This document shows, in pieces, positions 1-64,000 of a DNA stretch of 64,000 nucleotides. The notes under the pieces were generated by a model. The model saw nothing but the letters and a program-made list of their open reading frames with translations, ran no database searches and was not told where the DNA came from. The position numbers were made by a program, and so were the translations under genes. Source of the stretch: Bacteroidota bacterium. GTDB taxonomy: Bacteria; Bacteroidota; Ignavibacteria; UBA10030; SZUA-254. The number at the start of each line of letters is the position of its first letter. The stretch's first letter is position 1. The stretch lies in assembly GCA_036522515.1 (NCBI GenBank), contig DATDFQ010000024.1, positions 43,173 to 107,172 of the forward strand, given 5' to 3'.

Positions 1-22
1 CATTTGCAATGGCCAACAAACG

Positions 23-1297
23 ATGAATTACATTCCGAAATACTCCTTCACTCCGCCCTCCACCCTAAATTCACTTCTGTATGATAATGGAACAACGGTA
101 GGCTTGGGCCCGGGAACTAACTTCCACTGTCGTTTTCACATTAAGCCTTCTAATTCCGTTTGGGAGTGGGGGGGGTTGTTATTCAACACTGCGATTGAAA
201 CAGGGACTGACTATCAAGTTATCGGTGGAAATGGTGGTGCGGGGCTCCAATTGACAGGGACGAAGAATAATAATGGTTATCCCTCATCTCAAATCTCCCT
301 CGACGCGATGTATGGCAACATAATTTTTGGAATCGGCGTCGGTATTTCTGCACCGACGACTAAAATGACTGTCAATCAGTATGGTTTGACCATCGGGACT
401 TCAACGAACCCCACTGGATTGACAGTATTGGGAAATTCTGAACTCTGGGGCTGGTTGGCTATTCACTCGAGTGACCCCTTGTGGGGCATTCACGAAGCAC
501 ACTCCGGTTCGATGACCGGCACAACCTATGGCCTTTCTGTAGCCGAAATGTCAACATCATCGACTCCCAATATCACCCGGTACGGCGCCGAGATACAAGC
601 AACTGGTCCATGGAACGGCACTGGAGCGACAAATATCGGCTTGCACGTCAACGCGTCAGGGGGCACAATCAACTACGGAGCGATCATCGAAGGTGGAAAT
701 GTCGGGATCGGTACAACCTCTCCGACCGCTTTGCTGCATACGGTCGCTTCAGGATCACAATCCGCAAGTTACACCGGAAATTTACTCACAAATGTCGCCA
801 CATCCTCGGCAACGAATGCTGTAAAATATGGAGTCGAGATTCAATCCACAGGCACATGGAACGGCTCGGGGGCATCAAATATCGGCCTCCATGTCATGGC
901 CACAGGGGGAGCTAACAACTACGCCGCCAGATTTGACCAGGCCGTCGGAATTGGTGCCAACCCCTGTAGCACGGACATGCTAGCCGTCAACGGCCAGGTG
1001 CACGCGTCATCATACATCACCAACTCGACCTTCTGTGATTTTGTGTTTGATCAGGGCTACAAGCTGATGCCGCTGGAGGAAGTCGAACAGCACATCAACG
1101 CCGACAAGCACCTCCCGGGCATCCCTTCAGCAAGAGAGGTTGAGGAAAAGGGATTGAATCTCGGTGATATGGAAGTAAAGATGATGCAAAAGGTCGAGGA
1201 GTTGACCCTTTACGTTATCAACCAGCACAAAGAATTGAAGAGGCTTCAAAAAGAGAACGAGGCACTAAAGCTACGCGTTTCTTCTATCGGGAAATAA
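23..1297 (+). CDS. Gly/Thr/Asn-rich repeat protein (tail-fibre or surface-fibre like) with C-terminal intramolecular-chaperone domain of Peptidase_S74 type; reading frame is open to the window edge so the N-terminus may be truncated
   Basis: 424-aa ORF. Internal degenerate repeats (TGxWNGxGAxNIGLHV...). C-terminal ~80 aa (YKLMPLEEVEQHINADKHLPGIPSAREVEEKGLNLGDMEVKMMQKVEELTLYVINQHKELKRLQKENEALK) matches the endosialidase/tail-fibre chaperone domain pattern recalled from memory. No stop codon between position 2 and 23 in frame. Confidence 0.55.
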   Translation: MNYIPKYSFTPPSTLNSLLYDNGTTVGLGPGTNFHCRFHIKPSNSVWEWGGLLFNTAIETGTDYQVIGGNGGAGLQLTGTKNNNGYPSSQISLDAMYGNIIFGIGVGISAPTTKMTVNQYGLTIGTSTNPTGLTVLGNSELWGWLAIHSSDPLWGIHEAHSGSMTGTTYGLSVAEMSTSSTPNITRYGAEIQATGPWNGTGATNIGLHVNASGGTINYGAIIEGGNVGIGTTSPTALLHTVASGSQSASYTGNLLTNVATSSATNAVKYGVEIQSTGTWNGSGASNIGLHVMATGGANNYAARFDQAVGIGANPCSTDMLAVNGQVHASSYITNSTFCDFVFDQGYKLMPLEEVEQHINADKHLPGIPSAREVEEKGLNLGDMEVKMMQKVEELTLYVINQHKELKRLQKENEALKLRVSSIGK

Positions 1298-1322
1298 CCA
1301 TAATTCGATCAGGAGAAAAACC

Positions 1323-2027
1323 ATGAATAATAAGATGATTCCGTTAGCCATTCTGCTTCTCTCCCTGACGGCACCGGTGTTAGGTCAGAAAGGCGCGACT
1401 CATTCGAACGAAGCCCCGGGAGTTGTAAGCTCTTCTCCGAAGGTCAATGTCATCGATAGCCGCACCTCTCTCAAACTCGAGGACATGGCGTTCAAACCCG
1501 GGGAAGACTACCTGGTGAAGGGCACCCTGAGTGTGGGCGGAGGCCAAGCCCTGGAGTTCGGCAAGACACAGAACTTCACAGTCACCGGCTCTGCGAACGT
1601 TACGCTTCATGCCGCCAAGAGCATCTATTTCGGCCCCGGATTCAGGGTGGAAAAGGGGGCGGTTTTCTCCGCGACTGTAGACCTTGGGCCACAAAAGCCA
1701 GGGTTGGAGAGAAAAGAGGCGAACAAACCGATTCTCAATGCTCCGACGGAACAAAGGATGCCGACAGCCTTCAGCCTCGCTCAAAACTACCCGAATCCAT
1801 TCAATCCGACGACACGTGTTGACTATGCCTTGCCGAGTGACGAACGCGTATCGATCAAGATCTTCAATACGCTCGGTCAGATAGTGGCCACGTTGGCGGA
1901 TGAGAATCAGAGCAGGGGTTACAAGTCGGTGGTGTTCGACGCAAGCGCCCTGCCGAGTGGAATCTACTTCTATCAACTCCAGGCGGGCGAGTTTAGAGAT
2001 ATCAGGAAGATGGTCCTGATGAAGTAA
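1323..2027 (+). CDS. secreted protein with type IX secretion system C-terminal sorting domain (Por_Secre_tail)
   Basis: N-terminal signal peptide (MIPLAILLLSLTAPVLGQ). C-terminus FSLAQNYPNPFNPTTRVDYALP...GIYFYQLQAGEF is a classic T9SS CTD. AGGAGA Shine-Dalgarno 7 nt upstream of the ATG. Confidence 0.8.
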   Translation: MNNKMIPLAILLLSLTAPVLGQKGATHSNEAPGVVSSSPKVNVIDSRTSLKLEDMAFKPGEDYLVKGTLSVGGGQALEFGKTQNFTVTGSANVTLHAAKSIYFGPGFRVEKGAVFSATVDLGPQKPGLERKEANKPILNAPTEQRMPTAFSLAQNYPNPFNPTTRVDYALPSDERVSIKIFNTLGQIVATLADENQSRGYKSVVFDASALPSGIYFYQLQAGEFRDIRKMVLMK

Positions 2028-2047
2028 CTACTGCGGGAGCGTTAAGC

Positions 2048-2093
2048 ACAATGGCGGTGAACCTTCATCGACCGGAAGGATCGCCGCCTTTTT
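2048..2093 (+). terminator. Rho-independent terminator for the T9SS-cargo gene
   Basis: GC-rich imperfect hairpin ggcggtgaaccttc...gaaggatcgccgcc followed by TTTTTTT immediately after the stop at 2027. Confidence 0.45.
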
Positions 2094-2759
2094 TTATCTT
2101 TCGAGCGGCGTGAGGCCCTCCCGGATAGCGAACTTGGTAAGCTCGGCGACCGAGTGAATGTCCAGCTTTTCCATGATTCTCCCCCGGTGCTTGTCGATGG
2201 TTTTTGCGCTTACCTTGAGCCTCTGCGCTATGTCCTTCGTCGGCCTGCCTTCCGCTACAAGCTGCAGGACCTCCCGCTCCTTTGATGTCAGAACATTGGA
2301 GGCAATGAAGTGTGGGATCTCCGATCCGTTGAGAACAACTTTTTCCACGGGGAATCCGAGGTTTGGACTGATGTAAATCTTCCGTTTCATTACCACCCGG
2401 ATCGCATCGGCGAGCTCTTCAAAGGCGCAATCTTTCGGTAAGTACCCGCGTGCTCCGGCATTCATCATCTTTCCGATGATATGCATGTCGAAGTACATGG
2501 AGAGAGCTATGACGTTCGTCTCCGGAACCTCGGAACTGATCTGCCGCGTTGCCTCGATACCGTTCAAATTCGGCATATTGATATCCATCAAGACGATATC
2601 CGGGAGCCGCTTCTTTACTCCGCTCACCGCGCCTATGCCGTCTATTGATTCGCCCACAACCTCAAGATCGGGTTGGCGTTGCAGCAGCGCCTTCAGTCCT
2701 TCACGAACGATATTATGATCGTCGACGATCAGAACACGAATCTTTGCATCACTTTGCAT
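2094..2759 (-). CDS. NarL/FixJ-family response regulator (REC + LuxR-type HTH)
   Basis: IRVLIVDDH...LMDINMP receiver motifs and C-terminal LTSKEREVLQLVAEGRPTKDIAQRLKVSAKTIDKHR HTH. Probable start is MQSDAK (ATG about 2759), 10 nt after the stop of the upstream kinase gene; the longer ORF to 2849 is probably an over-extension. Confidence 0.85.
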   Translation of the reverse strand: MQSDAKIRVLIVDDHNIVREGLKALLQRQPDLEVVGESIDGIGAVSGVKKRLPDIVLMDINMPNLNGIEATRQISSEVPETNVIALSMYFDMHIIGKMMNAGARGYLPKDCAFEELADAIRVVMKRKIYISPNLGFPVEKVVLNGSEIPHFIASNVLTSKEREVLQLVAEGRPTKDIAQRLKVSAKTIDKHRGRIMEKLDIHSVAELTKFAIREGLTPLER

Positions 2760-5697
2760 GGGGGAGGCCGGCCGGTAACGTGATAGGAACTGAAATTGAT
2801 ATGCGTGTTCCCGACTTGGGCTTGGATGAGATTTGTATTTTTCCCCCATAAAACCGTATGCGTTCGCGGATGTTCAGCAATCCAAACCCTCCTCCGTCAT
2901 GGATCCGTCCCACAGCGCCGGGGTCAAATCCGATCCCGTCGTCGGAAACTTCGATTTGGATGGAATCCTGGATCCGTCTTAACGAGATCTCGACACTCTT
3001 CGCAGAGGAGTGTTTGACGATGTTTGTGACGAGTTCGCGAACCGCATGGAACAGAAAGAGGCGCAGTTCGTTCGGGAGTGGTTTCTGTTGACCGTCATTC
3101 TCCACGTAAATGAGGAGATCGTGTTTCCGCTGCATTTCGTCCCCTAGCCAGGAAATCGCATCCTCAAGGCGCATATCGGCGAGCATGGGCGGACTCAGTT
3201 GCCGCGTGATGGATTGCGTATCTCTGATCGCCGAACTCAGATGCTCGTTAAGTTCGTCAACTGCCTTGGGGTCGAAGGTTTCCCGAAGGGCGCCGAGCTT
3301 GTTCTTGCAAAACGCGAGCGATTGTCCGATTGTCTCGTGCAGGTAGATTGCAAGTTGTTGGCGCTCCCTCTCCTCGGTGGTCGACAGGCTTGCGGTCAGC
3401 GCGCGGAGCGACTGCGTGTACTTTCTTTTGTTCACGTACTGGTTCAACGCCAGCACAACGATCACAAGGAATCCCGCTCCCGCCGGCAGGAGGAATGCCG
3501 CGCGCTCATAAAACGGCGGCTCGATTACGAAAGAAAGACTCTGTTCCCCTTCCGAGATGCCCCCGAAGAAATCCAAGCCCCGGATGTGGACCAGATGTGT
3601 TCCCGGGCTCAGACTATCGAGTGTCATATTGTCCCGGAGCGCCCAGTCGGTCCAGGGCTGATCATCCAAGCGGTAGGATGTCTTGATATCCTGCGTTCGC
3701 TGCTCTTCCCAGAAGGCAAACGCGTTCCAGCGAAGCAATGCGGACCGGCCGTCCACAATCGGGGGATAGGGATAGATCCGTACCTTGTGGCTTGCCCTGT
3801 CTGAAATATCCAACGCGTCGACGCCGCTCCCCTGCGTGCCCACGTAGACAAGGTTGTTCATGATGGTGACCGGCCATAACTGGATTTGAGCCAGTCCCGA
3901 TCGATCGTCGAACGACAGGAATGTCCCTTCCCTATAGCTTCCCAGCCCCTCTCCTGTGGCGATCCAGAGAGTCCCATCCGGACCTACAGCAAGATCCCAG
4001 ATTACATTCGACACCAGACCACTTTCAACCGTAAAATAGCGCAGACGCAGCGTGCTATCGACCCGGCAAAGCCCGTTATGACGGTCCCCGAACCAAACCG
4101 TGTTGGCGCTGTCGATGGCAAGGGTGAATACCTCGGGAAACTTCAACTCATCTTCCCTCGTCCAGTGTTTCCATGCGCCGTGATGCCACCGGCTGAGCCC
4201 TCCACCGGTGCCGAACCACAGGCTGCCGTCCGATCCCTCGGCAAACGAGTAGACCCGGCCGTTCAGCAATCCCTCCCGGACTCCCCAGGGTTCAAAACGC
4301 CCATCCTTGAGGACGTACGCACCCGGTGGTGTCGGATCGACGCCCGGCGCCCCCCTCGTCAATCCCAGAAACCACAAATTGCCTTCGCGGTCCTTGCTGA
4401 TTCTATGTATTCGAATCCCGCTCGAATCGGGAGTGATGTTCGCATGGTCCCATTTGTTCCCGTCCCAGCGGAAGGCGCCGCCCAGCGCGCTTCCGCTTGA
4501 AATCCAGATGTTTCCATCCCTGTCCTGAGCAAGTCCCGTAATCGCGTGAAGCCGTGTCGACCCGATCCGGTCGTAGAATTTCTCGCCCCCTCCGGCCTTA
4601 TACACCTTTACACCGTCGGAGGTCCCGAGCCAAAGGTCTCCGTTCTTCGCATTGAGTATTTCGCATATGACATTGCTCGCGGCGCGCGAGGAATCCTTCC
4701 AGCTTCTCCACCGCGTGGAAGATTTTTTGAAAAGATAAAGCCCTTCGGTGCTACAGATCCAGAGGTCCCCGTTCCCGGACGGCTGGAGGCTCAGTACGTT
4801 TCTCACCTGAAAGCTCAGATACTTCAGAGGGCTCCATTCTCCCTCCCTTCGCAGGAAGATTTCGCCTGAGATCGTCAATCCATATCTTTCACCATCGCTG
4901 CCGAAGACAAATTGCCTGAAGACATGCTCGTTGGAGGTTGATCCGGGCTGCGGGGTAGATTTTCCGCTCCATGTCCACAACTCTCCGAATCGATCGCTGT
5001 AATCGATGGAAGCCATGCCCGACCCGCCCGAGTCTTCATCGATGCCGCTGACCCAAAACCTTCCGGTGCGAGCGGGGATCGCCACCCTGAGGTTGTTCGA
5101 CTCCCAGCGGTATAACCCCGAGACTAGATTTACCCAAATCGTACCGTGCAGGGTACGGAATATGTTGACTGTCTTTCCCCGGGTAAGTTCTTGGTGTGGG
5201 AATTCCTGCAATACTCCGTCACGCAGGATAAATAGCGAGGAAAGCTCCTGGATCAGCAACGATCGCTCATCAATTTGAAGCACTGTCGTTACATGAGTCG
5301 GGCCTGCGATCATCCTGAAGCGGTGGTTGTTTCCGGAATACAGGGTTCCCCCGGTTGTAACGAGGACATCGCCGTCCTGGAGGGCGACCAAACCCGTGGC
5401 CGGAGATTGCGGGAGCCCCAGACTTTCGGGAACGGCCGTCCACCTGAACCCGTCATACCACGAGACGCCCTTCGGACCAGCCGCCCAGATCGTTCCGCCT
5501 CTCCCCTCCGCCACCGCGCTGACTTGATCGGCGGGAAGCCCGTTGAGGTGGGAAAATCGTACCAGCCTCCAGCTTTCGCTAAAATCCCCGTCCTGGGAGA
5601 TGGCGATGAGCGGAAGGCAGAATGGGGTGAGTGAAAGCTGGAATCGCAGAATCCAAAGAAAAGTTTTCAAGGGGCTTCTTCCAAAAAATCGGCGCAC
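2749..5697 (-). CDS. sensor histidine kinase with large periplasmic double beta-propeller/Y_Y_Y sensor, one TM segment, HisKA_3 and HATPase_c
   Basis: 982 aa. Repeated two-component-regulator propeller motifs (G.IW.GT..GL..YDG). TM helix FLLPAGAGFLVIVVLALNQYV. C-terminal ERERQQLAIYLHETIGQSL (HisKA_3) and ...IEVSDDGIGFD...GGFGLLNIRER (ATPase). Coupled to the NarL-type regulator downstream. Confidence 0.85.
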   Translation of the reverse strand: MRRFFGRSPLKTFLWILRFQLSLTPFCLPLIAISQDGDFSESWRLVRFSHLNGLPADQVSAVAEGRGGTIWAAGPKGVSWYDGFRWTAVPESLGLPQSPATGLVALQDGDVLVTTGGTLYSGNNHRFRMIAGPTHVTTVLQIDERSLLIQELSSLFILRDGVLQEFPHQELTRGKTVNIFRTLHGTIWVNLVSGLYRWESNNLRVAIPARTGRFWVSGIDEDSGGSGMASIDYSDRFGELWTWSGKSTPQPGSTSNEHVFRQFVFGSDGERYGLTISGEIFLRREGEWSPLKYLSFQVRNVLSLQPSGNGDLWICSTEGLYLFKKSSTRWRSWKDSSRAASNVICEILNAKNGDLWLGTSDGVKVYKAGGGEKFYDRIGSTRLHAITGLAQDRDGNIWISSGSALGGAFRWDGNKWDHANITPDSSGIRIHRISKDREGNLWFLGLTRGAPGVDPTPPGAYVLKDGRFEPWGVREGLLNGRVYSFAEGSDGSLWFGTGGGLSRWHHGAWKHWTREDELKFPEVFTLAIDSANTVWFGDRHNGLCRVDSTLRLRYFTVESGLVSNVIWDLAVGPDGTLWIATGEGLGSYREGTFLSFDDRSGLAQIQLWPVTIMNNLVYVGTQGSGVDALDISDRASHKVRIYPYPPIVDGRSALLRWNAFAFWEEQRTQDIKTSYRLDDQPWTDWALRDNMTLDSLSPGTHLVHIRGLDFFGGISEGEQSLSFVIEPPFYERAAFLLPAGAGFLVIVVLALNQYVNKRKYTQSLRALTASLSTTEERERQQLAIYLHETIGQSLAFCKNKLGALRETFDPKAVDELNEHLSSAIRDTQSITRQLSPPMLADMRLEDAISWLGDEMQRKHDLLIYVENDGQQKPLPNELRLFLFHAVRELVTNIVKHSSAKSVEISLRRIQDSIQIEVSDDGIGFDPGAVGRIHDGGGFGLLNIRERIRFYGGKIQISSKPKSGTRISISVPITLPAGLPHAK

Positions 5698-5874
5698 GAG
5701 TGATCCCCCCAGCTGGATGGCGACGGAGAAAGTTTCTTCCCGAAACGATAGCCAATTTAGGGATTAGAGTCAAGAATGAGGGCGTGCCACTCGGGTTGCA
5801 TCATATGATTATACTCTCTATTTTGTGAATGTGAGAGAGACATGGACGGAACCCACCGCGAAAGAGTCTCAGAA

Positions 5875-6423
5875 ATGAAGGTCGTGTCAACGAACATCGG
5901 CGAGCCAAGGCCGGTCATGTGGCAAGGTGAGGAGGTCTTGACCGGAATCTACAAAGATCCGGTCAAGAGCATCACAATCCGCAAGTTCTCCGTCGAGCAA
6001 GATACTGTCTCGGACCTGCAAGTCCACGGGGGGGAGCGCAAGGCTGTGTATGGATACCCCTCCGAGCATTACGAATTCTGGCAGAACGAGTTTCCTTCGA
6101 TGAAAATGCCCTGGGGGATGTTCGGAGAGAATATCACCACGGAGGGGCTGTTCGAGAAAGAGCTCATCGTCGGGTCGGTGTACCGGATCGGCACGGCGTT
6201 GCTCAAAGTTACCCAACCGAGAATACCCTGCTTCAAGCTGGCAATCAAGTTCGGAAGGATCGACATCATCGAACGCTTCCTGAAAAGCCGGCGATCCGGT
6301 TTCTACTTTACTGTCGTGAAGGAAGGCAAAGTGAAGCCGGGTGACAGGATCAAGCTGGAAGAAACCGGCGAGGGGAAAAACACCATCCTGGATTTGGCGA
6401 ATAGGAGGTCGCGTCCGGAGTGA
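5875..6423 (+). CDS. MOSC domain protein (YiiM-like)
   Basis: MKVVSTNIGEPRPV...VHGGERKAVYGYP...FGENITTEGL...VTQPRIPCFKL matches MOSC family. Start chosen at MKVV (ATG 5875) inside the longer ORF from 5842. Confidence 0.8.
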   Translation: MKVVSTNIGEPRPVMWQGEEVLTGIYKDPVKSITIRKFSVEQDTVSDLQVHGGERKAVYGYPSEHYEFWQNEFPSMKMPWGMFGENITTEGLFEKELIVGSVYRIGTALLKVTQPRIPCFKLAIKFGRIDIIERFLKSRRSGFYFTVVKEGKVKPGDRIKLEETGEGKNTILDLANRRSRPE

Positions 6424-6515
6424 AAAGGTCCCGTAATGTTCGGGAATCGGAGGATCGAACCCTTTGTTCTGGAGAATGCGGGGAAGAGAGGGAATCGAAA
6501 CAATCGAGTGCAAAG

Positions 6516-6552
6516 AGTAGAAAGATCCCGACCTAAAACATGTCGGGATGAC
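6516..6552. repeat. family-C hairpin repeat (CCCGAC-loop-GTCGGG + ATGACGAG tail)
   Basis: aagatcccgacctaaaacatgtcgggatgacgag. The same unit recurs at 9016, 13060, 34473 (inverted), 55566 (inverted) and 58972, and with compensatory stem variants at 34546, 48371 and 55613. Confidence 0.8.
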
Positions 6553-6563
6553 GAGCAGCTAGA

Positions 6564-7004
6564 ATGTATGTCACAATGAACGATAGTGCGGGAAAATACT
6601 TGGCGGGAGCGATCTTCCTGGTTTACGCCAGTTGGAGCTTCTGGAGTTGCAAAGATGACATCACAGGGACGGTGGATATCGTCTTTCCGAAAACCCACGT
6701 CAGCTACGGCACGTACGTTCAGCCGCTGTTCGACCGGGGTTGCGCGTTCAGCGGTTGTCACGGGCCGGATACATTTGAGGCGAGAGGATACTCGCTCGAC
6801 TCCTACCAGCATGCCACGGCGAGGGTTGGGATTATCATTTATTGCTTTCCCAACGAGGCATGCAATCCGGAGAATGCTATTTTAATCAGGAGGATCGAGG
6901 GATTGGACGGGCTACCGCAGATGCCGTTGTTCCGGCCGGCTTTGACTCAGAATCAGATCGATGGAATGAAGCAGTGGATACGGGAGGGGGCGCAGAACAA
7001 TTAA
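6564..7004 (+). CDS. small secreted/lipoprotein-like protein with a Planctomycete-cytochrome-C-like (PSCyt1-like) CX4CH-containing segment
   Basis: 146 aa. Hydrophobic N-terminus ending ...SFWSC. GCAFSGCHGPDTFEARGYSLDSYQ...GLDGLPQMP resembles the PSCyt1 pattern but with a CX4CH rather than CXXCH spacing. Start codon uncertain. Confidence 0.4.
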   Translation: MYVTMNDSAGKYLAGAIFLVYASWSFWSCKDDITGTVDIVFPKTHVSYGTYVQPLFDRGCAFSGCHGPDTFEARGYSLDSYQHATARVGIIIYCFPNEACNPENAILIRRIEGLDGLPQMPLFRPALTQNQIDGMKQWIREGAQNN

Positions 7005-7007
7005 AGC

Positions 7008-7200
7008 GGAGATCCTTCGGTCGCTCCGCTCCCTCAGGATGACAGAAAAGAACGCAAGCTGAAGCTTGCGGCTACCGATTCGTCGAGGGCACGTCGAAAA
7101 ACGCAAGCTGAAGCTTGCGGCTACCGAGTCCTTGAGGGCAGAACCAAGAACGCAAGCTAAAGCTTGCGGCTACCGAGCCGGCGAGGGCAGAGCGAGGGAC
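7008..7200. repeat. composite repeat block: one D-family element (…ctcaggatgaca) followed by three tandem ~57-bp units each carrying an A-family hairpin GCAAGCTnAAGCTTGC + GGCTACCGA
   Basis: gcaagctgaagcttgcggctaccga at 7054, 7102 and 7152. The inter-hairpin segments are themselves similar (…gagggca…aac), so this is a tandem duplication rather than a spacer array. Confidence 0.8.
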
Positions 7201-7210
7201 GAAAACTGGG

Positions 7211-8509
7211 TTAGACTGTAACGAGGTGGGGGGGCGGAACGTGCTGGGGTGCGGGGGGTGATTTCAAGGCGCGCTTCTCGAATTCACCGCGGAATTTTTT
7301 GATAAAGCTCTGGACGGGCCAGGCGGCCGCGTCGCCGAGGGCGCAGATCGTATTCCCCTCGATGTTGTTCGCGACGTCCAGGAGAAGATCGACGTCTCCC
7401 ATCGTCCCCTCCCCGTTAAGGAATCGCTTCAGAATCTTCTCCATCCAACCGCACCCCTCGCGACAGGGTGTACACTGCCCGCACGATTCGTGATGGTAGA
7501 AGTGTGTGATCCGAGTCAGCACCTTGAGGATATCGGTATCCTCATCCATTACGATCACGCCGCCGGTCCCGATCGAGGTGCCTGCCGCCTTCAAAGAGTC
7601 CGCGTCCATTCTCACGCCATCAATCTCGCTCCCCTTCAACCACATCGTCGACGAGCCGCCGGGGATCACCGCCTGGATTTTCTTATCTCCCGGGACGCCG
7701 CCTGCATGATTATATATCAGATCGCTCAACAGGACCCCGGAAGGGAGCTCGTACACGCCGGGTTTGTTCACATGCCCGCTCACTCCGAACAACAGGGTCC
7801 CGGGATGTTTCGGCGATCCGATCTTTGAAAACCACTCCCAACCCCGGTTGATGATATTGGGGACGTTCGCCAGAGTTTCAATGTTGTTGATCGTCGTCGG
7901 GCATCCCCATAAACCGTATTGCGCCGGGAACGGCGGCTTGATGCGGGGGTAGCCGCGGTCCCCTTCGATCGAGGTCATGAGCGCCGATTCTTCGCCGCAA
8001 ATGTAGGCGCCGGCGCCCTTGAAAATCATCAGATCGCAGTTGAAGGCTGTGCCGAGGATCGAGTCCCCGAGGTAATTCTTCGCGTAGGCATCGTCGACCG
8101 CCTTCTGCAGCATGCGGATTTCGGTCGCATATTCCCCGCGCACGTAGACATAAATCTTCGTGATGCCCATGCCGTACGCCGCGATGATCGCGCCTTCGAT
8201 GAAGAGGTGCGGGTTTAGTTCAAAAATGAACCGGTCCTTGAACGTGCCCGGCTCGCTTTCGTCTCCGTTCGCGCAGAGGTATTTCGTCTTGGTCGTGGTC
8301 TTCGGCATGAATGTCCACTTCAGGCCCGTCGGAAAACAGGCCCCCCCCCGCCCGCGCAGGTTTGACTTCTTGACTTCGTCGACTACCGCTTCGGGCTTCA
8401 TCGCCACTGCTTTCCGGAGCGCCTGGTAGCCGCCGTTGGCCTCGTAGACGTCGAGCCGGTGGAGATCTTTGATATCGGGGAGAATCACTCTTTCGAACGA
8501 ATCGGGCAT
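7211..8509 (-). CDS. nuoF: NADH-quinone oxidoreductase subunit F (51 kDa)
   Basis: MPDSFERVILPDIKDLHRLDVY...GRGGACFPTGLKW...ESCGQCTPCREG. True ATG at 8507-8509; the ORF-track N-terminal extension to 8899 overlaps nuoE in another frame and is spurious. Confidence 0.9.
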   Translation of the reverse strand: MPDSFERVILPDIKDLHRLDVYEANGGYQALRKAVAMKPEAVVDEVKKSNLRGRGGACFPTGLKWTFMPKTTTKTKYLCANGDESEPGTFKDRFIFELNPHLFIEGAIIAAYGMGITKIYVYVRGEYATEIRMLQKAVDDAYAKNYLGDSILGTAFNCDLMIFKGAGAYICGEESALMTSIEGDRGYPRIKPPFPAQYGLWGCPTTINNIETLANVPNIINRGWEWFSKIGSPKHPGTLLFGVSGHVNKPGVYELPSGVLLSDLIYNHAGGVPGDKKIQAVIPGGSSTMWLKGSEIDGVRMDADSLKAAGTSIGTGGVIVMDEDTDILKVLTRITHFYHHESCGQCTPCREGCGWMEKILKRFLNGEGTMGDVDLLLDVANNIEGNTICALGDAAAWPVQSFIKKFRGEFEKRALKSPPAPQHVPPPHLVTV

Positions 8510-8517
8510 CGGGCTTC

Positions 8518-8985
8518 CTATTTGAGACTCTCGATCATCTGTTCGACCTTCTCTACCGTGAGGTTCGTGGCGTACTCTTCGTTCACCTGAACGACCGGCG
8601 CCGTCCCGCACGAGCCCAGGCATTCGACTTCCGTGAGCGTGAACATGCCGTCGGGTGTGGTTTCCCCCGGGCGGATCTTGAGCCGCTCGGAGAGATGGTC
8701 GCAGATCTTTTCGCCGCCGACGAGGCCGCAGGAAATATTCGTGCACACCTGGAGGTGATACTTGCCGACCGGGCGGGTGTTGAACATCGTGTAGAAGGTC
8801 ACGACGCCGTAGATATGGCTCACAGGCAATTGCAGCAGATCGGCGACGTACTTCATCGTCTGGGGTGAGATCCAGCCGAACTGGTTCTGGGCGAGCCAAA
8901 GAACTGGTATCGTGAGAGCTTTGGAGGTTGGATAGAGCCTCCGAAGCTTTTCGAGTTTTTCGAGGTTCTCGGCGTTGAAGGTCAT
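8518..8985 (-). CDS. nuoE: NADH-quinone oxidoreductase subunit E (24 kDa)
   Basis: Thioredoxin-like 2Fe-2S subunit motifs CTNISCGLVGGEKI...ECLGSCGTAPV. Stop at 8518 abuts the nuoF start. Start at MTFNAENL (8985) or MAATTS (9003). Confidence 0.85.
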   Translation of the reverse strand: MTFNAENLEKLEKLRRLYPTSKALTIPVLWLAQNQFGWISPQTMKYVADLLQLPVSHIYGVVTFYTMFNTRPVGKYHLQVCTNISCGLVGGEKICDHLSERLKIRPGETTPDGMFTLTEVECLGSCGTAPVVQVNEEYATNLTVEKVEQMIESLK

Positions 8986-9009
8986 TGAAGTCGTAGCAGC
9001 CATTCAGAA

Positions 9010-9125
9010 AGAATTAAGATCCCGACCAAAAACATGTCGGGATGACGAGCGGCAAAAAGGTCTCGACCAGAAGCATGTCGGGATGATGAGGATGGAGATC
9101 CTTCGCTGCGCTCAGGATGACAATC
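9010..9125. repeat. two C-family hairpins plus one D-family hairpin in the nuoD-nuoE intergenic spacer
   Basis: agatcccgaccaaaaacatgtcgggatgacgag; ggtctcgaccagaagcatgtcgggatgatgag; gatccttcgctgcgctcaggatgacaa. The ORFs at 8975..9271 and 8982..9296 lie on these repeats and are not real genes. Confidence 0.75.
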
Positions 9126-9160
9126 CTGACCATTTCGGGACGACGATCTGGGATGGGCGA

Positions 9161-10432
9161 TCACTTGTCCGCCTCCCCCATCACCGGGTCGATGCTGCCG
9201 ATCACGGCGACGACATCCGAGATCATCCCGCCCTTGAGCATGGGGGGAAGGGACTGAAGGTTGGCGAATGAAGGGGAACGGATCTTCAGCCTCCACGGAT
9301 ACCCTTCGCCGTGGCTCACGATGTAAAAGCCGAGCTCCCCCTTCGACCCCTCGATCGCGTGATAAATCTCTCCGATCGGGGGGTTGATCCCGAAGTTTAC
9401 GATCATGAAATCATGGATCAGCTCTTCCATCTTGCCGTACGTCCGCTCTTTTTTCGGGAGGACGCGCTTGGGATCGGCCGCATTGACGGGGCCCGCCGGC
9501 ATTTTCTCGAGCGCCTGCCGGAGAATTCTTGCGCTTTCCTTCATCTCCTCGATCCGGACGTAGAAACGGGAGAGCACATCGCCGTCGTTATAAACCGGGA
9601 CATCGAACTCCAAATCCTTGTAGACCAGGTACGGCTCGTCGCGGCGCAGGTCATGCCCCACCCCGCAAGCCCGGAGCATGGGACCCGTAAGTCCCAGATT
9701 GATTGCGGCTTCCTTCGAAATGTATCCCACGTTTTCGCACCGGTCGATGAAGATCCGGTTTCTGACCAGGAGCCGGGTGGATTCGGAGAGAGCCGCGGGG
9801 AAACTGTCGAGGAACGTCCTGATCATTGTGATCGCTTCGCCCGAAATGTCGTTCGCCATTCCTCCGACGCGCGTGAAGCTTGTCGTGAACCTGACTCCCG
9901 TGAGAACATCCCAGATGTCCTGGAGCTTCTCGCGCTCGCGGAAGCCCCATAGCAGGACGGTGACCGCACCCACGTCCATCGCCATCGTCCCCAGCCAGAC
10001 CAGATGGGAAGCAATGCGGGCAAGCTCGGCGCAGACGACCCGGAGGTACTGCGCCCTCGGCGGCGCTTCGATTCCCGCCAGCTTCTCGACAGCGAGAACG
10101 TATGCGACGTTGTTGGCGAGCGGGGAAAGGTAATCGAGCCGGTCGGTGTGCGGAATGAACTCATGATACGACATGTTCTCGGCGAGTTTTTCATACCCGC
10201 GGTGGAGGTATCCGAGGTCGGGAACCGCCGCAACGATCGTCTCGCCGTCGAGGCGCAGCAGGATGCGCAGGACTCCATGAGTCGCGGGGTGCTGCGGGCC
10301 CATGTTCAGCACCATATCATGCTCGAGCGGATCGTCGAACATGACGCTCGTATCCTGATCCTCCAGGGCCCGGAGGATCCTCTGGCTTGCGTGGTCCGCG
10401 GATTTCTGCCCGCGCTCAGGCGTCCGGGTCAT
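9161..10432 (-). CDS. nuoD: NADH-quinone oxidoreductase subunit D (49 kDa)
   Basis: MTRTPERG...GPQHPATHGVLRI...RVGGMANDIS... full-length NuoD similarity. Start at the ATG of MTRT overlaps the nuoC stop by 4 nt; the ORF extension to 10603 is spurious. Confidence 0.9.
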   Translation of the reverse strand: MTRTPERGQKSADHASQRILRALEDQDTSVMFDDPLEHDMVLNMGPQHPATHGVLRILLRLDGETIVAAVPDLGYLHRGYEKLAENMSYHEFIPHTDRLDYLSPLANNVAYVLAVEKLAGIEAPPRAQYLRVVCAELARIASHLVWLGTMAMDVGAVTVLLWGFREREKLQDIWDVLTGVRFTTSFTRVGGMANDISGEAITMIRTFLDSFPAALSESTRLLVRNRIFIDRCENVGYISKEAAINLGLTGPMLRACGVGHDLRRDEPYLVYKDLEFDVPVYNDGDVLSRFYVRIEEMKESARILRQALEKMPAGPVNAADPKRVLPKKERTYGKMEELIHDFMIVNFGINPPIGEIYHAIEGSKGELGFYIVSHGEGYPWRLKIRSPSFANLQSLPPMLKGGMISDVVAVIGSIDPVMGEADK

Positions 10433-10908
10433 TTCCTCGGCAGCGGAAGTGAACCCGGGATGCCCATGAGGGGAAAGTCTTTGCGGAGAGGGTGATACTC
10501 GAATTCCTCGGGCATGTAAATGCGCCGGTGGTCCGGATGCCCGTCGAAGAGGATGCCGTACATGTCGTAGGTTTCCCGCTCGGGCCAGTTCGCCGCCGTC
10601 CAAACGCCGGTGACCGAGGGAACGTGCATGTCGGATTCGTCGACTCGAACTTTGAGCCGGAGACGGAAGAGATTCTTCAGGGAATAGAGGTTGTAGACGA
10701 CCTCAAACCGGTCGGTGGGCCGCGAGTAATCCGCGCCGCAGACATCCCGGAGCGAATCGAAACTGAGTTCCTCATCGTCATGAAGGGATTTGCAAAGCCG
10801 CCCGATGTCGCTCTTCTTCACGACGAGCGTCAGCTCGCCGCGGTACTCGTTGACAGACTCGATCGAATCCTTAAATCCGGCGTTAATTCGTTCGAGGATC
10901 TTGTCTTT
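10429..10908 (-). CDS. nuoC: NADH-quinone oxidoreductase subunit C (30 kDa)
   Basis: [13 protein letters not shown]...[17 protein letters not shown]...[13 protein letters not shown]. Start MKDK chosen; this overlaps the nuoB 3' end by about 26 nt, so the true start may be a little downstream. Confidence 0.85.
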
Positions 10909-11419
10909 CATGAAGGTCGGCAGTTTCTGGGATATAGATTTTTTCCCGCTGGCCGGGCTTCTCACCCCGCTTGATTTTCGCCTGGACCTCCATCAGACCC
11001 TTCAGGAGATTGTCGGGACGGGGCGGACAGCCGGCGACGTAGACATCGACGGGGACGAAGAGATCGATCCCCTGCACCACGGAATAGGACCGGTACATTC
11101 CGCCGGTGGAAGTGCACGCTCCCATGGCGATGACCCATTTCGGATCCGGCATCTGATCGTAGATCTTCCGGACGACGTGGGACATTTTGTAGGTGACCGT
11201 GCCCGCGACGATCATCAGATCGCTCTGGCGGGGCGAAAATCGAAAGGCCTCCGACCCGAACCGGGCGACGTCATACCGGGGGCCGGCGAACGACATCATC
11301 TCGATGGCGCAGCAGGAAATTCCCATCGGCATCGGCCAGAGGGAATTCTTCCTCGCCCAACCGATCAGATCGTCCAACCGGGTCGTGACAAAGCCTTCTT
11401 CGGCGCTTCCTAATCCCAT
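10883..11419 (-). CDS. nuoB: NADH-quinone oxidoreductase subunit B (20 kDa)
   Basis: ...[17 protein letters not shown]...[10 protein letters not shown]...[10 protein letters not shown] conserved Cys ligands of the N2 cluster. Confidence 0.9.
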
Positions 11420-11766
11420 TCGAGGGCTCCTTTTTTCCAGAGGAAGAGGTATCCGAGCATCAGGATGAGGATGAAGACCAGCATCTCCACGAATCCGGCA
11501 ATTCCGAGCTTCCGGAATTCAACCGCCCAGGGGTAGAGAAAGACCACTTCGATGTCGAAGAGGATGAAGAGCATCGCGACCATGTAATACTTGACCGAAA
11601 CGCGCTCGTGCGCGCTCCGGACCGGTTCCATGCCGCTCTCGTAGGTGGAGAGCTTTACCTCGCTGGGGTTCCTCGGGCCGAACCACACGCTTGCTTTCGA
11701 CATCACAACGCCGAATGCCACGGCACAGATGAAGATGATTCCGATGGGGATGTAGTTTGCCAGCAC
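11410..11766 (-). CDS. nuoA: NADH-quinone oxidoreductase subunit A
   Basis: 118 aa, three TM helices, ...STYESGMEP...FLYPWAV motif. The start codon is GTG (revcomp of cac at 11764-11766). Confidence 0.85.
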
Positions 11767-11829
11767 GAGGGTCGAATCGCTAAATTTGAGTGTCTTCCTG
11801 AGAAAAGTTAGGCAAAAAAGGGGGGAAAT

Positions 11830-12005
11830 GCAAGCGGCGCGCAGCGCCGCAAGCAGGTTGGGACGCGGAGCGTCCCGGTATGCGTTCCCACGCAGAGCGT
11901 GGGAACGAGGAGATTGGTTGGAATGATTGCCGCACCGGGCCGGCAGCCGCAGCCTTCAGGCTGCGGTCTTTTCGCAACGCGACCTGAAGGTCGCGCCTAC
12001 CGACT
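11830..12005. repeat. cluster of hairpin repeats: two GC hairpins, one B-family (TTCCCACGC-AGAGC-GTGGGAA + CGAG) and two A-family hairpins (gcagccttcaggctgc, gcgacctgaaggtcgc + GCCTACCGA)
   Basis: Direct reading of 11834-11850, 11860-11876, 11881-11909, 11946-11966 and 11977-12005. The 3' end of the adjacent methyltransferase ORF runs into this block. Confidence 0.75.
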
Positions 12006-12833
12006 CAACGGTCGTTCTGCTTTGCCAATGGTGTTGGGAATCCGCAGGCTCCCGAGAATCACGCCGCAGGCGATGGCGACGTTCAGCGATTCCGCCTTGC
12101 CGAATTTTGGGATCGACACGCGCCCATCCGCTTCCCGCATGATCCCCGGACTCACCCCGTGGGCTTCGTTGCCGAAGATGAACATGCTCTTTTCAGGGAA
12201 CGGGGTCGACGGAAACCCGGCTTCCCCCGAGGAAGTCGTGATGAAAACCTGGTACCCGAGGTTTTTTGCAAACCGGAGCGACTGAAGCAGGTCAATTTCG
12301 GTAAGAACCGGGAGATGAAAAATCGATCCCATGGCCGACCGCGTCACCTTGGGGCTGTAGAGCTCGACGCCGTTCCGGTCGATCAGGACTCCGTTGACGC
12401 CGAACCAGTCGCATGTCCGGAGCATGGTGCCCGCGTTTCCGGGATCTGAAATCCCGTCGAATCCGACGATGACCGATTGCCTGGGAAGACTGCTCCAGAA
12501 GGCTTCCGGCTCTTGTTCTTTCATCGAAACGACCGCGAGGACTCCCTGGGAGGTCACGGTCTCCGAAAGTTTCCGAAGTTCCTCTTCCGAGATCTCATAG
12601 ACGGGGATGTTTTTCTGTTGCGCCGACTTGAGCGCGTTGACTCCCTCCATCCCTTCGAGCGCCGGTTTTGCGATCATCAGCATTTCGATGGCCCAATCGG
12701 ACTTTAACGCCTCCTCCACGAGCCGGGACCCTTCGATGAGGAACTTGCGTTCTGCCTTTCGGAACTTCTTCTGGGTCAGTTTGAGAACCGACTTGAAGGT
12801 CGAACGGGACATGCGGGCGACTTGCTTCATCAT
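11997..12833 (-). CDS. TrmH/SpoU-family RNA 2'-O-methyltransferase
   Basis: ...VIVGFDGISDPGNAGTMLRTCDWFG...FIFGNEAHGVS...SLNVAIACGVIL SPOUT motifs. The last ~15 codons are encoded by the repeat block and may not be native. Confidence 0.75.
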   Translation of the reverse strand: MMKQVARMSRSTFKSVLKLTQKKFRKAERKFLIEGSRLVEEALKSDWAIEMLMIAKPALEGMEGVNALKSAQQKNIPVYEISEEELRKLSETVTSQGVLAVVSMKEQEPEAFWSSLPRQSVIVGFDGISDPGNAGTMLRTCDWFGVNGVLIDRNGVELYSPKVTRSAMGSIFHLPVLTEIDLLQSLRFAKNLGYQVFITTSSGEAGFPSTPFPEKSMFIFGNEAHGVSPGIMREADGRVSIPKFGKAESLNVAIACGVILGSLRIPNTIGKAERPLSR

Positions 12834-12889
12834 GCGGTGAATATAAACAAGTGAAAACCAAGAACCAAGGTCTCTACCTCGGCGGTGGT

Positions 12890-13100
12890 GGCCGGCACCT
12901 GCCGGACTGAAAGAACGCAGGCTAAAGCCTGCGCCTACCGAGTCCGAGAGATCGGTAGGTGCGACCTTCAGGTCGCGTGCAGCTTGACGCAGGCTAAAGC
13001 CTGCGGCTACCGAGTCCGAGACATTATTCGTTCCCGCGCAGAGCGGCGGAACGAGAATAAAGATCCCGACCTAAAACATGTCGGGATGACGAGACGAGAT
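12890..13100. repeat. composite hairpin-repeat junkyard (A, A-inverted, A, B and C families in series)
   Basis: gcaggctaaagcctgcgcctaccga; tcggtaggtgcgaccttcaggtcgcg; gcaggctaaagcctgcggctaccga; ttcccgcgcagagcggcggaacgag; agatcccgacctaaaacatgtcgggatgacgag. The ORF at 12885..13127 is an artefact of these repeats. Confidence 0.8.
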
Positions 13101-13131
13101 GAATTGGCGGTGCTCCGGCGGGGCTAATTAC

Positions 13132-13160
13132 TTGATTATCAAGGCGGTTCTGCCTATATT
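13132..13160 (+). promoter_or_regulatory. putative sigma70-type promoter (TTGATT-17-TATATT) for the hldA-hldC-tamB-rnr-dedA operon
   Basis: TTGATT at 13132-13137, 17-nt spacer, TATATT at 13155-13160, about 30 nt before the ATG at 13190. The same TTGnnn-17-TATATT architecture is seen at rpsT, brnT and the thi operon. Confidence 0.35.
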
Positions 13161-13189
13161 TTGAAGGAAATTATTTTTTAAAATTGACG

Positions 13190-14233
13190 ATGATAGCAGA
13201 AAAACGCCTGACAGAACTCCTGTCGAAGATGAACGGGAAACGGGTCGCGGTCGTGGGCGATCTGATGCTCGACCGGTACTTCTGGGGGTCGGTTTCGAGG
13301 ATCTCTCCGGAAGCGCCGGTGCCGGTCATCGACCTCGAAACGGAGCAGGACCGTCTCGGCGGGGCTGCGAACGTCGCCCAGAACATCAAATCCCTCGGCG
13401 GCGAACCGCTCCTCGTGGGGGTCGTCGGCGCCGACAACAGCGGGAACCAGCTCTTCAACCTCATCAAGGAGAGCGGATTCTCCCGCGACGGAATCGTGAT
13501 CGACGGATCGCGCCCCTCCACCGTCAAGACCCGCGTGATCGCCCACAACCAGCACGTCGTCCGGATAGACCGGGAATCGAGGAACGACGTCTCGCACATC
13601 ATCCAGGACAAGATTCTGAGCGTGCTCCGCCGGAACATCGACTCCCTCGACGGCATCATCCTGGAGGACTACAACAAGGGCGTGATCGTGAAGACCCTCA
13701 TCAAGCAGATTATCACGCTCGGGAACGAGTGCGGCAAGACGATCACGGTCGATCCGAAATTCAAGAATTTTTTCGACTACGGGAATGTGACGCTCTTCAA
13801 GCCGAACCGGAAAGAGGCCGAAGAAGCGATGGGCGTCAAGCTCGATAGCCCGGAGGATATCGCATCCACGGGGCGCGCATTGCTGGACCGCCTCTGCGCG
13901 AAGGGAGTCCTCCTCACGCTTGGAGCCCAGGGGATGTCGCTCTTCGAATCGGACGGTTCGGTCAGCAACCTTCCGACGATGGCGCGCACCGTTGCGGACG
14001 TGTCGGGGGCGGGCGACACCGTGATCTCGACGCTCACCATGGCGCTCGCCGCCGGGGCGACGCTCAAGGAAGCGGCGACACTTGCGAATTTTGCGGGGGG
14101 CATTGTCTGCGGATATGTCGGGATCGTTCCGATCGACAAAAAGGAATTGACGGAGCATGTGCTGCGGGAGATCCTGAGGGTGCAGTTGATGCGGGACACG
14201 AAGAACCAGCCTCTCGCAGGCGGCGCCGCTTGA
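13190..14233 (+). CDS. hldA: D-glycero-beta-D-manno-heptose-7-phosphate kinase (RfaE domain I, PfkB family)
   Basis: MIAEKRL...VAVVGDLMLDRYFWG...GGAANVA...DVSGAGDTVI. ATG at 13190; the ORF track begins at an in-frame TTG at 13184. Stop overlaps the next start (ATGA). Confidence 0.8.
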   Translation: MIAEKRLTELLSKMNGKRVAVVGDLMLDRYFWGSVSRISPEAPVPVIDLETEQDRLGGAANVAQNIKSLGGEPLLVGVVGADNSGNQLFNLIKESGFSRDGIVIDGSRPSTVKTRVIAHNQHVVRIDRESRNDVSHIIQDKILSVLRRNIDSLDGIILEDYNKGVIVKTLIKQIITLGNECGKTITVDPKFKNFFDYGNVTLFKPNRKEAEEAMGVKLDSPEDIASTGRALLDRLCAKGVLLTLGAQGMSLFESDGSVSNLPTMARTVADVSGAGDTVISTLTMALAAGATLKEAATLANFAGGIVCGYVGIVPIDKKELTEHVLREILRVQLMRDTKNQPLAGGAA

Positions 14234-14721
14234 TGGGGAGAGTCGCCGGCATCGGAGAATTGAAATCGATCAGAGCCGGGCTCCGGGAGGACGGAAAGAA
14301 GGTGGTGTTTACGAACGGAGTGTTCGACCTCATTCACCGCGGACACATCGAGTATCTCAGCAAGGCGAAGGCGCTCGGAGATGTCCTGATCGTCGGAGTG
14401 AACGACGACGCCTCCGTGCGCAGGATCAAAGGGAGCAACCGGCCGGTCGTGAATGAATCGGACCGCGCCTACATCGTGGCAAACCTCTCACCCGTCGACT
14501 ACGCATGCGTCTTCTCCGAAGACACCCCCCTCGAGATCATCAGCGCTCTTGTTCCGGATGTGCTTGTCAAGGGCGCAGACTGGAAAATTGACGATATCGT
14601 GGGGAAGGACGTCGTCGAGAGGGCCGGCGGAAAGGTTTCGGCCATCGAGGTCGTGCCCGACCGCTCTTCCTCGGGCCTCATCGCGCGCATTCTCGAGAGG
14701 TTCTCGCGATCGGGGGTTTGA
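14230..14721 (+). CDS. hldC: D-beta-D-heptose-1-phosphate adenylyltransferase (RfaE domain II, cytidylyltransferase fold)
   Basis: VVFTNGVFDLIHRGHIEYLSKAKALGDVLIVGVNDDASV... HxGH nucleotidyltransferase motif. 4-nt overlaps with both neighbours. Confidence 0.8.
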   Translation: MMGRVAGIGELKSIRAGLREDGKKVVFTNGVFDLIHRGHIEYLSKAKALGDVLIVGVNDDASVRRIKGSNRPVVNESDRAYIVANLSPVDYACVFSEDTPLEIISALVPDVLVKGADWKIDDIVGKDVVERAGGKVSAIEVVPDRSSSGLIARILERFSRSGV

Positions 14722-17700
14722 GCATGAAGATGATCCTCAAACGCGCGCTCAGAATCGTCGCCTACGCCGCCGCGCTGACGACCGTCATGCTTCTGTTCGT
14801 CGCGGGAATGTCGCAGACGGATTTCTTCAGGGAGCGATTCAGGATCCTTCTCGTCTCCGCCCTCTCCAGCAAGCTGAACGGCTCGGTGCGCCTCGGAACT
14901 CTCGGCGGGAATTTCATCACCAGCTTTACGCTCGATTCGGTCGAGGTCTACTACCGGGACAAGTTGTTCGTCAAGACCGCGAAGGTCACCGTCCAGTACG
15001 ATCCGCTGACGCTCCTGCAGAAGAAGCTGACCTTCAAATACTTCATCGTCGAGCAGCCGCGGATTCACTTCATCCGATCGGCGAAGGGCGACTGGAATTA
15101 CGAGAAGCTGGTAAAGCCGAGCACCGACACCTCCAAGGGCACGTTCGGCTGGAACATCTACCTGACCGATCTCGAATTGAAGAACGGCATCCTCACGCTC
15201 TTCGATTCGACCTCGGCGACCGCGATGAGAGGCGAGCTTCCGGACACGCTGAAGCACTTTGATTACGGCCGTTTCTCTCTCAAAGACATCAATGTCCAAC
15301 TTAAGGCTTCGATCCTGAAAGAGGATATCCAGACTCACCTGGTCCATTCGAGCTTCTACTCCGACCGGCCAGCATTCGAGCTGACGCATATCACCGGGGA
15401 TTTCGCTCTCTCCCACGCTGGAGTCTTTGCGAACAACGTCATCGCGCAAACGAGCCGCTCCTACATCGAGCTGGACGGCGGGGTCCACCTGCTCAACCTG
15501 TTCGAGCCCCAAAAGACCGACGACCTCCGCCGCGACTCGACAAAAGTGACGTTGAAGGCCCGGAACATCGATCTTTCCGAGTTGAGAACCCTCGTTCCCC
15601 CACTCGATTTCCTTGCGGGCTCAGCCTACGTCGATCTCGCTGTCGACGGAGTATTCGGGGACCTGACGATCCGGCGTCTGAACGTGAAGGCGTACGACAA
15701 CGCCATCAACGTCTCCGGGACGGTGCGAAACCTGCAAAAGGCGGAGCATCTCGATCTGGACGTCTTCGTCGGGGCTCCCTCGATCAACCCCTCCGACGCG
15801 TCCCGGTTGCTGCCCGGATTGAACCTGCCCCGTTACAGCAAAGTCGGCCGCTCCTCGCTCTTCGTTCAGTTCGTCGGAAAACCGCTTAATTTCCGGACCC
15901 GAACCATCCTCAGAGGGGGATTCGGCAATTGCGAGGTGGCGGGAACAATCAATCTTGAAAAAAAGGAGCCCTCCTACGGCCTGAAGTTCACCACAAGCCG
16001 GCTCGACATTGCCGCGCTCACAACGAACCCGGACCTGAAGGCGGTCCTCTCCTCGTCGGGGGGACTGAAGGGCGAAGGCATTTCGCTCAACGGGCTTAAT
16101 TCGACGCTCACCATTCGGATCGATTCCTCCAGAGTCAGGAACATCACTCTCGATTCCGCCCGGATGACCGTCTCTGCCCGCTCCCGCAAGCTGGAGGGCG
16201 CGGTCATGCTCGCCGCCCAGAAGATGAAGGCAACGATATCGGCTCATGCCGACCTCTCCGCGCCGGCGCACCCCGAGTTCGGCGGCGACGTGGCACTCCG
16301 GGGAATCAACCTCGCGCGGCTTCTCGACAATCCCCGGTATGAGAGCGATATCACGATGGAGGGAACCGTCTCCGGATCGGGCCGCACGATCGACGACCTC
16401 AACAGCGACACGAAATTGACCCTCTACCCTTCGATATTCCAGGGACACAATGTTTCGGAGCAGGAGATCCGGGTGTTTCTCGATCAGCACAATATCGAGA
16501 GCAAACGGCTGTCGCTCCAATCTTCGATCCTCGACCTTGACCTGAACGGAAAGTTCGATCTCGATCTGACCGAGGCGGTCCTCGTCCACCAGACGGCCAA
16601 CCTTCTCGAAACAATTCAGGAACACGCCCTCCCCGCGGAATCGATCAGGGTGAAACAGCCGGGGCTTGCCATTCCTCCGCACACCCCCGCGCAGCGGAGG
16701 ATGGATTTCGATTACACGCTCCGGGTCAAAGACCTCGAGCCCGTCGCCACGCTCATCGAGGGAAAGCGGTTCGACGGGCGGGGAACCCTGACCGGCTCCC
16801 TCCACGGCACCGACGAACAACTGTCGTTTTCCTGCAACGGCTCAGTCGACGAGTTCTTCCTCGGTTCCTACGAGCAGGGCTTCCTCCTCAACCGGACCAC
16901 CGTCGCGCTCAAGCTCGATTCCCTGGCCGACACCCGGACGTTCGATCAGCTCTCCGCGGGGTTGAAACTGGGCGTCGGAAACGCCCTGGTGAACGGGATG
17001 ACCATCGACAGCTTCTCCCTCCGCCTTGAGTACCACAATTACAAGGGGACTATCGCGATCAACGGGTTCGTCGACTCCCTCTACTCCATCGTGATGGCGG
17101 GGCAAACGGCGGTTCAACCCCACACGTACGCGTTCGACTTCGACAGCCTGACGTTCAAGTCGGGCGAGTACCGCTGGAAGAACGACCAGGACGTCCAGTT
17201 CCGCCTGAATTCCGACGGGACCCGGGTCATGCACGCCCTGATGGTGAGGAACGGGGAGCAGTTTTCCCTGACGGGCGTCCTTCATCACAACGGGGAGTTC
17301 GATTTCGACGCGCTCCTGAACAACTATGACGTCGCTTCGCTCGGCTTCCTGACGCGCAACCCCGTCCTCCTGCGCCCGGACCAGGCGTTCCACGGCCACA
17401 CGAGCGCGAAGCTCCACCTCGAGGGATCGACTTCGCACCCGGTCATCACCTTCACCGCCACGAGCGACAGCATTTTCTACAGGCAGACCCGGATCGGATC
17501 GATCGATGCCGGCGTCCGGTACCGCGACTCGATCGCGACGATCGACTTCGTGGTCAAGAAATCGCAGAAGGATTCGGTGCCGAGCCTCAGCGTGAAGGGA
17601 ACCCTCCCCATCAACCTCGCGTTCGGAGGGGTGAAAGAGCGGTTCCCGGACGAGCCGCAGAACATTCAGGTCGTCTCCCAGGGGTTCGATTTGAGCGTGC

Positions 17701-19235
17701 TCGATCCGCTCCACAGCGAGTTTCAGAACGTCCATGGGACGTTGCACGCCGACATCTCGGTCGCGGGCACCCCCCGGGATCCCGAGTACTCGGGATCGAT
17801 CACGCTCAAGGACGTCGATTTTACGTTCGCGCCGAACAATGTCCCGTACGCGCTCGCCGCCGATCTGGAAGCGACACGGAACAAGATCGTGGTGAAGAAC
17901 CTTGCGGTACGGAGTCTCCAGCGGGCCGTCGCTCCCGAGGACATGCAGGTGACCGGATCGCTGAGCATCAAGAACTACCAGATCGACTCGCTCGACCTGA
18001 CCGCAAACGGGCAGATCCTGCTGATGAGCGACGCCACGAAAAAGACCCGCGCGGCAATTTACGGCACGCTCCCGACCGCGACCGGTCCGGAAGGCCTCCA
18101 TCTCGTCGGGACCATCAGCCATCCTTATCTGAGCGGTAATCTCTACCTCCAGGGCGCAAATCTGACCTCACCGCCGACCTACGAAGCGGAAGGATCGAGC
18201 TCCCAGCTCTCCCTCAACTACGTCGTCGTCGACGACACCTCCAAGCCGGTCGCGCAGACCACCCGGCCCTCGAAGTTCTATGCCGGGAATGAGATCAAGC
18301 CGATCGCCCGGCCGGTCGACGACCATGTCGTGAAGACGACGTTCCTGGACCGCCTCCGGTACGATCTCAGCATCGAGACGCGCGGGAACAACTCGATCAA
18401 GATGATCTTTACCCCGAGCACGAACGAAGAACTCTACGCCGAGCTCGAGGGGAGGGTCAGCCTTGTCAATAACCGGGGATACATGAGCCTCACCGGCGAG
18501 ATCACCGTCTCTCCCAATTCCTACTACAATTTCTTCAAGCGGTTCGACGCGTCGGGAAAACTGAAGTTTGTGGGACAGTGGGACAATCCGGAACTTGAGA
18601 TCGAGGCCAACTATGTGGGATACCGGGCCGATCCGGCCCACGATTCGCTGCTGCAGAAGGTCATCGTCCAGCTCAACATCACCGGCACCCGGAACGAGCC
18701 GAAGCTCGCCATGTCGATGAAAGTTCAGCTCCAGCCCGGCGAGGAGCCGGTCGACTGGTCCTCGGAGGCGCGCGGAGGCGACGTGCAGTCCGATGCGATC
18801 TCCTTCATCCTGACCGGAAGGTTCCGCGACGACCTCTCCTCGAGGGAACGGGGCGACATTGCGACGAGCGTGGGAGCCACCGCTGGATCGGGGTTCACCA
18901 CGGGCTTGCTTTCCGGAGCCCTCTCGGATTTCCTTCGCGAGGAATTCCCGTTCATCAGGAGCGCGGAGGTGAACTACCAGGGCGGGAACGTCGGCCAGGG
19001 CGCGAACGTCCGTCTCAGCGGCGAGGCGTTCAAGGGGTACTGGCAGGTCGGCGGCAAGATTCTTAACGACATCGGGAACGCGAACGTCAGCTACTCGATG
19101 AGCCTCGGAGACGTGTTGAAAGCGTCTTCAATCCACAATCTCTTCCTGGAAATACAGCGGCGGGTCGAGGGAGACCTCTCGGAGGAGCGAAAACTAACGA
19201 ACGAAGCCCGCCTGTTCTATCGATTCTCTTTCTAA
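14718..19235 (+). CDS. tamB: translocation and assembly module protein TamB (AsmA-like, DUF490 C-terminus)
   Basis: 1505 aa. N-terminal signal-anchor, long beta-rich body, C-terminal ...LTNEARLFYRFSF typical of TamB. The antisense ORFs 15621..16820, 16842..18122 and 18168..18641 are high-GC artefacts. Confidence 0.8.
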   Translation: MSMKMILKRALRIVAYAAALTTVMLLFVAGMSQTDFFRERFRILLVSALSSKLNGSVRLGTLGGNFITSFTLDSVEVYYRDKLFVKTAKVTVQYDPLTLLQKKLTFKYFIVEQPRIHFIRSAKGDWNYEKLVKPSTDTSKGTFGWNIYLTDLELKNGILTLFDSTSATAMRGELPDTLKHFDYGRFSLKDINVQLKASILKEDIQTHLVHSSFYSDRPAFELTHITGDFALSHAGVFANNVIAQTSRSYIELDGGVHLLNLFEPQKTDDLRRDSTKVTLKARNIDLSELRTLVPPLDFLAGSAYVDLAVDGVFGDLTIRRLNVKAYDNAINVSGTVRNLQKAEHLDLDVFVGAPSINPSDASRLLPGLNLPRYSKVGRSSLFVQFVGKPLNFRTRTILRGGFGNCEVAGTINLEKKEPSYGLKFTTSRLDIAALTTNPDLKAVLSSSGGLKGEGISLNGLNSTLTIRIDSSRVRNITLDSARMTVSARSRKLEGAVMLAAQKMKATISAHADLSAPAHPEFGGDVALRGINLARLLDNPRYESDITMEGTVSGSGRTIDDLNSDTKLTLYPSIFQGHNVSEQEIRVFLDQHNIESKRLSLQSSILDLDLNGKFDLDLTEAVLVHQTANLLETIQEHALPAESIRVKQPGLAIPPHTPAQRRMDFDYTLRVKDLEPVATLIEGKRFDGRGTLTGSLHGTDEQLSFSCNGSVDEFFLGSYEQGFLLNRTTVALKLDSLADTRTFDQLSAGLKLGVGNALVNGMTIDSFSLRLEYHNYKGTIAINGFVDSLYSIVMAGQTAVQPHTYAFDFDSLTFKSGEYRWKNDQDVQFRLNSDGTRVMHALMVRNGEQFSLTGVLHHNGEFDFDALLNNYDVASLGFLTRNPVLLRPDQAFHGHTSAKLHLEGSTSHPVITFTATSDSIFYRQTRIGSIDAGVRYRDSIATIDFVVKKSQKDSVPSLSVKGTLPINLAFGGVKERFPDEPQNIQVVSQGFDLSVLDPLHSEFQNVHGTLHADISVAGTPRDPEYSGSITLKDVDFTFAPNNVPYALAADLEATRNKIVVKNLAVRSLQRAVAPEDMQVTGSLSIKNYQIDSLDLTANGQILLMSDATKKTRAAIYGTLPTATGPEGLHLVGTISHPYLSGNLYLQGANLTSPPTYEAEGSSSQLSLNYVVVDDTSKPVAQTTRPSKFYAGNEIKPIARPVDDHVVKTTFLDRLRYDLSIETRGNNSIKMIFTPSTNEELYAELEGRVSLVNNRGYMSLTGEITVSPNSYYNFFKRFDASGKLKFVGQWDNPELEIEANYVGYRADPAHDSLLQKVIVQLNITGTRNEPKLAMSMKVQLQPGEEPVDWSSEARGGDVQSDAISFILTGRFRDDLSSRERGDIATSVGATAGSGFTTGLLSGALSDFLREEFPFIRSAEVNYQGGNVGQGANVRLSGEAFKGYWQVGGKILNDIGNANVSYSMSLGDVLKASSIHNLFLEIQRRVEGDLSEERKLTNEARLFYRFSF

Positions 19236-19246
19236 ACCGGAAACCA

Positions 19247-21433
19247 ATGCCATCATACGATCTCGCATCAATCAAGGAATCCGTCGTCCGGTTCCTTGCG
19301 AAGCACCCGAACGAACTGTTCAAGTCGAGAGTCCTTGCCCGCCGGCTCTCGATGACCGGAGAGGCGGAGTACCGCCTTCTCCAGAAGGCCCTGAACGAAC
19401 TGCATATGTCGAAGACGATCCAGCGCGGCGCCCACCGGCAGTACGGCCACGGCGTGGCCCCCACGGGAGAAACCGCCCGGGGCCGCCGGATGGTCGGAAC
19501 GCTCTCGATGAATAAAAAGGGGGCGGGGTTCGTGAAACTGCTTCCGCCTCTCACGGGGGAACTCTCCATCCCCTCGAATTTCATCGGCACCGGGCTTGAC
19601 GGCGACACCGTCGCGGTCGTTCCCCTCGCGCTCGAGTCCGAGCGCCTGAAGGAGGCGGGGGCGAACGCGATCCCGGAGGGAGAAATCGTCGAAGTGATCG
19701 AACGGAGCCGCCAGCCGGTCGTGGGCGTTTTCCAGAAGAGCAGAAACTTTTTCGTGGTCGTGCCCGACAACAGGAAGGTGCCGCGGGACGTCTATATCGC
19801 CCAGGGCAAGACGAAAGGAGCCCGGCCAGGCTCGAAGGTCGTCGCCGTGATCGACGAGTGGGAATCTCCGAACGTCAACCCCGAGGGGCATGTCGTCGAG
19901 ATCCTGGGAAAATCGGGCGAGGTGGGCGCCGAGATGACCGCCGTTGCGCGCGAGTTTCAGCTTCCGCTTCACTTCCCACGCGAAGTCGACAGCGAGGCGG
20001 CTGCCATCCCGCACATCATCCCGAAAGAGGAGTATAAGAAGCGCCTCGACCTGCGAGCGTCCGATTGCATCACGATCGATCCGGAGGACGCGAAGGATTT
20101 CGACGATTCGGTTTCCATCGAGAGCCTCCCCGGAGGGAATTTCCGCGTGGGGGTGCACATCGCCGACGTGAGCCACTACGTGCGGGAGGGGTCGGTGCTG
20201 GATGCGGAGGCGCTCAAAAGGGGGACGAGCGTCTACCTGGCGGATGAGGTGATCCCGATGCTTCCCGAGCGGCTTTCAAACGACATTTGCAGCCTCCGGC
20301 CGGGCGAGGACCGCCTGACCTACTCCACGATCATGGACATCACGCCCAAAGGAACCGTCGAGAGCTACCGGATCGAGAAAAGCGTCATCCACAGCAAGCG
20401 CCGGTTCTCATACGAGGAGGTACAGAAGATTATCGAAACGCGCAGGGGCGATTTCGCCGCTCAGATCGGGCTTTTGCACGGCCTCAGCCAGACGCTTCTG
20501 AAGAAGCGTCTGAAGGAAGGAAGCATCGACTTCGAAACGGTCGAAACGAAGTTCCGGTTCGACGAGACGGGAAAGCCGGCGGAGATTCTCAAGAAAGTCC
20601 GGCTCGACGCCCATCGGCTGATCGAAGAGTTCATGCTCCTCGCCAACCAGGTGGTCGCGAAGCATATCGGGCTCGCGAAGAAGGAAGGGGATATCAACCC
20701 CTTCGTCTACCGCATCCACGATCAGCCGCCTCCCGAAAAGCTGAAGGACCTGGGATCGTTCGTCGATCATCTCGGATACAGCTTCAACCTCCATGGCGGG
20801 GTGACGAGCAAGGCGCTCCAGAAGCTGTTGAACGACGTGAAGGGGAAGGAGGAGGAAAACGTCATCAACGAAGTGGCGATCCGTTCGATGGCGAAGGCGA
20901 TCTATTCCGAAACGAACATCGGCCACTTCGGGCTCGGTTTCCGCTACTATACGCATTTCACCTCGCCCATCCGCCGTTACCCCGACCTGATCGTGCACCG
21001 TCTTCTCAGCGAATACGCGGCGAAGATGCCGCACCGGAGAAGGCTCGAGGTTGCGGAGCAGCTTCCCCAGATCTGCAAGCAGGCCTCGGACAGGGAACGC
21101 GTCGCGACGGACGCCGAGCGCGCATCGGTGAAAGTCATGCAGGTGGAGTACATGAAGCGGCACATCGGGGATGTGTTCCATGCGATCATCTCCGGGGTCA
21201 CCAATTTCGGAATGTTCGTCCAGATCGCCGACCTGCTCGTGGAGGGGCTCATCCGCATGCGCGACCTGGAGGACGATTACTACGTCTACGACGAGAAGCG
21301 TTACTCCCTCATCGGACGCCGGACGAAGAAGAGATACCGGCTGGGCGACAAGGTCACCGTGAAGGTGATCCGGGTCGATCCGGAAGAACGCCAGATGGAC
21401 TTCGCTCTGGTGGACGAGAAGCCGGGCCGCTAG
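19247..21433 (+). CDS. rnr: ribonuclease R (RNB family, C-terminal S1 domain)
   Basis: 728 aa. ...CITIDPEDAKDFDDSVSIE... RNB catalytic motifs, HTH/CSD N-terminus, C-terminal S1 (GDVFHAIISGVTNFGMFVQ...). Confidence 0.9.
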   Translation: MPSYDLASIKESVVRFLAKHPNELFKSRVLARRLSMTGEAEYRLLQKALNELHMSKTIQRGAHRQYGHGVAPTGETARGRRMVGTLSMNKKGAGFVKLLPPLTGELSIPSNFIGTGLDGDTVAVVPLALESERLKEAGANAIPEGEIVEVIERSRQPVVGVFQKSRNFFVVVPDNRKVPRDVYIAQGKTKGARPGSKVVAVIDEWESPNVNPEGHVVEILGKSGEVGAEMTAVAREFQLPLHFPREVDSEAAAIPHIIPKEEYKKRLDLRASDCITIDPEDAKDFDDSVSIESLPGGNFRVGVHIADVSHYVREGSVLDAEALKRGTSVYLADEVIPMLPERLSNDICSLRPGEDRLTYSTIMDITPKGTVESYRIEKSVIHSKRRFSYEEVQKIIETRRGDFAAQIGLLHGLSQTLLKKRLKEGSIDFETVETKFRFDETGKPAEILKKVRLDAHRLIEEFMLLANQVVAKHIGLAKKEGDINPFVYRIHDQPPPEKLKDLGSFVDHLGYSFNLHGGVTSKALQKLLNDVKGKEEENVINEVAIRSMAKAIYSETNIGHFGLGFRYYTHFTSPIRRYPDLIVHRLLSEYAAKMPHRRRLEVAEQLPQICKQASDRERVATDAERASVKVMQVEYMKRHIGDVFHAIISGVTNFGMFVQIADLLVEGLIRMRDLEDDYYVYDEKRYSLIGRRTKKRYRLGDKVTVKVIRVDPEERQMDFALVDEKPGR

Positions 21434-21437
21434 CCGC

Positions 21438-22082
21438 GTGGAATTCCTACATACAGTCGTCGATTTTCTCCTCCACCTCGACGTCCATCTCAACGAGCTG
21501 ATCGCCGCCTACGGGCTCTGGACGTACGGGATTTTGTTCGCGATCATCTTCAGCGAAACCGGGCTGGTGGTGGCGCCTTTTCTCCCGGGAGACTCGCTTC
21601 TCTTTGCGGCGGGGGCGATCTCGGCCACCGGGGGCCTCGATCCGTTCTGGCTGTTCATGGCGCTTTCGGCCGCCGCGATCGCGGGAAATACGACGAACTA
21701 CTGGATCGGTTACCTGGTCGGGCCCACCCTCCAGCAGAAACGAACAATCCGCTGGATCAACATGGCCTACCTGGAGAAGGCCCGCCGGTTCTTCGAACAA
21801 TACGGCGCCAAGACCATCGTCTTCGCGAGGTTCCTGCCGATCATCCGGACGTTCGCACCGTTCGTCGCCGGGATCGCCTCGATGAAATACGGCCGCTTCA
21901 TGACGTACAACATTGCGGCGGGGATAGCGTGGGTGGGTTTGTTTGTGTGGGGCGGGTACCTGTTCGGGAACATACCCGTCATCAAGAATAATTTTTCCCT
22001 GGTGATCGCCGCCATCATCGTGGTCTCGACGATCCCGGCGGTGGTGGAGTACCTGAAGCACCGGAGGGAGAGGAAGAAGTAG
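21438..22082 (+). CDS. DedA-family inner-membrane protein
   Basis: YGLWTYGILFAIIFSETGLVVAPFLPGDSLLFAAG... DedA/SNARE-associated signature; 214 aa with multiple TM helices. Confidence 0.8.
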   Translation: MEFLHTVVDFLLHLDVHLNELIAAYGLWTYGILFAIIFSETGLVVAPFLPGDSLLFAAGAISATGGLDPFWLFMALSAAAIAGNTTNYWIGYLVGPTLQQKRTIRWINMAYLEKARRFFEQYGAKTIVFARFLPIIRTFAPFVAGIASMKYGRFMTYNIAAGIAWVGLFVWGGYLFGNIPVIKNNFSLVIAAIIVVSTIPAVVEYLKHRRERKK

Positions 22083-22084
22083 TT

Positions 22085-22170
22085 GTCATCCTGAGGGAGC
22101 GTAGCGACCGAAGGATCCCGTTCGTTCGGCCGGGAAGATCCTTCGCTTCGCTCAGGATGACAAGGGAGGC
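22085..22170. repeat. D-family inverted pair (GTCATCCTGAG...GAAGGATC / GATCCTTCGCTTCGCTCAGGATGAC); the 'VILSEAKDL'-type element
   Basis: gtcatcctgagggagcgtagcgaccgaaggatc ... gatccttcgcttcgctcaggatgacaa. The ORF at 22015..22209 (…VILSEAKDL…) is its translation artefact. Confidence 0.8.
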
Positions 22171-22171
22171 A

Positions 22172-22549
22172 TCAGGATGACATTGTCGACTTCCACACCC
22201 CGTACGCAATCCAGATCCAGCCTCCGAGAAAGCAGAGACCTCCGAACGGGGTGATGATTCCCAGCGACCTGCTTCCCGTCACGCTCATCGCGTAGAGGCT
22301 CCCCGAGAAAAGAATAATCCCCGCCACGAAGAGCCATCCCGCCGCGTCCATATTCGATCCCGGGAACTGCGAACCCACCCATGCGACGACGAAGAGGGCG
22401 AGCGAGTGATAGAGGTGGTAGCGGACTCCCACTTCGAAGACGGCGAGCATATCGGCGGGAAGCTTCTCCTTGAGCGCGTGCGCGGCAAACGCCCCGAGCG
22501 CCACCGCGAGGAAGGCGGACAACGACCCGAGGATGAGGAAGGTTTTCAT
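22172..22549 (-). CDS. DUF423 (YgdD-like) small membrane protein
   Basis: MKTFLILGSLSAFLAVALGAFAAH...HLYHSLALFVVAWV... four TM helices. ATG at 22549 with GGAGG upstream. 4-nt overlap with the queF stop. Confidence 0.7.
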   Translation of the reverse strand: MKTFLILGSLSAFLAVALGAFAAHALKEKLPADMLAVFEVGVRYHLYHSLALFVVAWVGSQFPGSNMDAAGWLFVAGIILFSGSLYAMSVTGSRSLGIITPFGGLCFLGGWIWIAYGVWKSTMSS

Positions 22550-22995
22550 CCTCCCTTCCTCCCCGTTTCCGCGGTCGCGATCGAATGGACCCCTCCGCGG
22601 ATCCTGTAATCGGCGACGACCTCCATCCACTTCGGTTTGCAGCAAGCCGCAAGATCGTTCAGGATCCTGTTGACAACGTGCTCCTGGAAGATGCCGACAT
22701 TGCGGTACGAGAGGAGGTAATATTTCACCGAACGCAGCTCCAGCAGGCGCGTGCCCGGGATGTAATTGATCCGGACTGTCGCGAAGTCGGGCAGGCCGGA
22801 ATAAGGGCAGACCGCCGTAAATTCGTCGGTGTCGATGTTGACGACGATCCTTCTCCCGGGGTATTCGTAGGGAAACGTCTCGAGAACCGCGACATCGATC
22901 GCGGCGACATCCTGGACGTCGTACCGCCGGTCGAGTCCGCGAAACGGACCGCGATTTGCGGGCGGGGTTTTCCGGGGGCGGCTATTTTTCGGCAT
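22546..22995 (-). CDS. queF: NADPH-dependent 7-cyano-7-deazaguanine reductase (QueF, type I)
   Basis: ...TAVCPYSGLPDFATVRINYIPG..LLELRSVKYYLLSYRN.GIFQEHVVNRI matches the QueF tunnel-fold motifs (catalytic Cys, E/S-K-S-L-K-like segment). Confidence 0.8.
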   Translation of the reverse strand: MPKNSRPRKTPPANRGPFRGLDRRYDVQDVAAIDVAVLETFPYEYPGRRIVVNIDTDEFTAVCPYSGLPDFATVRINYIPGTRLLELRSVKYYLLSYRNVGIFQEHVVNRILNDLAACCKPKWMEVVADYRIRGGVHSIATAETGRKGG

Positions 22996-23049
22996 CCTTT
23001 TTTATCACTCTGTTCGGTTATGAATGCGACCAATATAACAGAATTCCGG

Positions 23050-24423
23050 TCAAAATCCGACGATGTCGCTCAATCCGGTGCGAAGCGCGTACCACGCGAA
23101 GGCGAGAAACGCCTCGTCTTTTTTCCTCTCGTACTTTACCCTGCCGATCTTCATAGAGCCCGATTCATCCGGCAGATTGGTCGTCCGCAGCTTTATGTTA
23201 TTCCCGATGAATGAGACGATCTTATTTCCTACGCCTCCTTCGTCCCCCGTGCGGTCCGAGATTGCGGCGATTTTCAGGTCCTTATAGATTGCGGTGACCG
23301 TGCCTCTCGCCCTTCCCGCCTCCGAATCGATATCGAACGTCGAGCCATGGAGGATTCCGGTCTTGAGCCTCTTCTGTTCGGAGATTTCGATGAACGGATT
23401 GAAATCGCTCAGCTCCATTTTGCCGAGGCGGCCCGAGTAATGGAACGAGAACCCCGGGGATGCGATGGGCATCGAAATACTCACATCGAGCCGGCCTGCG
23501 TTCATCAGCCGTCCGTCGGCCTGAAGGGTCGCGGTGTCCTGGCCTCCCTTTCCTTCGATCCATGCCAGTGTAAGTTGAGTGTCCTCGAGGGTCAAGATGG
23601 CGGGCTTCGAACCGGGTTGATACCGCTCCCCGTACTTCAAATGCCCGTTCGCGAGGTGGAGACTGTCGACTTGAAACGTCTTCCGTATCGAAGAGAGAAT
23701 CTCATTTGGCGGGCTTGCGATTTCAGTCTCGGCGGGCCTGTCCCTGTTGATGAGGACGTCGAGGGAGCCCGATTCGATGTACGCCGTCCGCGTGCACCGG
23801 ACTTCTCCTTCCAGAAGCCGGAGGCAGGCCGAGCCCATGACGTTGCACCTCGGGAGGAGAAGGCGGTAACGGGTTCTCCTCGTCTTGCTCGATGCGAAGA
23901 ACTCCTCGTCGCTTCCGAGCGGACGATACTCGAGCTTTTCGAGGACCACCACCGAGTCCGGGACCGACACGCGAATGCGGTCGCAACTCAGCTTGTATCC
24001 CGACATCGGAAAGATCATCAGAATTCGTTCCACCCCCGCCGTGGAGCTCACGAGGTTGTCCGGAGCGACCCCCCCGCCCCAGAGGAGCTGTCTCCTGGTG
24101 ATCCCGGCCACAAAAAACCTGCCGACGCTGCAGGAAATGGTGGAATCACGCTTCCCGATCAGGACGGAATCGCATTCGAGGCGATTGTTCAGAAGGGAGT
24201 AATGCAGCTTGCCGATCGCCAGCGTGTAATCCGGATAGGCCTCGTCAAAAGCACGGATGATCCGGCGGGCGACAAAACCGTCGAGATAGGCGTCCGGCAC
24301 GAAAAGAAAAATCGACATGCAGACGAGTGCGACCCCCGCGACGGCGATACCCGCGTACCAAGCGACCTTCCGGGCAAACGGTGTTTTCGGGAATGATTTC
24401 AGCGGCATACTGATCCCGTGCAC
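23050..24423 (-). CDS. hypothetical membrane-anchored protein (single N-terminal TM, large periplasmic beta-rich domain; possibly AsmA-like or DUF748-like)
   Basis: 457 aa. TM VAWYAGIAVAGVALVCMSIFLFV. No motif I can assign with confidence. GTG or downstream ATG (MPLKSF) start. Confidence 0.5.
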   Translation of the reverse strand: MHGISMPLKSFPKTPFARKVAWYAGIAVAGVALVCMSIFLFVPDAYLDGFVARRIIRAFDEAYPDYTLAIGKLHYSLLNNRLECDSVLIGKRDSTISCSVGRFFVAGITRRQLLWGGGVAPDNLVSSTAGVERILMIFPMSGYKLSCDRIRVSVPDSVVVLEKLEYRPLGSDEEFFASSKTRRTRYRLLLPRCNVMGSACLRLLEGEVRCTRTAYIESGSLDVLINRDRPAETEIASPPNEILSSIRKTFQVDSLHLANGHLKYGERYQPGSKPAILTLEDTQLTLAWIEGKGGQDTATLQADGRLMNAGRLDVSISMPIASPGFSFHYSGRLGKMELSDFNPFIEISEQKRLKTGILHGSTFDIDSEAGRARGTVTAIYKDLKIAAISDRTGDEGGVGNKIVSFIGNNIKLRTTNLPDESGSMKIGRVKYERKKDEAFLAFAWYALRTGLSDIVGF

Positions 24424-24456
24424 GGGGGAACCGCCGCGCTCGTCATGGCCCGGCCT

Positions 24457-24879
24457 CTATGGGGTCTTTTTCTCCCCCTCGTTCTTGTCGTCATCGTCCT
24501 TCAAGCCCTCGCCGACTCTATGGGCCACCTTTTTTGTTTTTTTCCAACCCTTCTTGGCAGCTTTCTCCGTCCACTTCGCGCCTTTCTTGACGCCTTTTTT
24601 CCCTTCATGGTACGCCGACTTCGCCCCCTCCTTCGTTTTCTCCCAGCCCTTCTCAGTTCCCTCCACGCCCTTGTTGGTTACTTCCTTTGTCTTCTCCCAA
24701 CCCTCCTTTGTTCCCTCCTTCGTTTTCTGCCACCCTTCCTTTGTCCCCTCCTTTCCCTTCTCCAATGCTCTGGCGGCTTTTGCCACGGCCGTGTCCTGCT
24801 TCGATTGGCTCATGCCGAATGCCGGAGTCAGATAGAGGAAGACTGCCAGCCCGATGAGATAGCTTGATTGCTTGATCAT
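24457..24879 (-). CDS. small secreted Lys/Glu-rich protein made of ~7 tandem 11-residue KTKEG-type repeats (alpha-synuclein / LEA / apolipoprotein-like amphipathic 11-mers)
   Basis: Signal peptide MIKQSSYLIGLAVFLYLTPAFG with AGGAGA SD 7 nt upstream. Then TKEGWQKTKEG|TKEGWEKTKEV|TNKGVEGTEKG|WEKTKEGAKSA|YHEGKKGVKKG|AKWTEKAAKKG|WKKTKK. The plus-strand ORFs 24317..24835 and 24418..24867 are artefacts of the repeat. Confidence 0.55.
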   Translation of the reverse strand: MIKQSSYLIGLAVFLYLTPAFGMSQSKQDTAVAKAARALEKGKEGTKEGWQKTKEGTKEGWEKTKEVTNKGVEGTEKGWEKTKEGAKSAYHEGKKGVKKGAKWTEKAAKKGWKKTKKVAHRVGEGLKDDDDKNEGEKKTP

Positions 24880-24941
24880 GTGCGCTTCTCCTTTCTGTCG
24901 GTAATGGTGATTGAGTTGAAACAGAGATTGCATTGCGTACC

Positions 24942-25757
24942 TCAATTGATAATTATTCTCAGCGTGAGCGGATACGGGGAAGACAACCCGATGCGGCTCT
25001 CCTGCTGTTCATGAAGGTCGACCACCCATGTCGCGACGAAAAATCCGACCGCCGCGCCGAGGAGATTGTCGGACACCCAGTGCTGGTCCTGATAGATCCT
25101 GGAGACCGGAGTGAGGACGGCGGGCAGATAGACCAGAATCTTCAGCCAGAGCGGATGAACGTTCCTTGAAATGACGGTCGAGAGCGTGAATGCGACTGTG
25201 GCGTGCCCGCTTGAAAGCGAATGATAGTCGTCGTCAGAAATCGAGAAGGGATGATAGCTCCCGGCGCCCTCGCCGGTGTACGGTCTCGCCCTTCCGAACG
25301 CAAACTTCATCGTGTAGGTGATTGCCGCGGCATAGAGGGAGGCCTGGCCGATCTCATAGCCGATTTTTCGCGTCCCGATGTCGTCTTCGACCAGAGAATG
25401 GATTGCAAAACCCGTGAAGAGCGCGATCGGCATGTAGACCTCGCCCCAGACTCTGCCGGCCTCGATCGGAGCGCTGTTGTAATATCTCTGATCTCTCAGA
25501 ACCCCGTCGCGGATGGGTTGGTCCGCCGCCATTGCGAGAATCGTCGCGGCGCCCGTCAATCCGAATTTGAGCCAGTCCGTTCCCTTCCAGCGAAGAGGCT
25601 GCGTGAAGAAGATCTGCGATTCGGCGCCGAACTGGGGAAAGTCGTACTTGTTCTGAGCATGGAGGGCCGATTGACAGGCAACCACGATGGAGACCGTCAA
25701 CCAGAACTTGCGCCGGAAGGATCGGGAGCGGGGCTTCGAGGACGAGGCGACAATCAT
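24942..25757 (-). CDS. PAP2-family (type 2 phosphatidic acid phosphatase-like) membrane phosphatase
   Basis: KFAFGRARPY / LSSGHAT / VSRIYQDQHWVSD correspond to the three PAP2 signature motifs (KxxxxxxRP, SGH, SRxxxxxHxxxD). Start overlaps the upstream stop (ATGA). Confidence 0.8.
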   Translation of the reverse strand: MIVASSSKPRSRSFRRKFWLTVSIVVACQSALHAQNKYDFPQFGAESQIFFTQPLRWKGTDWLKFGLTGAATILAMAADQPIRDGVLRDQRYYNSAPIEAGRVWGEVYMPIALFTGFAIHSLVEDDIGTRKIGYEIGQASLYAAAITYTMKFAFGRARPYTGEGAGSYHPFSISDDDYHSLSSGHATVAFTLSTVISRNVHPLWLKILVYLPAVLTPVSRIYQDQHWVSDNLLGAAVGFFVATWVVDLHEQQESRIGLSSPYPLTLRIIIN

Positions 25758-27265
25758 TCCGTGATTCCGAAGTTCTCCAGGTTGAGCATCACGTACACCT
25801 TCTCCTCGGAGTGGACCGAAAAGAATCCGGGAAACTCGTCGAAGTCGGCTGTTCGATGGTACAGGAGGTATTCAAATCCCGCGCTGATATTTCTGTGAAG
25901 CAGGACCGTGAGTCTCGGCTTGAAGATGCCGATCAGATTATTTCCGGACGCTCCGACGTAGGTATGGATCCAATATAAGAAATAGTCCGTTGTGAGGCTT
26001 CCCCACCCCAGGTCGAGAATATTCTCGACCTTCGCCTGCATGCCGCCTCCGTACACATACCGTCTGTCGCCGACATTGACATAGGGGGAGCTGACCGCTC
26101 CCAACGGTATGACCGCAAGATGGAGGGCCGATTCCAGCCGGGAGTTCATCATGAACGGCAACTGCGACATGATTCCTCCCCCGAAACCGAACGAGCTCAC
26201 CTGGTAGGTGGTATTATTCCAGTAGTCAAAATGCTGGAACCCCCCGGCGATGATATTGAGATGCCCCGCCCGTGTGTTCGATCCGAACAGGAGTCCATAT
26301 CCGATGATATTGTCGATCAGCGTCGGACCCGGCCCGAAGTCCATGTCGAATCGAAGCTTGAAGAAATCAAACGGCTTCCTCGACCTGAGTTCAAACGGAT
26401 TTCCGTACACGAATTGGGCGGTCGTGGTCAGGTTCGTGATTCCCGTTCCGAAGATGGACCCCACATCGATGTTATGCGCCCCGAGGGAAAAGGTGACGTT
26501 CAGGGGCTCTTTCTGGTAGACCTCTTTCGAGCTCAACCGGAACAATCTTCCCTCGGTCAGCCTGCTGAATCCCCTTCTCGGGTTGATCACCGTCCCGAGC
26601 AACTCGCGAAAGAACCTCGCCGCCCCCGTCGCCCGGTCGTCCAGAATATTCGAACTCAACCGGTAGAGCACTTCTCCCCCGAACGCGCCGCTCACCGTCG
26701 TGTTGATCAGGTCATTATACGACGGCTGCGTATTCTCTCCGACCATCTCCCACATCAGACTGCTCCCGAATGCGAAAGGGACAGATTCGTAGAAACCATA
26801 CCCGTTCGCCCGGCCGCCGGTAAACGCCATCGCCCCGCCGTACGGATGGAAAAAGTGGTTCATCTCGAATCCGTCCGAATCCCATTCGAACCCCTCCTGG
26901 AAGTTCTTTCTCCAGGATTGAAACCCGACCCTCGAGTAATCGGCATTTGAGATATACCTGTCCACCGCCCATGTGAAGACGTTGCCTCCGACCACCCCGA
27001 GAACAGGAATCCACACCGGGGATCGCGGGTTGGCCGCCGGATCGTCGTCGAGGAGGTCTCCATAGATATTTGAGACCGCGGGGTCCCTGTACGATACGTT
27101 CGGAGGCTTCGTGCTGACTCCCTCCGTATGCTGGGGAAGAGTGTCCGGCCGCGCGGCCGAAGGCGCGGTCACGCCGGAGCCCGCGCCACGGTTCTGCGCT
27201 CTCCCCGGGTGAACGGCGAGGAACACGACGAGAGAGACGATCGGATAAGTGGAATGCCTCGTAAT
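25754..27265 (-). CDS. DUF3943-like outer-membrane protein; start codon not resolved
   Basis: About 500 aa, beta-rich with an aromatic C-terminus, signal-like IVSLVVFLAVHPGRAQ. There is no in-frame ATG between the signal peptide and the upstream small gene; the ORF-track start at 27388 would overlap the convergent-frame gene 27268..27423. A non-canonical start or sequencing/frameshift issue is possible. Confidence 0.5.
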   Translation of the reverse strand: MTRHSTYPIVSLVVFLAVHPGRAQNRGAGSGVTAPSAARPDTLPQHTEGVSTKPPNVSYRDPAVSNIYGDLLDDDPAANPRSPVWIPVLGVVGGNVFTWAVDRYISNADYSRVGFQSWRKNFQEGFEWDSDGFEMNHFFHPYGGAMAFTGGRANGYGFYESVPFAFGSSLMWEMVGENTQPSYNDLINTTVSGAFGGEVLYRLSSNILDDRATGAARFFRELLGTVINPRRGFSRLTEGRLFRLSSKEVYQKEPLNVTFSLGAHNIDVGSIFGTGITNLTTTAQFVYGNPFELRSRKPFDFFKLRFDMDFGPGPTLIDNIIGYGLLFGSNTRAGHLNIIAGGFQHFDYWNNTTYQVSSFGFGGGIMSQLPFMMNSRLESALHLAVIPLGAVSSPYVNVGDRRYVYGGGMQAKVENILDLGWGSLTTDYFLYWIHTYVGASGNNLIGIFKPRLTVLLHRNISAGFEYLLYHRTADFDEFPGFFSVHSEEKVYVMLNLENFGITE

Positions 27266-27267
27266 TT

Positions 27268-27423
27268 TTATTTCCCGATCGGGTTGCGTCCCTGAATCAC
27301 TCTGACCAGGACGATCACGATGGCAATGACAAGAAGGATGTGGATGAAACCGCCCATCGTGTAGGAGCTGATGAACCCGAGGAGCCACAATACGATCAAA
27401 ACGAAGGCGATTGTGTATAACAT
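27268..27423 (-). CDS. lmo0937/DUF1328-family small membrane protein (about 52 aa)
   Basis: MLYTIAFVLIVLWLLGFISSYTMGGFIHILLVIAIVIVLVRVIQGRNP. Two TM helices with a GG..H..LLVIAI motif typical of this family. Start chosen at MLYT. Confidence 0.55.
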   Translation of the reverse strand: MLYTIAFVLIVLWLLGFISSYTMGGFIHILLVIAIVIVLVRVIQGRNPIGK

Positions 27424-27864
27424 AGGGGCACTCCTTTCTGCCGGAAGGCGTAAAGATCGGATTACGGATTTCACCAAACGCCGGGCATCTGCCGAACCCC
27501 CTACCATAATATACGACTTTGCCCCTCCGAGAATCAATCCCTTTTGAATGCAGGATCGCCTGCGCGGGTCGGGAAATCCCCGAAATTATGCTACAATTCT
27601 ATTAAATGAAATTAATGCCTCGCTATTCATCCGGGTATGATCCTTATTGGTATGTCAGCTCACGGTGACCGGGATTCGCGCCATCCCAAGGGCGATGTTC
27701 ACCGAGGATGTTTGGTCAATCAACGTTCGCTGCACTCCTACCCGGTTCGATTTCGTTCCTTCGCCTTTTCGCTGTTCCTCAGTTTGGTAAGCCGTCATAT
27801 TGATTGGTTCGATAGCAGGTAACGTAGAGCGGCCGTCAGAACACATCATGAAAAGGAGATCATT

Positions 27865-28137
27865 ATGTCAGTACTCTTAATCACATACGATTACGCAAGC
27901 CAGGGCGCAAAGACTGAATCCGTCCTTAACATCGTTAATCAATACAAGCATATTCAGCTTGCCGAAGGTTCCTATGCCATCGAAACGGATGAAAAGACAC
28001 GGACGATTTTCAATAAGATCCTCCCGTTCCTGAGCAAGAACGTTCACCTCCTCGTCGTAACACTCATCAAACCTTTCGCCGGACCTGTCCTTGCTCCTGT
28101 GAGCGAGTGGCTCACGAAGCATCTTCCAGAAGATTGA
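27865..28137 (+). CDS. hypothetical 90-aa protein, no recognisable family
   Basis: Strong SD (AAAGGAGAT) 5 nt upstream of the ATG, inside a 440-bp AT-richer non-coding leader. Moderate-GC coding sequence. No homolog recalled. Confidence 0.45.
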   Translation: MSVLLITYDYASQGAKTESVLNIVNQYKHIQLAEGSYAIETDEKTRTIFNKILPFLSKNVHLLVVTLIKPFAGPVLAPVSEWLTKHLPED

Positions 28138-28304
28138 GTGGGTGGGAGCCGCCACGGCTCCCACTATTATTCTCGATTTGCCGCGCCGGTGGCCGATTTA
28201 CCCGTTTTTGAGGCATGACGCCCGATACCGCCTTATTGACATTAGGAGGTCATTTCTCTATATTTTGCCTGTTTCTTATTAGTCCACGACGAGAGGGTGA
28301 TTTG

Positions 28305-30731
28305 GTGCCGGACCAGGGGGAAACGCAATTCAGGGAAGAGCTTCAGCGCAAAGCTGAAGAGACGAAGCGTCGCACCTTCGAGGAGGAATCGCGCAAAATC
28401 GCAAGGGAGGCGGACGAGCGCGCCCGCGAACACACCAAGAACCGTCTGGCAGAAGACTCCCAGGCCTACGCCAAGAAGCTTCGCGAGGCGCAGGAAGAGC
28501 GCCAGCGGCTGGAGGCATCGCTCAAGACTCAAGAAGAGGCAATTCTCGGCAGGATCCGGAAAGAGGCTTCGAAGAAGATCGAGGCCCGCCAGCGGCAGGA
28601 ACAGGAACTCCGCCGCAAGGAGCAGGAAGAGAAGAGGGCGGTAGAAGAGGCCGAACGTAAACGGAGGGAAGAAGAGCTCCGTGCCGCCGCGGAGAAGGAC
28701 CGGGCGCGCCGCGAGGAAGAGCGGGCGAAAATCCTCGAAGCCGAGAAAAAGCGGAGCGAGGAAGAACGCGCGCGCAAAGAAAACGAGATTAAGCGCAAAG
28801 AGGAGGCGCGCCGTCAGAAGGAAGAAGAAGCCCGGGCCCAGGGCCGCGAGCGCGAGGAACGGATCCAGTCGCTGATCGCCCGCGCCGAGGTATTCTTCGC
28901 AGACGGAGACCTCGAGCACGCTTCCGTTGAGGTGGCGAAGGCCCTCGTCAACGACCCCGCGAACGCAAAGGCCCTCGAGATCGAGCGCCAGATCAAAGAG
29001 GCGCAGGGAAAGAAAACCGGAGGAAAAGAGGGAGCCGAAAAACCAGCAAAGAAAGAACGCCCCCTCCACCTCGCAGGCTCCCCCATCACGGCGAAGAAAA
29101 AGGCTTACGCGTCCGCCATGATGGTCGTGGCCGTCATTGCCATCCTCGTCGTGAGCATACTGGTCATCCTCGAGCTCCGGAGAAGCAGTCCGACCAAGAC
29201 AATTTCGATCGCCGTGCTGCCCTTGACCAGCCCGTCGGATGTCCCCGAAGACAGGGCGCTCGGATCTTCGCTCGGCGAGGTGACGGCTGCAGGGCTCCGG
29301 GGCTACAAATCGTTCATCGTCATGGATTTCGCCTCCGCCTATCAGCTTGCGCGGAAGTCCCCGGAACCGGATCAGGCCGCCTTCCGTCTCGGTTTCCGCT
29401 ACGCGCTCCGGGGGTCGATCTTCCGGACTGCCACCGGATACGCCATCAACGTCAAGATGATCGATTCTCTCCGCAACCCTGTCTGGGAACAACATTTTGA
29501 GACACCCGCGGAAAGCCTGGCAGTCGTCGGAGAACAGATTCCGATGCAACTCGCCTCCGCGATGGGCTCGGAGCTCGCCGAGAGGCCCTCGGGGTTCGCC
29601 TCACGAAGAGGCCGGCCGAACAATGTGGCGTATGAGTTGTACATGCGGGGGTTGGAACTGACCCGCCGCGTCACCCCGGAAAGCACGCAGAATGCCCTCG
29701 TCCTGTTCCAGGAAGCGGCCCGGCAGGATGAAAACTTTCCTGAAGCGCTCGCCTCCGCCGGCGCCGTCCTTGCGACCCGCGTCGAACGGAACTGGGAGGG
29801 GACCGAGCCCGCGCTCTCCCAGGCCATGGACTTTGCGACGCGCGCCGTCTCGCTCGACCCGTCGATCAGCGAGGGGTACCGCGTTCTGGGCTCCATCCGT
29901 TCGCAGCGGAATGATAATAACGCCGCCCTCGCGGTGATTGATACCGCGCTCCGGTACTCGCCGAGCTCCGGAACGAACCTCTTAACCCGCGCCAAGGTCC
30001 TTTTGAAAGTGGGCAAGTACAAGGACGCCCTCGCGGTGCTCGGGAAAGCCTACGCGCTCGATCCGTTCGACCCCGACCTCCTGCATGTCTATGCGGTCGC
30101 GCACCGCCTCGCAGGCACCACGCGCGAGGGGAGGAGTTATTCGGTGAGCGCAGCCCAATGGTCCGGGGATTCAGCCAGCTATCTCGTGGGGCCTTTTGCG
30201 GACGCGGTGGTGCTCGACCCCGACCTTTCCCTCACGCAGAGCGACCGCGTGGCGGCCGCATGCCGGGAGAAGTTGCGGGCGGAACCGGGTGATTACTCGA
30301 CGATGTACCGTTTGGCCCGGCTGCTCCAGGTGACTGGCAAGCCGGTCGATGCCGGCGCCCTCCTGGCAAAAGGCGAAACGATTCTCCGTTCCGCGGTCCA
30401 GAAGGACCCCAAGGACGTGCGGGCCATGACGTACCTCGCCCTGACGCTCACCCGCCAGGGGAAATTTACCGAGGCGGCCGATCTCGCGCTCAAGGCGGAT
30501 AAGGCGGGAAAGGACAATCCCGAGGTGAAGTACCGGATCGCGCAGATGTACTCGCTTCAGATGTACTCGCAGAAAGAGAAAAAGATCGATGAGAAAGCGA
30601 AGGAGAACGCACTCCGCGCCCTGAGCGACGCCGTCAGGCTGAGTTACCGCCTCGACGAGCTTGCGAGCGCGGATTTTTACAACCTTTCGGACCAGCCGGA
30701 ATTTCGGACAGCCATCGAACAGGCGATGTAG
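28305..30731 (+). CDS. membrane protein: N-terminal cytoplasmic E/R/K-rich single-alpha-helix (about 250 aa), one TM, periplasmic TolB-N-like domain, C-terminal TPR repeats
   Basis: EEERARKENEIKRKEEARRQKEEEARAQGREREER... charged helix. TM MMVVAVIAILVVSILVILEL. ISIAVLPLTSPSDVPEDRALGSSLGEVTAAGL...FRLGFRYALRGSIF... (TolB_N-like). TPR-like C-terminus. Likely GTG start at 28305 (GAGAGGG SD 7 nt upstream); the ORF track starts at ATG 28215. Confidence 0.6.
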   Translation: MPDQGETQFREELQRKAEETKRRTFEEESRKIAREADERAREHTKNRLAEDSQAYAKKLREAQEERQRLEASLKTQEEAILGRIRKEASKKIEARQRQEQELRRKEQEEKRAVEEAERKRREEELRAAAEKDRARREEERAKILEAEKKRSEEERARKENEIKRKEEARRQKEEEARAQGREREERIQSLIARAEVFFADGDLEHASVEVAKALVNDPANAKALEIERQIKEAQGKKTGGKEGAEKPAKKERPLHLAGSPITAKKKAYASAMMVVAVIAILVVSILVILELRRSSPTKTISIAVLPLTSPSDVPEDRALGSSLGEVTAAGLRGYKSFIVMDFASAYQLARKSPEPDQAAFRLGFRYALRGSIFRTATGYAINVKMIDSLRNPVWEQHFETPAESLAVVGEQIPMQLASAMGSELAERPSGFASRRGRPNNVAYELYMRGLELTRRVTPESTQNALVLFQEAARQDENFPEALASAGAVLATRVERNWEGTEPALSQAMDFATRAVSLDPSISEGYRVLGSIRSQRNDNNAALAVIDTALRYSPSSGTNLLTRAKVLLKVGKYKDALAVLGKAYALDPFDPDLLHVYAVAHRLAGTTREGRSYSVSAAQWSGDSASYLVGPFADAVVLDPDLSLTQSDRVAAACREKLRAEPGDYSTMYRLARLLQVTGKPVDAGALLAKGETILRSAVQKDPKDVRAMTYLALTLTRQGKFTEAADLALKADKAGKDNPEVKYRIAQMYSLQMYSQKEKKIDEKAKENALRALSDAVRLSYRLDELASADFYNLSDQPEFRTAIEQAM

Positions 30732-30776
30732 CATGAAAACAACGACCATGTTTCAGAAGCAATCTCCCCTGCCGTT

Positions 30777-32363
30777 ATGCTAACGAAGAAAAAAGTCCTC
30801 AGCCCGGAAGACAACGCCAGAAAGAAACAGGCGAGCGAGCTTCTGAAGAGCGCAGACAAATTCATGAAGGCGGGAGACATCGACAGCGCGATCGTCGAGA
30901 TCGACAAGACGATCGAGCTCGACCCGCAGAATTTTTACGCCAGGGCCTACAAGGAGCGCCTCCGGAACATGAAGAAAGGGGGCAGGGCCGGAGGACCGGA
31001 CTCCCCCCAGACCGCCGGACCCCAGGCTGCCCTCCCGCAAGCCGCCGCTCCGCCGGCGGCGCAACAGCAACCGGCCGAGATCAAGGCCGAGAGAAGCGAT
31101 GTCTCTGACGCGATCAGGAGGCGCGCGGAGGAAGCGAGGCTAAGGCAGGCCGAACAGCAAACCGCCCCGGAAACGGCGGCAACGCAGCCGGCGGACCCGG
31201 CGACGGCTGTTCCCGAACAGATGCAGAAAGCGGCCGAGGCCCCCAAACGGACCGACGAAGATCAGAAGAGAAAGGCGCTCGAGCTCGAGATCGTTCAACG
31301 GCGGGAACAAGATCAGCGGATGAAGGCCGAGCAGGACCGCGCCCTCGCCGCCGAGGCGCAGAAAAAACTCGTCGAGGATCTCCGGCGCCAGGAAACGGAA
31401 TCGACCAAAAAGCTCGATGAGGAACGTCTGCGGACGGAGCTTGAGAAAAAGCGCATCGAGGAGGAAACCCGGCGGAAGGAAGAGCAGGCGAAGATCGTAG
31501 AGGAAACCCGCCGCAAGATTGAGGAACAAAAGCGGCGCCTGGAGGAAGAAACCCGGGCCAGGACGGAGCGCGAAGCCAAACTCAAGGCGGAAGAAGAGAA
31601 AAGGCGGCTGGAAGAGGAAGCCCGCCGGAAAATCGCCGCCGAGGAACGCGCGAAGCGCGAAGAGGAACAGCGAAGAGAGCTCGCCGCGGCGGAAGAACGA
31701 AGGCGCGTCGACGCCGAAAACCGCCGCCGCCTCGAGGAAGTGGCCCGCCAGAAGGTGGAGCTGGAGCTCCGGCGGCAGCTCGAGGAGGAGAAGACGCGCA
31801 AGCACGAAGAGGATGTCGCCCTGCAGGCCGCCCGCGAAGAGGGAAAGCGGGATGCTCGCGACGCGAAGATCCAGGAGTTCCTCAACCTCGCAAGGCAGCA
31901 TCATGTCCAGCAGGCCTACGACAAGGCCCTGCTTGAGATCGCGAAAGTCCAGGCGATCGACCCCCGGCACGCGGAAGCGGGAGACCTCGAAGCGAGCATC
32001 AGAAGAACTCAGAGCGCGCTCCTCTCCGCGCACGTGGAAGCGTCGCGAAAGGTTCCCCCCGAGGTCTTATCGGGCATCTACACCCGGGCCCTCCGGGAAG
32101 CCTGGGCGGGGGGAGAGGCAACCACGGAGGTAAACCTCATCCTCCTCGAATGGCGCGGAGTTCTCGGGATCAGCGAGGAGGAACATCAGAAGCTCGAGGA
32201 GAAGGCAAGGGTTGAGATTTACACGCAGGCGCTGAAGCAGGCGTGGCAAGGAGGGTCGGTTTCGAGCGGCGCGGCGGATCAGCTCCAACAGCTCCGGACC
32301 GGGTTGAAGATCTCAACGGAGCAGCATCTCCAGCTCGAGCAGGCGGCCCGCAAAGGCGGCTAA
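30777..32363 (+). CDS. soluble protein: N-terminal TPR-like hairpin, about 250-aa E/R/K/A-rich single-alpha-helix, two C-terminal ~60-aa repeats (IYTxALxxAWxGG...LGISxEEHxxLE)
   Basis: KFMKAGDIDSAIVEIDKTIELDPQNFYARAY motif, paralogous to FFADGDLEHASVEVAKALVNDPANAKAL in the upstream protein. ...RRKEEQAKIVEETRRKIEEQKRRLEEETRARTEREAKLKAEEEKRRLEEEARRK... The antisense ORFs 31140..32033 and 31313..31885 are low-complexity artefacts. Confidence 0.6.
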   Translation: MLTKKKVLSPEDNARKKQASELLKSADKFMKAGDIDSAIVEIDKTIELDPQNFYARAYKERLRNMKKGGRAGGPDSPQTAGPQAALPQAAAPPAAQQQPAEIKAERSDVSDAIRRRAEEARLRQAEQQTAPETAATQPADPATAVPEQMQKAAEAPKRTDEDQKRKALELEIVQRREQDQRMKAEQDRALAAEAQKKLVEDLRRQETESTKKLDEERLRTELEKKRIEEETRRKEEQAKIVEETRRKIEEQKRRLEEETRARTEREAKLKAEEEKRRLEEEARRKIAAEERAKREEEQRRELAAAEERRRVDAENRRRLEEVARQKVELELRRQLEEEKTRKHEEDVALQAAREEGKRDARDAKIQEFLNLARQHHVQQAYDKALLEIAKVQAIDPRHAEAGDLEASIRRTQSALLSAHVEASRKVPPEVLSGIYTRALREAWAGGEATTEVNLILLEWRGVLGISEEEHQKLEEKARVEIYTQALKQAWQGGSVSSGAADQLQQLRTGLKISTEQHLQLEQAARKGG

Positions 32364-32380
32364 CCTGATGTGCCGGATTC

Positions 32381-32409
32381 GTCGGTAGCCGCAGCCTTCA
32401 GGCTGCGCT
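32381..32409. repeat. A-family hairpin (inverted orientation: TCGGTAGCC + gcagccttcaggctgc)
   Basis: tcgtcggtagccgcagccttcaggctgcg, overlapping the stop of the DUF309 gene. Confidence 0.7.
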
Positions 32410-33262
32410 ACGATCCCTGAGGCAAAGCAATCATCGGAGGAGGCGCGTCTTTTACCTTCGTCTCTCCGTTCCCCGCAGATCTCCTGATCGCAAGCAACCC
32501 CACCTGCATCGAATCGATCAACGGCTTCAAAGCGATTCCGCCATCGAGGTGCTCGAACTCGACGAACTTCTGTAGCGCCTTCTCGAAGAGATAGACCGCG
32601 CTGCCGGCCTTGTGGAGCTTGATGAAACTGTACGCGGCGGCCATCTGCACGAAACCCTGCACGTACGTCTTGGCGTCCGATTCCTGGTCGCGCCAGACGT
32701 CTTCGAACGCCTCGTGGGCTTCCCAATGGTACCCTTCGTTGAAGAGCCGCACGCCGTCCCTGAACCGTTCCGAGCGCACCACCTCGGTGATTTCGACCCT
32801 AAGATCGGGGTTTACCGGCTTGTGAAACTGCAGCTTCGGTATCAGATTATGATTGAACTCCTGAACGCCGGCGGGGCCGAGGCGTTCGGCCTCCTTCTTC
32901 CCTTCCTCGATGAACTTCAACAGCGGCTTGACCAGAACTCCCAGGTACTCGGGCTCGAAGACGGCAAGTTTTTCGTACGACTTGTCGAAGTTATTCAATA
33001 ATCCGCGGTGGCTCGCCTTCGTCAGGAGTTGATGATACGCCGCGGCGAGTTGGATCAGCGCCTGGAAAAACAAACGCTCGTCTTCCTTGTGCCTCAGCCA
33101 GACCTGTTCCCACGCCTCGTGGGCGTTCCAGAACTTGCAGGCGTTGAATAATCTCACGCCATGTTCGAACTCCGCCCAATCTTCCGCGCTCATCGCGAGC
33201 TCCTTCAACGGAGCGCGATTGATCTCGGATGGTTTCTTCTTCTGAGGGCGCGTGCTTGCCAT
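32408..33262 (-). CDS. tandem DUF309-domain protein
   Basis: Two copies of the F(N/E)xxxxWEAHExWExVW core (GVRLFNACKFWNAHEAWEQVWL... and GVRLFNEGYHWEAHEAFEDVWR...). Start at MASTRPQKKKP (ATG about 33262). Confidence 0.7.
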   Translation of the reverse strand: MASTRPQKKKPSEINRAPLKELAMSAEDWAEFEHGVRLFNACKFWNAHEAWEQVWLRHKEDERLFFQALIQLAAAYHQLLTKASHRGLLNNFDKSYEKLAVFEPEYLGVLVKPLLKFIEEGKKEAERLGPAGVQEFNHNLIPKLQFHKPVNPDLRVEITEVVRSERFRDGVRLFNEGYHWEAHEAFEDVWRDQESDAKTYVQGFVQMAAAYSFIKLHKAGSAVYLFEKALQKFVEFEHLDGGIALKPLIDSMQVGLLAIRRSAGNGETKVKDAPPPMIALPQGS

Positions 33263-33291
33263 AGGGGATGATACGAAAAGGGGATGAAAAT

Positions 33292-34377
33292 TCAAACAGT
33301 TTGATTCCCCGCGGGGACGTTCCAGAATCCGGGAATCGACGCGCTGCAATGCGGACACCGGCCGTCAGCGAGCGCGTTCCCGAGAACGGTGAATCCCCTC
33401 CGTTCGATGAGGAGACGCTTGCAGGAAGGACAGTAGGTGTTTTCATGACGGCCCAACTGGCCGGGGAGGTTTCCCGCGTACACGTAGTGGAGACCGCTTT
33501 CCTGCCCGATTTCCGCGGCCCGGACGAGCGTTCGGGCCGGTGTGTTGCCCGTGTCCATCATCTTGTAATCGGAGTGGAAGGCCGTCACGTGCCAGGGGAT
33601 CTGCGGAGAAACGGAGGCGATGAACCGCGCGATGTCCCTGATCTCCCCCTCGGAGTCGTTGTATCCCGGGATCAGGAGAGTCACGATTTCGAGCCAGATC
33701 TTCATCTCGTGAAGCCGCCTGATCGTATCGAGCACGTGATCCAGCACGCCGCCGAGCTTCCGGTATCGCTTGTCGTCGAACCCCTTCAGATCGACCTTGT
33801 AGAGGTCCACCCACGGCCTGATATACTCAAGCACCTCGGGCGTCCCGTTCCCGTTCGAGACGTACGAAGTGACGAGTCCGTACCGCCTCGCCATCTTGAA
33901 AATCTCCACCGCCCACTCGCTGGTGATCAACGGTTCGTTGTAGGTGCTCGTGACGATCCTGGCGCCGCGCTCGATTGCAAGGGTTACGAAGTCTTCCGGG
34001 GTGAGGAATTCGGGGGGAGAAACCGCGGAGGGATCGCGGATCGCCTGGGAGGTGACCCAGTTCTGGCAATATCCGCAGTGGTAGTCGCACCCCAGCATGC
34101 CGAAGCTCATCGCCCGGCTTCCGGGGAGGGCATGGAAGAACGGTTTCTTCTCGACGGGATCGAGCTGGAGGGCGCCGACATACCCCCAGGGGACATAGAG
34201 CTTTCCGTCGCGATTGAAGCGGACCCGGCAGATCCCGTCCTTCCCCGGGCCGATGACGCAGCGGTGACCGCAGGCGAAGCACTCGAGTTTGCCGTCCCCC
34301 AGTTCCCGGCACAGCTCGCCCGACCGGGTATGCCTGGCGAGAAGTTCCTTGAGGGTCAGTTCATCAGTTTCCGGCAT
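33292..34377 (-). CDS. AmmeMemoRadiSam-system-type radical SAM enzyme (PflA-like activase fold)
   Basis: N-terminal Cys cluster CFACGHRCVI...GICRVR. Radical-SAM CDYHCGYCQNW. C-terminal YCPSCKRLL...GRCPHC. The AMMECR1 and MEMO1 partner genes are not present in this window. Confidence 0.75.
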   Translation of the reverse strand: MPETDELTLKELLARHTRSGELCRELGDGKLECFACGHRCVIGPGKDGICRVRFNRDGKLYVPWGYVGALQLDPVEKKPFFHALPGSRAMSFGMLGCDYHCGYCQNWVTSQAIRDPSAVSPPEFLTPEDFVTLAIERGARIVTSTYNEPLITSEWAVEIFKMARRYGLVTSYVSNGNGTPEVLEYIRPWVDLYKVDLKGFDDKRYRKLGGVLDHVLDTIRRLHEMKIWLEIVTLLIPGYNDSEGEIRDIARFIASVSPQIPWHVTAFHSDYKMMDTGNTPARTLVRAAEIGQESGLHYVYAGNLPGQLGRHENTYCPSCKRLLIERRGFTVLGNALADGRCPHCSASIPGFWNVPAGNQTV

Positions 34378-34472
34378 CGCATTTTTCCGCCGCCTCCCTC
34401 CTGCAATATAAATCTAAATCGGAGGATGTCAAATCAGGATCAACTCCACAACTCCCGGACTTTTATCTCCGC

Positions 34473-34575
34473 CCGTCATCCCGACATGTTTCAGGTCGGG
34501 ATCTTTCTATCTTGTTCCCACACAGAGCACCGAAACGAGGGATAAGATGCTGACCTGAAGCATGTCAGCATGACG
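34473..34575. repeat. C-family hairpin (inverted), degenerate B-family copy, and C-family stem variant (GCTGAC/GTCAGC)
   Basis: tcatcccgacatgtttcaggtcgggatctttc; ttcccacacagagcaccgaaacgagg; gctgacctgaagcatgtcagcatgacgag. The compensatory CCCGAC to GCTGAC / GTCGGG to GTCAGC change keeps the hairpin. Confidence 0.75.
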
Positions 34576-34589
34576 AGCTGGATAGCGCA

Positions 34590-35480
34590 CTACTTCGCGA
34601 GCTTCCTGAGGAGTGCGAGGTTCATCCTGTCCTCCTTGAGGTCCTCCCCCTTCGGCGTCTCGAGGATCTTCGGGATTTGTGCCAATCGTTCGTCCTTCAT
34701 CAGGCACCGGAATCCCTCCTTCCCGATCTCTCCTTTTCCGATATGTTCGTGCCGGTCGACTTTCGAGCCGAGCGGCTTTTTCGAATCGTTGATGTGAATC
34801 GCCACCAGGCGGCGCAATCCGACGATCTGGTCGAACTCGGTGATAGTCTTTTGGTAGGCCTCATTCGACCTGATGTCGTAGCCGGCTGCAAAAATATGGC
34901 AGGTATCGATGCACACGCCCATCCTGGCGGGATCGTCTACTTCGTCGATGATCGCCCTGAGCTGCTCGAACCGGTGGCCGATCGCGGATCCCTGTCCAGC
35001 TGTAGTTTCGAGGACGCTCATGACTTTAAAACCCTGAGTCGCTTCGTGCGCCTGGTTCAGGGACTCGACGATTTTCTTGATCCCCTCCTCCTCCCCCGCG
35101 CCCATATGGGCTCCGGGATGGAAATTGAGGTAGGGAATCCCGAGCGCGTCGCAGCGCTGCAACTCATCGATGAACGCCTCGCGGGATTTTTCCAGGATGG
35201 AGAGGTCGGTCGCGCAGAGGTTGATCAGGTATGAATCGTGAGCGACGACAGGCCTGATTGTTGATTTCGAAGCGGCGGTTTTGTAGTTTGCGATGGCCTC
35301 TTCGCTGAGGGGCTTCGCGCGCCACTGATTGCTGTTCTTCGTGAAGACCTGGAGCGTCCTGCAGCCGGCGCGGTCGCCTCGCTCGAAGGCCGTTTCGATT
35401 CCGCCGGCGATCGATTCGTGCGCGCCGATGAGAGGACCGTCGAGAGGAGTGGCGATATTCTTTTTGCTTTTACCGGGCAT
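34590..35480 (-). CDS. nfo: endonuclease IV (AP endonuclease, TIM-barrel)
   Basis: ...LIGAHESIAGG...HDSYLINL...LNFHPGAHMG...ETTAGQGSAIG...CIDTCHIFAAGYD...AIHINDSK metal-ligand motifs. Confidence 0.9.
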   Translation of the reverse strand: MPGKSKKNIATPLDGPLIGAHESIAGGIETAFERGDRAGCRTLQVFTKNSNQWRAKPLSEEAIANYKTAASKSTIRPVVAHDSYLINLCATDLSILEKSREAFIDELQRCDALGIPYLNFHPGAHMGAGEEEGIKKIVESLNQAHEATQGFKVMSVLETTAGQGSAIGHRFEQLRAIIDEVDDPARMGVCIDTCHIFAAGYDIRSNEAYQKTITEFDQIVGLRRLVAIHINDSKKPLGSKVDRHEHIGKGEIGKEGFRCLMKDERLAQIPKILETPKGEDLKEDRMNLALLRKLAK

Positions 35481-35536
35481 CGATGCCTAATATAAGAACC
35501 TCCCGCTAAAGTTCAAGAATCAAGATTACCAGAAGA

Positions 35537-36700
35537 GTGTCCGCCAAAAAGAAGAAATTGGTCGTCGGGTTGATGTCGGGGACGTCGGCGGATGGAATTG
35601 ACGCAGTCCTTGTCGAAGTGACGGGCTCCGGCGCCGGAACGCGCGTCCGGGAACTGGAATTTCAGACCTATCCGTACCACCCCGCGTTGAAGAAATTCAT
35701 TCTCAAAAACTCGGATCCGGACACGGCGCGCCTCGACGATGTGACGAGGCTTAACGTCCTTCTGGCGGAGTTGTTCGCCGACGCGGTAAAGAAGATCGTC
35801 AGGCGCTCGGGGAGGAAGTTGGAAAAGATTGACCTGATCGGGTCGCATGGGCAGACGATTCAACATCAGCCCCTTCTGAAAACGATGTTCGGACAAAGGA
35901 TCCGTGGCACGCTCCAGATCGGAAGCCCGTCGGTGATCGCGAAGCTCACCGGCGTCGCCACTGTGGGCGACTTTCGCCTCGCCGACGTGGCGGTGGGGGG
36001 ATCCGGGGCTCCCCTCGTTCCGTATGTCGATTACATTCTGCTCCGCTCGCGGAAACGGACCCGGGCGGCGCTTAACATCGGCGGAATCGCAAACCTCACG
36101 CTGCTTCCCAGGGGATGCTCGCTCAAGGACGTGATCGCGTTCGATACCGGACCAGGCAACATGGTGATCGATTCTCTCGCGCAGAAGTTTTTTGGAAAAT
36201 CCTATGACCGGGGAGGAGCGATCGCGTCCCGGGGGCGGCTCCTCGCTTCGCTCTTGAGCTGGATGGTTCGGCATCCCTATCTGAAACGAAGGCCGCCGAA
36301 ATCGACGGGTCGGGAGATGTTTGGCCGGCCGTTCATCCGGGAGATTCTGCGCCGATCAAAGGGGGAAGCAAAGGAAGATATCATTGCCACGGCGTCCGAG
36401 TTCACGGCCCTCAGCATTTATTTGGGGTACCGGCAGTTTCTCCGGCGAAGGGCAACGGTCGACGAACTTCTCGTAAGCGGGGGTGGATCTCGGAACGATT
36501 ATGTGATGAATGCCTTGAGAAGGTACTTTTCCGGTGCGAAGGTTTCCACGACTGACAACACCCCTCTTCCCTCTCGGGCCAAGGAAGCGATCTGCTTCGC
36601 GGTGCTCGCGAATGAAACGATGAGCGGGAACCCTTCAAACGTGATGGGCGCGACGGGGGCAACGAGGGAGACGATCCTCGGGACGATTTGTTTACCTTGA
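35537..36700 (+). CDS. anmK: anhydro-N-acetylmuramic acid kinase
   Basis: LVVGLMSGTSADGIDAVLVEV...GSHGQTIQHQP...DFRLADVAVGGSGAPLVPY...FDTGPGNMVID full-length AnmK pattern. Confidence 0.85.
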   Translation: MSAKKKKLVVGLMSGTSADGIDAVLVEVTGSGAGTRVRELEFQTYPYHPALKKFILKNSDPDTARLDDVTRLNVLLAELFADAVKKIVRRSGRKLEKIDLIGSHGQTIQHQPLLKTMFGQRIRGTLQIGSPSVIAKLTGVATVGDFRLADVAVGGSGAPLVPYVDYILLRSRKRTRAALNIGGIANLTLLPRGCSLKDVIAFDTGPGNMVIDSLAQKFFGKSYDRGGAIASRGRLLASLLSWMVRHPYLKRRPPKSTGREMFGRPFIREILRRSKGEAKEDIIATASEFTALSIYLGYRQFLRRRATVDELLVSGGGSRNDYVMNALRRYFSGAKVSTTDNTPLPSRAKEAICFAVLANETMSGNPSNVMGATGATRETILGTICLP

Positions 36701-37080
36701 AGAGGAAGAGCCCGCAGCCTAAAGGCTGCGGCTACCAAAAGAATGCAGCAGAGGCACCGGTAGCCGCAAGCTTTAGCTTGCGGGCTTTCTTGTCGGCGCA
36801 GAGCGCCGACGTATGCGTTCCCACGCAGAGCGTGGGAACGAGGAAAGAGAAAGGTCCAGAGGTATCGGTAGCCGCAAGCTTTAGCTTGCGTGAAACGTAA
36901 CGCAGCCTAAAGGCTGCGGCTACCAAGAGAAAGGTCCAGAGGTATCGGTAGCCGCAAGCTTTAGCTTGCGGGCTTTCTTGTCGGCGCAGAGCGCCGACAT
37001 ACGCGTTCCCACGCAGAGCGTGGGAACGAGGAAACGGTAGGGGCATCGGTAGGCGCAAGCTTCAGCTTGCGCTCTTCAAG
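36700..37080. repeat. largest hairpin-repeat junkyard: about 8 A-family hairpins (both orientations), 2 B-family units and 2 GTCGGCGC-AGAG-CGCCGAC hairpins, including an internal ~160-bp duplication
   Basis: cccgcagcctaaaggctgcggctacc...ggtagccgcaagctttagcttgcg...gtcggcgcagagcgccgac(g/a)tatgcgttcccacgcagagcgtgggaacgagg... repeated twice. The ORFs 36688..36900 and 36732..37058 are artefacts. Confidence 0.85.
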
Positions 37081-37108
37081 ACTCGAACGCCGCTCGAGGT
37101 GGCCCCTC

Positions 37109-38251
37109 CTAAAAATCCCTCGTAAAGAAGAGATACAGGAACACTCCGCTCACTCCCAACTGAATCAACCGGTACACCGGCAGGTGATTTCTTCTCAAGA
37201 AATTCCAAACTGCTGCGCACGCGAAGAGAAAGGCCGTGAGAGCGAGCAGGACGCCCAGCGACGCCCCTATCCCCAGATCCTGGCCCAGTATTTCCTGGAG
37301 ATCAAGCTGGGGATTCACCGCCGATCCGTAAAGCAGAAAGAGGTGAATCACATAGACGAAGAGCGATTCCCTTCCGAGAAGCGTCAGGTACCCCTCCTTC
37401 TGCCGGAAACGCCCCGCAATACTCCAAAACCCGCACGTTATTAATAGCAACGCACCGGTCCGGATCAGGAAGTACTCGGGGCTCGTGAACCAGAAATTGT
37501 AGCTCGGATAAATCTGGACCGGCATCACGTCGAGGACCACGCCGGCCAGGATGAAACCCGTCCCGACCATGGAAAGGCGCTGGGCGAATTGGACTTCGCT
37601 CCCCTTCTCCGCGGCGGCGAGGAATTCCCACGAAACGATCGCCCCTGCGAACAGGAATCCGACAAAGGGGAAGAGCGGAAATGCCGATCCGTGGAGCCCG
37701 TTCAGGAGCTGCGCCGCCGGAAGAGGAAGGAAGTTCAGGAAGTCGACCTCCCACAACAGCGGAGTCAGAACGCATATCAGTCCCGTTATAACGGAGACAG
37801 CCACATAGAATCGCGTCTCCGATTTGAACAAGAAAACCAGCCCCTGCAGGAAAATCAGTCCGAACCCGATGCATGCCAGGACATCCGACTGGAAGAGCTG
37901 CAGGAGGTCCGCCGTTGTCCCTTCTACCATGATCTTCCGGAGCGAAAAGAACGGCAGGTGCACGACCAGCCCGAGGGCGAGGATGAGAAGATACCTCCTG
38001 AGTCTCCTCGCAACCGGCTCCCCCCAATGATGGTATTCGGCCCACCTCCGGCGGGTGGAGATCACAAATGTCAGCCCGGCCCCGAACAGGAAGGCCGGCG
38101 CCGTCAACCCGTGAAAGAACTCGTGCAACTGGAAGAGGTCCGACTGCTGCAAATCCCTGCTGAGGAGGCTGCGGAAGACGTGACCCTCCAACATCAGGAG
38201 GATGACGGCGGTCCTGTAAAGGTCGATGAAGAGAAGTCGCGGTTTGTCCAA
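37109..38251 (-). CDS. DUF1624 / HGSNAT-like acyltransferase-family polytopic membrane protein
   Basis: MDKPRLLFIDLYRTAVILLMLEGHVFRSLL... N-terminal R..LD..R motif and about 10 TM helices. Confidence 0.6.
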   Translation of the reverse strand: MDKPRLLFIDLYRTAVILLMLEGHVFRSLLSRDLQQSDLFQLHEFFHGLTAPAFLFGAGLTFVISTRRRWAEYHHWGEPVARRLRRYLLILALGLVVHLPFFSLRKIMVEGTTADLLQLFQSDVLACIGFGLIFLQGLVFLFKSETRFYVAVSVITGLICVLTPLLWEVDFLNFLPLPAAQLLNGLHGSAFPLFPFVGFLFAGAIVSWEFLAAAEKGSEVQFAQRLSMVGTGFILAGVVLDVMPVQIYPSYNFWFTSPEYFLIRTGALLLITCGFWSIAGRFRQKEGYLTLLGRESLFVYVIHLFLLYGSAVNPQLDLQEILGQDLGIGASLGVLLALTAFLFACAAVWNFLRRNHLPVYRLIQLGVSGVFLYLFFTRDF

Positions 38252-38294
38252 AATCGGGGGGTCTTAGCGGAGAGGTCCGCCGGGTGAGCTGCTC

Positions 38295-39278
38295 CTACGG
38301 AGCCAGTACACAGTTGATTGCGACGGTGTTGACGATGTCCTGTACGCTGCATCCGCGGGAAAGGTCGAAGGCCGGCTTCCGGAGGCCCTGAATGATCGGG
38401 CCGATCGCCTGCGCGCCGCCGAGACGTTCGGCGAGCTTGTAACCGATGTTTCCGGCATTGAGATCGGGGAAGATTAAGACGTTCGCATTTCCTTCGACGG
38501 GACTTTCGGGCGCCTTTGAGCGAGCCACGGACGGGACGATCGCGGCGTCAAGCTGTAATTCCCCGTCGACAAGGAGACCGGGCGCCTTTCGCCGCACAAT
38601 CGCAGTGGCTTGCTGCACCTTTTCGATGAACGGGTGCGCAGCGCTTCCTTTCGTAGAGAACGAAAGCATCGCCACTCTCGGTTCCTCGCCGCTCAATTTC
38701 CGGTGATTCTCCGCCGTCGCCAGAGCGATGTCTGCGAGCTGTTCCACCGTCGGATCCGGCACGACTGCGCAATCGGCAAACGTAAATACCCTGTGGGGGA
38801 AGACCATCAGGAAGAAGCTCGACACGACGCCGATACCATCCTGCAATCCGATGACCTGAATCGCCGCGCGAAGCACGTCGCCGGTGGTGGACAGGGAACC
38901 GGCCACGCTCCCATGGGCCATTCCCTCCCTTACCATCATTGCTCCGAAAAAAAGAGGGTTCAGCATCGCCTTGCGTGCCGCGTCAAGATCGATCCCCTTC
39001 TGTTTCCGAAGGTTGAAGAAGAGGTTCGTGAAATCGCTGAGCTTATCCGATTTGGAGGGATCGACAATCCGGGTGTTCTTCAAATCGATCGAGAGCGAGC
39101 CGGCGTTCGAACGGATCGCCGTCTCATCGCCGACCAGGATGGGCTTCGCGAGTGCTTCTTCCGAGAGAATCGCAGCCGCTTCCAGCATCCTCTTGTCGAG
39201 GGCGTCGGGAAGGACCACGGCCTTCTTTAACTTTTTGGCCTGCTCCCGGAGGCTCTTAAGGAGATCAGATGGTAGCAT
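38295..39278 (-). CDS. pta: phosphate acetyl/butyryl-transferase (Pta/Ptb family)
   Basis: ...[15 protein letters not shown]...[16 protein letters not shown]...[17 protein letters not shown]...SRGCSV. Start at MLPSDLL (ATG about 39278). Confidence 0.8.
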
Positions 39279-39463
39279 GGGAGGGCAAAATACGAAAAAG
39301 GCCGCTCGTAATCCACATCGGCAGAAAAAAGCAGGCACCCCAGGTTGCTGCTAAACTTCTCTTTCCGGTGACAAAGGTATTTCGAGCGGAGCTTACACCA
39401 TCTGATTTTAGCCGGATCCTTTGTTTGCCCCGTTTTGTGCCGGAGCCGCGGTTGTTCCATAGA

Positions 39464-39492
39464 TTGACATTGTATATATAATGTCATATATT
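39464..39492 (+). promoter_or_regulatory. brnTA promoter with embedded palindromic operator: TTGACA-17-TATATT; palindrome TGACAT-N10-ATGTCA fills the spacer
   Basis: ttgacattgtatatataatgtcatatatt. -35 at 39464-39469, -10 at 39487-39492. The GTG start of brnT at 39498 falls at the predicted +1, which gives a leaderless or near-leaderless transcript. Confidence 0.5.
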
Positions 39493-39497
39493 CAATC

Positions 39498-39767
39498 GTG
39501 GACTTTCTGTGGGACGAAGATAAGAACAAGAAGCTCAAAAAAGAGCGAGGTATTTCGTTTGAAGAAGTCGCCGATCTCATCATTCGGAAGCAATACGTTA
39601 AGATCGTCAAACACAACAAGCGTCCGCGACAGTGGATTTTTCTGATCCCTATTCGCGGATACATTCATGCCGTTCCGTTTGTACTAGACGATGAAAACAA
39701 TATCGTACTCAAGACAATATTTCCAAGCCGAGATTTCCATCGACAATACGGAGAGCAAGCCCCATGA
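39498..39767 (+). CDS. brnT: BrnT-family (DUF497) type II toxin
   Basis: MDFLWDEDKNKKLKKERGISFEEVADLI... matches the BrnT signature (FEWDENKN..N..KHGVSFEEA). 4-nt overlap with the downstream antitoxin. Local AT-richer composition. Confidence 0.75.
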   Translation: MDFLWDEDKNKKLKKERGISFEEVADLIIRKQYVKIVKHNKRPRQWIFLIPIRGYIHAVPFVLDDENNIVLKTIFPSRDFHRQYGEQAP

Positions 39768-40078
39768 AGCTAAAACTTGACAAGGGAGAGAGGAAAATCG
39801 AGTCTTCCGCCAAAGACTATCGCCCCATTTCGAGAAAGGAACTCGCGAAGCTGGAAGGTGTTTTGGAAAGGATCCGAAAAACGCGGAATGTAAACATCCG
39901 AATCTCGGAGATGGTTCTTGAAGAACTGAAGAAACGCTCCCGTGAGGAAGGTATTCCGTATCAAACCCTGATTTCCAGCATTCTACATAAGTTCGTGACA
40001 AATCGGCTCGTTGATGAGAAGGCCCTCCGGAGATCGATCCAACTTCTCACAGAACGGCGAAAGAAAGCTGTCGTTTGA
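39764..40078 (+). CDS. brnA: BrnA-family antitoxin (ribbon-helix-helix)
   Basis: ...NIRISEMVLEELKKRSREEGIPYQTLISSILHKFV... matches the BrnA C-terminal pattern (LP..LLE.LK..A...GIPYQ.LI...L...V). Confidence 0.7.
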   Translation: MKLKLDKGERKIESSAKDYRPISRKELAKLEGVLERIRKTRNVNIRISEMVLEELKKRSREEGIPYQTLISSILHKFVTNRLVDEKALRRSIQLLTERRKKAVV

Positions 40079-40204
40079 GGCCGAAAGGCGATGGCATCTT
40101 ACAGGGCAAAACATAAAAAAGACCGGGCGTATTCCACATCCGGCAATAACAAACGCCCCCAGGGATAGATCCGACGCCCAATAGAACAACCCGTGCGGGG
40201 TATC

Positions 40205-41626
40205 CTATTTTAGAAGAATCATTTTCCTGATACCGCTATAGAGAAGCCTGCTTCCATCGAGGTTCTCCGCCCGGATCCGGTAAAAATAGACTCCGGACGA
40301 AACCCTCGAACCGTCGAACTCCACCTCGTTCGCGCCCTGATCGAAATGTTCTTTTGAAGCGAGGGTGGCAACCTTCACGCCCAGGATGTCATAAATGTCG
40401 ATTGTTACCAGCGCTTCGTCCGCGAGTTCAAATTCGATCGTCGTCAGAGGATTGAATGGGTTTGGGAAATTCTGTCCGAGCGCGAAGCGATCGGGTTCAT
40501 CGACGCCAAGTTCAGATCCCGCCCGATGCAGAACGGGGGGCGATGCGGAAGCATTGGGGTGTAGAAATAAGGGAAGCGGACTTCTACCCGCGATTCGAAG
40601 GGGTTGAAATGAAGTCGCAGTATAGGGTCCGTTGAAGGCGTTATTGATGCGGCTGATGACAGAGTCGACATGACCATAGAAGGACGGGTCGAAGTTCGAA
40701 CAATAGGTCAGCGCCGAATCCGCCAGATGGGCAATCTGGCGAACGGTCAGATTGTTAAACGCTTCACCCGGATTACCGGGGTCGGAGTAGATCAGGTCAC
40801 CCAGCCGCGTGGCAGGGGTGTCGGGTTCAGTCATCCCGTAATCGTTCGCGATGACCGCAAGCTTAAGGGCATGCAGGTCTCCAAGGAGGAGATTGTTGTG
40901 TTTCGGTACATGTGGATTCCTCAACTGGCCGACGAACGGCTTCACTCCCCCCAAACCGGTGACGATTTCATCGAGACAACGGGGAGTTGCGCTGTGTGGA
41001 AAGAACCTCCTGTCCGCATTTACATATCTGATCCATCCCCGCACCCGGGCGCTGTCGTGATCTCTTTGCTCGAGGCCAAGGATGAGGCCATCCGGCCTTG
41101 TGATGATCCTTTTATAGAGATAGTCGCGCACGTTTCCGGCATTGGGCCGAATATAGGTGTCAAGTATTCCATCAGCATGCATTCCGGCGTTGACGGGGCC
41201 GATCCGGCTTAACGGTGCGTTCTGCCAGTCGCTGTCCGGAATTCCTCCAAGCCACCACCACCATTCAACGGTCGTGTATTTCATAATGCTGTTGTGAATG
41301 AGCAGATAAAACGCGACAGAACTATCCGGGAGAATCGGGTCGGAGAGCGTTATCAGATCGAGACTGTCATTCCAGGGAATGCGTAAATGCATGTCGTGGG
41401 CGACGTCGAACGCCAGTGGCACCCTGGAGAAGTGAACATGAAGGCCCCAGACCGTGTCGGTCCGGGTATTGTGGAAGATAAAGCGGAGATATCTATTCCC
41501 AACTCTGCCCGCCTTCGTCTCCTTGGGGAGACTGAGCTCCGCCTGGTCGAAGGTGCGATAGTTCGGTTGCGCCTGGAGTAGAACGGAAAAGAGAATGGTG
41601 GACAACAGAGTGGATGTACGTTTCAC
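40205..41626 (-). CDS. secreted protein with T9SS C-terminal sorting domain; N-terminal region of unknown function
   Basis: Signal peptide MKRTSTLLSTILFSVLLQAQ. C-terminus LGQNFPNPFNPLTTIEFELADEALVTIDIYDILGVKVATL...GVYFYRIRAENLDGS (Por_Secre_tail). Confidence 0.75.
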   Translation of the reverse strand: MKRTSTLLSTILFSVLLQAQPNYRTFDQAELSLPKETKAGRVGNRYLRFIFHNTRTDTVWGLHVHFSRVPLAFDVAHDMHLRIPWNDSLDLITLSDPILPDSSVAFYLLIHNSIMKYTTVEWWWWLGGIPDSDWQNAPLSRIGPVNAGMHADGILDTYIRPNAGNVRDYLYKRIITRPDGLILGLEQRDHDSARVRGWIRYVNADRRFFPHSATPRCLDEIVTGLGGVKPFVGQLRNPHVPKHNNLLLGDLHALKLAVIANDYGMTEPDTPATRLGDLIYSDPGNPGEAFNNLTVRQIAHLADSALTYCSNFDPSFYGHVDSVISRINNAFNGPYTATSFQPLRIAGRSPLPLFLHPNASASPPVLHRAGSELGVDEPDRFALGQNFPNPFNPLTTIEFELADEALVTIDIYDILGVKVATLASKEHFDQGANEVEFDGSRVSSGVYFYRIRAENLDGSRLLYSGIRKMILLK

Positions 41627-42040
41627 ATTATGCTTCCTTTCCTCCTGGAACTTCCCCCCAGATCAGTGGCGCCTCCCCATCGGCCGGTACAAGCAGGCAC
41701 CCTATTAGTAGGAATAATTCTCGCTAAAGTCAACGGGATTATGAAGCTACGGACTGGCTGGCGACATCGAATGCCGATTGAGCCCTCCCCGCAATATGCA
41801 CCCAATCAGGGATCCCCAACCGCCAGGCAGATTGATATGGGATCCAACCTCTGACTTCTTGTCAAACCGAAAAAGCGTCCAAGTTCTTCTAAATTGTGCC
41901 AATAGTATTAAATTCCTTTAACGGAAAGAAGATGCTTTGACTTTCTGTCAGTTTCTTGGTATCTTTCTCCCCAGACTGGGTTGACAAGTGGTTTTTACCC
42001 CCGAATCGGACCGTTGCTCCGAGCCTAATTCCAAAGCCCG

Positions 42041-43444
42041 ATGGCTGAAAAAAAGAAGCGAATCTACATCGAAACATACGGTTGCCAGATGAACGTCTCT
42101 GACTCGGAGGTCGTTCTGGGCATTCTTTCCGAAGCGGGACACGAAGTGACTACCTCGCTTGAGGATGCGGATGTCGTTCTGGTCAATACCTGCAGCGTGC
42201 GCGAAAACGCGGAGCAGAGGGTCTATGGGAGGCTCGGGGAATTCAAGCGGCTCAAGGCGAGGAAACCGGAAGTCGTAGTCGGATTGTTGGGTTGTATGGC
42301 GGAGCGGCTCCGCGGCAAGCTGAGCGGCGTGAAGGCCCAGGGGGTGGGCCAGATCGTCGATGTGATCATCGGACCCGACGAATACCGCAAAGTGAACACG
42401 CTCATCGAGAACGCCTGGCACGGCCAGAAGGGAGTGGCCGTCCAGCTCTCGAGGGTTGAAACCTACGACGATATCACCCCGTTGCGGACGGACGGAGTGA
42501 GCGCATGGATTACCGTTATGAGGGGATGCGACAAATTCTGCTCCTTCTGCGTCGTCCCGTTCACTCGCGGCCGGGAACGAAGCAGGCAGCTCTCAACGAT
42601 CGTCAACGAGGTCGAGGCGCTTTCCTCGCGGGGGTTCAAGGAAGTCACCTTGCTGGGGCAAAACGTGAACTCCTACCGTGACGGCAATGACGATTTCGCA
42701 GATCTCCTCGCAGCCGTCGCCGGCGTCGATGCATCCGTCCGCGTCCGATTCACGACTTCCCATCCGCAGGACATGTCCGATAAGCTCATCGGTACCATCG
42801 CAGGCAGGAAGAATATCTGCAATTATGTCCATCTGCCGGTCCAGTCCGGGTCAGACAGAATTCTCGGGCTGATGAACCGGACCTACAATCGCGCTCACTA
42901 TGAGCGGCTGGTTCGGAATATCCGAGAGGCGATTCCCCGGGTCACGCTCACGACCGACACCATCACGGGATTTCCCACCGAGACCGAGGAGGATCACCGC
43001 CGGACGCTCGAATTAATGGAGCAGGTACGGTACGACGGCGCCTACACGTTCAAGTATTCCCCCAGAGAGGCCACTCCCTCGTTCAACATGGGAGACGACG
43101 TTTCCGACGAGGTGAAGTCGAGGCGGATCGGCGAAGTCCTCGAGCTGCAGAAATCAATTTCGGAAGAGATCAACCGGGGGCTCGTCGGGCAATCCTTCGA
43201 AGTCCTTGTCGAGGGCGAGAGCAAGAAATCGCCCGATGAATGGCAGGGACGCACGGACGGCAACAAAACCGTCATATTTCCGAAGAACGGTTATTTGGCC
43301 GGGCAATATGTCAACGTCACCATTCAGCGGGCGGGTGCCGCCACGCTCTTCGGCGTCGCCGATCCCGGGGGAGATCACCTTGCGCCTCGAAGAGACTTGT
43401 CACGTCACCCCCAACCTACCCGCCCATCCGAGATCGCAGCATGA
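42041..43444 (+). CDS. miaB: tRNA-i6A37 methylthiotransferase MiaB (radical SAM, UPF0004 N-domain, TRAM C-domain)
   Basis: IYIETYGCQMNVSDSEV... and radical-SAM CDKFCSFCVVP, plus a C-terminal TRAM. Stop overlaps the next start (ATGA). Confidence 0.9.
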   Translation: MAEKKKRIYIETYGCQMNVSDSEVVLGILSEAGHEVTTSLEDADVVLVNTCSVRENAEQRVYGRLGEFKRLKARKPEVVVGLLGCMAERLRGKLSGVKAQGVGQIVDVIIGPDEYRKVNTLIENAWHGQKGVAVQLSRVETYDDITPLRTDGVSAWITVMRGCDKFCSFCVVPFTRGRERSRQLSTIVNEVEALSSRGFKEVTLLGQNVNSYRDGNDDFADLLAAVAGVDASVRVRFTTSHPQDMSDKLIGTIAGRKNICNYVHLPVQSGSDRILGLMNRTYNRAHYERLVRNIREAIPRVTLTTDTITGFPTETEEDHRRTLELMEQVRYDGAYTFKYSPREATPSFNMGDDVSDEVKSRRIGEVLELQKSISEEINRGLVGQSFEVLVEGESKKSPDEWQGRTDGNKTVIFPKNGYLAGQYVNVTIQRAGAATLFGVADPGGDHLAPRRDLSRHPQPTRPSEIAA

Positions 43445-44262
43445 AGCCAGTGCGGATCAATACCTTGGGGTTCATCAGACCCACGATCGTTTTGGGCATA
43501 TTCCTCCTGCAGGTAACGGCATCGCTCCGCCTCACGGCGCAATCAAATTCCGATGAGGTGAAAAATTACATCCGGATGCTCGATCAATCCCGGACAGACG
43601 ATGTGCGCCGCGCACTGCCGGATCTTGTGACCAAGTACCAGAACACGCCGGAACTCCTCTACCTCGAAGGCCGGCTCGCTGCCGACGGGATTGAGGCCGT
43701 CAAGTTCTACCAGAGCGTCGTCGATAATTTCCCGAAGTCGGAGTACGCGCCCGATGCCCTGCACCGGATTTACCAGTACTATTATGCGATCGGCCTCTAC
43801 CGGACAGCCGAGAAGAAACTCGCCCAGCTCAAGAGCAGCTATCCGAATTCGAACCTCGTGAGCGGAACTGTCGCCGCGAAGCTCCCGAAGGACGAAGAAC
43901 CAGCCATTAAACTGCCCCAGAAGGACACCGCGTCGAGCGATACTCCCGCGGCCCCCAGCGAAATCCCGGTCGCTCCAAGCAAAACCCCCGTGACTGCCAC
44001 GGAGAAGCCGGCGCCGGTCGCCTCGAAAAAACCGTACACGCTTCAGGTCGGGGCCTTTTCGACCGTCTCAAACGCCGAAAAACAAAAGGGATATTTTGAA
44101 GAACTCGGGATGACGGCCGAGATTACGAACAAGATCCGGGGCGGCCGCAGCCTTCATCTTGTCTGGGTCGGAAGCTACACGAACGCCGATGAGGCAAAGC
44201 AGGCCGGCAGGGAGATTAAATCCAAGTACAAAATCGATTCGATTGTCGTCGAAAAGTATTGA
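43441..44262 (+). CDS. TPR-like N-domain plus C-terminal SPOR (peptidoglycan-binding) domain protein
   Basis: Signal/anchor MKPVRINTLGFIRPTIVLGIFLLQVTA. Pro/Thr-rich linker. YTLQVGAFSTVSNAEKQKGYFEELGMTAEI...LHLVWVGSYTNADEAKQAGREIK matches the SPOR fold pattern. Confidence 0.75.
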   Translation: MKPVRINTLGFIRPTIVLGIFLLQVTASLRLTAQSNSDEVKNYIRMLDQSRTDDVRRALPDLVTKYQNTPELLYLEGRLAADGIEAVKFYQSVVDNFPKSEYAPDALHRIYQYYYAIGLYRTAEKKLAQLKSSYPNSNLVSGTVAAKLPKDEEPAIKLPQKDTASSDTPAAPSEIPVAPSKTPVTATEKPAPVASKKPYTLQVGAFSTVSNAEKQKGYFEELGMTAEITNKIRGGRSLHLVWVGSYTNADEAKQAGREIKSKYKIDSIVVEKY

Positions 44263-44263
44263 A

Positions 44264-45400
44264 ATGACGGACCGCAGCCAATTCCAGCAAGAGCACGGTA
44301 TCATCGGAGATTCGATCGAGATCAGGGAGATCATCGACGTGATCCTCCAGGTGGCACCCACCGACATTACTGTGCTTATTACCGGGGAGAGCGGCGCGGG
44401 AAAAGAAGTCATCGCCAAGGCGATCCACCAGGCGAGCAAGCGCGCCGATAAGCCGATGATTTCCGTCAATGCCGGTGCGATTCCGGAAGGAATTATCGAA
44501 AGCGAGCTCTTCGGCCACGAGAAGGGGGCCTTCACGGGAGCCGGCGAAACTCGCAAGGGGTATTTCGAGCTGGCGGACGGCGGAACCATATTTCTGGACG
44601 AGATCGGCGAGCTCCCGATCGGAACCCAGGTGAAGTTTTTGCGGGTCCTCGAGAACGGCGAGTATATGCGTGTCGGGTCCGCGACTCCGAGAAAGGTGAA
44701 CGTCCGCGTCATCGCCGCGACCAACAAGGATCTTGAGGCGGAAGTCCGACAGGGCGATTTCAGGAGCGACCTCTTCTTCCGGCTCCGGTCGATCAACATC
44801 CGGGTTCCCGCGCTCCGGGAGCGGCGCAACGACATTCCCGTGTTCGTCGATACGTTCGCGCGGCAGATCGCGGAAAAGAACAGGCTCACCTTCGCCGGAT
44901 TTACGCGCGAGGCGGTCGAGCTCTTAAAGAATTACGACTGGCCGGGAAACGTGAGAGAGCTCCGGAACGTCATCGAAAGCATGCTCGTCATCGAGCGCGG
45001 CAAGCAGATCGATGCGGAAGACGTCCGGAAGTACCTGAGGAACCTCCACGAGGACGGCCGGAACCTTCCGGTCTATGCCCCGAAGAGCTCCGAGCAGGCG
45101 GAGCGGGAGCTCATCTACCGGGCCCTCCTCGAAATGAAGGGCGATATCATGGATATCAAGCATTACCTCCAGCGGGGAAACGGGCATTCCGTCTCCTCCG
45201 GCTCGAGCGTGATCGAGGCCAGCGTCGATACGGAGAGCTCGCCGGCGCAGGACAAGTTCCTCCCCCTCGACGAGGTGGCCAAGCGGATGATCATCCAGGC
45301 CCTCGAGCGGTACACGGGGAACCGCCGCCTCGCCGCGAAGGCGCTCAACATCAGCGAGCGAACGCTCTACCGGAAAATCAAGGAGTACGGGCTTGATTGA
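44264..45400 (+). CDS. sigma-54-dependent transcriptional activator (AAA+ plus Fis-type HTH) without an N-terminal receiver or sensor domain
   Basis: GESGAGKEVIAKAIH (Walker A), ESELFGHEKGAFTGA (GAFTGA loop), DEIGEL, RVIAATN, C-terminal LAAKALNISERTLYRKIKEY HTH. The protein begins directly with the AAA+ module. Confidence 0.85.
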   Translation: MTDRSQFQQEHGIIGDSIEIREIIDVILQVAPTDITVLITGESGAGKEVIAKAIHQASKRADKPMISVNAGAIPEGIIESELFGHEKGAFTGAGETRKGYFELADGGTIFLDEIGELPIGTQVKFLRVLENGEYMRVGSATPRKVNVRVIAATNKDLEAEVRQGDFRSDLFFRLRSINIRVPALRERRNDIPVFVDTFARQIAEKNRLTFAGFTREAVELLKNYDWPGNVRELRNVIESMLVIERGKQIDAEDVRKYLRNLHEDGRNLPVYAPKSSEQAERELIYRALLEMKGDIMDIKHYLQRGNGHSVSSGSSVIEASVDTESSPAQDKFLPLDEVAKRMIIQALERYTGNRRLAAKALNISERTLYRKIKEYGLD

Positions 45401-45409
45401 GGAGTACTC

Positions 45410-45910
45410 TTGCGGCGCGTTCTGATCTTCATCGCCGCCGCGGCTCTCGTCGGAAACTCAGGATGCGTCTATTCCTTCAAGGGATCGTCAGTTCCGGCGC
45501 ACCTGAAAACGATCGCGATCCCGCTGTTCGACGACCAGAGCGGATCGGGCGAACCCGGACTGAGGGAACAGCTCACAAACAAGCTGATCGAGCGCTTCAA
45601 GCAGGACAACAGCCTCGAAGTGAGCGACAAGTCGCACTCCGACTCGATGATCGAGGGGACGATCTCCTCGATGACCGACCAGCCTCTCGTCGTGGTGGCG
45701 GGTGAGGCGGTCACCAAACGGCACATCACCGTCAATACGAATGTGTCATATCAGGATCTGAAGTTGCACAAGAAAATATTCGAAAAGCAGTTTTCCGACT
45801 GGGGCGATTACGACGTCAGCGGCGGTCCGGCGCAGAGGGCAAGCGCCGTCACCGCGGCGCTTGACAAGCTGGCCGAAGACATCCTGAACGAGACCGTTTC
45901 AGGCTGGTAA
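45410..45910 (+). CDS. lptE: LptE-like LPS-assembly lipoprotein
   Basis: Lipobox LVGNSGC. KTIAIPLFDDQSG...GLREQLTNKLIERF... resembles the LptE family. Size 166 aa. Confidence 0.55.
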   Translation: MRRVLIFIAAAALVGNSGCVYSFKGSSVPAHLKTIAIPLFDDQSGSGEPGLREQLTNKLIERFKQDNSLEVSDKSHSDSMIEGTISSMTDQPLVVVAGEAVTKRHITVNTNVSYQDLKLHKKIFEKQFSDWGDYDVSGGPAQRASAVTAALDKLAEDILNETVSGW

Positions 45911-45946
45911 TTCACTGATTCTTCACAAGTAGACAACGCAGCGTCT

Positions 45947-47494
45947 ATGCAAGATTTCATTATCGGCACCTACTTCATCTCCCTCACGATCCTCTTCCTG
46001 TTCGGATCGAGCGGCTTCGTGATGATCTATTACTACCTGAAACACCGGCATAAGAAGGCCGAACAGCCGGGAGCCCTTCGGGAGTACCCGCGCGTCACCA
46101 TCCAGCTGCCGCTCTTCAACGAGTATTACGTCGCCGTCCGGCTGATCGATGCGGCCTGCGAGATCGACTATCCGGTGGACCGGCTCGAAATCCAGGTCCT
46201 CGATGATTCGACCGACGAGACGGTGGAGATCGTCGGAGAGCGGATCGAACATTTCCGGAACCTGGGCTTCGACATCAAGCACGTCCGGCGGAGCTCGCGG
46301 GCGGGGTACAAGGCGGGAGCTCTCAAAGAGGGATTAGTGACGGCGAGCGGAGAGTTCATCGCAATGTTCGACGCGGATTTCCTACCGCAAAGGGATTTCC
46401 TCCTGCAGACGGTCCCCTACTTCTTCCTCGACCCGAAGATCGGGCTCGTCCAGACGCGGTGGGAGCATCTGAACCGGGATTACTCGTTCCTCACCCGTGT
46501 GCAGGCGATGGCGCTCGACGGGCACTTTGTGATCGAGCAGAACGTCCGGAACAAGGCCGGATTCTTCATCAACTTCAACGGGACCGGCGGAATCTGGAGG
46601 AAGGAATGCATCCTCGACGCCGGGAACTGGGAAGCCGATACGCTCACAGAAGATCTCGACCTGAGCTACCGCGCGCAGCTGCGGGGATGGCGGTTCAAGT
46701 TTCTCAACGACGTCACCTCTCCGGCGGAACTCCCCTCGGAGATCAACGCGCTGAAATCCCAGCAATTCCGCTGGACGAAGGGCGCCATCGAAACCGCCCG
46801 CAAGATCCTTCCCCATGTCTGGAAATCGAAGCTGCCTCTCGAGAAGAAGATCCATGCGACGTTTCATCTCACGAATAACATCGTATTTCCCTTCATCCTC
46901 GTCGCGGGGATTCTCAACGTCCCGCTCGTCTTCATCAAGCACCAGGGCGGGTATGAGATGTATTTCATGATCATGACCGTGTTTGTCTTCGCGTTTCTCG
47001 GTTCCTTCTTCTTCTACCTCTACTCGCAGAAGGATGTGTACCAGGACTGGCAGAAGCGGATGCTCCTCTTTCCGCTCTTCATGGCGGGAAGCATGGGATT
47101 CGCGGTCAACAACACGAAGGCGGTCCTCGAAGGGTTGATCAGGAGAAAGTCGGAATTCATCCGGACGCCGAAATACTCCGTGATGGATAAACGGGACAAG
47201 TGGCTCGACAAGAAGTATGCTTTGACCAAGGTGGACTACACGGTCGTCATCGAGATCCTTCTGGCTCTCTATTGTTTCTTTGGGGTGTGCGCCTCGGTCT
47301 ACTACCTGGAGCTGGCGGCGGTTCCGTTTCAGCTTCTCTTCTCGTTCGGATTCGGGCTTGTGGCCTGGATGTCGCTGCGCCACGCCTGGCTCGCGCGATC
47401 GCTTGCGCTCCGGAGGCCGGCGATCCCCTTCGACCAGAGCGGTCCGCCGGCGGAAACATCCGTTCCTGAGGAACAGGTTGCGCTTCTCACCTGA
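45947..47494 (+). CDS. processive family-2 glycosyltransferase (cellulose-synthase-like; D,D,D,QxxRW)
   Basis: ...QVLDDSTDET..., FDADF, TEDLDLSYRAQLRGWRF, QQFRWTKG. N- and C-terminal TM helices. Confidence 0.8.
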   Translation: MQDFIIGTYFISLTILFLFGSSGFVMIYYYLKHRHKKAEQPGALREYPRVTIQLPLFNEYYVAVRLIDAACEIDYPVDRLEIQVLDDSTDETVEIVGERIEHFRNLGFDIKHVRRSSRAGYKAGALKEGLVTASGEFIAMFDADFLPQRDFLLQTVPYFFLDPKIGLVQTRWEHLNRDYSFLTRVQAMALDGHFVIEQNVRNKAGFFINFNGTGGIWRKECILDAGNWEADTLTEDLDLSYRAQLRGWRFKFLNDVTSPAELPSEINALKSQQFRWTKGAIETARKILPHVWKSKLPLEKKIHATFHLTNNIVFPFILVAGILNVPLVFIKHQGGYEMYFMIMTVFVFAFLGSFFFYLYSQKDVYQDWQKRMLLFPLFMAGSMGFAVNNTKAVLEGLIRRKSEFIRTPKYSVMDKRDKWLDKKYALTKVDYTVVIEILLALYCFFGVCASVYYLELAAVPFQLLFSFGFGLVAWMSLRHAWLARSLALRRPAIPFDQSGPPAETSVPEEQVALLT

Positions 47495-47506
47495 GGCCCT
47501 CCCTCG

Positions 47507-48352
47507 ATGAACTATTCCCAGATTGCCTCCCGTCTCGAGCGGTATCCTGCCTCACCGCTCTTTGCCCGGTTGGCAAGCGAGTACCTCGACTCCGGCCGTG
47601 TCTCCGACGCGCGAGCGCTTTGCACCGCCGGGCTCCTCGAATATCCTGAGTACTCGACGGGGCATCTGATCCTCGCCGAGTGCCATGCTGCGGAGAACCG
47701 GTACCGCGATGCGGTTGAATCGCTGAGGCGGGCGCTTGACTTGAATCCGGATTCCCTCCTCTTTTCCGGTTTGCTGGAAGAGTGGGAGGAACTCCTGGAA
47801 GTCGCGGGGGAATACGCAGAACCGCCCGAAGCGGAAAGTGAAATCACGTCAGGAGAGACTGAATCTGAGAGTACAATTCTACTGGAGGCCGCCCCTTCCG
47901 AAGCTATCCCAACCCAACCCGAACCGATCCAACCTGCCGATGACTGGGTTCAAGTAGCATTAGAATCCGCTGCGACGCCTCCCGGAGAGAAATCTCCGGA
48001 AATCGCGGACGCTCCTCCGGCGATTTCAGCGCCGCCGGTACGGGCCGAGGCCCCGCCTCCGGAACCGGTAACGATTCCACCACTGCAGTCCGCGGCGGTC
48101 CCTACGTTGATAGCGCAGGATCAGGAGGATGATGCAGCAACGGTGACGATCACACCTTCTCTGGGGGCTGGAGAAGAGTTCAGCGATGCGGGGAGGATCG
48201 TAAGCAAGACGCTCGCAGAGATCTACGTGACACAGGGAGCCTTCGATGAGGCGATTCTCACTTACCGGTTACTGAAGCGCACGCGGCCTGAATTGGTTCC
48301 GCAAATCGAGATGCGTATCGTTGAGTTGGAGGGACTCTCGAGGGGGAGGTAA
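47507..48352 (+). CDS. TPR-repeat protein with acidic/Pro-rich central region
   Basis: N-terminal TPR-like helices (ARLASEYLDSGRVSDARALCTAGLLEYPEYSTGHLILAECHAAENRYRDAVESLRRALDLNP) and C-terminal TPR-like segment AEIYVTQGAFDEAILTYRLL. Confidence 0.55.
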   Translation: MNYSQIASRLERYPASPLFARLASEYLDSGRVSDARALCTAGLLEYPEYSTGHLILAECHAAENRYRDAVESLRRALDLNPDSLLFSGLLEEWEELLEVAGEYAEPPEAESEITSGETESESTILLEAAPSEAIPTQPEPIQPADDWVQVALESAATPPGEKSPEIADAPPAISAPPVRAEAPPPEPVTIPPLQSAAVPTLIAQDQEDDAATVTITPSLGAGEEFSDAGRIVSKTLAEIYVTQGAFDEAILTYRLLKRTRPELVPQIEMRIVELEGLSRGR

Positions 48353-48370
48353 AACCCATGAGGGAGATCC

Positions 48371-48400
48371 CGGCCAAAAGCGCGCCGGGATGACGTTGAA
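48371..48400. repeat. C-family hairpin with compensatory stem variant (CCCGGC / GCCGGG) just downstream of rpsT
   Basis: atcccggccaaaagcgcgccgggatgacg; same loop position and ATGACG tail as the other C-family copies. Confidence 0.6.
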
Positions 48401-48404
48401 ACCG

Positions 48405-48659
48405 TTACTTCAGGGTGGAGACGAACTTGGTGAGCCGGGACTTCTTGTTGGAGGCGTTGTTGCGGTGGATGAGACCCTTCGCCGCGAGCTGATCGAGGAG
48501 CTTCACAACCTGCTTTAAAGCTGCCGCTGCCTTGTCCTTTTCCTTCGATTGACGCACCCGTTTGATCGCTGTCTTCATTTTGGACGCGTATGCCCTGTTC
48601 CGGTCGCGGTGCTTCAATGCCTTGCGTGCCTGCCTGATTGCGGATAAATGTTTGGCCAT
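48405..48659 (-). CDS. rpsT: 30S ribosomal protein S20
   Basis: MAKHLSAIRQARKALKHRDRNRAYASKMKTAIKRV... full-length S20 similarity. AGGAGAGA SD. Confidence 0.9.
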   Translation of the reverse strand: MAKHLSAIRQARKALKHRDRNRAYASKMKTAIKRVRQSKEKDKAAAALKQVVKLLDQLAAKGLIHRNNASNKKSRLTKFVSTLK

Positions 48660-48702
48660 TCTCTCCTGATCCTTCGAAATATGGTTAAAAAACGCCCTTC
48701 AA

Positions 48703-48730
48703 TATAGCTAAAATTTCGGAGAGGAGCAAT
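48703..48730 (-). promoter_or_regulatory. putative sigma70-type promoter for rpsT (TTGCTC-16/17-TATATT)
   Basis: Minus-strand reading gives gaTTGCTCctctccgaaattttagcTATATTgaagg, about 40 nt upstream of the rpsT ATG. Confidence 0.3.
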
Positions 48731-48736
48731 CAGAAA

Positions 48737-48856
48737 CGTAGGGTCTCACTTACAAGAGACATGTCATCCTGAGCGGAACAAAGTGGAGCGAAGGATCTCC
48801 ACACGACAATCTGTGAGATCCTTCGCTTCGCTCAGGATGACAAAGTGAGACCCTAC
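48737..48856. mobile_element. 120-bp MITE-like perfect palindromic element (D-family core) with 14-bp terminal inverted repeats GTAGGGTCTCACTT / AAGTGAGACCCTAC
   Basis: gtagggtctcacttacaagagacatgtcatcctgagcg...gagcgaaggatctc [loop cacacgacaatctgt] gagatccttcgcttcgctcaggatgacaaagtgagaccctac. Nearly every base of the left arm pairs with the right arm. Confidence 0.7.
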
Positions 48857-48858
48857 TT

Positions 48859-49719
48859 TCAAAAGAGCGTATAACTCAGCCCAATCGCAATAGCCTCTTT
48901 GACCTGAGTCCGGGGGCTCACTCGCTGCTCATTGATCAACTGGAGGCCGAAGATGGCGGTCACGTACTTGTTCACCTTCCCCGTGATTCCTGTCGTGCTC
49001 CGTACCACGACCACATCGAGGTGCTTGAACGGATCGAAGAGCTCCAGTTGGGTCGTAAAGAGTATGTTCTCCGCGAGCTGGAATTCTATGTTCGTGACTG
49101 ACTCCAATCCGCCGTCCACGGTGTTCTTCTCGATCTCGGTCGTCGCCGGATCATCCGTGTATTGATTGAAGTTACTCGTAATCACTTCGCGCAGGCCAAC
49201 CCCGAGCCGCGTCCGGAATTGCTTGGAGGGCTCGTACCCCACGCCCGCGCTCTGAAGCAGATAGGCGGGATCGAAGAAATTAGAGACCTCGGTGCTCGTC
49301 CCGTCCGACTTGTAAGCATACCCCTTTGCGAACTGCGACTTGAAGCTCGCAGCAGCATACGGATTGAGATACTTATCGATCTTGTAGGTAAACACGGTGG
49401 AAAGATCGATGATGTCGTCGGTTTTCCTCAAACCCTGGTCGCCAAGCCGCGTCTGTCCGAACGCAAACTTGTAAAGCGTCGTCCAGTTGGTGCCCAGCTC
49501 GTCGTCTTCCGCCTTCCCATCGGCCGAGAGGGAGTAGGAGAGGGCGTTTTCACCCCCCTGCGCCCAATCCGTAAATGCGATTTGCGTAAGAGTCAGGCCG
49601 GCCACGAGGCTGTTCTTCATTCCGTAGACCGGAGGAGGCGGGGCTGGCGTCGAGTCGGGTGCCTGCGCGCAAAGCGTGCCCGCCCAGAGGATCAATACCC
49701 CAAGCGCTAGTCTCTTCAT
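48859..49719 (-). CDS. DUF3078-family outer-membrane beta-barrel protein
   Basis: Signal peptide. LTQIAFTDWAQGGENALSYSL motif characteristic of DUF3078. C-terminal ...IGLSYTLF. Confidence 0.75.
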   Translation of the reverse strand: MKRLALGVLILWAGTLCAQAPDSTPAPPPPVYGMKNSLVAGLTLTQIAFTDWAQGGENALSYSLSADGKAEDDELGTNWTTLYKFAFGQTRLGDQGLRKTDDIIDLSTVFTYKIDKYLNPYAAASFKSQFAKGYAYKSDGTSTEVSNFFDPAYLLQSAGVGYEPSKQFRTRLGVGLREVITSNFNQYTDDPATTEIEKNTVDGGLESVTNIEFQLAENILFTTQLELFDPFKHLDVVVVRSTTGITGKVNKYVTAIFGLQLINEQRVSPRTQVKEAIAIGLSYTLF

Positions 49720-49732
49720 CGTAATTCCTTAT

Positions 49733-50032
49733 TTACCGTTTTGCGACTTTTTCTTCCTTCAGGATTTTTTTCGCGAAATAGAAGACGATCAGCGCGACAA
49801 TCAGAAAATCAAGGAGAGCCCCGAAGAAAGGCCCGAGCAGGAAGTGGAACGGGCCGACGTCGAGGGTCGCCTTTCTCCATTCCCCTCCCGGTATGAAGAA
49901 GGTGAGGATGGGCATGAGGATGCCGTCCACCGACGTACTCACGAGGGCATTGAGTTTTCCCCCGATGATGACGGCGATGGCCAGACCGATCACCCCATAC
50001 TCTTTCAGGAATTCTACGAATTCTTTCAGCAT
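49733..50032 (-). CDS. mscL: large-conductance mechanosensitive channel
   Basis: MLKEFVEFLKEYGVIGLAIAVIIGGKLNALVSTSVDGILMP...FLIVALIVFYFAKK matches the MscL TM1/TM2 pattern. Confidence 0.85.
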   Translation of the reverse strand: MLKEFVEFLKEYGVIGLAIAVIIGGKLNALVSTSVDGILMPILTFFIPGGEWRKATLDVGPFHFLLGPFFGALLDFLIVALIVFYFAKKILKEEKVAKR

Positions 50033-50116
50033 GACGGTTCCCTCCTATGGTTGATGCGACACATGGATCAGGCAGGGGTCAATATACCCTCCGGATCGGT
50101 GAAAGTCAAAAGGAAT

Positions 50117-50145
50117 TTGCATTCCACTGGCCCGCCTTGTATATT
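50117..50145 (+). promoter_or_regulatory. putative promoter of the thiamine-uptake operon (TTGCAT-17-TATATT)
   Basis: TTGCAT at 50117-50122 and TATATT at 50140-50145, placing +1 about 50152, immediately before riboswitch stem P1. Confidence 0.3.
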
Positions 50146-50153
50146 CCCATTGT

Positions 50154-50240
50154 CGTCCGTTAGGGGTGTCCCGCAAAAAAGGGACTGAGAACATACCCTG
50201 GAAACCTGATCTGGATCATGCCAGCGTAGGGAAACGGAAG
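50154..50240 (+). promoter_or_regulatory. TPP (thiamine pyrophosphate, THI-box) riboswitch
   Basis: gtccgttaGGGGTGtCCcgcaaaaaagggaCTGAGAacatACCCtgGAAACCTGATCTGGATCATGCCAGCGtAGGGAaacggaa contains all conserved THI-element blocks (GGGGUGCC, CUGAGA, ACCC, AACCUGAUCUGGAUAAUGCCAGCG, AGGGA) with P1 tccgtt/aacgga. Confidence 0.85.
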
Positions 50241-50252
50241 GGAAATTGCTCA

Positions 50253-50301
50253 GCGCCGTTTTTCCCTCCATTTTCCGGAGGGGAAAACGGCGTTGTCATT
50301 T
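50253..50301 (+). terminator. riboswitch expression-platform terminator (attenuator)
   Basis: gcgccgtttttccctcc-attttcc-ggaggggaaaacggcg is a perfect 16-bp stem followed by ttgtcattt, 20 nt before the TonB-receptor ATG. Confidence 0.55.
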
Positions 50302-50320
50302 AATCGGAAAGAACCCATCG

Positions 50321-52597
50321 ATGAAGTACCTCACACTTGTTTTGTCATTAGGAGCCCTTGCCCCGCCTCTCCCGGCGCAGGACACGCTTCTTGTGACCCG
50401 AGATTCCGTCTACTCATATCTCCCCGCAGTCATTGTGACCGCGACGCAGGCCCGGGAACGGGAGACTCCTGTGACATTCTCAACCTTGACGCAGGCTCAA
50501 CTGTCAGAACGCTATTCCGTGCAAGATATCCCCGTTCTCCTTTCAGATCTCCCTTCCATGACGTTCTATTCCGAAAACGGGAACGGGATCGGCTATAACT
50601 ACGTGAACCTCCGGGGATTCGACCAGCGCCGCCTCTCCGTGATGATCAACGGGGTGCCGCAGAACGACCCTGAGGATCATAATGTATATTGGATTGATTT
50701 CCCGGATCTCCTTGGAAGCACCGGTAGCGTGCAGGTGCAGCGCGGGGCCGGAAGCGCCTTCTACGGACCGCCGGCCATCGGCGGATCGATCAACCTGGTC
50801 ACGGATCCCTTCAACAGAAAGCCGGGGATCACGGTCGAGTCGGAACTCGGCTTCCAGGAGTTCTCGGACAGCACGACGTCTCTTCCGATCGCGACGCGCA
50901 AATACGCCGTGTCCGTGAATTCAGGACTCGTCGGGAAACAATACATGGTGTATGGACGGCTTGGAAGAATCCAAAGCGACGGGTACCGCACCAACTCGTG
51001 GGTGAACCTCGATTCCTATTTTCTCGGAGCCATCAGGATCGACAGGGAGATGACGACCCGCCTTGAGTTTTATGGCGGGCCACTGACCGACGGCCTCGCG
51101 TACACCGGCCTCCCGAAGTTCGTCAACGACAACCCCCGGCTTCGACGGCAGAATCTCGCCGATTGGGGGCTCGACTCGACCGGTTCGGGATACTCCTATG
51201 CGACGCAGAGAAGGCCGCAGGAAAGCGAGAGTTTTTCACAGCCCCACTATGAATTGATCCACGACTGGCGTCTCTCTCCCGGGACAACGCTCCATAACAC
51301 GCTCTTTTACTATACCGGGGACGGTTACTTCGACTACGACGCGTCGTGGGCCGACACATCGTTGCTTCGGATCGGATCATTGTACGGGTTTCCGACGGCC
51401 CAGAACCCGGCGAACGCCCTTGTCCGCGCGTTCGTGGGAAATAAGCAGTGGGGATGGCTTCCGAATATCGGGATCGATCATACTTCCGGGACATTGACCC
51501 TTGGGGCCGAGGTCCGCATTCATCGCTCCACACACTGGGGCAAGATCCAGTACGCGGAGGGCCTTCCGCCGAATTTCGACCCCGACTATCACTTTTATGA
51601 ATATAACGGAGAGAAGGACATCCTCTCGGTTTTCGGGCACGAGCTCTATCGGCCGCAGGAGAATCTCACGCTGATGTTCGATCTTCAGCTGGTCCGCAAC
51701 CGGTATGGAATCAGCAACGAAAAGTATCTGGGCGAAAACTTCAGCCTCCCCTACTTCTTCGCGAACCCGCGCGTCGGAGCAAATTACAATCTCAACCCTG
51801 AATGGAACGGATATCTGTCGCTCGCCTATACCTCGCGTGAACCGGTCTTGCGAAACCTCTACGCGGTAGAGGATTCCTATTTCGGGGCCACGCCCCAGTT
51901 CGAGGCCGACACGTCAGGCGGCACGGTGAGATATGATTTCACGAAGCCGCTCGCAAAGCCCGAGCGGTTGCTCGACATCGAAGCGGGAGCAGTGTACAGA
52001 GGGGCGAACGCGGAGTTCTCGGCCGATGTGTTCTGGATGGAGTTCAGCGATGAGCTTGTCAAAAGCGGCCAGGTGGACATCTTCGGCCAGCCCGTCACCG
52101 GCAATGCAGATCGGACGCGTCATATTGGGGTGGAGCTCGACGGAAGACTCTCAGCAGGCCCCATGTTCTCAATCAGCGGAAATCTTACGCTCTCTCACAA
52201 TCGGCTCATCCGGTACAGCGTGATCGACGACGCAGGAATCATCCAGCAGGGCGCGCGGGTCGATCTCGACGGCAATTCCATCGCGGGATTTCCCGACGTA
52301 CTCGGGAATCTCCGGGCCACCTTTAGGAGTGACGACGGGGAAGTCTCCTTTTCGGCAAAATACGTGGGGCCATTCTATACTGATAACTTCAAGATTGAGG
52401 ATCACAGAAATGACGCGTATACCCTCATCGACGCCGAAGCGCTCGATCGGATCGCCACCATAGGCGGGGTGGAGCTCTCTCTCCGATTCGAGATACACAA
52501 CGTGTTCAACAGATTCTTTTCCCTGAGCGGGGAAGGGAACGCCTTCTTCCCGGCAGCGGAACGAAGCTATCTCTGGGGGATGAAGGTCGATCTGTGA
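50321..52597 (+). CDS. TonB-dependent outer-membrane receptor (thiamine-regulated)
   Basis: Signal peptide MKYLTLVLSLGALAPPLPAQ. TonB-box-like DTLLVT. Plug domain (NYVNLRGFDQRRLSVMINGVPQNDPE...). C-terminal beta-barrel ending in an aromatic residue. Start at MKY (ATG 50321). Confidence 0.85.
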   Translation: MKYLTLVLSLGALAPPLPAQDTLLVTRDSVYSYLPAVIVTATQARERETPVTFSTLTQAQLSERYSVQDIPVLLSDLPSMTFYSENGNGIGYNYVNLRGFDQRRLSVMINGVPQNDPEDHNVYWIDFPDLLGSTGSVQVQRGAGSAFYGPPAIGGSINLVTDPFNRKPGITVESELGFQEFSDSTTSLPIATRKYAVSVNSGLVGKQYMVYGRLGRIQSDGYRTNSWVNLDSYFLGAIRIDREMTTRLEFYGGPLTDGLAYTGLPKFVNDNPRLRRQNLADWGLDSTGSGYSYATQRRPQESESFSQPHYELIHDWRLSPGTTLHNTLFYYTGDGYFDYDASWADTSLLRIGSLYGFPTAQNPANALVRAFVGNKQWGWLPNIGIDHTSGTLTLGAEVRIHRSTHWGKIQYAEGLPPNFDPDYHFYEYNGEKDILSVFGHELYRPQENLTLMFDLQLVRNRYGISNEKYLGENFSLPYFFANPRVGANYNLNPEWNGYLSLAYTSREPVLRNLYAVEDSYFGATPQFEADTSGGTVRYDFTKPLAKPERLLDIEAGAVYRGANAEFSADVFWMEFSDELVKSGQVDIFGQPVTGNADRTRHIGVELDGRLSAGPMFSISGNLTLSHNRLIRYSVIDDAGIIQQGARVDLDGNSIAGFPDVLGNLRATFRSDDGEVSFSAKYVGPFYTDNFKIEDHRNDAYTLIDAEALDRIATIGGVELSLRFEIHNVFNRFFSLSGEGNAFFPAAERSYLWGMKVDL

Positions 52598-53274
52598 CCC
52601 TCAGAAATCGTCCCACGAGAAAGCGCTACGCCCCGTCGGCTTTGCTCCACGCTCTGATTATCGCCAACGGCACCCTCCCTCCTGCCCCGATGGTCCGGCG
52701 GCTGCGCCAACGTGCAGACCTTGTCGTTTGCGCCGATGGCGGAGCAAACCGGGCGCGGAGCGCGGGGATAACGCCCGACATCATACTCGGCGATATGGAC
52801 TCACTTACCGCCGCGACGAAGCGCTTCTATCGAGGTGTTCCACTTTTTAGGATCCCCGATCAGGAGAGCACCGACCTGGAGAAGGCGATCCTCTTCTGTA
52901 TCACGCTGGGGACGGCTTCAGTCGATGTTCTGGGTGCGCTTGGAGATCGGATCGATCACATCACCGGAAGCCTGGGCTGCTTCAAAAGGTTTGGAGAAAG
53001 GATAGAGCTTCGCCTCATAGATGAGATCGGCGAGCTAACCCGCATCCGAAAGAGAGTGAGCTTGAAAACAAGAAAGGGGGAGAAAATTTCCCTCATTCCC
53101 GTGGACCGGTGTGCCGGCGTTACGACGAAGAATCTTAAATACCCGTTGAAGAACGCATTCCTGGAAACCGGCGTTCGCGAAGGAATCAGCAACGAGGCGA
53201 CCGGCCGATCGGCATCGGTTTCGGTTGCGAAAGGGACTCTGCTTCTGTTCAGGTTTTGGGATGAGAGCCGGTAG
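52594..53274 (+). CDS. thiN: thiamine pyrophosphokinase
   Basis: ALIIANGTLPP...ADLVVCADGGANRARSAGITPDIILGDMDS matches the TPK catalytic N-domain. 4-nt overlap with the receptor gene. Confidence 0.8.
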   Translation: MTLRNRPTRKRYAPSALLHALIIANGTLPPAPMVRRLRQRADLVVCADGGANRARSAGITPDIILGDMDSLTAATKRFYRGVPLFRIPDQESTDLEKAILFCITLGTASVDVLGALGDRIDHITGSLGCFKRFGERIELRLIDEIGELTRIRKRVSLKTRKGEKISLIPVDRCAGVTTKNLKYPLKNAFLETGVREGISNEATGRSASVSVAKGTLLLFRFWDESR

Positions 53275-53295
53275 TTTCGGGAAGGCTCGACCGGG

Positions 53296-54744
53296 ATGAT
53301 TCATCTCGCCCTTTCAGACGTCATCGTCATCCTCCTTTACTTCGGAGGCGTCCTGTTCGTCGGTTTTCGGTCCGCCCGGAGAACGGCGGATTCCGAGGAA
53401 GATTTCCTGCTGGCAGGCCGTTCACTCACCCTCCCCATCTTCGTGATGACGCTCGTTTCCACCTGGTACGGCGGCATTCTTGGCGTCGGAGAATTCTCCT
53501 ACCGGTACGGAGTGTCAAATTGGGTGGTTCAGGGGGTCCCCTACTACATCTTCGCAGCGATCTTTGCGTTTATCCTCGCGAAGAAAATCCGGGCGACAAA
53601 CCTCTTCTCGATCCCGGATAAACTTGCCGCCTCGTACGACCGGAAGACCGCCGTTCTCGGTTCGGTGCTGACTTTCGTTCTCATGACGCCGGCCCCCTAT
53701 ATCCTGATGCTCGCCGTATTCATCCAGATGCTGTTCGGGTGGAGCCTGGTGGTGAGCCTCCTTGTCACCGCTATTGTCGCGGTTTCGTACCTTTTCGCCG
53801 GGGGATTCCGGGCGGATGTTGAAACCGACGTCCTCGAATTCTTCCTGATGTTCATCGGCTTCGCGGTCATCCTTCCATATTGCGGCATCCGGTTCGGCGG
53901 CTGGGAGTACCTCCAGTCGCACCTCCCGCCGTTACACCTGACGTGGCACGGAGGAAACTCGATCCAGTACATCCTGGTCTGGTTTTTCATCGCGCTCTGG
54001 ACGCTTGTCGACCCGGCGTTCCACCAGCGGTGCTATGCCGCAAAAAGCGGGGATGTCGCCCAAAGAGGCATTCTCATATCAATCGCGTTCTGGTTTCTGT
54101 TCGATTTCATGACAGCAACGGCGGGACTCTACGCCAGGGCCTCACTCCCCGCTCTGCAGGAACCGATGATGGCGTATCCGATGCTCGCCGAAGAGGTCCT
54201 CCCCCCGATCGCAAAAGGACTCTTCTACGTGGGGATGCTCGCGACGATCATGTCGACGCTGAATACGCTCGCGTTCGTGTCCGCGCAGACGCTGGGGAGA
54301 GATATCCTGTTACGAATGGGATTCGGCGGGGGGATGAGAAACGGTGCCGAACCCGTGGGCCTCGAAGGGTCGAGTCTCTCGAAGCGATACACGCAGATGG
54401 GCCTCATCCTGGCATTCGTCGTTTCGGTGGCCATCGCACTCGCGATACCGAGCGTGATCAAGATCTGGTATACGATCGGCACGGTTATCATCCCGGGTCT
54501 CCTGGTGCCCCTGATCGCGAGCTATTTCGAATCGTTGAAGATATCCGCCCGGTATGCGTTTCTTGCGATGGCGGCAGGATGGCTCACGTCGCTCGTGTGG
54601 CTGATTGCCGGGTTGGGTGAGAGTTCGGGAAAATATCCTCTCGGAATCGAGCCGATGTATCCCGGGTTGGCATTGAGCGTTGGGATATGGGGGGTGGGAA
54701 GGGCGAGCATGGTAAGGACGGCCGGGCGAAAGAACGCGGCCTGA
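53296..54744 (+). CDS. sodium:solute symporter (SSS) family transporter; candidate thiamine/precursor permease (ThiV-like) by context
   Basis: 482 aa with about 13 TM helices. ...FLLAGRSLTLPIFVMTLVSTWYGGILGVGEFSY... SSS signature. Last codons run into the repeat block. Confidence 0.75.
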   Translation: MIHLALSDVIVILLYFGGVLFVGFRSARRTADSEEDFLLAGRSLTLPIFVMTLVSTWYGGILGVGEFSYRYGVSNWVVQGVPYYIFAAIFAFILAKKIRATNLFSIPDKLAASYDRKTAVLGSVLTFVLMTPAPYILMLAVFIQMLFGWSLVVSLLVTAIVAVSYLFAGGFRADVETDVLEFFLMFIGFAVILPYCGIRFGGWEYLQSHLPPLHLTWHGGNSIQYILVWFFIALWTLVDPAFHQRCYAAKSGDVAQRGILISIAFWFLFDFMTATAGLYARASLPALQEPMMAYPMLAEEVLPPIAKGLFYVGMLATIMSTLNTLAFVSAQTLGRDILLRMGFGGGMRNGAEPVGLEGSSLSKRYTQMGLILAFVVSVAIALAIPSVIKIWYTIGTVIIPGLLVPLIASYFESLKISARYAFLAMAAGWLTSLVWLIAGLGESSGKYPLGIEPMYPGLALSVGIWGVGRASMVRTAGRKNAA

Positions 54745-54860
54745 AGGCCGCGCCTACCGACTATCAAGGTTTCGGCGCGGAGCGCCGATGTATGCGTTCC
54801 CACGCAGAGCGTGGGAACGAGAAGGCCTGAAGGCCGCGGCTACCTGCCGCGGCCCCAGCC
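54735..54860. repeat. A - GC-hairpin - B - A composite repeat
   Basis: gcggcctgaaggccgcgcctaccga; ggcgcggagcgccg; tgcgttcccacgcagagcgtgggaacgag; ggcctgaaggccgcggctacc. Confidence 0.8.
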
Positions 54861-54875
54861 AGTCTTGCGTAGTGG

Positions 54876-55478
54876 TTACTTTTTCGTATCCTTCTTCGCG
54901 TCCTTCTCTGCAGCCTGCTCTGCCGCGGTCCAGGGAGGGACCACTTTGTTCATCCTGGCATACGCAATCGATTGACCCAGGTGTTCATGCAGGTGAAGCG
55001 CGGCTTCGAAGATCACCCCCCGGTAGGTCGCGTCATCGCCGAACATCTTCGTCGCCTTGTCAAGATCCGAATCGGGCGTCTGGAGCACGGCGGTGCGAAG
55101 ATGGTTAAAGGACACCTTGAGAGCCTGTATCACCTTCGCCTTTTCCGTCACATTCTTCTCCAGGTTCTTTTCCAGTCCTTCCGGCTTCTTGACACCGATG
55201 AACGTCGGAAAGAGATAATTGGCACCGGCGATATGCATATAGACTTCGCTGACCGACCGGACACCCTCCATCGGCCTCCAGGAGTAGGAATTCTCGGGCA
55301 TGGCCCCGGCCAGTTCTTCGATCTTCTTCTCCACATCGTTTAACTGGCCAATGAACTCTCCCCGGAATCCTGTGGGGGCGGGAGGTTTTTCGATCGGATC
55401 TTTCTGCTGCGCCCGGACCGGCTGCATGAGCAGGAAGGCGACCGTGAGGACGGCAATCAGAGCGTGGATTGTTTTCAT
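54876..55478 (-). CDS. secreted DinB-superfamily (DinB_2-like) four-helix-bundle protein
   Basis: Signal peptide MKTIHALIAVLTVAFLLMQPVRAQ. H..xxxxxxxH..H pattern (YMHIAGANYLF...ALHLHEHLGQSIAY) typical of DinB/YfiT metal-binding helices. Confidence 0.6.
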   Translation of the reverse strand: MKTIHALIAVLTVAFLLMQPVRAQQKDPIEKPPAPTGFRGEFIGQLNDVEKKIEELAGAMPENSYSWRPMEGVRSVSEVYMHIAGANYLFPTFIGVKKPEGLEKNLEKNVTEKAKVIQALKVSFNHLRTAVLQTPDSDLDKATKMFGDDATYRGVIFEAALHLHEHLGQSIAYARMNKVVPPWTAAEQAAEKDAKKDTKK

Positions 55479-55565
55479 GTTGATTCTCCTTTGGTTGATG
55501 TAATGTAGTGAACTAACAATTAGCATGACGGGATAATGAATAGCCTCGGCCTATTACCTCTGCTC

Positions 55566-55645
55566 GTCATCCCGACATGTTTTAGGTCGGGATCTTTCTA
55601 AAAGATTTTCAAGATGCTGACCTGAAGCATGTCAGGATGACGAGA
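55566..55645. repeat. C-family hairpin (inverted) plus C-family stem variant GCTGAC/GTCAGG
   Basis: ctcgtcatcccgacatgttttaggtcgggatctttc ... gatgctgacctgaagcatgtcaggatgacgag. Confidence 0.75.
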
Positions 55646-55689
55646 TGGAAAGAAAGATGGCAAACTGAGACACGACCGACGAAACAGAC

Positions 55690-58600
55690 TTATTTTTTGG
55701 GCAACAAGACATCGTACACATTCGGATCGTCCGGTTTCGGTTTGCCGCCCCCCACCCACTCGCCGGCGACGGCCTCGACACTCCTGAAGTCCCCGATCCC
55801 GGCGCCGCCGTGATCGTCCTGCGCGCCGATCAAGACCGCGTAACGCCACTTCGCCTGCGGGGAGCCCAGGATTCTCTGGGGGATGCCAAATTGAATCGTC
55901 TTCGTTCCGGCATTACCGAGCGGATCCCTTTCGTCACCGGGGGCGGGCATATACTCCGCGAGGACCTTCCCCTTCGAATCCTCGATCCGGATTCCTCCCC
56001 CCACATAGATGATCTCCTCGAAACCAAAATCCTTTGAGAATGTATATTTCGAGTTCATTCCGACTTTCGTTTGGCCCGAGCCGGGCTTCCCGTCCTTGTC
56101 GATGGCGATCGCCGCGTAGGTCAGCTGGAATCCGTACTCGGGGTGCCATCCCGGATCGGAGAGCTCTCTGAACTGCAATCGAAAATAGAGGTTGCTTTTG
56201 TCGGCAGAAACCGAGAAATGAACGATATCCAGGCTTCCCGGTTTCAAGCTGGGAGTCTTTGGATAGGTATACGTGCCCGGCCCGGTATCGTCACCCTCCG
56301 GATCTGCGGCGTCATACAGGTTCACCGCCGACGGGTCTTTCGGCTTGATGTCAGCGAGGGTGAGGAGCGGGTAGGGCGGCGGACGAAGCGCCTTGAGCCA
56401 CGGCCTCACAAGCGGAGAGGCGAGCTTGAGCCCCGCGAACCGGCGGGGATCGGGCACGGAAATCGAATCTTTCTCCGGGAGGCGCGACGTGCCGCTCCCA
56501 TCCGCCTGCGTGACGCCGTTCTTATCGATCTTCAGCTGAATCGACCCTCCCGGCGGAAGCTGGGTCCGGATCCCCCGCAGCAGCAGGTCGCTCATGCCGG
56601 TTGAGCCGGCGGGGAGATCGTTCCGGACTGTCGCAAATTCAACGGGGGGATACACGACGACATTCAGATTCGCCGCCTTTGGCTGCGAGGAAAGGGTGAT
56701 GCTGAACGAGCCGGGCTCCGCTTCGTATCCGACCGCGACCGTGCTTGATCCGATCACCGCATCGAAATCGGCGTGCGGGATCGCCGACGGGAGCCGGGGT
56801 TTCAGGGTGAGGGTCGAGCCGGGCGCGTCAGCCTCCACGCCAAGGTACGCCTGGTAAAAACTGCGGACGAACTCGGCGAGACTCCATGCCTGGGAATATG
56901 CCCCCGAGAGGCTCGGTTCGGTCTGACCGGGGCGCGGAGCGGCGTCCAGCAACTCGGAGAGGGTGCCCACGGCACCGCGATCGAGCAGCTGATGCGACAT
57001 ATTCCCGGTCACCTCGAACGCGGTGTTCGACAACCCATACGATGCGGCAAGATCGATCCACCGGCCCGCGAGCCAGGGCCACACGATTCCGTTATGGTAT
57101 GCTTCATCCGGCACATAGAACGGCGGATAGTGGTGGTACGGATGAAAATCTTCGTCCTCCTGCGACAGAGTCGCGACGCCGTGGGAATAGACGAGTTCTC
57201 GCGTCACGTTCTCAAATACGGTCCTCCGGACGGTCTCGTCGCGGACGAGGCCGATTGCGAAGAGCTGGTTCGGGCGCATCCGGAGGTCCGGCGCTCCGCC
57301 CGGGCGAAGGTGGTCGTAGACCTCGCCTCCCCCTGCCCTGAGAAACTGCCTGTTGAAATTCGCGGCGAGCGTGTCGCTGATCCGGGACCACCGGTCCGCC
57401 GACTCGCGTTCCGGTCCGCCAGCGCCTGCCATCCTCGCAAGCTCCGCCCCTACCCGAAGCTCGTCATACCAGAGCGCCTGGACGTCGTCGGCGCGATTTC
57501 CCCGGGGGGACCATCCTCCGCGCGGGCCGACCGCATCCATCCAGGTTTCCGCATCCCCGTGCGTCAAAAAGTAGTTTCGGTCGGCGTGGTATTTCAGAGT
57601 CCCTTCGATCGACCGGCTCACAACGCGGTACATCTCCTTGGCGAACGTTGTGTCACCCGAATAGCGGATATACTCGCCGAGAGCCCGGACGAATCGGGGC
57701 GTGCCGTCGGCGCTGTTGTAGGAAATCGAGTTAGTGGTGACGGTATTGGGAATCCGTCCGTATGTCGGGCTGGTCGGAAGTGTATCCTGCCATTCCGCGA
57801 ACGACCGAAGGATCGATTTCGCATCGGCAAAATTACCTGTGACAAGCGTGGCCCCGGGGAGAGAGATGAACGAGTCTCTCCCCCAGTAATCATCGAACCA
57901 GGGGAGCCCGGCGAAGATGCCTTTCTTCGTTTGATTCATGATCAGAGCGTCGAGAGAGACTCTCGCCCACGCCAACGCTTTGTCGAGAGGTCCGTTGCCG
58001 GTCCGAAGATAGGACCGGTTCAGGAGTTGCTCGATCCTTTTCTTGCGCCCGGAAACCGGCTCTTTCGTCTTGTAATTCCCGACGATGGAGGAGGCGAGGT
58101 CCGCGGCCGCCTCGGCGGAATCTCCGGCGGCGATCACGGCGGCAAATCCGGTGCTCCTGAGGCCGGAGCGAAGCGCCGCGGGCGAAAAATTGCGCCCGTA
58201 TTCCTTCCCCTCGTAAATCGAGAGCGCGAATTCGGAAGCGGGAAGAATCGAGACCGCAATCCATCCGGGATAGCGCTCCGCCGGAGTCGGAGCGAGATGG
58301 CCGTTCCGGCCTATCATGAGACCGCCGTTCAGGGTCTTGAGGGTGAAATCATCCGCGCTGTGAAGATCGCTGAAGATCGGCCTGACCGCGATGTGATCGC
58401 CCCTGACGCTGTCGATCTCGATCCAGATCGCGTTGACGAAATCGAGAAGCGTGACCGTTTCGCGCACCCCGTTGGCGTATTCCCGGACAATCTGATGGGG
58501 ATAGACGACCGCCCGAACGATGTCCGAGCGGCGAAGCTCCACGCCGTCGATCTCGACGGAATAGTCCTCCATGATTTCCCTCGACATGACGCGCCAGCCC

Positions 58601-58791
58601 TGCCATGCGGAACGGTGGGAGGCGTTCGTTTCGGTATAAAACACACCTGCTTCCTTATTCGTATATGCCACCTCCCGTGAAGCCCCTTTCACCTCGATGC
58701 CGAGTTCTTGCAGGGTCATTGGGGTTCGTTTGGGGGGTTGCTGTCCGTACGCAAGGAGCGGGAGACAGAGACACAAAACCAGGAATTTCAT
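55690..58791 (-). CDS. secreted amylo-alpha-1,6-glucosidase-like protein (GDE_N + GDE_C six-hairpin, GH133-like) with an additional about 330-aa C-terminal domain
   Basis: Signal peptide MKFLVLCLCLPLLAYGQ. ...GLPWFDDYWGRDSFISLPG...HGDAETWMDA...DDVQALWYDEL...NGIVWPWLAGRWI are hallmark GDE_C segments. The antisense ORF 56773..58680 is an artefact. Confidence 0.7.
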   Translation of the reverse strand: MKFLVLCLCLPLLAYGQQPPKRTPMTLQELGIEVKGASREVAYTNKEAGVFYTETNASHRSAWQGWRVMSREIMEDYSVEIDGVELRRSDIVRAVVYPHQIVREYANGVRETVTLLDFVNAIWIEIDSVRGDHIAVRPIFSDLHSADDFTLKTLNGGLMIGRNGHLAPTPAERYPGWIAVSILPASEFALSIYEGKEYGRNFSPAALRSGLRSTGFAAVIAAGDSAEAAADLASSIVGNYKTKEPVSGRKKRIEQLLNRSYLRTGNGPLDKALAWARVSLDALIMNQTKKGIFAGLPWFDDYWGRDSFISLPGATLVTGNFADAKSILRSFAEWQDTLPTSPTYGRIPNTVTTNSISYNSADGTPRFVRALGEYIRYSGDTTFAKEMYRVVSRSIEGTLKYHADRNYFLTHGDAETWMDAVGPRGGWSPRGNRADDVQALWYDELRVGAELARMAGAGGPERESADRWSRISDTLAANFNRQFLRAGGGEVYDHLRPGGAPDLRMRPNQLFAIGLVRDETVRRTVFENVTRELVYSHGVATLSQEDEDFHPYHHYPPFYVPDEAYHNGIVWPWLAGRWIDLAASYGLSNTAFEVTGNMSHQLLDRGAVGTLSELLDAAPRPGQTEPSLSGAYSQAWSLAEFVRSFYQAYLGVEADAPGSTLTLKPRLPSAIPHADFDAVIGSSTVAVGYEAEPGSFSITLSSQPKAANLNVVVYPPVEFATVRNDLPAGSTGMSDLLLRGIRTQLPPGGSIQLKIDKNGVTQADGSGTSRLPEKDSISVPDPRRFAGLKLASPLVRPWLKALRPPPYPLLTLADIKPKDPSAVNLYDAADPEGDDTGPGTYTYPKTPSLKPGSLDIVHFSVSADKSNLYFRLQFRELSDPGWHPEYGFQLTYAAIAIDKDGKPGSGQTKVGMNSKYTFSKDFGFEEIIYVGGGIRIEDSKGKVLAEYMPAPGDERDPLGNAGTKTIQFGIPQRILGSPQAKWRYAVLIGAQDDHGGAGIGDFRSVEAVAGEWVGGGKPKPDDPNVYDVLLPKK

Positions 58792-58839
58792 CGACTAAAA
58801 GTACGGATTTTTACGATCAAAAGTGTGTCATTCTGAGGA

Positions 58840-59060
58840 GCGGAGCGACGAAGAATCTGTTTTTTTTCATATCTCAGGCGATGAGATCCTTCGCTTCACT
58901 CAGGATGACAATGAGGTGCTCAGGATGACAATTCGGCGTTAGGTCTCGTTCCCACGCTCTGCGTGGGAACGAGGAAGATCCCGACCAGAAACATGTCGGG
59001 ATGACGAGCAAAAAATATCGGGATGACGAGCAAAAAGAAATGCCGGGATGACGGGGAGAG
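58840..59060. repeat. D, D-tail, B, C and two C-tail fragments in series
   Basis: gatccttcgcttcactcaggatgacaa; gctcaggatgacaattcgg; ctcgttcccacgctctgcgtgggaacgagg; agatcccgaccagaaacatgtcgggatgacgagc; atatcgggatgacgagc; aatgccgggatgacgggg. The ORF at 58874..59077 (…VILSEAKDL…) is an artefact. Confidence 0.8.
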
Positions 59061-59073
59061 GCGTGCCGGAACG

Positions 59074-61974
59074 TCACTGGCGGGGATAGAGCACGACGTC
59101 GACGTAGTTTTTCATGTCGAGGTAGCGGCGCGCCGCTTCCTGAAGTGCACCCGGAGTCAATCCGGCCACGAGCGCATCGTAGCGGTTGATGTTCGCCGGG
59201 TCCTCCTCGTTCTGATAATAGTAGCCCAGGTAGGAGAGCCAGAAGCCGTTGGTCTTCTTATCGGTTTCGCGCTCGCGCCGCTGCGTTTCCTTCACCTTGG
59301 CCACGTAGCTCTCCTCGACCCCCGATTCCTTGAACCGCTTGATCTCCGCGAACATCGACTTCGAAAGCTCCTCCACCCTCTCGGGCGCGCAGGAAAATCC
59401 GATCCTGAACGAATACCCGGGAACGGGGTAGTGCTCCGTCGACCCGGAGACCGATACGCCGTAGGTGCCCCCCTTCTCCTCCCTCAGAATCTCGCGGAGC
59501 CGGATTTCCAGCGTGCTGGAGAGGGAGTTGAGGATGTACCGGTTCCCCTGCGACCACTCGAAGGGGCCCGTAAAAATAATCTCCACCTGGCTCTTCGGCT
59601 CGATCCCCTTATGAACCGATTTCTCTATGACGCCTTTCGGAGGCCGCACTCCGATGTCCCTCCAGCGCTCATTCCGCCGGAGGGCGGGGAGGGAACCGAG
59701 GTACTGCAGAACGTACGGACGAATCTGATCGGGCGTGATATTCCCCACGAAGAGGAAGGTGAAATCGCTCGCGTCCGCGAACCGGTCGCGGTAAATGTCG
59801 AGCGACGATTGCAAATCCATCTGACCGAAGAGCTTCTCGGTCCAGGGCTGCCTCCGGGGATGGTATTGCGAAAGCGTCACCCCGACAGTGTCCTCGAACG
59901 CGGATTCCGGGCGGGAGCTCCGGTTCTGGAGATACGCTTTGATCCTCGACCTGTAGGCGAGATACGCGGAGCTATCCGCCCGCGGAGCCGTGAAATAAAG
60001 GTAGATGAGCTGGAACATCGTTTCGAGATCCCGCGGGGCGCTGTTGCCCGACAATCCTTCGTCCAGTTCGCCGATATTCGGGGAGACGCTCACCACCTTC
60101 CCGGCGAGCATTTTTTGGAGCATGATGGCGTCGAAGCCGGCGACTCCGCCCTCTTCGACGATCGAGGTGGCCGTCACCGCGGGAATATATTCGCTGTCGG
60201 GCACAACGGACGATCCGCCCGGGCTGAAGGCCGAAAAGATGACCTCGTCATTTTTGAAATCGGTGGGCCTCAGGATAACGCGGATGCCGTTTGAGAGACG
60301 CCATTCCGTCACGCCGACTGCGACGACTTCCTTCTGATCCGCAAGCGTCCCCGGAGCAGGCGGAGCCGCGAGAAGCGGCGCTCCCGAAACGGTATCCGCA
60401 TACGCCTCGACGCTCGACGCGTTCGCCGAGTCGAAGACAGCGGCAAGTTGCCGGGCCTCCGGCGTTTCCAGCCCCCGCTTCTCCGGCGCGTTCACCAGGA
60501 CGACCCTGTTTCTGTCGGTCATCCACCTCGCGGCGAACTGATCGATCTCGGAGAGGGAGATCTCCGGCAGGTATTTCTTGTACAACTCGAATTCAAAGGC
60601 GATCCCCGGGACCGGTTCCTTCTCCAGATAGTGCCGTATCAACTCGGAGGCAAGGCCCTCCGATTCCGTCTTGTCGCGCTCGCGGTACGCCTCCTCCATG
60701 AACCTGAGGAAGTCCTTCTTTTGCCGGTCCAATTCCGCCTGCGTGAATCCGTAGAGCTTGACTTTCCGGGCTTCCTTGAGAATCGTTTCCATTCCCCGCG
60801 GAATGCCCCCGTCCCTGACCCCCGCTTCGAGCGAGTAGGCGCTCTTCGTCCGGACGAGATTGCCGTAGGAGGAGGAAGCAAAGAGGAAGGGGGGATCCGG
60901 CTTCTTCGTCAGTTCGCCGAGCCGCTGGTTGAGCATGCTGTTGTAGAGCGCGCCGATCAGCGTCCGGCGATAATCGGCTTCCGTGCTCTCGGCCTCCACC
61001 TCGTGAAGATAATCGATGGAGACGCTCGAAAGCGTGGCTTCGGAGTCCGTGGCGATGGCGTAGAGGGTCTGATCGTGATCCGGGACAGGAAACGAAGGGG
61101 GGGATTGCGGCTGTTTGGCCGGTTCGATACCGGAGAACTGCTCCCGGATAAGCTGCTCGATCGACGATCGGTCGAAATCGCCGACCGCGATCACCGCCAT
61201 CTGCTCGGGGCGGTACCACGTCCTGTAGAAGCGCCGGAGGGTTTCCGGGCGGCATTTCTCGATAATCGGTTTCAAGCCGATCGGGAGGCGTTCCGCGTAC
61301 TTCGAATCCTTGAACAGAAAAGGGAATTGCTTGTCCCGCATCCGCGCCCCGGCCCCGCGTCCCAGCCGCCATTCTTCGATGATGACTCCGCGTTCCTTCT
61401 CCACCTCGTCGTCGTCGAAGCTGATCGTGTGCGCCCAGTCCTCGAGGATGACGAACGACTTCTTCACGATCTCGGCGGAATCCGTCGGAATCTGAAGCAT
61501 ATAGACGGTCTCTTCGAACCCTGTGTAGGCGTTGACGTCGGGTCCGAAGCGCATCCCCGCCGATTCAAGGTAACTGACGAGCTCCTGCTTCCTGAAATGA
61601 GCCGTTCCGTTGAACGCCATGTGCTCGACAAAATGCGCGAGCCCCCGTTGGTCTTCGTCTTCGAGAACCGAACCCGCGTTGACGACGAGCCGGAGCTCCG
61701 CCCGCTTTTCCGGCTTCCTGTTGGTCCTGATGAAATACGTCAGGCCGTTTTTCAACCTCCCGCTCGTCACCCCGGTGTCGAGCGGAAGCGGCCGGCTGAG
61801 ATCGGCGGCCGGAGACGCCTCCCCCGTTTTCACACCCTGGCGTGGTTCCCCTGGAGCGGGAGCCGGGTGGAAAAAAAAGAGGGCGGCAGCTGCGAGGAGG
61901 GTGGATGCGGGGATGACGGGGCGGCCGCGGCGGAGGTCTTTCGACGGCCGTTCAACGGGCGTACTCCGCCACAC
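59074..61974 (-). CDS. two-domain M16-family (pitrilysin/insulinase-like) zinc peptidase, secreted
   Basis: Inverted zinc motif HFVEHMAFNGT. Duplicated M16 and M16_C halves (about 960 aa). Probable GTG start near 61974 before the signal-like RPVIPASTLLAAAALFFFHPAPAPG; the ORF-track start at 62208 would overlap the upstream regulator gene. Confidence 0.75.
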   Translation of the reverse strand: MWRSTPVERPSKDLRRGRPVIPASTLLAAAALFFFHPAPAPGEPRQGVKTGEASPAADLSRPLPLDTGVTSGRLKNGLTYFIRTNRKPEKRAELRLVVNAGSVLEDEDQRGLAHFVEHMAFNGTAHFRKQELVSYLESAGMRFGPDVNAYTGFEETVYMLQIPTDSAEIVKKSFVILEDWAHTISFDDDEVEKERGVIIEEWRLGRGAGARMRDKQFPFLFKDSKYAERLPIGLKPIIEKCRPETLRRFYRTWYRPEQMAVIAVGDFDRSSIEQLIREQFSGIEPAKQPQSPPSFPVPDHDQTLYAIATDSEATLSSVSIDYLHEVEAESTEADYRRTLIGALYNSMLNQRLGELTKKPDPPFLFASSSYGNLVRTKSAYSLEAGVRDGGIPRGMETILKEARKVKLYGFTQAELDRQKKDFLRFMEEAYRERDKTESEGLASELIRHYLEKEPVPGIAFEFELYKKYLPEISLSEIDQFAARWMTDRNRVVLVNAPEKRGLETPEARQLAAVFDSANASSVEAYADTVSGAPLLAAPPAPGTLADQKEVVAVGVTEWRLSNGIRVILRPTDFKNDEVIFSAFSPGGSSVVPDSEYIPAVTATSIVEEGGVAGFDAIMLQKMLAGKVVSVSPNIGELDEGLSGNSAPRDLETMFQLIYLYFTAPRADSSAYLAYRSRIKAYLQNRSSRPESAFEDTVGVTLSQYHPRRQPWTEKLFGQMDLQSSLDIYRDRFADASDFTFLFVGNITPDQIRPYVLQYLGSLPALRRNERWRDIGVRPPKGVIEKSVHKGIEPKSQVEIIFTGPFEWSQGNRYILNSLSSTLEIRLREILREEKGGTYGVSVSGSTEHYPVPGYSFRIGFSCAPERVEELSKSMFAEIKRFKESGVEESYVAKVKETQRRERETDKKTNGFWLSYLGYYYQNEEDPANINRYDALVAGLTPGALQEAARRYLDMKNYVDVVLYPRQ

Positions 61975-62030
61975 GAGCGATTTCCGGATGAATGATGAGA
62001 TCGAAGCTGCTTTCAGACGAATAAGACGGG

Positions 62031-63080
62031 TCAAACTGCCGATGAGCTGCTTTCCGGGCTGGACCTGCTTCTTTTTTCGAAATGCTGTTTCTTGTACCGT
62101 TCGGTGCACTCGGGGCAAATCCCATGGCTGAAATCGACTTCGGAGTTCTCGTGCAGGTAGGCCTCGACCTCGAGCCAGTACCCGTGGTCGTCGCGTATCC
62201 GCTTGCACCAGGAACAGATGGGGAGAAGGCCCTTGAGGGATTTCACCTGCGCGAGCGCCTGTTGGAGCTCCTGGATGAGCTTTTCCCTCGCCGCCTGTGC
62301 CTGTCTCCGTTCGGTGATATCCCGTGCGATCGAAAGGACGACTTCCTCCCCCTTCATGTTGAAGATGCGCGTGTTCGTTTCAAAGGGAATCACTCCCCCG
62401 AACTTGGACTTCAATGCGGTTTCGAACGTGAAGCTCGCATGTTTTTGCTTGTTATGGAGGAGCTTCTTGAGATACTCAATTCCTTCCTTCGACTCGATAT
62501 CCGAGCGGCTCATCTCGAGAAGTTCATACCGCTCGTAGCCGAGGATCCGGCACGCGACATCGTTCACTTCCAGGATGCGGCCGGGGTTGTGGTCTTTCGT
62601 CAATTCGTTCAACAGGACCGCGTCGTTCAGATTGTTGAAGAGTTCGCGGAATTTTTTTTCGTTTTCCCGGAGGGCCTCCTCCATGAGACGGCGTTTCACC
62701 CGCTCCTCCGATTCGCGGAGAGCGCGGTGGACGACGGGGATCAGCCTCGACAGGCGCTGCTTGAGGACGTAGTCGGTCGCGCCCTGCTTGAGCGTCTCGA
62801 TGGCGAACTCTTCCCCGATCACTCCCGAAACGACGATGACGGGCGTGTCCGGACACTTTTTCCTGCAAATGTCCAGGGCGGCCATGCCGCCAAATGAGGG
62901 GAGCGAGTAGTCGGCGAGGATCAGATCGGGATCGAACTGATCGAGTTCACGAAGAAACGCCTCCTTGGTATCGACCCGGCGGGTCTCGAGAGAGACGCCA
63001 GCGCGCTTCAGCGCGTTTTCGGTAAGTTCCGCGTCGTTCGGATCATCTTCCAGTATCAGAACATGCAGTTTAGCGTCCAC
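62031..63080 (-). CDS. response regulator: REC + PAS + C-terminal Cys4 (putative zinc-binding) output module
   Basis: HVLILEDDPNDAEL...LILADYSLP (receiver). PAS with DAVLLNEL...ILEVNDVACRILGY. C-terminal GLLPICSWCKRIRDDHGYWLEVEAYLHENSEVDFSHGICPEC (CxxC...CPxC). Confidence 0.8.
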   Translation of the reverse strand: MDAKLHVLILEDDPNDAELTENALKRAGVSLETRRVDTKEAFLRELDQFDPDLILADYSLPSFGGMAALDICRKKCPDTPVIVVSGVIGEEFAIETLKQGATDYVLKQRLSRLIPVVHRALRESEERVKRRLMEEALRENEKKFRELFNNLNDAVLLNELTKDHNPGRILEVNDVACRILGYERYELLEMSRSDIESKEGIEYLKKLLHNKQKHASFTFETALKSKFGGVIPFETNTRIFNMKGEEVVLSIARDITERRQAQAAREKLIQELQQALAQVKSLKGLLPICSWCKRIRDDHGYWLEVEAYLHENSEVDFSHGICPECTERYKKQHFEKRSRSSPESSSSAV

Positions 63081-63213
63081 GAATCCCCCGATTCGGTGTT
63101 CTTGAATGCCGCAGGTTGTTCCTGCGGATCATCAATCCCGACGTCGGACGCTCCCGCCTTATAACGAGACTACGACGTAGCGATCGCAGATTAATTCAAT
63201 ACAAGTTCAGAAA

Positions 63214-63672
63214 TCATCTTCCGCCGAAGTACTTCTTCAGCGGCATCCAGTAATAATCAGTCCATCCCTTCCTGTAATTGCCGGCCTGTACGGTTGGAAC
63301 GTCCTTTTGAACCATCGTGACGACGGTACCCTCGCCCTTCGGCCTGAAGGTAAACTCGATCAGGGATGGCCTGCATCCCGACGGCCACTCTGTCGTCTTC
63401 CACTCCTGCACGATCCTTCTGCCGTTCTCGAGCTTGAGGTTCCTTCCGGAAATGTAGCCGTCCCAGGCCGTAAATTTGCCTCCGACCCTGCGGTCGCACG
63501 TCGCCCTGGCGCCCGTAAACGCGGTATGCCTCTGCTCATTGAGAAACGCGTCGTAGATCTCCACGGGTTTTGCGGGAATGAATTCCTTCTGCCTGATGGT
63601 TGTGGTCTTGAGGGGGGTCGCTTTCTCCTCGGGTGCTCTCTTCCCTGCCGATTTCATCTCCATAGCCTTCAT
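63214..63672 (-). CDS. SRPBCC / Aha1-like (activator of Hsp90 ATPase homolog) domain protein
   Basis: ...FIPAKPVEIYDAFLNEQRHTAFTGA...GGKFTAWDGYISGRNLKLENGRRIVQEW... typical AHSA1-domain pattern. The first about 30 residues may be over-extended. Confidence 0.65.
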   Translation of the reverse strand: MKAMEMKSAGKRAPEEKATPLKTTTIRQKEFIPAKPVEIYDAFLNEQRHTAFTGARATCDRRVGGKFTAWDGYISGRNLKLENGRRIVQEWKTTEWPSGCRPSLIEFTFRPKGEGTVVTMVQKDVPTVQAGNYRKGWTDYYWMPLKKYFGGR

Positions 63673-64000
63673 AGTAGATGCTCCTTCTCAGGTTGATTCC
63701 CGGACCTCAAATCGACTTCGAACGTCGCGAGGTCGATTTATCTAATTCCAATATAAACAGTTCCATGTCAATATCAAACGTTTACTGCCCTACTGTCATG
63801 GTCTGCCAATTAGCCCCGATATTGGTCAAAATTCATCATTTATTGACAAATAAGCGAGAATCTGCGAATACAGGCGCCATGTATAGAAGAAACAGACCTG
63901 AGCTCGAAAAGACTCCCGACCCCCTATCATGGGCGGGGAATGCCGGGGAAGGGGGGGACTAAGGTGGGGCTGGCTATGGCAGCGCGTTGAGCAGGTCGCC

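Follow-up and report, generated by a model that had tools for sequence, protein, structure and literature searches.

Why a small exported protein with 11-residue repeats resembling those of alpha-synuclein should be encoded among envelope and lipid genes of a Bacteroidota bacterium is the question raised by this locus. The stretch of DNA analysed (the window; 64,000 nucleotides of contig DATDFQ010000024.1, assembly GCA_036522515.1) contains the gene block at positions 22172–27423. An initial annotation had described seven co-directional minus-strand genes joined by ATGA-type overlaps. All seven are confirmed, their ORFs having identical coordinates in independent JGI/ENA gene calls. The overlaps, of four nucleotides, occur only between the starts and ends of DUF3943/PAP2 and QueF/DUF423; elsewhere, gaps of 41–62 nucleotides separate the genes.

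27268..27423, minus strand: DUF5670/lmo0937-family membrane protein of 51 residues, first in the block (Pfam 59.7 bits, NCBIfam NF033488 64.8 bits)
25754..27226 as called, minus strand: DUF3943 (YfiM-Griddle Lipocone) protein (Pfam 112 bits)
24942..25757, minus strand: PAP2-family lipid phosphate phosphatase (Pfam PAP2 66.9 bits)
24888..24893, minus strand: Shine-Dalgarno-like AAGGAG, 8 nucleotides upstream of the ATG at 24879 (direct sequence reading)
24457..24879, minus strand: exported 11-residue-repeat protein of 140 residues, the subject of this study (ORF and independent gene calls, orthologues, dN/dS, family profile)
24802..24879, minus strand: predicted Sec signal peptide, residues 1–26 (inferred from sequence)
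24505..24792, minus strand: repeat region, residues about 30–125 (lag-11 periodicity, hydrophobic moment, AF2 helices)
23050..24408, minus strand: 452-residue protein, N-terminal transmembrane helix and predicted beta-groove (no Pfam match; structure model)
22546..22995, minus strand: QueF (TIGR03139, 135 bits)
22172..22549, minus strand: DUF423 gene (DUF423, 104.6 bits)

The start codon of the DUF3943 gene is uncertain, its ORF being open up to 27388. A DUF5670 gene is also present in a related island, L089.

The repeat gene and its product

The repeat gene is a real gene under purifying selection. Orthologues P0001 and P0002 are 54–56% identical to the window protein, and the dN/dS of 0.11–0.27 resembles that of the flanking genes. 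The AAGGAG lies inside the 62-nucleotide gap that follows the PAP2 stop codon. The signal peptide proposed earlier is also predicted here; P0001, P0002 and a 239-residue protein of locus L087 conserve its leader core, YLIGLAVFLYL, and an SQS/SQA site, and cleavage is likely to occur after the conserved S-Q-S.

The protein had been considered to consist almost entirely of 11-residue repeats. This holds for about 96 of the 140 residues, which form about eight units of the xKEGWxKTKEG type, but a single insertion of 7 residues breaks the period, and repeats near the C-terminus are degenerate. At lag 11, the self-identity reaches 0.31 (z = 6.1 versus shuffles); enrichment is also seen at lags 18 and 29 and for sub-periods of 4 and of 7. 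KTKEG occurs four times and KTKEV once, and a 33-nucleotide period was found in the DNA at 24683–24763 (TRF). The C-terminal half is lysine-rich, and the protein has a net charge of +12 and the composition of a hydrophilin (GRAVY −1.67, 13.6% Gly).

If helical at 11 residues per three turns, the repeats would form one continuous amphipathic helix, with a narrow apolar stripe, in which a single Trp from each repeat is joined by Thr, Gly and Ala, and with Lys on both flanks. The amphipathicity expected from the initial annotation is borne out: the 11/3 helical wheel has a synuclein/class-A layout, with Thr in the middle of a small-residue apolar face, the KTK lysines at the interface and Glu opposite, and the hydrophobic moment of the 96-residue region has a sharp maximum of 0.37 near 100 degrees per residue (z 5.7–7.3), no other sampled angle giving more than 0.14. 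By the same measure, this periodicity is stronger than that of alpha-synuclein residues 1–95. The apolar face, however, is very weak, mean hydrophobicity being lower than in alpha-synuclein, so that membrane affinity could be low. The AF2 model is all-helical (helices 28–42, 46–92 and 97–129) and of low confidence (pLDDT 64, pTM 0.26); a Foldseek search with it returned no structural match.

A wider bacterial family

A family profile search retrieved 664 cluster representatives across many bacterial phyla, including Klebsiella, Kluyvera and Acetobacter. The family is large and uncurated and comprises exported or lipid-anchored proteins: a hydrophobic segment is present at the N-terminus of 118 of 128 members, and a lipobox in ten. 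In the consensus repeat, S-x-K-A-W-D-K-T-K-E-G, Trp recurs every 11 residues; at position −3 from TK[ED] it is present in 83% of 402 motifs (Tyr in 6%; background 3.1%). The moment z is above 3 in 94% of 103 members, with a median best angle of 99 degrees. Some members, such as P0035 and P0057, are long multi-array proteins. The family is for the most part acidic, with a median net charge of −5, and this weighs against an anionic-lipid mechanism common to all members; the window protein is divergent and, for this family, unusually basic. Most of the family's genes are monocistronic and lie in contexts unrelated to one another.

Conservation of the gene neighbourhood

In one Bacteroidota lineage, the repeat gene is placed inside an envelope-lipid cluster encoding a DUF3943 Lipocone protein, PAP2 and an AsmA-like beta-groove protein. 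Conservation of the DUF3943-PAP2-repeat neighbourhood, one of the checks suggested at the outset, is complete among the loci with close repeat orthologues (three of three: the window, L003 and L005) and does not extend to the wider family, where PAP2, DUF3943 or a gene of the type encoding the 452-residue protein (the 450-residue type) is nearby in none of 160 loci. PAP2 is the most constant neighbour, immediately upstream; in L003 and L005, the orthologues that directly precede the repeat gene are 61–70% identical to it, and its catalytic motifs are intact in the translation (KFAFGRARP, SSGH, SRIYQDQHWVSD). Immediately downstream, after a 48-nucleotide gap, comes the 452-residue protein gene in the window and L003, and an AI-2E transporter gene instead in L005.

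Orthologues of the 450-residue type occur in L087, L089, L091 and L092 without a repeat gene. These sister clusters combine the 450-residue type with DUF3943 and, in some cases, PAP2; where the repeat gene would be expected, they encode either a stress-type protein with DUF883_C or a beta-rich protein that is unrelated. Neither queF nor DUF423 adjoins the cluster in L003, L005, L087, L089, L091 or L092; both are incidental, co-directional but outside the conserved cluster. The proposal that all seven genes form one module is thus not upheld, and the repeat gene is an accessory of the cluster. The related islands are rich in small stress-type genes (DUF883_C, CsbD, DUF3185, DUF5670, DUF4398-OmpA).

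The lipid character of the neighbours, on the other hand, is stronger than was claimed. To call DUF3943 an outer-membrane protein is too simple: a preprint classes it among the Lipocone enzyme domains, as YfiM-Griddle, in most cases joined to an outer-membrane barrel, and already notes its linkage to PAP2 (bioRxiv 10.1101/2025.01.14.632903). The window cluster shares with the operons described there DUF3943 plus PAP2 with a 4-nucleotide overlap, of the type assigned to outer-membrane lipid head-group modification; the preprint's passages on these operons describe neither an 11-residue-repeat protein nor a short AsmA-like partner. The 452-residue protein is modelled as a membrane-anchored open beta-groove, AsmA-like or DUF748-like, with the Vps13 N-terminus as best match and Atg2 as another.

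Possible functions of the repeat protein

We infer that the repeat protein binds membrane surfaces in the periplasm or acts there as a hydrophilin, and that one lineage recruited it to the cluster. Our preference, a tentative one, is for membrane-surface binding combined with a convergent likeness to synuclein. The protein would be disordered in the periplasm and fold onto an anionic membrane surface, which could belong to the inner membrane (outer face) or to the outer membrane (inner face). At the lipid interface, Trp and Lys would hold it in place, comparable to class-A apolipoprotein, group-3 LEA and alpha-synuclein helices. Once bound, it may buffer packing defects or stabilize the bilayer as neighbouring enzymes and transporters alter lipid composition, probably under envelope stress. 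In favour of this reading are the conserved leader, the amphipathic periodicity, the conserved Trp, the all-helical AF2 model, the hydrophilin-like, basic composition, the alpha-synuclein and apolipophorin III matches, and the syntenic, lipid-related neighbours. Against it are the low AF2 confidence, the weak apolar face, the mostly acidic wider family and the absence of lipid genes around its 160 loci, the sister clusters that do without the repeat gene, and the lack of a salt phenotype on knockout of Sll1863, namesake of the closest curated family (PMC8670252).

Somewhat less probably, the protein would serve in the periplasm as a general hydrophilin, a "molecular shield". Abundant and disordered, it would guard the proteins of the envelope and help to retain water during osmotic, cold or desiccation stress, and would have no specific lipid role; adjacency to PAP2 would then reflect shared stress regulation. 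Its composition, the small stress-type genes of the related islands and the scattered, mostly monocistronic family genes all favour such a role. The closest curated family, and the single bacterial one touched by many relatives, is the sll1863 stress-response family (NCBIfam NF052504), matched by 40 of 63 relatives, all below its cut-off of 35 bits (best 33.4 bits) and in the repeat-like C-terminal part of the model; orthologues of the window protein reach 15–22 bits and the window protein itself has no match. Sll1863 is among the Synechocystis proteins most strongly induced by salt, and its knockout has no salt phenotype (PMC8670252). A Gram-negative envelope precedent is BilRI, a disordered bacterial outer-membrane lipoprotein of eleven 11-mers (PMC8096337); BilRI has no aromatic residues, whereas Trp is the hallmark of the window family. 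The strictly conserved Trp per 11 residues and the coherent amphipathic phase favour a defined face for binding over non-specific shielding, and the PAP2-repeat adjacency, kept in three loci at 54–70% protein identity, also speaks against this role.

By analogy with the small proteins YnbE and YdbL, which accompany YdbH in E. coli, the repeat protein might instead be an accessory partner of the AsmA-like 452-residue protein, assembling or regulating an inter-membrane lipid bridge. Small periplasmic partners are documented for AsmA-like proteins (PMC11126948), and both the close spacing of the two genes in the window and L003 and the Vps13-like groove would suit such a pairing. We consider it improbable: the downstream gene differs in L005, four loci have the 450-residue type without the repeat gene, the two never adjoin in the 160 wider-family loci, and YnbE acts by beta-strand augmentation, whereas a helical structure is predicted for the repeat protein.

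A structural or adhesive role in the envelope is likewise doubtful. The protein would then self-associate into a right-handed hendecad coiled coil, or its Trp ladder would bind glycan chains such as peptidoglycan, LPS core or exopolysaccharide. S/T, A/G, W and T occupy the hendecad core at a, d, e and h, which is a right-handed coiled-coil pattern; aromatic ladders are typical sugar-binding faces; and the family includes long multi-array relatives. However, AF2 packs the helices without confidence, and a stable coiled coil is made less likely by the presence of two Gly in each repeat of the window protein. As for glycans, no carbohydrate-active genes are adjacent, and LPS binding by BilRI maps outside its repeats (PMC8096337).

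Relationship to alpha-synuclein and other 11-residue-repeat proteins

The resemblance to synuclein, LEA proteins and apolipoproteins pointed out initially holds for the KTK register, the helix layout and the top matches among PDB sequences, where the family profile finds alpha-synuclein first, with marginal significance (E 0.0094), and then apolipophorin III (E 0.045). Since all these similarities stay below family thresholds for the window protein, they are best read as convergence. With group-3 LEA (LEA_4) proteins, it shares a hydrophilic, Gly/Lys/Glu-rich 11-mer array, predicted to be helical and probably disordered in solution, and the first seven positions of the repeat, A-W-D-K-T-K-E, fit the LEA-3 pattern (apolar-apolar-acidic-x-apolar-K-E); LEA_4 is neither matched by the window protein nor among the top families of 63 relatives. 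With exchangeable apolipoproteins (apoA-I/A-IV/E, apolipophorin III), it shares 11-residue units and the class-A layout, but it is much shorter, with a weak apolar face and no proline-punctuated 22-mers; two of 63 relatives have weak Apolipoprotein matches.

The N-terminal repeats of alpha-synuclein (Pfam PF01387) have in common with the window protein the 11-residue period, the KTKEG core and the 11/3 Thr/Lys/Glu layout. The window protein differs in being bacterial and, by prediction, extracytoplasmic, with a signal peptide, a far more polar apolar face, no hydrophobic NAC-like region, and one conserved Trp per repeat, a residue that alpha-synuclein lacks altogether. We read the likeness as convergence on a common motif, without homology. 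True homology with vertebrate alpha-synuclein, whether by common descent or by horizontal transfer, is very improbable: the top PDB match, the BLASTP alignment (41% identity over 81 residues, pairwise E 4e-5), the hhalign probability of 59% and one relative, P0275, above the Pfam Synuclein threshold (30.4 versus 23.3 bits) would favour it, but every match is confined to short repeats of the KTKEG type (in P0275, to 32 residues), Pfam Synuclein is not matched by the window protein at E <= 1, and the repeat family spans many bacterial phyla while synuclein is not known outside vertebrates.

The suggestion that no bacterial synuclein-like repeat protein had been described was too strong, BilRI (PMC8096337) and Wolbachia WalE1 (WD0830), a bacterial "alpha-synuclein domain" protein (PMC4958246), both having been published. 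WalE1 likewise has a repeat region matching synuclein, but it is a type IV secretion effector of about 500 residues that bundles host actin, whereas the window protein has 140 residues, is predicted to be Sec-exported and comes from a free-living bacterium; four relatives match the WalE1 NCBIfam model weakly, far under its 90-bit cut-off.

The gene cluster and the repeat gene

Seven consecutive genes on the minus strand span 22172-27423, with the same coordinates in independent JGI and ENA gene calls of identical contigs:

27268-27423 (-), DUF5670/lmo0937 protein
25754-27226 (-), DUF3943 protein
24942-25757 (-), PAP2 phosphatase
24457-24879 (-), 140-aa exported 11-residue-repeat protein (the repeat protein)
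23050-24408 (-), 452-aa protein
22546-22995 (-), QueF (type II preQ1 synthase)
22172-22549 (-), DUF423 protein

Matches to Pfam and NCBIfam models bear out all the family names that the initial annotation had given (DUF5670/lmo0937, DUF3943, PAP2, QueF and DUF423); the 140-aa and 452-aa proteins have no above-threshold match among these models. The ATGA-type overlaps described for the cluster are present at two junctions only, DUF3943/PAP2 and QueF/DUF423 (4 nt), the remaining junctions being gaps of 41-62 nt. At 8 nt upstream of its ATG, the 140-aa gene carries an AAGGAG sequence of its own. A seven-gene operon was rejected, since queF and DUF423 are not kept as neighbours in related loci; these two genes are bystanders. 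Counts from a sigma-70 promoter and terminator scan, the coverage of which excludes Bacteroidota promoters, are close to shuffle expectation, and an Rfam search revealed no preQ1 riboswitch near queF and nothing within the cluster.

The repeat ORF is conserved, a point the initial annotation had left to be checked. Two orthologues, 54-56% identical, are located on other metagenomic contigs, and pairwise dN/dS is 0.11-0.27 for the repeat gene, 0.07-0.18 for the PAP2 gene and 0.25 for the 452-aa gene, values that are approximate, with dS near saturation. A wrong-strand or non-coding reading was rejected, because orthologues, a leader and a dN/dS well below 1 all speak for the minus-strand frame. 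Opposite the repeat gene, the plus-strand ORFs 24317-24835 and 24418-24867 (172 and 149 aa) encode Ser/Pro/Phe/Leu-rich products, in a region with a GC skew of -0.24 and an AT skew of -0.40; these long ORFs (24317-24867) are mirror by-products of the purine-rich repeat and not genes.

An exported, amphipathic 11-residue repeat

After the leader (MIKQSSYLIGLAVFLYLTPAFGMSQS), the mature repeat protein contains 26% Lys, 18% Asp plus Glu and 13.6% Gly, with a GRAVY of -1.67, a composition that falls within the hydrophilin definition of Garay-Arroyo (Gly > 6%, hydrophilicity index > 1). It carries a net charge of +12, and its C-terminal half is basic. The N-terminal signal-like segment and the 11-residue KTKEG periodicity noted in the initial annotation are confirmed: self-identity is maximal at lag 11 (z = 6.1), sub-periods of 4 and 7 also appear, and the peaks at lags 18 and 29 are due to one 7-residue insertion. 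In the gene, TRF detects a 33-nt period. KTKEG occurs four times and KTKEV once, making this an imperfect 11-residue repeat of the KTKEGV-core type; successive Trp residues are spaced by 11, 18, 24 and 9.

The amphipathic phase is coherent, as the initial annotation had anticipated. Over all 96 residues of the repeat region, the hydrophobic moment has a sharp maximum near 100 degrees per residue (z 5.7-7.3); for alpha-synuclein 1-95, the same scoring yields z 4.8-5.0 at 98.2 degrees. When placed on an 11/3 wheel, the unit TKEGWEKTKEG presents a face formed by G11-G4-T8-T1-W5, flanked by K9, K2 and K7, with E6, E10 and E3 opposite, which is the class-A layout of interfacial lysines and acidic residues in the middle of the polar face. 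In both the repeat protein and synuclein, the Thr of KTK is central in the apolar face; the mean Fauchere-Pliska value of this face is -0.09 in the repeat protein versus +0.24 in synuclein, i.e., much less hydrophobic. AlphaFold2, run with an alignment of 63 sequences, predicts helices at residues 28-42, 46-92 and 97-129 with low confidence (pLDDT 64, pTM 0.26). Foldseek returned no fold match for this model in the PDB, which is expected, given that it is a low-confidence extended helix. Taken together, the low-confidence model and the missing fold match fit a protein that may be disordered until it binds.

Relation to known families

The repeat protein has no match to the Pfam Synuclein model (PF01387; gathering threshold 23.3 bits) at E <= 1. 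Its close orthologue P0002 scores 12.9 bits and 7 of the 63 relatives match weakly; the distant relative P0275 is the sole one above the gathering threshold, across 32 residues only. Searched against all PDB sequences, the family profile has alpha-synuclein as its top match (E 0.0094), followed by apolipophorin III (E 0.045), and hhalign against alpha-synuclein gives a probability of 59%. These synuclein matches are marginal and at the level of the motif, and from the sequences the likeness is read as probable convergence, because the repeat Trp, present once per unit, is absent from alpha-synuclein, the repeat protein lacks an NAC-like central hydrophobic segment after its leader, it carries a signal-like segment whereas synuclein is cytosolic without one, and the family is broadly bacterial. 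Sporadic Pfam 'Synuclein' annotations in bacteria would be explained in the same way, as convergent matches to the repeat. The likeness to synuclein, LEA proteins and apolipoproteins put forward in the initial annotation thus holds as a physical analogy, which is quantitatively real but appears convergent, with sub-threshold matches for the window protein.

Group-3 LEA proteins follow the 11-mer pattern apolar-apolar-E-x-apolar-K-E-K-apolar-x-E. The repeat unit agrees with it at positions 1-7 (A/G-W-D/E-K-T-K-E) and disagrees at positions 8 and 11. LEA_4 (PF02987) does not match the window protein at E <= 1, nor any of the 63 relatives at E <= 0.01. The apolipoprotein models (PF01442, PF07464) do not match the window protein either; among the relatives, two match at E ~0.006 and there is one ApoLp-III match at 3e-4. 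The nearest curated bacterial model is sll1863_fam (NF052504), with matches in 40 of the 63 relatives, all under the 35-bit cut-off (best relative 33.4 bits); the close orthologues P0001 and P0002 score 15.0 and 21.7 bits, and the window protein has no match at E <= 1. Sll1863 is among the most strongly salt-induced Synechocystis proteins, and its knockout has no salt phenotype (PMC8670252).

By its composition, the repeat protein is an exported bacterial amphipathic 11-mer hydrophilin, a kind of protein with published precedents. WalE1 of Wolbachia has been reported as a bacterial alpha-synuclein-domain protein, with a Providencia hypothetical protein as its closest non-Wolbachia homologue (PMC4958246). 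BilRI, a disordered lipoprotein of the outer membrane, contains eleven 11-mers and is classed as LEA_4 (PMC8096337).

A wider tryptophan-repeat family

Searching the family profile against 1.84 billion cluster representatives (50% clustering) yielded 664 matches at E <= 1e-3, 55 of them at E <= 1e-10. This defines a large family, uncurated in the libraries searched, with a conserved Trp every 11 residues. Members are mostly 90-240 aa long; an N-terminal hydrophobic segment is present in 118 of 128 short members and a lipobox in 10 of 128. The consensus unit is S-x-[KED]-A-W-[DE]-[KA]-T-K-E-[GV]. By far the commonest W-W spacing is 11 (341 counts), followed by 22 (50 counts), and in 83% of 402 motifs the third residue ahead of TK[ED] is Trp (background 3.1%). 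A significant moment at 98 degrees is present in 94% of 103 members. Net charge ranges from -35 to +16 (median -5), the window protein lying toward the basic end. With a significant profile match, the Trp repeat and an N-terminal signal-like segment, the window protein belongs to this exported 'W-x-K-T-K-E-G' family.

Members occur in Klebsiella pneumoniae, Kluyvera, Raoultella, Citrobacter, Serratia rubidaea, many Acetobacter, Opitutales, Tannerellaceae and Myxococcota. Source names from the cluster look-ups are almost all 'hypothetical protein' and none is informative. Neither a blastn search of E. coli genomes with the Klebsiella homologue nor a tblastn search of plasmids with the window protein gave a hit. 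PF28479 is precomputed on P0004 and several other members; literature searches for PF28479 and XAC1346 returned no matches. In the lipoprotein members P0004 and P0006, W-x-x-T-K-E repeats are fused to a Cys-containing module (..FKGDMTxEExxxFxxCVxxLQxxEGLTxxQAERGCWRMxEE..) that is present once or twice. P0035 (1263 aa), P0057 (3399 aa), P0073 and P0124 are very long and contain arrays of the Trp 11-residue repeat (as many as 10 matched stretches), so giant proteins also use it as a module.

Neighbouring proteins and conservation of the neighbourhood

The PAP2 protein scores 66.9 bits against the Pfam model (cut-off 27.2 bits), and the three motifs of the family (KxxxxxxRP, PSGH and SRxxxxxHxxxD) are all present in its translation, as KFAFGRARP, SSGH and SRIYQDQHWVSD. 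Its scores with substrate models of LpxE, SepP and PgpB type are far under their cut-offs. The DUF3943 protein scores 112.2 bits (cut-off 27 bits) and continues for about 270 residues after the domain. According to a preprint (bioRxiv 10.1101/2025.01.14.632903), DUF3943 corresponds to the 'YfiM-Griddle' family within the Lipocone superfamily, with a predicted role in outer-membrane lipid head-group modification; fusion or linkage to an outer-membrane barrel is nearly universal, fusion being near-obligate, and integral-membrane PAP2 phosphatases are reported from its operons. Given that report, the DUF3943-PAP2 pair is an arrangement described before.

The 452-aa protein has 243 homologues, two of which carry DUF748. 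Its model is confident (pLDDT 82, pTM 0.75), with a transmembrane helix at the N terminus and a beta-rich body after it, and its best PDB matches in Foldseek are a Vps13 N-terminal fragment (E 1.3e-6), LptD and Atg2. With moderate confidence, the model points to a short AsmA-like beta-groove protein. A 1503-aa TamB/DUF748/YhdP-like protein is encoded at 14724-19235 (+), about 4 kb away, beyond the downstream end of the cluster (22172); RNase R and a DedA/VTT-domain gene lie between the two AsmA-like genes.

Each of the three loci that have a close orthologue (the window with L001/L002, L003/L004 and L005/L006) keeps the order DUF3943-PAP2-repeat, and their PAP2 proteins are 61-70% identical. 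Downstream of the repeat gene, the window and L003 have the 450-aa gene (58% identity), and L005 an AI-2E transporter. Scans of metagenome and genome contigs for further close orthologues found distant family members only, so the synteny rests on three loci. Orthologues of the 450-aa gene on four other contigs (L087, L089, L091, L092) lie in similar islands without the repeat gene; these contain DUF3943 with or without PAP2, DUF883_C, CsbD, DUF3185, DUF5670, DUF4398-OmpA and a GerE-type response regulator, and in L087 and L089 a DUF883_C (ElaB-like) protein is directly upstream of the 450-aa gene. No hit to HMMs of the three neighbours was found within 6-8 kb of 160 wider-family loci, these HMMs being lineage-specific and liable to miss distant PAP2s.

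The linkage is real but narrow, and the repeat gene was inserted, as a lineage-specific accessory, into a variable envelope or stress island, because the order is kept in three loci, the sister islands lack the repeat gene and the wider-family loci lack the neighbours. For the envelope-lipid module suggested at the outset, the lipid context (PAP2, DUF3943 and the AsmA-like model) is genuine, but lineage-restricted.

Several details of the related islands may be added. After DUF3943, at L087:4672-5391 (also at L089:5180-5701), a 239-aa protein shares the leader and the first ~35 residues of the repeat protein (MLKTACYLIGLVFMASLIPGVGISQANIDTTGARV); its mature domain is beta-rich and unrelated to the repeat, and the sequences suggest that mature domains may be swapped behind a conserved export leader. 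L091:1-9137, from the same JGI sample (3300039426) as the window contig, carries a paralogous cluster without the repeat gene, in the order 185-aa protein, 445-aa AsmA-like protein, GerE-type response regulator, DUF3943, PAP2, PAP2; a common VI215_ prefix of the NCBI locus tags suggests that both clusters belong to the same MAG. At L089:8507-11315, the genes after a 441-aa AsmA-like gene encode a KaiC-like ATPase, KaiB and a GerE-type response regulator, which hints at stress or circadian-type regulatory control of the related islands.

Proposed function

The initial annotation is confirmed in its observation and in part of its interpretation: the physical analogy and the lipid context hold, the former as convergence and the latter within one lineage, but the seven-gene module does not. 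How phospholipids are moved and stabilised across the Gram-negative periplasm is an open question and, to our knowledge, AsmA-like bridge proteins are the sole factors recently implicated. As a soluble, exported protein predicted to form an amphipathic helix, encoded between a lipid phosphatase and a putative AsmA-like protein, the repeat protein offers a concrete candidate helper for this process.

We tentatively propose that the repeat protein is a periplasmic binder that folds on anionic membranes during lipid remodelling, probably under envelope stress. The proposal draws on the exported amphipathic repeat with an aromatic residue in each unit, the basic C-terminal half and the lipid-enzyme and lipid-transport neighbours. 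The protein would be disordered in the periplasm and would fold as an 11/3 helix on anionic membrane surfaces, with the Trp and flanking Lys residues anchoring it at the interface; there it may stabilise or sense packing defects while lipids are remodelled. The main rival, possible though on the unlikely side, is a general periplasmic hydrophilin without lipid specificity, to which the stress-type genes in the related islands, the sll1863 link and the mostly acidic character of the wider family, in unrelated contexts, all point. That the repeat protein acts as a partner of the neighbouring AsmA-like protein is doubtful, and a coiled-coil or a glycan binder is equally so; a true synuclein homologue is very improbable.

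A more far-reaching version of membrane binding, which we consider unlikely, is that the 'W-x-K-T-K-E-G' proteins are widespread, unrecognised bacterial periplasmic 'apolipoproteins' that stay disordered before folding on membranes or on lipids in transit, with the member in this Bacteroidota lineage directly partnering the Lipocone enzyme, PAP2 and a short AsmA-like bridge in outer-membrane lipid remodelling or traffic. If true, they would be a prokaryotic functional counterpart of the synuclein and apolipoprotein helices. Family members occur in tractable organisms (Klebsiella pneumoniae, Kluyvera, Raoultella, Serratia and Acetobacter), and the lipid-helper idea is therefore testable at once. 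The value of the system is that it pairs a large, tractable family, unstudied so far, with a specific and testable link to the handling of envelope lipids.

Other features of the window

The start of the DUF3943 gene is ambiguous. The called GTG at 27226 (-) falls within the hydrophobic core of an apparent signal peptide (..YPIVSLVVFLAVHPGRAQN), and the next upstream ATG, GTG or TTG in frame is the GTG at 27388 (-), from which the overlap with the DUF5670 gene would be 121 nt; translation may therefore begin at a non-standard codon. At 50152-50249 (+) there is a TPP riboswitch (Rfam RF00059, 74 bits). At 28215-30731 (+), an 838-aa ORF (called as 809 aa) contains an extremely E/R/K-rich segment of about 250 residues, with an AT skew of +0.56 at 28500-29000, followed by a transmembrane segment and TPR repeats.

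Follow-up and report, generated by a model that had tools for sequence, protein, structure and literature searches.

The hairpin repeats that occupy several intergenic spacers of this Ignavibacteria-like genome, here called family A, are very probably GTAG-tagged REPs and the substrates of one clade of RAYT/TnpA-REP enzymes, which are domesticated tyrosine transposases of the HUH-Y1 type. The initial annotation had read them as ssDNA substrates of a Y1/HUH transposase such as a RAYT, and this reading is supported by the GTAG tag, the covariation in the stem, the dispersal of the copies and the inverted REPs that surround RAYT genes of the clade elsewhere. That a RAYT acts on the copies of this genome, by cleavage and strand transfer, is what we infer by analogy with these loci and with established RAYT biochemistry. 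Family A is a REP in the sense of Nunvar 2010 and Di Nocera 2013, namely a short stem-loop with a GTAG tag, present in dispersed extragenic copies and BIME-like clusters. GTAG-tagged REPs are an already known kind, which family A joins as a new family. A literal match to the repeat sequence was found, among 8 million papers, only in an unrelated CRISPRi paper, and the supplements of Di Nocera 2013 held no consensus matching family A.

The family A unit and its copies in the window

The unit is 23 nt long (GTAG-S-CGCNNNC-TTYA-GN'N'N'GCG), often has TCG 5' of it, and consists of the GTAG tag, a one-base spacer, a perfect 7-bp stem and a 4-nt loop. The window, that is, the whole stretch of 64 kb (64,000 nt) that was analysed, carries 16 intact copies and one truncated copy at six intergenic sites. 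The pattern CGCNNNCTRAAGNNNGCGSCTACC with up to two mismatches matched 16 times, against 0.02 expected from 100 shuffles.

Family A pattern matches, first half of the list: 7053, 7102, 7151, 11942, 11978, 12916, 12954, 12988
Family A pattern matches, second half of the list: 32384, 36713, 36759, 36867, 36901, 36947, 37048, 54735

Fourteen of the 16 copies match the consensus perfectly and have a perfect stem. GTAG stands one base 5' of the stem in 16 of 17 copies, the truncated one included; the exception is GCAG at 11943, and the copy at 12955 keeps GTAG with a changed spacer base (GTAGGT). The copies touch ORFs only at the extreme 3' ends of the latter. The hairpin and the stem triplets listed in the initial annotation (AAG, AGG, GAC, AGC and GGC) are all present, with exactly complementary arms in 14/14 exact-pattern copies. 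The conserved tail described there is real, but it is better read from the opposite strand as (TC)G-GTAG-S, the canonical GTAG tag of a REP one base 5' of the hairpin.

It is evident that pairing, not sequence, is conserved at the stem's middle positions. When the middle triplets were left free in the search pattern, 310 copies were collected with at least 13 different triplets, and 289 of them were fully (3/3) complementary against about 5 expected. Among 50 distinct sequences, 48 double-change cells were counted, compared with 12.2 ± 2.9 after shuffling (0/500), and 95% of the stem cells were paired, a proportion that fell to 22-40% once the partner was slid. Thus covariation at unconstrained stem positions lies far above chance, as the earlier proposal of selection on the hairpin needs.

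Outside the main block, every repeat site given in the initial annotation was found again:

7053..7173, minus strand: a head-to-tail tandem of three family A REPs, repeating every 49 nt and each with stem AAG, just 3' of nuoF
11860-11907: a C-B unit (see below) near the 11943-12000 pair
11943..12000: two inverted family A REPs, stems AGC and GAC, the first with a degenerate GCAG head
12916..13010, strands minus, plus, minus: three family A REPs, stems AGG, GAC and AGG, in the divergent rlmB/pfkB spacer
13029 and 13062: a degenerate family B copy and a family D copy, after the 12916-13010 cluster
32385..32407, plus strand: a lone family A REP in the spacer of two convergent genes
54735-54757: a family A REP, into which the transporter ORF upstream of it extends as far as 54744
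54772-54819: a C-B unit within 54735..54843
54821-54843: the 5'-truncated family A REP

The pair at 11943-12000 lies between the 3' end of rlmB and the 5' end of nuoA. The main block (36713-37071) fills the 3'-3' spacer of anmK and an HGSNAT_cat-family gene, and its hairpin units, interleaved, number ten (six of family A, two of family B and two of the GC-rich hairpin C) instead of the roughly 12 first estimated:

35537..36700, plus strand: anmK (anhydro-N-acetylmuramic acid kinase), whose 3' end abuts the cluster
36713..36735, minus strand: family A REP, reading GTAGCC-GCAGCC-TTTA-GGCTGCG on that strand, with AGC as stem triplet
36760..36782, plus strand: family A REP, stem AAG
36791..36810: hairpin C, copy 1, GTCGGCGC-AGA-GCGCCGAC, the first half of a two-hairpin C-B unit of about 58 nt
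36816..36840, plus strand: family B hairpin, copy 1, CGTTCCCACGC-AGA-GCGTGGGAACG, 11-bp stem, then AGGAA
36868..36890, plus strand: family A REP, stem AAG
36901..36923, minus strand: family A REP, stem AGC
36948..36970, plus strand: family A REP, stem AAG
36980..36999: hairpin C, copy 2
37004..37028, plus strand: family B hairpin, copy 2
37049..37071, plus strand: family A REP with GTAGGC as its head, TTCA in the loop and stem AAG
37109..38251, minus strand: gene of an HGSNAT_cat-family membrane protein, in convergent orientation to anmK

The first two REPs of the block form a tail-to-tail inverted pair (GTAG inside) with 24 nt between the 23-nt units, and those at 36868-36890 and 36901-36923 form a head-to-head pair (GTAG outside, REPIN-like) 10 nt apart. 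An internal duplication was noted earlier and is present, though at 134 nt rather than about 160: 36713-36846 is repeated at 36901-37034 with 93% identity and an offset of 188 nt, so that segmental duplication accounts for part of the cluster's growth. Folded as ssDNA, the block reaches -123.4 kcal/mol, against -71.8 ± 4.1 in shuffles (z = -12.5).

Over all loci, neighbouring family A copies comprise 67 head-to-head (HH), 36 tail-to-tail (TT) and 54 head-to-tail (HT) pairs, and all three dimer types occur in the window. With regard to REPINs, defined as inverted REP doublets that fold as a single long hairpin and replicate jointly, inverted doublets are frequent here (median spacer 21 nt) and flank the RAYT gene, in place of singlets, at two loci (L210 and L221). 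Their partners carry differing stems in 78 of 103 inverted pairs (p = 0.07 vs random pairing) and in 51 of the 67 HH pairs, whereas tandem neighbours share a stem in 42 of 54. With global stem frequencies as the reference, selection for unlike stems in inverted partners was not significant (p = 0.07 and 0.11).

The RAYT clade and its distribution

There is no RAYT gene in the 64-kb window, as had been stated. RAYT matches of tblastn at 61129-61449 (plus strand) are weak and run antisense within a peptidase M16 gene, and were discarded as spurious. The MAG's own RAYT was sought through cluster membership and through the contigs of several RAYT hits, all of which belonged to other organisms. The mobilising enzyme, called unknown in the initial annotation, is narrowed to one RAYT clade on the basis of other genomes, with none located in this one.

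At a locus of another genome (L053), a RAYT ORF lies between family A REPs with their GTAG tags outward, i.e., a REPtron. The frameshift-repaired protein matched NCBIfam NF047646 (E = 3.9e-21; 75.5 bits vs a cut-off of 80), the TnpA-REP of PDB 4ER8 (phmmer E = 1.5e-6) and Pfam Y1_Tnp (PF01797). Among 80 metagenome RAYT loci, family A REPs were present at 41 of the 47 with at least 46% identity to the clade and at only one of the 33 with 45% or less (Fisher p = 4e-15). At clade loci the REPs are mostly placed one per side, typically 7-30 nt upstream (minus) and 3-34 nt downstream (plus) of the gene. RAYTs more distant from the clade carry related but different GTAG hairpins, which, as far as sequence comparison goes, indicates enzyme-substrate co-evolution.

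The clade enzyme has about 161 aa. Its HUH motif (H67-Q68-H69) and Y126 (in the motif YILDNPVRKG) are invariant in the clade, Y126 aligns with the conserved YIxxNPV motif of the E. coli TnpA-REP, and 25 sequences show little or no variation at W105-Q106-K107 and D111-H112, of the RAYT-specific WQxxFxDH motif, and at Y126...N130-P131. Clade members bear the NCBI/JGI names REP-associated tyrosine transposase or RayT. The genes sit among housekeeping genes on long contigs; none was found on 72,556 plasmids (best identity 37%) or in 2.9 M viral contigs. Another candidate mobiliser, a Y1_Tnp + DnaA_C-HTH protein (L083), was rejected; it has its own GGGGTCAG inverted repeats, of the type published as 'TIRYT'/GGGGWSAS, and family A REPs do not adjoin it.

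On transient ssDNA, the enzyme would recognise the unpaired GTAG tag and bases of the loop along with the folded hairpin, cleave nearby and transfer the strand, as in established RAYT biochemistry. REPs, singly or as inverted pairs, would thus be seeded into other intergenic sites, preferentially beside existing hairpins. A perfect stem would be required and the middle of the stem free in sequence; the exact compensatory sub-families may have arisen because only copies with matching arms keep propagating. When a REP is a perfect palindrome, RAYT cleavage is reduced or almost lost if the stem carries a mismatch but is only mildly affected by complementary stem swaps, and the loop and GTAG bases matter as well (PMC8266576); REP sub-families that differ in complementary residues of the stem have been described (PMC3733652). 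The 36713-37071 block would be a BIME-like cluster derived from such insertions, from an unrelated lineage-specific C-B unit and from the one 134-nt segmental duplication.

The copies are not confined to one locus but dispersed over the window and over other genomes. Family A was found in about 85 assemblies under about 20 phylum-level labels, including Patescibacteria/CPR, and perfectly paired copies were present on 110 of the 120 tiles taken from GTDB representative genomes. All-against-all ORF clustering revealed no gene common to the 120 REP-bearing tiles, and their flanks show no similarity. The REP, itself GC-rich, is found in genomes with a GC content of 32-72%, RAYTs under the labels Nitrospirota, Deltaproteobacteria and Planctomycetota share 63-75% identity with one another, and the RAYT gene has 31-43% GC even where its flanks have 54-61%. 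In addition, many of the RAYT genes contain an intact REP inserted in frame. As these features suggest, one REP-RAYT lineage may have spread horizontally among uncultivated sediment and groundwater bacteria of these labels, a sequence-based reading to which we give serious weight but somewhat less than even credence. The plasmid and viral collections gave no vehicle for such a spread. Mis-binning of MAGs may be the source of the broad range of phylum labels, and a composition-independent constraint on the gene may be the source of the AT-rich RAYTs. The sole unusual point of family A is that nearly the same element and enzyme occur under about 20 phylum-level labels.

Most RAYT contigs are shorter than 5 kb, and REP clusters and RAYT genes lie at contig breaks.

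With regard to relatives, the orthologous rlmB-nuo region of genomes with 82-91% NuoF identity has no intact REP (up to 3 mismatches; retrieved parts), against eight in the window, so the expansion of family A probably post-dates the divergence from them. In the 82% relatives (L208 and L209) the spacers are shorter than in the window (74 vs 230 bp and 124 vs 350 bp). A sister assembly differs from the window by an 88-bp repeat unit at 54735-54843, which some assemblies of this population have and others lack. This polymorphism is the gain or loss of a unit within the repeat cluster and could stem from recombination or assembly collapse rather than transposition.

Companion hairpins and alternative explanations

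Family B (CGTTCCCACGC-AGA-GCGTGGGAACG) has six copies in the window, five of which lie no more than about 100 nt from a family A REP, and hairpin C (GTCGGCGC-AGA-GCGCCGAC) occurs twice in the block, with relatives at 11860 and 54772. Four B copies (11883, 36816, 37004 and 54795) are paired with a C hairpin in the C-B unit of about 58 nt. On its tagged strand, family D reads CGTC-ATCCCGAC-(9 nt)-GTCGGGAT-CTT; of its eight perfect window copies, seven have the main stem or the ATGCTGAC variant and the one at 48364 is divergent. The tag of family E is TGTC, and its stem starts with AT but is interrupted.

These hairpins (B and C, and also D and E) might be a second REP-like kind, akin to the CGTC-tagged REP super-family and not passengers of family A; we regard this as possible, though rather doubtful. 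CGTC-tagged REPs have a terminal CGTC, TGTC or CCTC tag, an 8-9-bp stem with an AT start, a 4-5-nt loop and a CCA tail (PMC3733652). Members of this kind (Di Nocera 2013; dRS3, RPE) resemble family D in the CGTC tag and the AT-start 8-bp stem, and family E in the TGTC tag and the AT-start stem. Family D also shows a compensated stem variant (ATGCTGAC/GTCAGCAT), the other strand of family B starts with CTCGTT, near the CTCGTC of family D, and canonical units matching the published definition ([CT]GTC-AT-N6-loop(4-5)-N6-AT-CCA) occur in other REP-bearing loci (33 perfect vs about 0.15 expected by our own estimate). Family D departs from the definition, however, in its 9-nt loop and CTT tail. Family B departs further, in that its tag is CGTT instead of CGTC, TGTC or CCTC, the tag bases are themselves paired and the 11-bp stem lacks an AT start; hairpin C has no tag at all. 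Moreover, neither B nor C was found beyond this lineage among about 215 loci, and since most B copies adjoin family A, four of them in C-B units, duplication could have amplified B and C along with their neighbours. Both are orphan families so far. We know of no transposase for the CGTC-tagged super-family.

For family A itself, a less favourable reading holds that the copies here are fossil REPs of a lost RAYT that now undergo only duplication, deletion and decay. They could indeed be relics, because no RAYT was found within the 64 kb and none was located on the organism's other contigs. Tags are degenerate in two copies (GCAG at 11943, GTAGGT at 12955), one copy is truncated (54821), and much of the local copy number goes back to duplication, tandem in the 7053-7173 array (49 nt) and segmental in the 134-nt repeat. 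We nevertheless consider it unlikely that propagation has ceased. The 14 perfect copies of 16 argue for recent propagation or purifying maintenance, and the relatives at 82-91% NuoF identity lack intact copies in the retrieved orthologous parts. The absence of a RAYT says little, since a single-copy gene has about a 2% chance of lying in a 64-kb window of a few-Mb genome.

An RNA element, in which a 3' stem-loop acts in termination or mRNA 3' protection and the RAYT link is secondary, is improbable as the primary nature of family A. Four of the six window sites adjoin gene 3' ends, three of these between convergent genes, and a T-rich run (GCG-TTCTT) follows several copies in the GTAG orientation. 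A terminator scan flagged three of the ten block units against 1.0 ± 1.0 in shuffles, the TTCTT flank being weak and orientation-dependent. For REPs elsewhere, roles in mRNA stabilization and transcription termination have been hypothesized and many are thought to be transcribed, as a passage of PMC3733652 puts it, and family A may likewise have RNA-level side effects. However, a simple terminator would not need the strand-specific GTAG tag and the asymmetric TTYA loop, both of which are conserved; both orientations occur in one cluster, a cluster (12916-13010) lies in a divergent promoter spacer, and the tight linkage to a specific transposase clade stays unexplained. The structured RNA family suggested earlier as an alternative fared no better: nothing relevant in Rfam reached the gathering score (the only such hit in the window is an unrelated TPP riboswitch), only chance-level hits fell within the block at E up to 10, and imperfect stems have no excess of G-T wobbles (9 wobble vs 18 other mismatched cells).

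That the block is mere local tandem duplication of one ancestral hairpin segment, with no mobile element, is scarcely credible: the two duplications and the shared stems of tandem neighbours fit it, but the block copies differ in stem and orientation, and copies lie at six separate window sites and in about 85 unrelated assemblies without flank similarity or a common neighbour gene, a dispersal that refutes it as a complete explanation and leaves it as a contributor to local copy number.

Other element types were also considered and set aside. In IS200/IS605 ends the hairpins would not vastly outnumber the genes, as they do here, with flanks formed by one inverted unit and no tnpB. Spacing and orientation are too irregular for a CRISPR array, and inspection showed no GTTRRRY/RYYYAAC boxes of integron attC sites.

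Comparison with known systems

As GTAG-tagged REPs, repeats that were unexplained intergenic "junk" of an uncultivated Ignavibacteria-like genome become a named and mechanistically understood element, and the enzyme clade to look for is now identified. Family A offers a clean natural experiment in structure-only constraint, with at least 13 compensated stem variants of one 23-nt unit. REP clusters together with RAYT genes probably add to MAG fragmentation and gene loss in many phyla.

REP-Sm/SMAG of Stenotrophomonas maltophilia with its TnpA-REP (a Group-3-type REPtron) shares with family A the length of 23 nt, the 5' GTAG, the perfect short palindrome and conserved loop bases (PMC8266576; PMC3733652). 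Complementary-stem sub-families, inverted REPs around the RAYT gene, HH, TT and HT dimers and clusters are also common to both. They differ in that the unit of family A has a one-base spacer and its stem measures 7 bp and its TTYA loop 4 nt, compared with 8 bp and 3 nt in S. maltophilia, and in that its hosts are uncultivated bacteria of about 20 phylum-level labels instead of one gammaproteobacterial genus. The REPs of Haemophilus influenzae and Thioalkalivibrio (GTAGGGTGGGCTTcAGCCCACC; GTAGGTCGGCCTTCAGGCCGAC; Nunvar 2010, Table 1, PMC2817692) have the same GTAG, a short spacer and a GC-rich 6-7-bp stem, and they share with family A the C...G that closes a TTCA/TTTA loop, with both loop variants coexisting. 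This is a likeness in REP design, and the stem and spacer sequences, as well as the tens of copies in single species, set them apart.

The TnpA-REP of the E. coli REP/BIME system (RayT/YafM; PDB 4ER8) is homologous to the clade enzyme (phmmer E = 1.5e-6, with HUH and YIxxNPV aligned), and the GTAG tag and the mosaic clusters of alternating orientation at gene 3' ends are common to both systems. Unlike family A, E. coli REPs are imperfect palindromes of 35-40 nt with a functionally important bulge, and the enzyme has a C-terminal extension that the clade RAYT lacks. IHF or gyrase sites, as in E. coli BIMEs, cannot be inferred for family A.

IS200/IS605 elements share the HUH-Y1 domain (Pfam PF01797) and the recognition of an ssDNA hairpin with an adjacent guide-like tetranucleotide. 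Each of their ends has its own sub-terminal hairpin, both on one strand, and it is the entire IS that is multi-copy, whereas family A combines a seemingly single-copy gene with inverted copies of one hairpin that vastly outnumber it.

Finally, the inverted doublets known as REPINs in Pseudomonas fluorescens (Bertels & Rainey 2011; PMC3116915) are also common in family A, but here the partners usually have different stems (51/67 HH pairs), and therefore two small hairpins would be favoured over one long hairpin. REPIN-RAYT systems have been described as vertically inherited, whereas the composition and distribution of family A suggest horizontal spread; if true, this would contrast with the lineage-restricted, vertical partnership of REPINs and RAYTs.

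The hairpin block and the anatomy of family A

The 3' ends of two genes flank the block at 36700-37080, which is therefore a convergent spacer. It holds six copies of family A (a GTAG-tagged hairpin; the strand given is the GTAG-bearing one), together with two copies each of two other hairpins:

35537-36700 (+): anmK, 3' end bordering the block
36713(-), 36760(+), 36868(+), 36901(-), 36948(+), 37049(+): family A
36791, 36980: hairpin C, GTCGGCGC-AGA-GCGCCGAC
36816, 37004: family B hairpins
37109-38251 (-): HGSNAT_cat-family membrane protein gene, 3' end on the other side of the block

Within the block, 36901-37034 repeats 36713-36846 at 93% identity, and as ssDNA the block folds at -123.4 kcal/mol, against -71.8 ± 4.1 in shuffles. 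The stretch 36713-37071 may be read as a BIME-like mosaic, built of REPs inserted in both orientations, the lineage-specific C-B unit (hairpin C followed by family B) and one segmental duplication. Allowing up to two mismatches, the family A pattern matched 16 times in the window against 0.02 expected, and one further copy is truncated. The copies are spread over six intergenic sites, identical to those listed by the initial annotation:

32385; 36713-37071; 54735-54843: spacers of convergent genes
one site: directly 3' of nuoF
one site: spacer bounded by the 3' end of rlmB and the 5' end of nuoA
one site: spacer of the divergent genes rlmB and pfkB

The sodium:solute symporter ORF (53296-54744) ends 10 nt inside the REP at 54735-54757; read from sequence, its stop is the TGA of the REP loop (CC-TGA-AG), so that the REP appears to give the gene its last codons and stop.

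On the strand opposite to that first described, family A reads 5'-(TC)G-GTAG-S-CGCNNNC-TTYA-GN'N'N'GCG-3', a unit of 23 nt with GTAG, one spacer base, a perfect 7-bp stem and a 4-nt loop; the conserved tail noted earlier, GGCTACCGA, is the reverse complement of TCG-GTAG-CC. The largest REP super-family is recognised by a GTAG tag with a short palindrome beside it (Nunvar 2010, PMC2817692; Di Nocera 2013, PMC3733652), and the REPs of H. influenzae (GTAGGGTGGGCTTcAGCCCACC) and Thioalkalivibrio (GTAGGTCGGCCTTCAGGCCGAC) are built in the same way as family A and likewise alternate between TTCA and TTTA loops (Nunvar 2010 Table 1, PMC2817692).

Covariation was scored with a pattern fixing tag, stem ends and loop and leaving the two middle triplets free. 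All three middle positions were complementary in 14/14 window copies, in 175 of 194 copies from reference-genome tiles (genome pieces with pattern matches) and in 100/102 copies around RAYT (REP-associated tyrosine transposase) genes, where chance would give about 5 of the 310 copies. At least 13 different middle-stem triplets are in use. Among 50 distinct sequences, both sides were changed in 12, 17 and 19 sequences at the three variable pairs, and pairing fell from 95% to 22-40% when the 3' arm was shifted by 1-3 columns. The 48 double-change cells, against 12.2 ± 2.9 in column shuffles (0/500 as high; copy relatedness uncorrected), bear out the stem covariation claimed by the initial annotation. 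With the looser pattern GTAG-S-N7-TTYA-N7 the Watson-Crick pair count was bimodal, with 6-7 pairs in 383 matches and 0-5 pairs in a background-like tail of 85. The covariation is unambiguous. Sub-families with 'alternative complementary stem residues' are a described property of REP families (PMC3733652).

Dispersal and the RAYT clade

When GTDB species representatives were scanned for the exact 26-nt family A pattern, at least 120 tiles matched, which rules out that the copies are confined to this locus. The 120 listed tiles come from about 85 assemblies (count of accession prefixes) and range from 32 to 72% GC; in 110 of them one or more copies are perfectly paired, the flanks of the copies are unrelated, and no gene common to these 120 was found. 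Their labels include Planctomycetota (Gemmataceae, Scalinduaceae), Ignavibacteria/Kapaibacterium/'Chlorobiaceae', Nitrospirota, Binatia, Zixibacteria, Calditrichota, Cloacimonadota, WOR-3, TA06, Omnitrophota, Elusimicrobiota, Aerophobetes, Armatimonadota, Chloroflexota, Gemmatimonadota, Nitrospinota, Bdellovibrionota, Desulfobacterota-type groups, Gamma-/Alphaproteobacteria, Clostridia and Patescibacteria.

A search of the 64-kb window found no RAYT gene, as had been stated from the sequence alone. Cluster membership and the contigs of several RAYT matches likewise gave no RAYT of this organism, as all belonged to others. In a groundwater MAG tile (L053), an ORF has two family A units on its left and one on its right, with GTAG tags outward. 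After repair of one frameshift, it matched the NCBIfam REP-associated tyrosine transposase (E = 3.9e-21; 75.5 bits, cut-off 80), Pfam Y1_Tnp and E. coli TnpA-REP (PDB 4ER8; E = 1.5e-6); in the match to TnpA-REP both the HUH and the YIxxNPV motif align. Among its 760 relatives (90%-identity clusters) are many that JGI/NCBI name RayT or REP-associated tyrosine transposase, and in 25 aligned relatives (60-91% identity) the HQH motif and Tyr126 are invariant.

Scanning JGI metagenome contigs with this 25-sequence alignment gave 80 RAYT loci. Family A units occur in 41/47 loci of at least 46% identity, mostly one on each side, against 1/33 loci of 45% or less (Fisher p = 4e-15). Upstream of the gene the distance to the unit is typically 7-30 nt and the coding strand bears its GTAG; downstream the distance is typically 3-34 nt and GTAG is on the non-coding strand. 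Some genomes (L210, L221) have an inverted doublet instead of a singlet on each side. The six remaining loci of the 47 carry one-base-indel variants of the unit, and the other loci of 45% or less are flanked by different GTAG hairpins, e.g. GTAGCGCAGGGCTTTAGCCCTGC and GTAGTCGCGGTTTCGTCCGCG. This is the REPtron arrangement, a RAYT gene between its own inverted REPs, and the flanking hairpin co-varies with the RAYT clade.

Some RAYT genes carry an intact family A REP, GTAGCCGCAGGCTTYAGCCTGCG, within the coding sequence at about nt 90, on the coding strand, in frame and translated as 'VAAGFSLR'; where the REP is lacking, the RAYT is shorter at that point by about 8 residues:

L140, 2037-2528; L143, 2238-2723; L179, 1019-1511; L135: RAYT genes with an internal REP
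L137, 2375-2902: RAYT gene with two tandem internal copies

A different 319-aa protein, Y1_Tnp with a DnaA_C-type HTH, is present as two paralogous copies in one MAG (L083 89-1045(-), L086 9-89(-)). Its gene is bounded by GGGGTCAG-containing inverted repeats, which fit the published 'TIRYT' class (GGGGWSAS TIRs), and no family A REPs flank it.

Among the listed matches, the unit is found in assemblies with about 20 phylum-level labels, and identity between RAYTs that carry different phylum labels is 63-75%. The clade's genes are AT-rich whatever the GC of the host (37% vs 61%, 34% vs 54%). The RAYT genes at loci L125-L221 (e.g. L153, L155) have 31-43% GC, with GC3 down to 26%, the flanking 6-20 kb of some have 54-61% and the REPs of these AT-rich genes about 70%; a more distant RAYT (L157, 47% identity) equals its host in GC. 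MAG mis-binning may lie behind the cross-phylum labels. Taken together, the labels, the RAYT identity, the AT-rich genes and the in-frame REPs point towards horizontal spread; plasmid and viral collections yielded no carrier of the clade RAYT.

Signs of turnover in the lineage and the other hairpin families

NuoF puts the organism among Ignavibacteria/'Bacteroidota' MAGs (75-86% identity), and the closest species representative, a CAZEJT01 MAG, is also REP-bearing. The rlmB-nuoA...F region of the window has eight family A units, and the retrieved syntenic parts from relatives (NuoF 82-91%) have no intact unit at up to three mismatches. In 82% relatives (L208, L209), the rlmB-nuoA spacer is 74 bp against 230 bp in the window, and the pfkB-rlmB spacer 124 bp against 350 bp. 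The relative with 91% identity has no intact REP in the spacer that follows nuoF (L207 3650-3760; window 7050-7200); this spacer contains two '...CTGCGTTTTG' motifs resembling the REP 3' arm and flank, which could be remnants of deleted hairpins. Two same-population assemblies match the window at 100% and 99.9% identity across about 20 kb, and at 54820 both have an additional 88-bp unit (truncated A + C + B); this difference may be an assembly collapse.

Among all fetched loci, families B, C and D are confined to this lineage. Family D is a fourth hairpin repeat, CGTC-ATCCCGAC-9 nt-GTCGGGAT-CTT on the tagged strand, with 8 perfect window copies in a strict scan, one of them a compensated stem variant (ATGCTGAC/GTCAGCAT). 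Family E, GATCCTTCGCTTCGCTCAGGATGACA, has a TGTC tag on the other strand and 4-5 window copies:

6524, 9018, 9059, 13062, 34472(-), 34546, 48364(-), 55563(-), 55613, 58977: family D
9097, 22137, 48817, 58885, ~7010-7047: family E
L031 820, 974; L083 1425; L052, L024, L139, L009, L032: CGTC/TGTC-tagged REPs elsewhere

The tag and the AT-start 8-bp stem of family D fit the CGTC-tagged REP super-family, which has no known transposase (PMC3733652), whereas its 9-nt loop and tail are atypical. Family B, which on the other strand begins CTCGTT and so resembles family D, departs from both the tag and stem rules. Many tiles of other phyla contain textbook CGTC/TGTC-tagged REPs ([CT]GTC-AT-N6-loop 4-5-N6-AT-CCA); perfect units number 33, and we estimate that about 0.15 would be expected. 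In a few cases (L031, L083 and the window at ~7010-7047), such a REP lies within tens of bases of a family A REP.

The window also has a TPP riboswitch (RF00059, 50152-50249 (+); 74 bits, E = 1e-12) directly upstream of a TonB-dependent receptor / thiamine pyrophosphokinase / SSS transporter gene cluster. A C/T-rich direct repeat at 24619-24792 (33-nt period, 5 copies, 61-76% identical) probably lies within a coding region, on one of two overlapping ORFs.

Proposed working and relation to known REP systems

Family A is shown to have REP anatomy, to be dispersed, to be constrained in its stem to pairing alone and to be tied to one RAYT clade, which supports the reading of the initial annotation that the hairpins are RAYT substrates. 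RAYT binding is restricted to the folded REP strand, and cleavage needs the GTAG tag and particular loop bases; in perfect-palindrome REPs, a stem mismatch lowers or nearly abolishes cleavage, and block swaps to complements have mild effects (PMC8266576). By analogy, a copy with matching arms would stay a RAYT substrate and be copied again, and a one-sided stem mutation would remove its copy from propagation. Re-copying of matched-arm copies only would account for the compensated sub-families and for the conservation of both the TTYA loop and the tag. Quasi-palindrome correction templated by the hairpin in replication could likewise make matched stem changes.

Family A resembles GTAG-tagged REPs with a cognate RAYT in its probable working and has their testable features, and perfect-palindrome (group-3-type) systems are the closest. 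Because its consensus is absent from the searchable literature, we count it as a new REP family of the established REP type; as a new family with its RAYT clade, its novelty is modest. The cross-phylum labels, the RAYT identity, the AT-richness and the internal REPs go beyond the textbook picture, which the cross-phylum finding extends and does not overturn.

Follow-up and report, generated by a model that had tools for sequence, protein, structure and literature searches.

A recently inserted hairpin doublet with outer inverted repeats between a DUF3078 gene and rpsT in an uncultured Bacteroidota bacterium: a possible REP/REPIN-type mobile element

The stretch of DNA analysed here, 64 kb and hereafter called the window, corresponds to about 5857–69856 of ENA contig k141_1886185 (sample ERZ27262795). 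Read along its minus strand, the TGA stop codon of a gene for a DUF3078 protein is followed immediately by a hairpin element and then, after 70 nt, by the start of rpsT, which encodes ribosomal protein S20. From the outer end of one terminal inverted repeat (TIR) to the outer end of the other the element spans 119 bp (48738–48856), starting with GTAG and ending with CTAC. At 119–129 bp, depending on where its ends are placed, it is short and non-coding, since all six frames are interrupted or meaningless. A preliminary description of this DNA had warned that such repeats create spurious ORFs, which does not apply to this copy, as no gene is called over it in the four public assemblies that we fetched.

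The interior of the element consists of two inverted, heads-out copies of a small hairpin, the D unit, with the consensus GTC-ATYCT-GA-GC-GNA-GC-GA-AGRAT-C (Table 1). The TIR GTAGGGTCTCACTT occurs exactly twice in the window, inverted and perfect over 14 bp as originally described, where 0.15 occurrences are expected by chance even at two mismatches. The inverted repeat becomes 16–17 bp long if one mismatched position is counted. The same description presented the element as a perfect palindrome of 120 bp; the element is real, but it measures 119 bp and its arms differ by two asymmetric loops of ~10 nt, with ten bases of the left arm unpaired and a loop of 13 nt in the left D unit versus GAA in the right one. 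Its proposed capacity to form a stem-loop was borne out, as a region of 136 nt folds as one long hairpin (z of about −12, as DNA or RNA and on either strand; about −77 kcal/mol as RNA).

The core singled out earlier for its translation VILSEAKDL is present, read in frame −2, and the corresponding 25-mer has four matches in the window at up to three mismatches against 0.00 expected. A 41-aa translation of the element shared words with only two database proteins, neither of which scored, and an all-against-all phmmer comparison of the VILSEAKDL frame matched two unrelated repeat proteins only. Rfam recognised a TPP riboswitch as its sole hit in the window and has no model for the D core, and a permissive Rfam scan of the element returned only generic miRNA hairpin models with E values of about 0.5–1, far below thresholds; a known RNA family was rejected on these grounds. 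An intrinsic terminator was likewise rejected, as the hairpin tails (GTTTCTGATT on the minus strand, TTTCAAAAG on the plus strand) have no T/U run and the terminator scan made no call, and a hammerhead-like core was rejected by inspection (CUGAG-CG against CUGANGA). Searching the accessible full-text literature for the core, as DNA or as translated peptide, gave nothing relevant.

Table 1 Features of the DUF3078–rpsT locus and of related repeats (window coordinates)
Feature	Position	Strand	Remarks
DUF3078 gene, outer-membrane-type	48859–49719	−	stop codon abuts element
rpsT, ribosomal protein S20	48405–48659	−	start 70 nt beyond element
129-bp block	48730–48858		filled in window strain, missing from empty-site alleles (alignments)
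TTCTGA, one copy of possible duplication	48730–48735	−	identical to ancestral empty site
TTTTGA, other copy of possible duplication	48859–48864	−	includes DUF3078 TGA stop codon
Left TIR GTAGGGTCTCACTT	48738–48751	+	16 bp (48736–48751) with one mismatch
Ten extra bases ACAAGAGACA	48752–48761	+	left arm only; unpaired in fold, palindrome broken
Left D unit, large-loop variant	48763–48796	+	GTC-ATCCT-GA-GC-(13-nt loop)-GC-GA-AGGAT
21-nt spacer between tails of both D units	48797–48817		apical part of long hairpin
Right D unit, canonical short form TTGTCATCCTGAGCGAAGCGAAGGATCTC	48815–48843	−	0 mismatches to family consensus
Right TIR	48843–48856	−	exact reverse complement of left TIR
Single D unit, long variant	7009–7045	−	4 nt past a stop codon
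Two C units and one single D unit, in nuo operon	9016–9123	−	all minus
D doublet (long + / short −, 21-nt spacer), then truncated head	22083–22181
C-family heads-out doublet, second	34472–34577		A-family hairpin within spacer
C-like hairpin, stem ATCCCGGC/GCCGGGAT	48364–48397	−	just past rpsT stop codon
C-family heads-out doublet	55563–55644
D doublet (T-type long + / C-type short −) plus one truncated head	58827–58929

To compare alleles, we retrieved assemblies of the same locus by exact-protein look-up. Besides the window, the filled allele is complete in the independent assemblies L001 and L003, and in L004, whose contig stops inside the element, the site is filled that far. The sister strain L002 (sample ERZ27262800) is 98.2–99.5% identical over 6.9 kb and lacks exactly 129 bp, the BLAST blocks breaking exactly at 48735/48859. 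Two outgroup species, whose DUF3078 proteins are 87% and 71% identical, also have an empty site (L006, L007, L009), and the DUF3078–rpsT spacer is intact at 70 bp in the sister strain and in both outgroup species. The empty state is therefore ancestral and the 129-bp block is a derived, recent insertion in the window lineage; a deletion in the sister strain was rejected because the outgroups are empty as well. Polymorphism of the insertion, set beforehand as the test on which the earlier claim of mobility would turn, was thus found as a clean empty site in a strain of 98–99% identity and in two further species, which shows that the block has been mobile in some way. Two other differences between the strains involve hairpin repeats. 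A second D doublet ~4 kb past the window end (L013:5362–5469) occurs in the window strain but is missing from the sister strain, and a block of the B family described below has the opposite pattern, with boundaries too ragged to define.

The empty junction of the outgroups reads ...CT(C/T)TTCTGA|TTGCTC..., and the filled allele, on the minus strand, reads ...CTCTTTTGA|AAGTAGGG...CCCTACGTTTCTGA|TTGCTCC.... From this single insertion, the junctions fit either a 6-bp duplication TTYTGA (5/6 match) or a 3-bp duplication TGA (3/3). In the first case the element itself would measure 123 bp, and the left copy of TTCTGA may later have undergone a C>T change: the TTTTGA copy differs from the TTCTGA of the empty alleles at one position, and that difference is synonymous. 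Alternatively, only TGA may have been duplicated, or there may be no duplication, the TTCTGA at the right end being part of the element.

Further copies bounded by the same TIR, which the preliminary description led one to expect, were not found. There is no second copy in the window, in 5.9 kb upstream or in ~10 kb downstream (~80 kb of the genome together), nor in the related loci that we fetched. A search with the TIR plus D head against 185,579 GTDB representative genomes gave one match, in a Bryocella MAG, which chance can explain because D heads are very numerous. The same query had no match in JGI metagenome contigs or IMG/VR, and a TIR pair 80–110 nt apart (about 95 nt) had none in JGI metagenome contigs. 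A short version of the TIR as a GTAG hairpin retrieved just four phage hairpins, all unrelated, of which three resemble terminators and have a T run. The nearest relative of the TIR is a one-sided, diverged GGAGGGTCTTATTTT-GTCATCC at L086:5476–5497, which precedes a different D head, 360 bp before the window begins. In addition, complementarity between the outer flanks does not exceed chance in 26 other D doublets, drawn from many genomes, so that the 14-bp TIR is no family trait. It is peculiar to the focal copy, and the family is defined by the D unit and the D doublet. Of the original MITE interpretation, mobility therefore stands, but a MITE family with shared TIRs is not shown, no other TIR-bounded copy having turned up in the sequence searched.

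We examined the D unit in 116 distinct short units collected with a mismatch-tolerant scan that is blind to pairing. Positions 4–8 (ATYCT) pair with 20–24 (AGRAT), tandem G·A pairs follow (G9·A19 and A10·G18, each retained in 115 of the 116 units), and G11-C17 and C12-G16 close a G13-N14-A15 loop, with any base allowed at N14 (C 43, A 41, G 21, T 11). At the two ends, the 5' T-G-T-C and the 3' C stay unpaired and hardly vary. In the alignment (A5), 98.8% of the cells pair, and double compensatory changes are seen at five of the seven pairs, one of which varies between C-G, T-A and G-C. There are 31 doubly changed cells against 2.6 expected from shuffles, none of 500 shuffles reaches the observed value, and slid controls collapse. 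The D unit is thereby shown to be a covarying hairpin under structural constraint, whose single-stranded 5' (T)GTC is invariant. Folding one unit with nearest-neighbour energies returns the expected structure with an energy that is weak (−2.7 kcal/mol, z = −0.3) and not unusual, for which reason the structural claim rests on the covariation and on published data on mini-hairpins. Canonical units have GCGNAGC as their exact apex, and each of the four bases is seen at N (C 36, A 32, G 14, T 7). This apex is identical to the d(GCGNAGC) mini-hairpin, a hyper-stable DNA that keeps its closing pairs, two G-C and one sheared G·A, for any N, with a Tm of 70–76 °C, natural examples of which are known in replication or priming origins and in promoters (PMC13037366). 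That mini-hairpin is a structural motif and no genetic element, and it is not known from dispersed repeats. In long D variants the loop itself contains a further small hairpin, such as GGCGC-TCT-GCGCC or GGTC-GCAA-GACC.

The D unit is not restricted to this organism. The exact 25-nt core, with N14 free, was found in 64 IMG/VR stretches, and cores with up to three changes occur in an Acidobacteriota MAG (Bryocella) and, within a heads-out doublet, in a record labelled as a plasmid of Phocaeicola massiliensis (Bacteroidota). Plasmids of Planktothrix agardhii (Cyanobacteriota) hold more diverged D-type units in alternating ATTCT/ATCCT arrays. Cultured phage genomes gave no match to the core.

Neighbouring units are arranged heads-out in 30 pairs, the focal one included, heads-in in five and directly in two, so the heads-out doublet is the dominant higher-order form. 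Its spacers range from 4 to 75 nt, and 17 of the 30 doublets join an ATCCT unit with an ATTCT unit. Many D units are preceded by one to three truncated heads with a period of 20–22 nt (in the window at 22166–22181 and 58913–58929, and at L006:3066–3132, L045 and L041), and some are followed by orphan tails. The window itself holds eight full D units, apart from truncated heads, and ten C-like units, all outside called genes except for overlaps with stop codons, and GTCATCC occurs in it 31 times, on both strands and mostly between genes. In five cases D units lie 0–8 nt past a stop codon, the focal element itself lies at 0 nt, and the stop codon of a DUF423 gene (22172–22174) is the TGA of a truncated D head. 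The core previously listed as a single occurrence at 58878 actually belongs to an inverted doublet (58827–58911), after which comes a truncated head.

Family C (CTC-GTC-ATCCCGAC-loop-GTCGGGAT-C-TT) does share a tail with family D, as proposed, since it carries GGATGAC, and it shares the head GATCC too; common to both are the 5' GTC, the foot ATCC/GGAT (GTC-ATCC…GGAT-C) and the 3' C. The compensatory variation of C stems was confirmed at 34544–34577 and 48364–48397, but the unit at 55611–55644 is compensated only in part and keeps one mismatch. Outside the window strain, family C is found only in the closely related L006, with no IMG/VR locus and none from another phylum. In family B (GGTAG-C-CGCAAGCT-TC-AGCTTGCG) the stem variants are fully compensated. 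The families differ at orthologous positions: a cluster of A and B repeats in the window (36703–37105, ~400 bp) corresponds to a single D unit in the species with the 87% identical DUF3078 protein, and the C doublet at 55547–55656 corresponds to a long D unit there. After rpsT, sister species L006 has six C-like units (11194–11450), four of them at a period of 39 bp. As orthologous spacers hold different families, these hairpin repeats turn over quickly.

A strand bias accompanies these repeats. All eight single C or D units of the window, at six loci, lie on the minus strand, three further single-unit loci of the syntenic L006 lie on the equivalent strand, and in the four doublets with one short unit that unit is always on the same strand. 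A two-sided sign test gives a probability of ~0.004 if the nine loci are counted as independent. The bias suggests that a strand-specific process is at work, be it replication-linked insertion of ssDNA or selection in transcripts. Transposition of IS200/IS605 elements through ssDNA gives strand-specific insertion, but the bias could equally reflect transcription, because five of the six window loci are sense to a neighbouring minus-strand gene; one C unit (6522–6555) is antisense to both neighbours.

Tentatively, and at somewhat less than an even chance, we favour the view that the block is a non-autonomous REP/REPIN-type hairpin element that an HUH/Y1 enzyme mobilises in trans, working on ssDNA. 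The mobile element would be the heads-out D doublet together with its additional outer inverted repeat of 14–16 bp, starting with GTAG, and the DUF3078 stop codon, just upstream of rpsT, would be the site of its recent insertion. It may have moved as single-stranded DNA, with an HUH/Y1-type enzyme, RAYT-like or IS200/IS605-like and presumably encoded elsewhere in the genome, recognising and cleaving its foot GTC-ATCC...GGAT-C. The apparent 6-bp duplication may be the motif that serves this enzyme for cleavage and targeting, found in the target as well as at the element end. The inserted copy probably persists because positions just after stop codons are tolerant, and it may act there as an RNA hairpin at the 3' end. 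Judging from the common foot, it is plausible that C and D share one recognition system, as had been suggested.

What is known of REP/REPIN biology comes almost entirely from Proteobacteria, in which these sequences are specific to their lineages, and REPs are species- or clade-specific. A REP unit is defined as a 5' GT[AG]G tetranucleotide followed by a palindrome (PMC3686654), and a REPIN as two inverted REPs with a spacer that form a hairpin (PMC3337134). REPINs are moved by RAYT tyrosine transposases (Bertels & Rainey 2011), and the element resembles them in being non-coding, extragenic and of a similar length (~90–120 bp), in having two short inverted imperfect palindromes with a variable spacer that can fold as one hairpin, in the joint occurrence of singlets, doublets and mixed clusters, and in presence or absence that differs between close strains. 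With the REP and BIME repeats of Enterobacteria and Pseudomonas/Stenotrophomonas, the units share their form as imperfect palindromes of 20–40 nt with compensatory stem variation, and an intergenic position, often at the 3' ends of genes or within operons and in higher-order clusters. Family B, as GGTAG plus a palindrome, fits the REP definition literally (PMC3686654), so that a RAYT-type system in this genome is plausible. Among the repeats of the window, GTAG is found only in family B and at the outer ends of the focal element (GTAG...CTAC).

The 5' overhang of the D unit is (T)GTC, not GT[AG]G; families C and D both start with (T/C)GTC-ATCC, and the D stem has tandem G·A mismatches and a GNA triloop. 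D doublets often mix subtypes (ATCCT with ATTCT, short with long), whereas the REPINs of SBW25 are reported never to combine different REP groups (PMC3337134, PMC3116915). The D core spans phyla and is not lineage-specific. Additional TIRs on the outside, and perhaps a duplicated target, distinguish the focal copy. We know of no report of REPINs making duplications. A scan of all six-frame ORFs in the window and in every fetched locus (~800 kb of D-bearing sequence) for Y1/HUH transposase motifs gave none, Pfam had no match in eight ORFs between heads-out pairs or in ten window genes beside repeat clusters, and no cognate RAYT gene flanked by REPs was seen in the window or the fetched loci. 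A single-copy RAYT gene would most likely lie beyond the ~80 kb of the genome covered here. The TGTC of the D unit, its cross-phylum core, the TIR unique to the focal copy and the enzyme not found in ~800 kb thus speak against a REPIN-type element. In favour of it, on our best reading, are the polarity of the insertion, the polymorphism of the L013 doublet, a unit built, like REPs (PMC3686654), from an imperfect palindrome behind a conserved 5' overhang, the heads-out doublets, the bias in strand, the co-resident family B and the focal GTAG/CTAC ends. The overall architecture, with imperfect hairpins, 5' overhang, heads-out doublets, mixed clusters and strand bias, fits a REP/REPIN better than a MITE.

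Perfect TIRs and a target-site duplication (TSD) are, on the other hand, hallmarks of cut-and-paste MITEs, and the main rival, conceivable if rather unlikely, is that the DDE transposase of an IS cuts and pastes the block through the 14–16-bp TIRs, making a TSD of 6 bp (or 3 bp) and carrying the D doublet as a passenger; the element would then be a deletion derivative or a chance construct between the TIRs. The TIRs are indeed perfect over 14 bp, or extend over 16 bp with one mismatch, the 129-bp indel can be resolved into 123 bp of element flanked on either side by TTYTGA, of which the right copy is identical to the ancestral site, the empty sites lack the whole block including the TIRs, and the TIR is not general to D doublets. 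Against this, a single TIR-bounded copy is seen in ~80 kb, with one chance-level match in GTDB and none in JGI or IMG/VR, and no parent IS or transposase turned up in the sequence within reach. The duplication is imperfect, and the 3-bp TGA reading makes the right TIR non-terminal. Moreover, the TIR has an inner part of 9 nt (TCTCACTTT) that looks like the pyrimidine-rich sequence commonly flanking D units on their 5' side, and the one-sided relative at L086:5476–5497 stands before another D head. Copying of the block from another locus without any transposase, by recombination, gene conversion or template switching at homologies like TTCTGA/TCCTGA, with palindromes that come and go by slippage, seems to us quite improbable. 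It would suit the TCCTGA within the D head, which is similar to the target TTCTGA, the tandem truncated heads with a period of 20–22 nt, which look like slippage products, and the ragged boundaries of two other strain differences. The focal boundaries, however, are precise to a single base, the outgroups exclude a site that was filled ancestrally and then emptied by deletion, and the presence of the D unit in many unrelated genomes and contexts, with its strong preference for heads-out pairs, argues for an active and specific process.

We regard as quite improbable an element that is primarily a functional RNA, serving as a 3'-end stabiliser or terminator of the DUF3078 mRNA or as an rpsT leader, with incidental mobility. 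The position at 0 nt past the stop codon (0–8 nt for other D units), the stable long hairpin in RNA form and the sense orientation of most single units to their neighbouring gene would agree with such a role. Yet Rfam has no match, no T run follows the hairpin and the terminator scan was negative, the sister strain and two related species do without the element, and the C unit at 6522–6555 is antisense to both neighbours. Finally, the D hairpin with its lineage-specific derivative C may constitute an undescribed cross-phylum family of ssDNA mini-hairpin mobile elements, with its own enzyme distinct from the GTAG-reading RAYTs and spread on phage or other mobile DNA, a proposal that we hold to be unlikely. 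If it were true, the focal insertion would be a rare event caught in the act that defines the mobile unit and its target (TTCTGA by a stop codon).

Well-known bacterial MITEs such as Correia/NEMIS, RUP and ERIC are multi-copy, share the same TIRs and have, where known, a defined duplication (e.g. TA) and a parent IS. The element resembles them in size (~100–150 bp), TIRs, imperfect palindrome, strain polymorphism and position beside genes, and differs in having one known TIR-bounded copy and no parent IS found. IS200/IS605 derivatives carry left- and right-end hairpins on the same strand in direct orientation, without TIRs. The PATEs derived from them are similarly hairpin-dependent and strand-specific, and a short motif beside their insertion recurs at the element end without true duplication, which would explain TTYTGA at both junctions here; the focal hairpins, in contrast, are inverted and accompanied by TIRs. 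The element belongs to a kind already known, the bacterial miniature hairpin repeats of REP, REPIN or MITE type. We take it for a variant that has not been described, because it has neither the GT[AG]G head nor the lineage specificity of REP/REPINs, and because no cognate RAYT, no further TIR-bounded copy and no parent IS turned up in the sequence covered.

Hairpin repeats of this kind have practical consequences. They break metagenome assemblies, two contigs ending at or inside them, and they can supply or overlap stop codons, which matters for annotation. Beyond this, the locus provides a base-precise pair of filled and empty sites, with outgroups, for a hairpin doublet in an uncultured Bacteroidota/Ignavibacteria-like soil bacterium. 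The conserved features of its D unit are non-Watson-Crick, namely tandem G·A pairs and a GNA triloop matching the hyper-stable d(GCGNAGC), and viral contigs as well as several phyla contain the unit. Tying an enzyme to the D unit would broaden the known range of hairpin-guided DNA transposition.

Family A is a perfect palindrome of 29 nt, CTCGTTCCCACGC-AGA-GCGTGGGAACGAG, with AGA as the plus-strand loop in six of the seven copies and a DNA fold of -16 kcal/mol (z = -8.7); one copy lies in the spacer of a family C doublet. Family B units are laid out as GGTAG-(C/G)-CGCAAGCT-TYA-AGCTTGCG, and conform to the published definition of REP elements, a GT[AG]G tetranucleotide plus palindrome (PMC3686654). 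The stem variants of family B are fully compensated (CGCAGCCT/AGGCTGCG, CGCGGCCT/AGGCCGCG, CGCGACCT/AGGTCGCG and CGCAGGCT/AGCCTGCG), and the units are arranged in doublets, both heads-out and heads-in, as well as in a 49-bp tandem triplet (7052-7190).

Repeats and other features in the window and in fetched loci (L-handles; L006, syntenic locus of the sister species)
Feature	Location	Remarks
Family A	window 11884-11912, 13030-13058, 34514-34542, 36817-36845, 37005-37033, 54796-54824, 58948-58976	
Family B	window 7052-7190, 11941-12005, 12915-13024, 32383-32407, 36716-37071, 54734-54845	
Truncated-head arrays	L045:12013-12076, L041:986-1040, L066:5798-5850, L078:4560-4602, L006:3066-3132, window 58886-58929	5' of complete D unit
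Orthologous spacers	window 36703-37105 vs L006:20345-20397	differing repeat families
Orthologous spacers	window 54711-54877 vs L006:2955-3135	differing repeat families
TPP riboswitch	window 50152-50249	Rfam RF00059, 74 bits
Direct repeat, 33-bp period	window 24619-24792	inside minus-strand ORF 24457-24945

Arrays of truncated D heads, in which GTCATCCTGAGC plus about 8 nt is repeated with a period of 20-22 nt, were found across unrelated genomes, and some D units are followed by orphan tails, such as GTAGCGAAGAATC in the D-bearing locus L023. Together, the head arrays and orphan tails suggest one of two processes, slippage at the hairpin or nested insertion in which the element targets itself. 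The DUF423 gene has its stop codon within a truncated D head, as the TGA of GTCATCC-TGA (window 22172-22181), and this reading frame now terminates in repeat sequence. D-type repeats also break short-read metagenome assemblies: the public contigs L004, from the window locus, and L011 stop within or just past D elements (at 3898 and 2173, respectively).

The TPP riboswitch is directly upstream of the genes for a TonB-dependent receptor (50246-52597) and thiamine pyrophosphokinase (52594-53274), apparently an operon for the uptake and salvage of thiamine, and the 33-bp-period repeat presumably encodes a repetitive protein segment. The two species also differ in gene content, with about 2.5 kb found only in the window (39301-41850, ORFs 39684-40001 and 40205-41626), and a 510-aa gene found only in L006 (8032-9564), between the TonB receptor and mscL.

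The spacer following rpsT contains a run of six C-like hairpins in L006 (11194-11450), from the species with 87% identity in the DUF3078 protein, and four of these hairpins recur every 39 bp, versus a single one in the orthologous window segment (48364-48397). In other orthologous intergenic spacers the repeat families themselves differ by species, an A/B cluster in the window corresponding to D units in L006, and therefore the same permissive spacers have been colonised repeatedly and independently.
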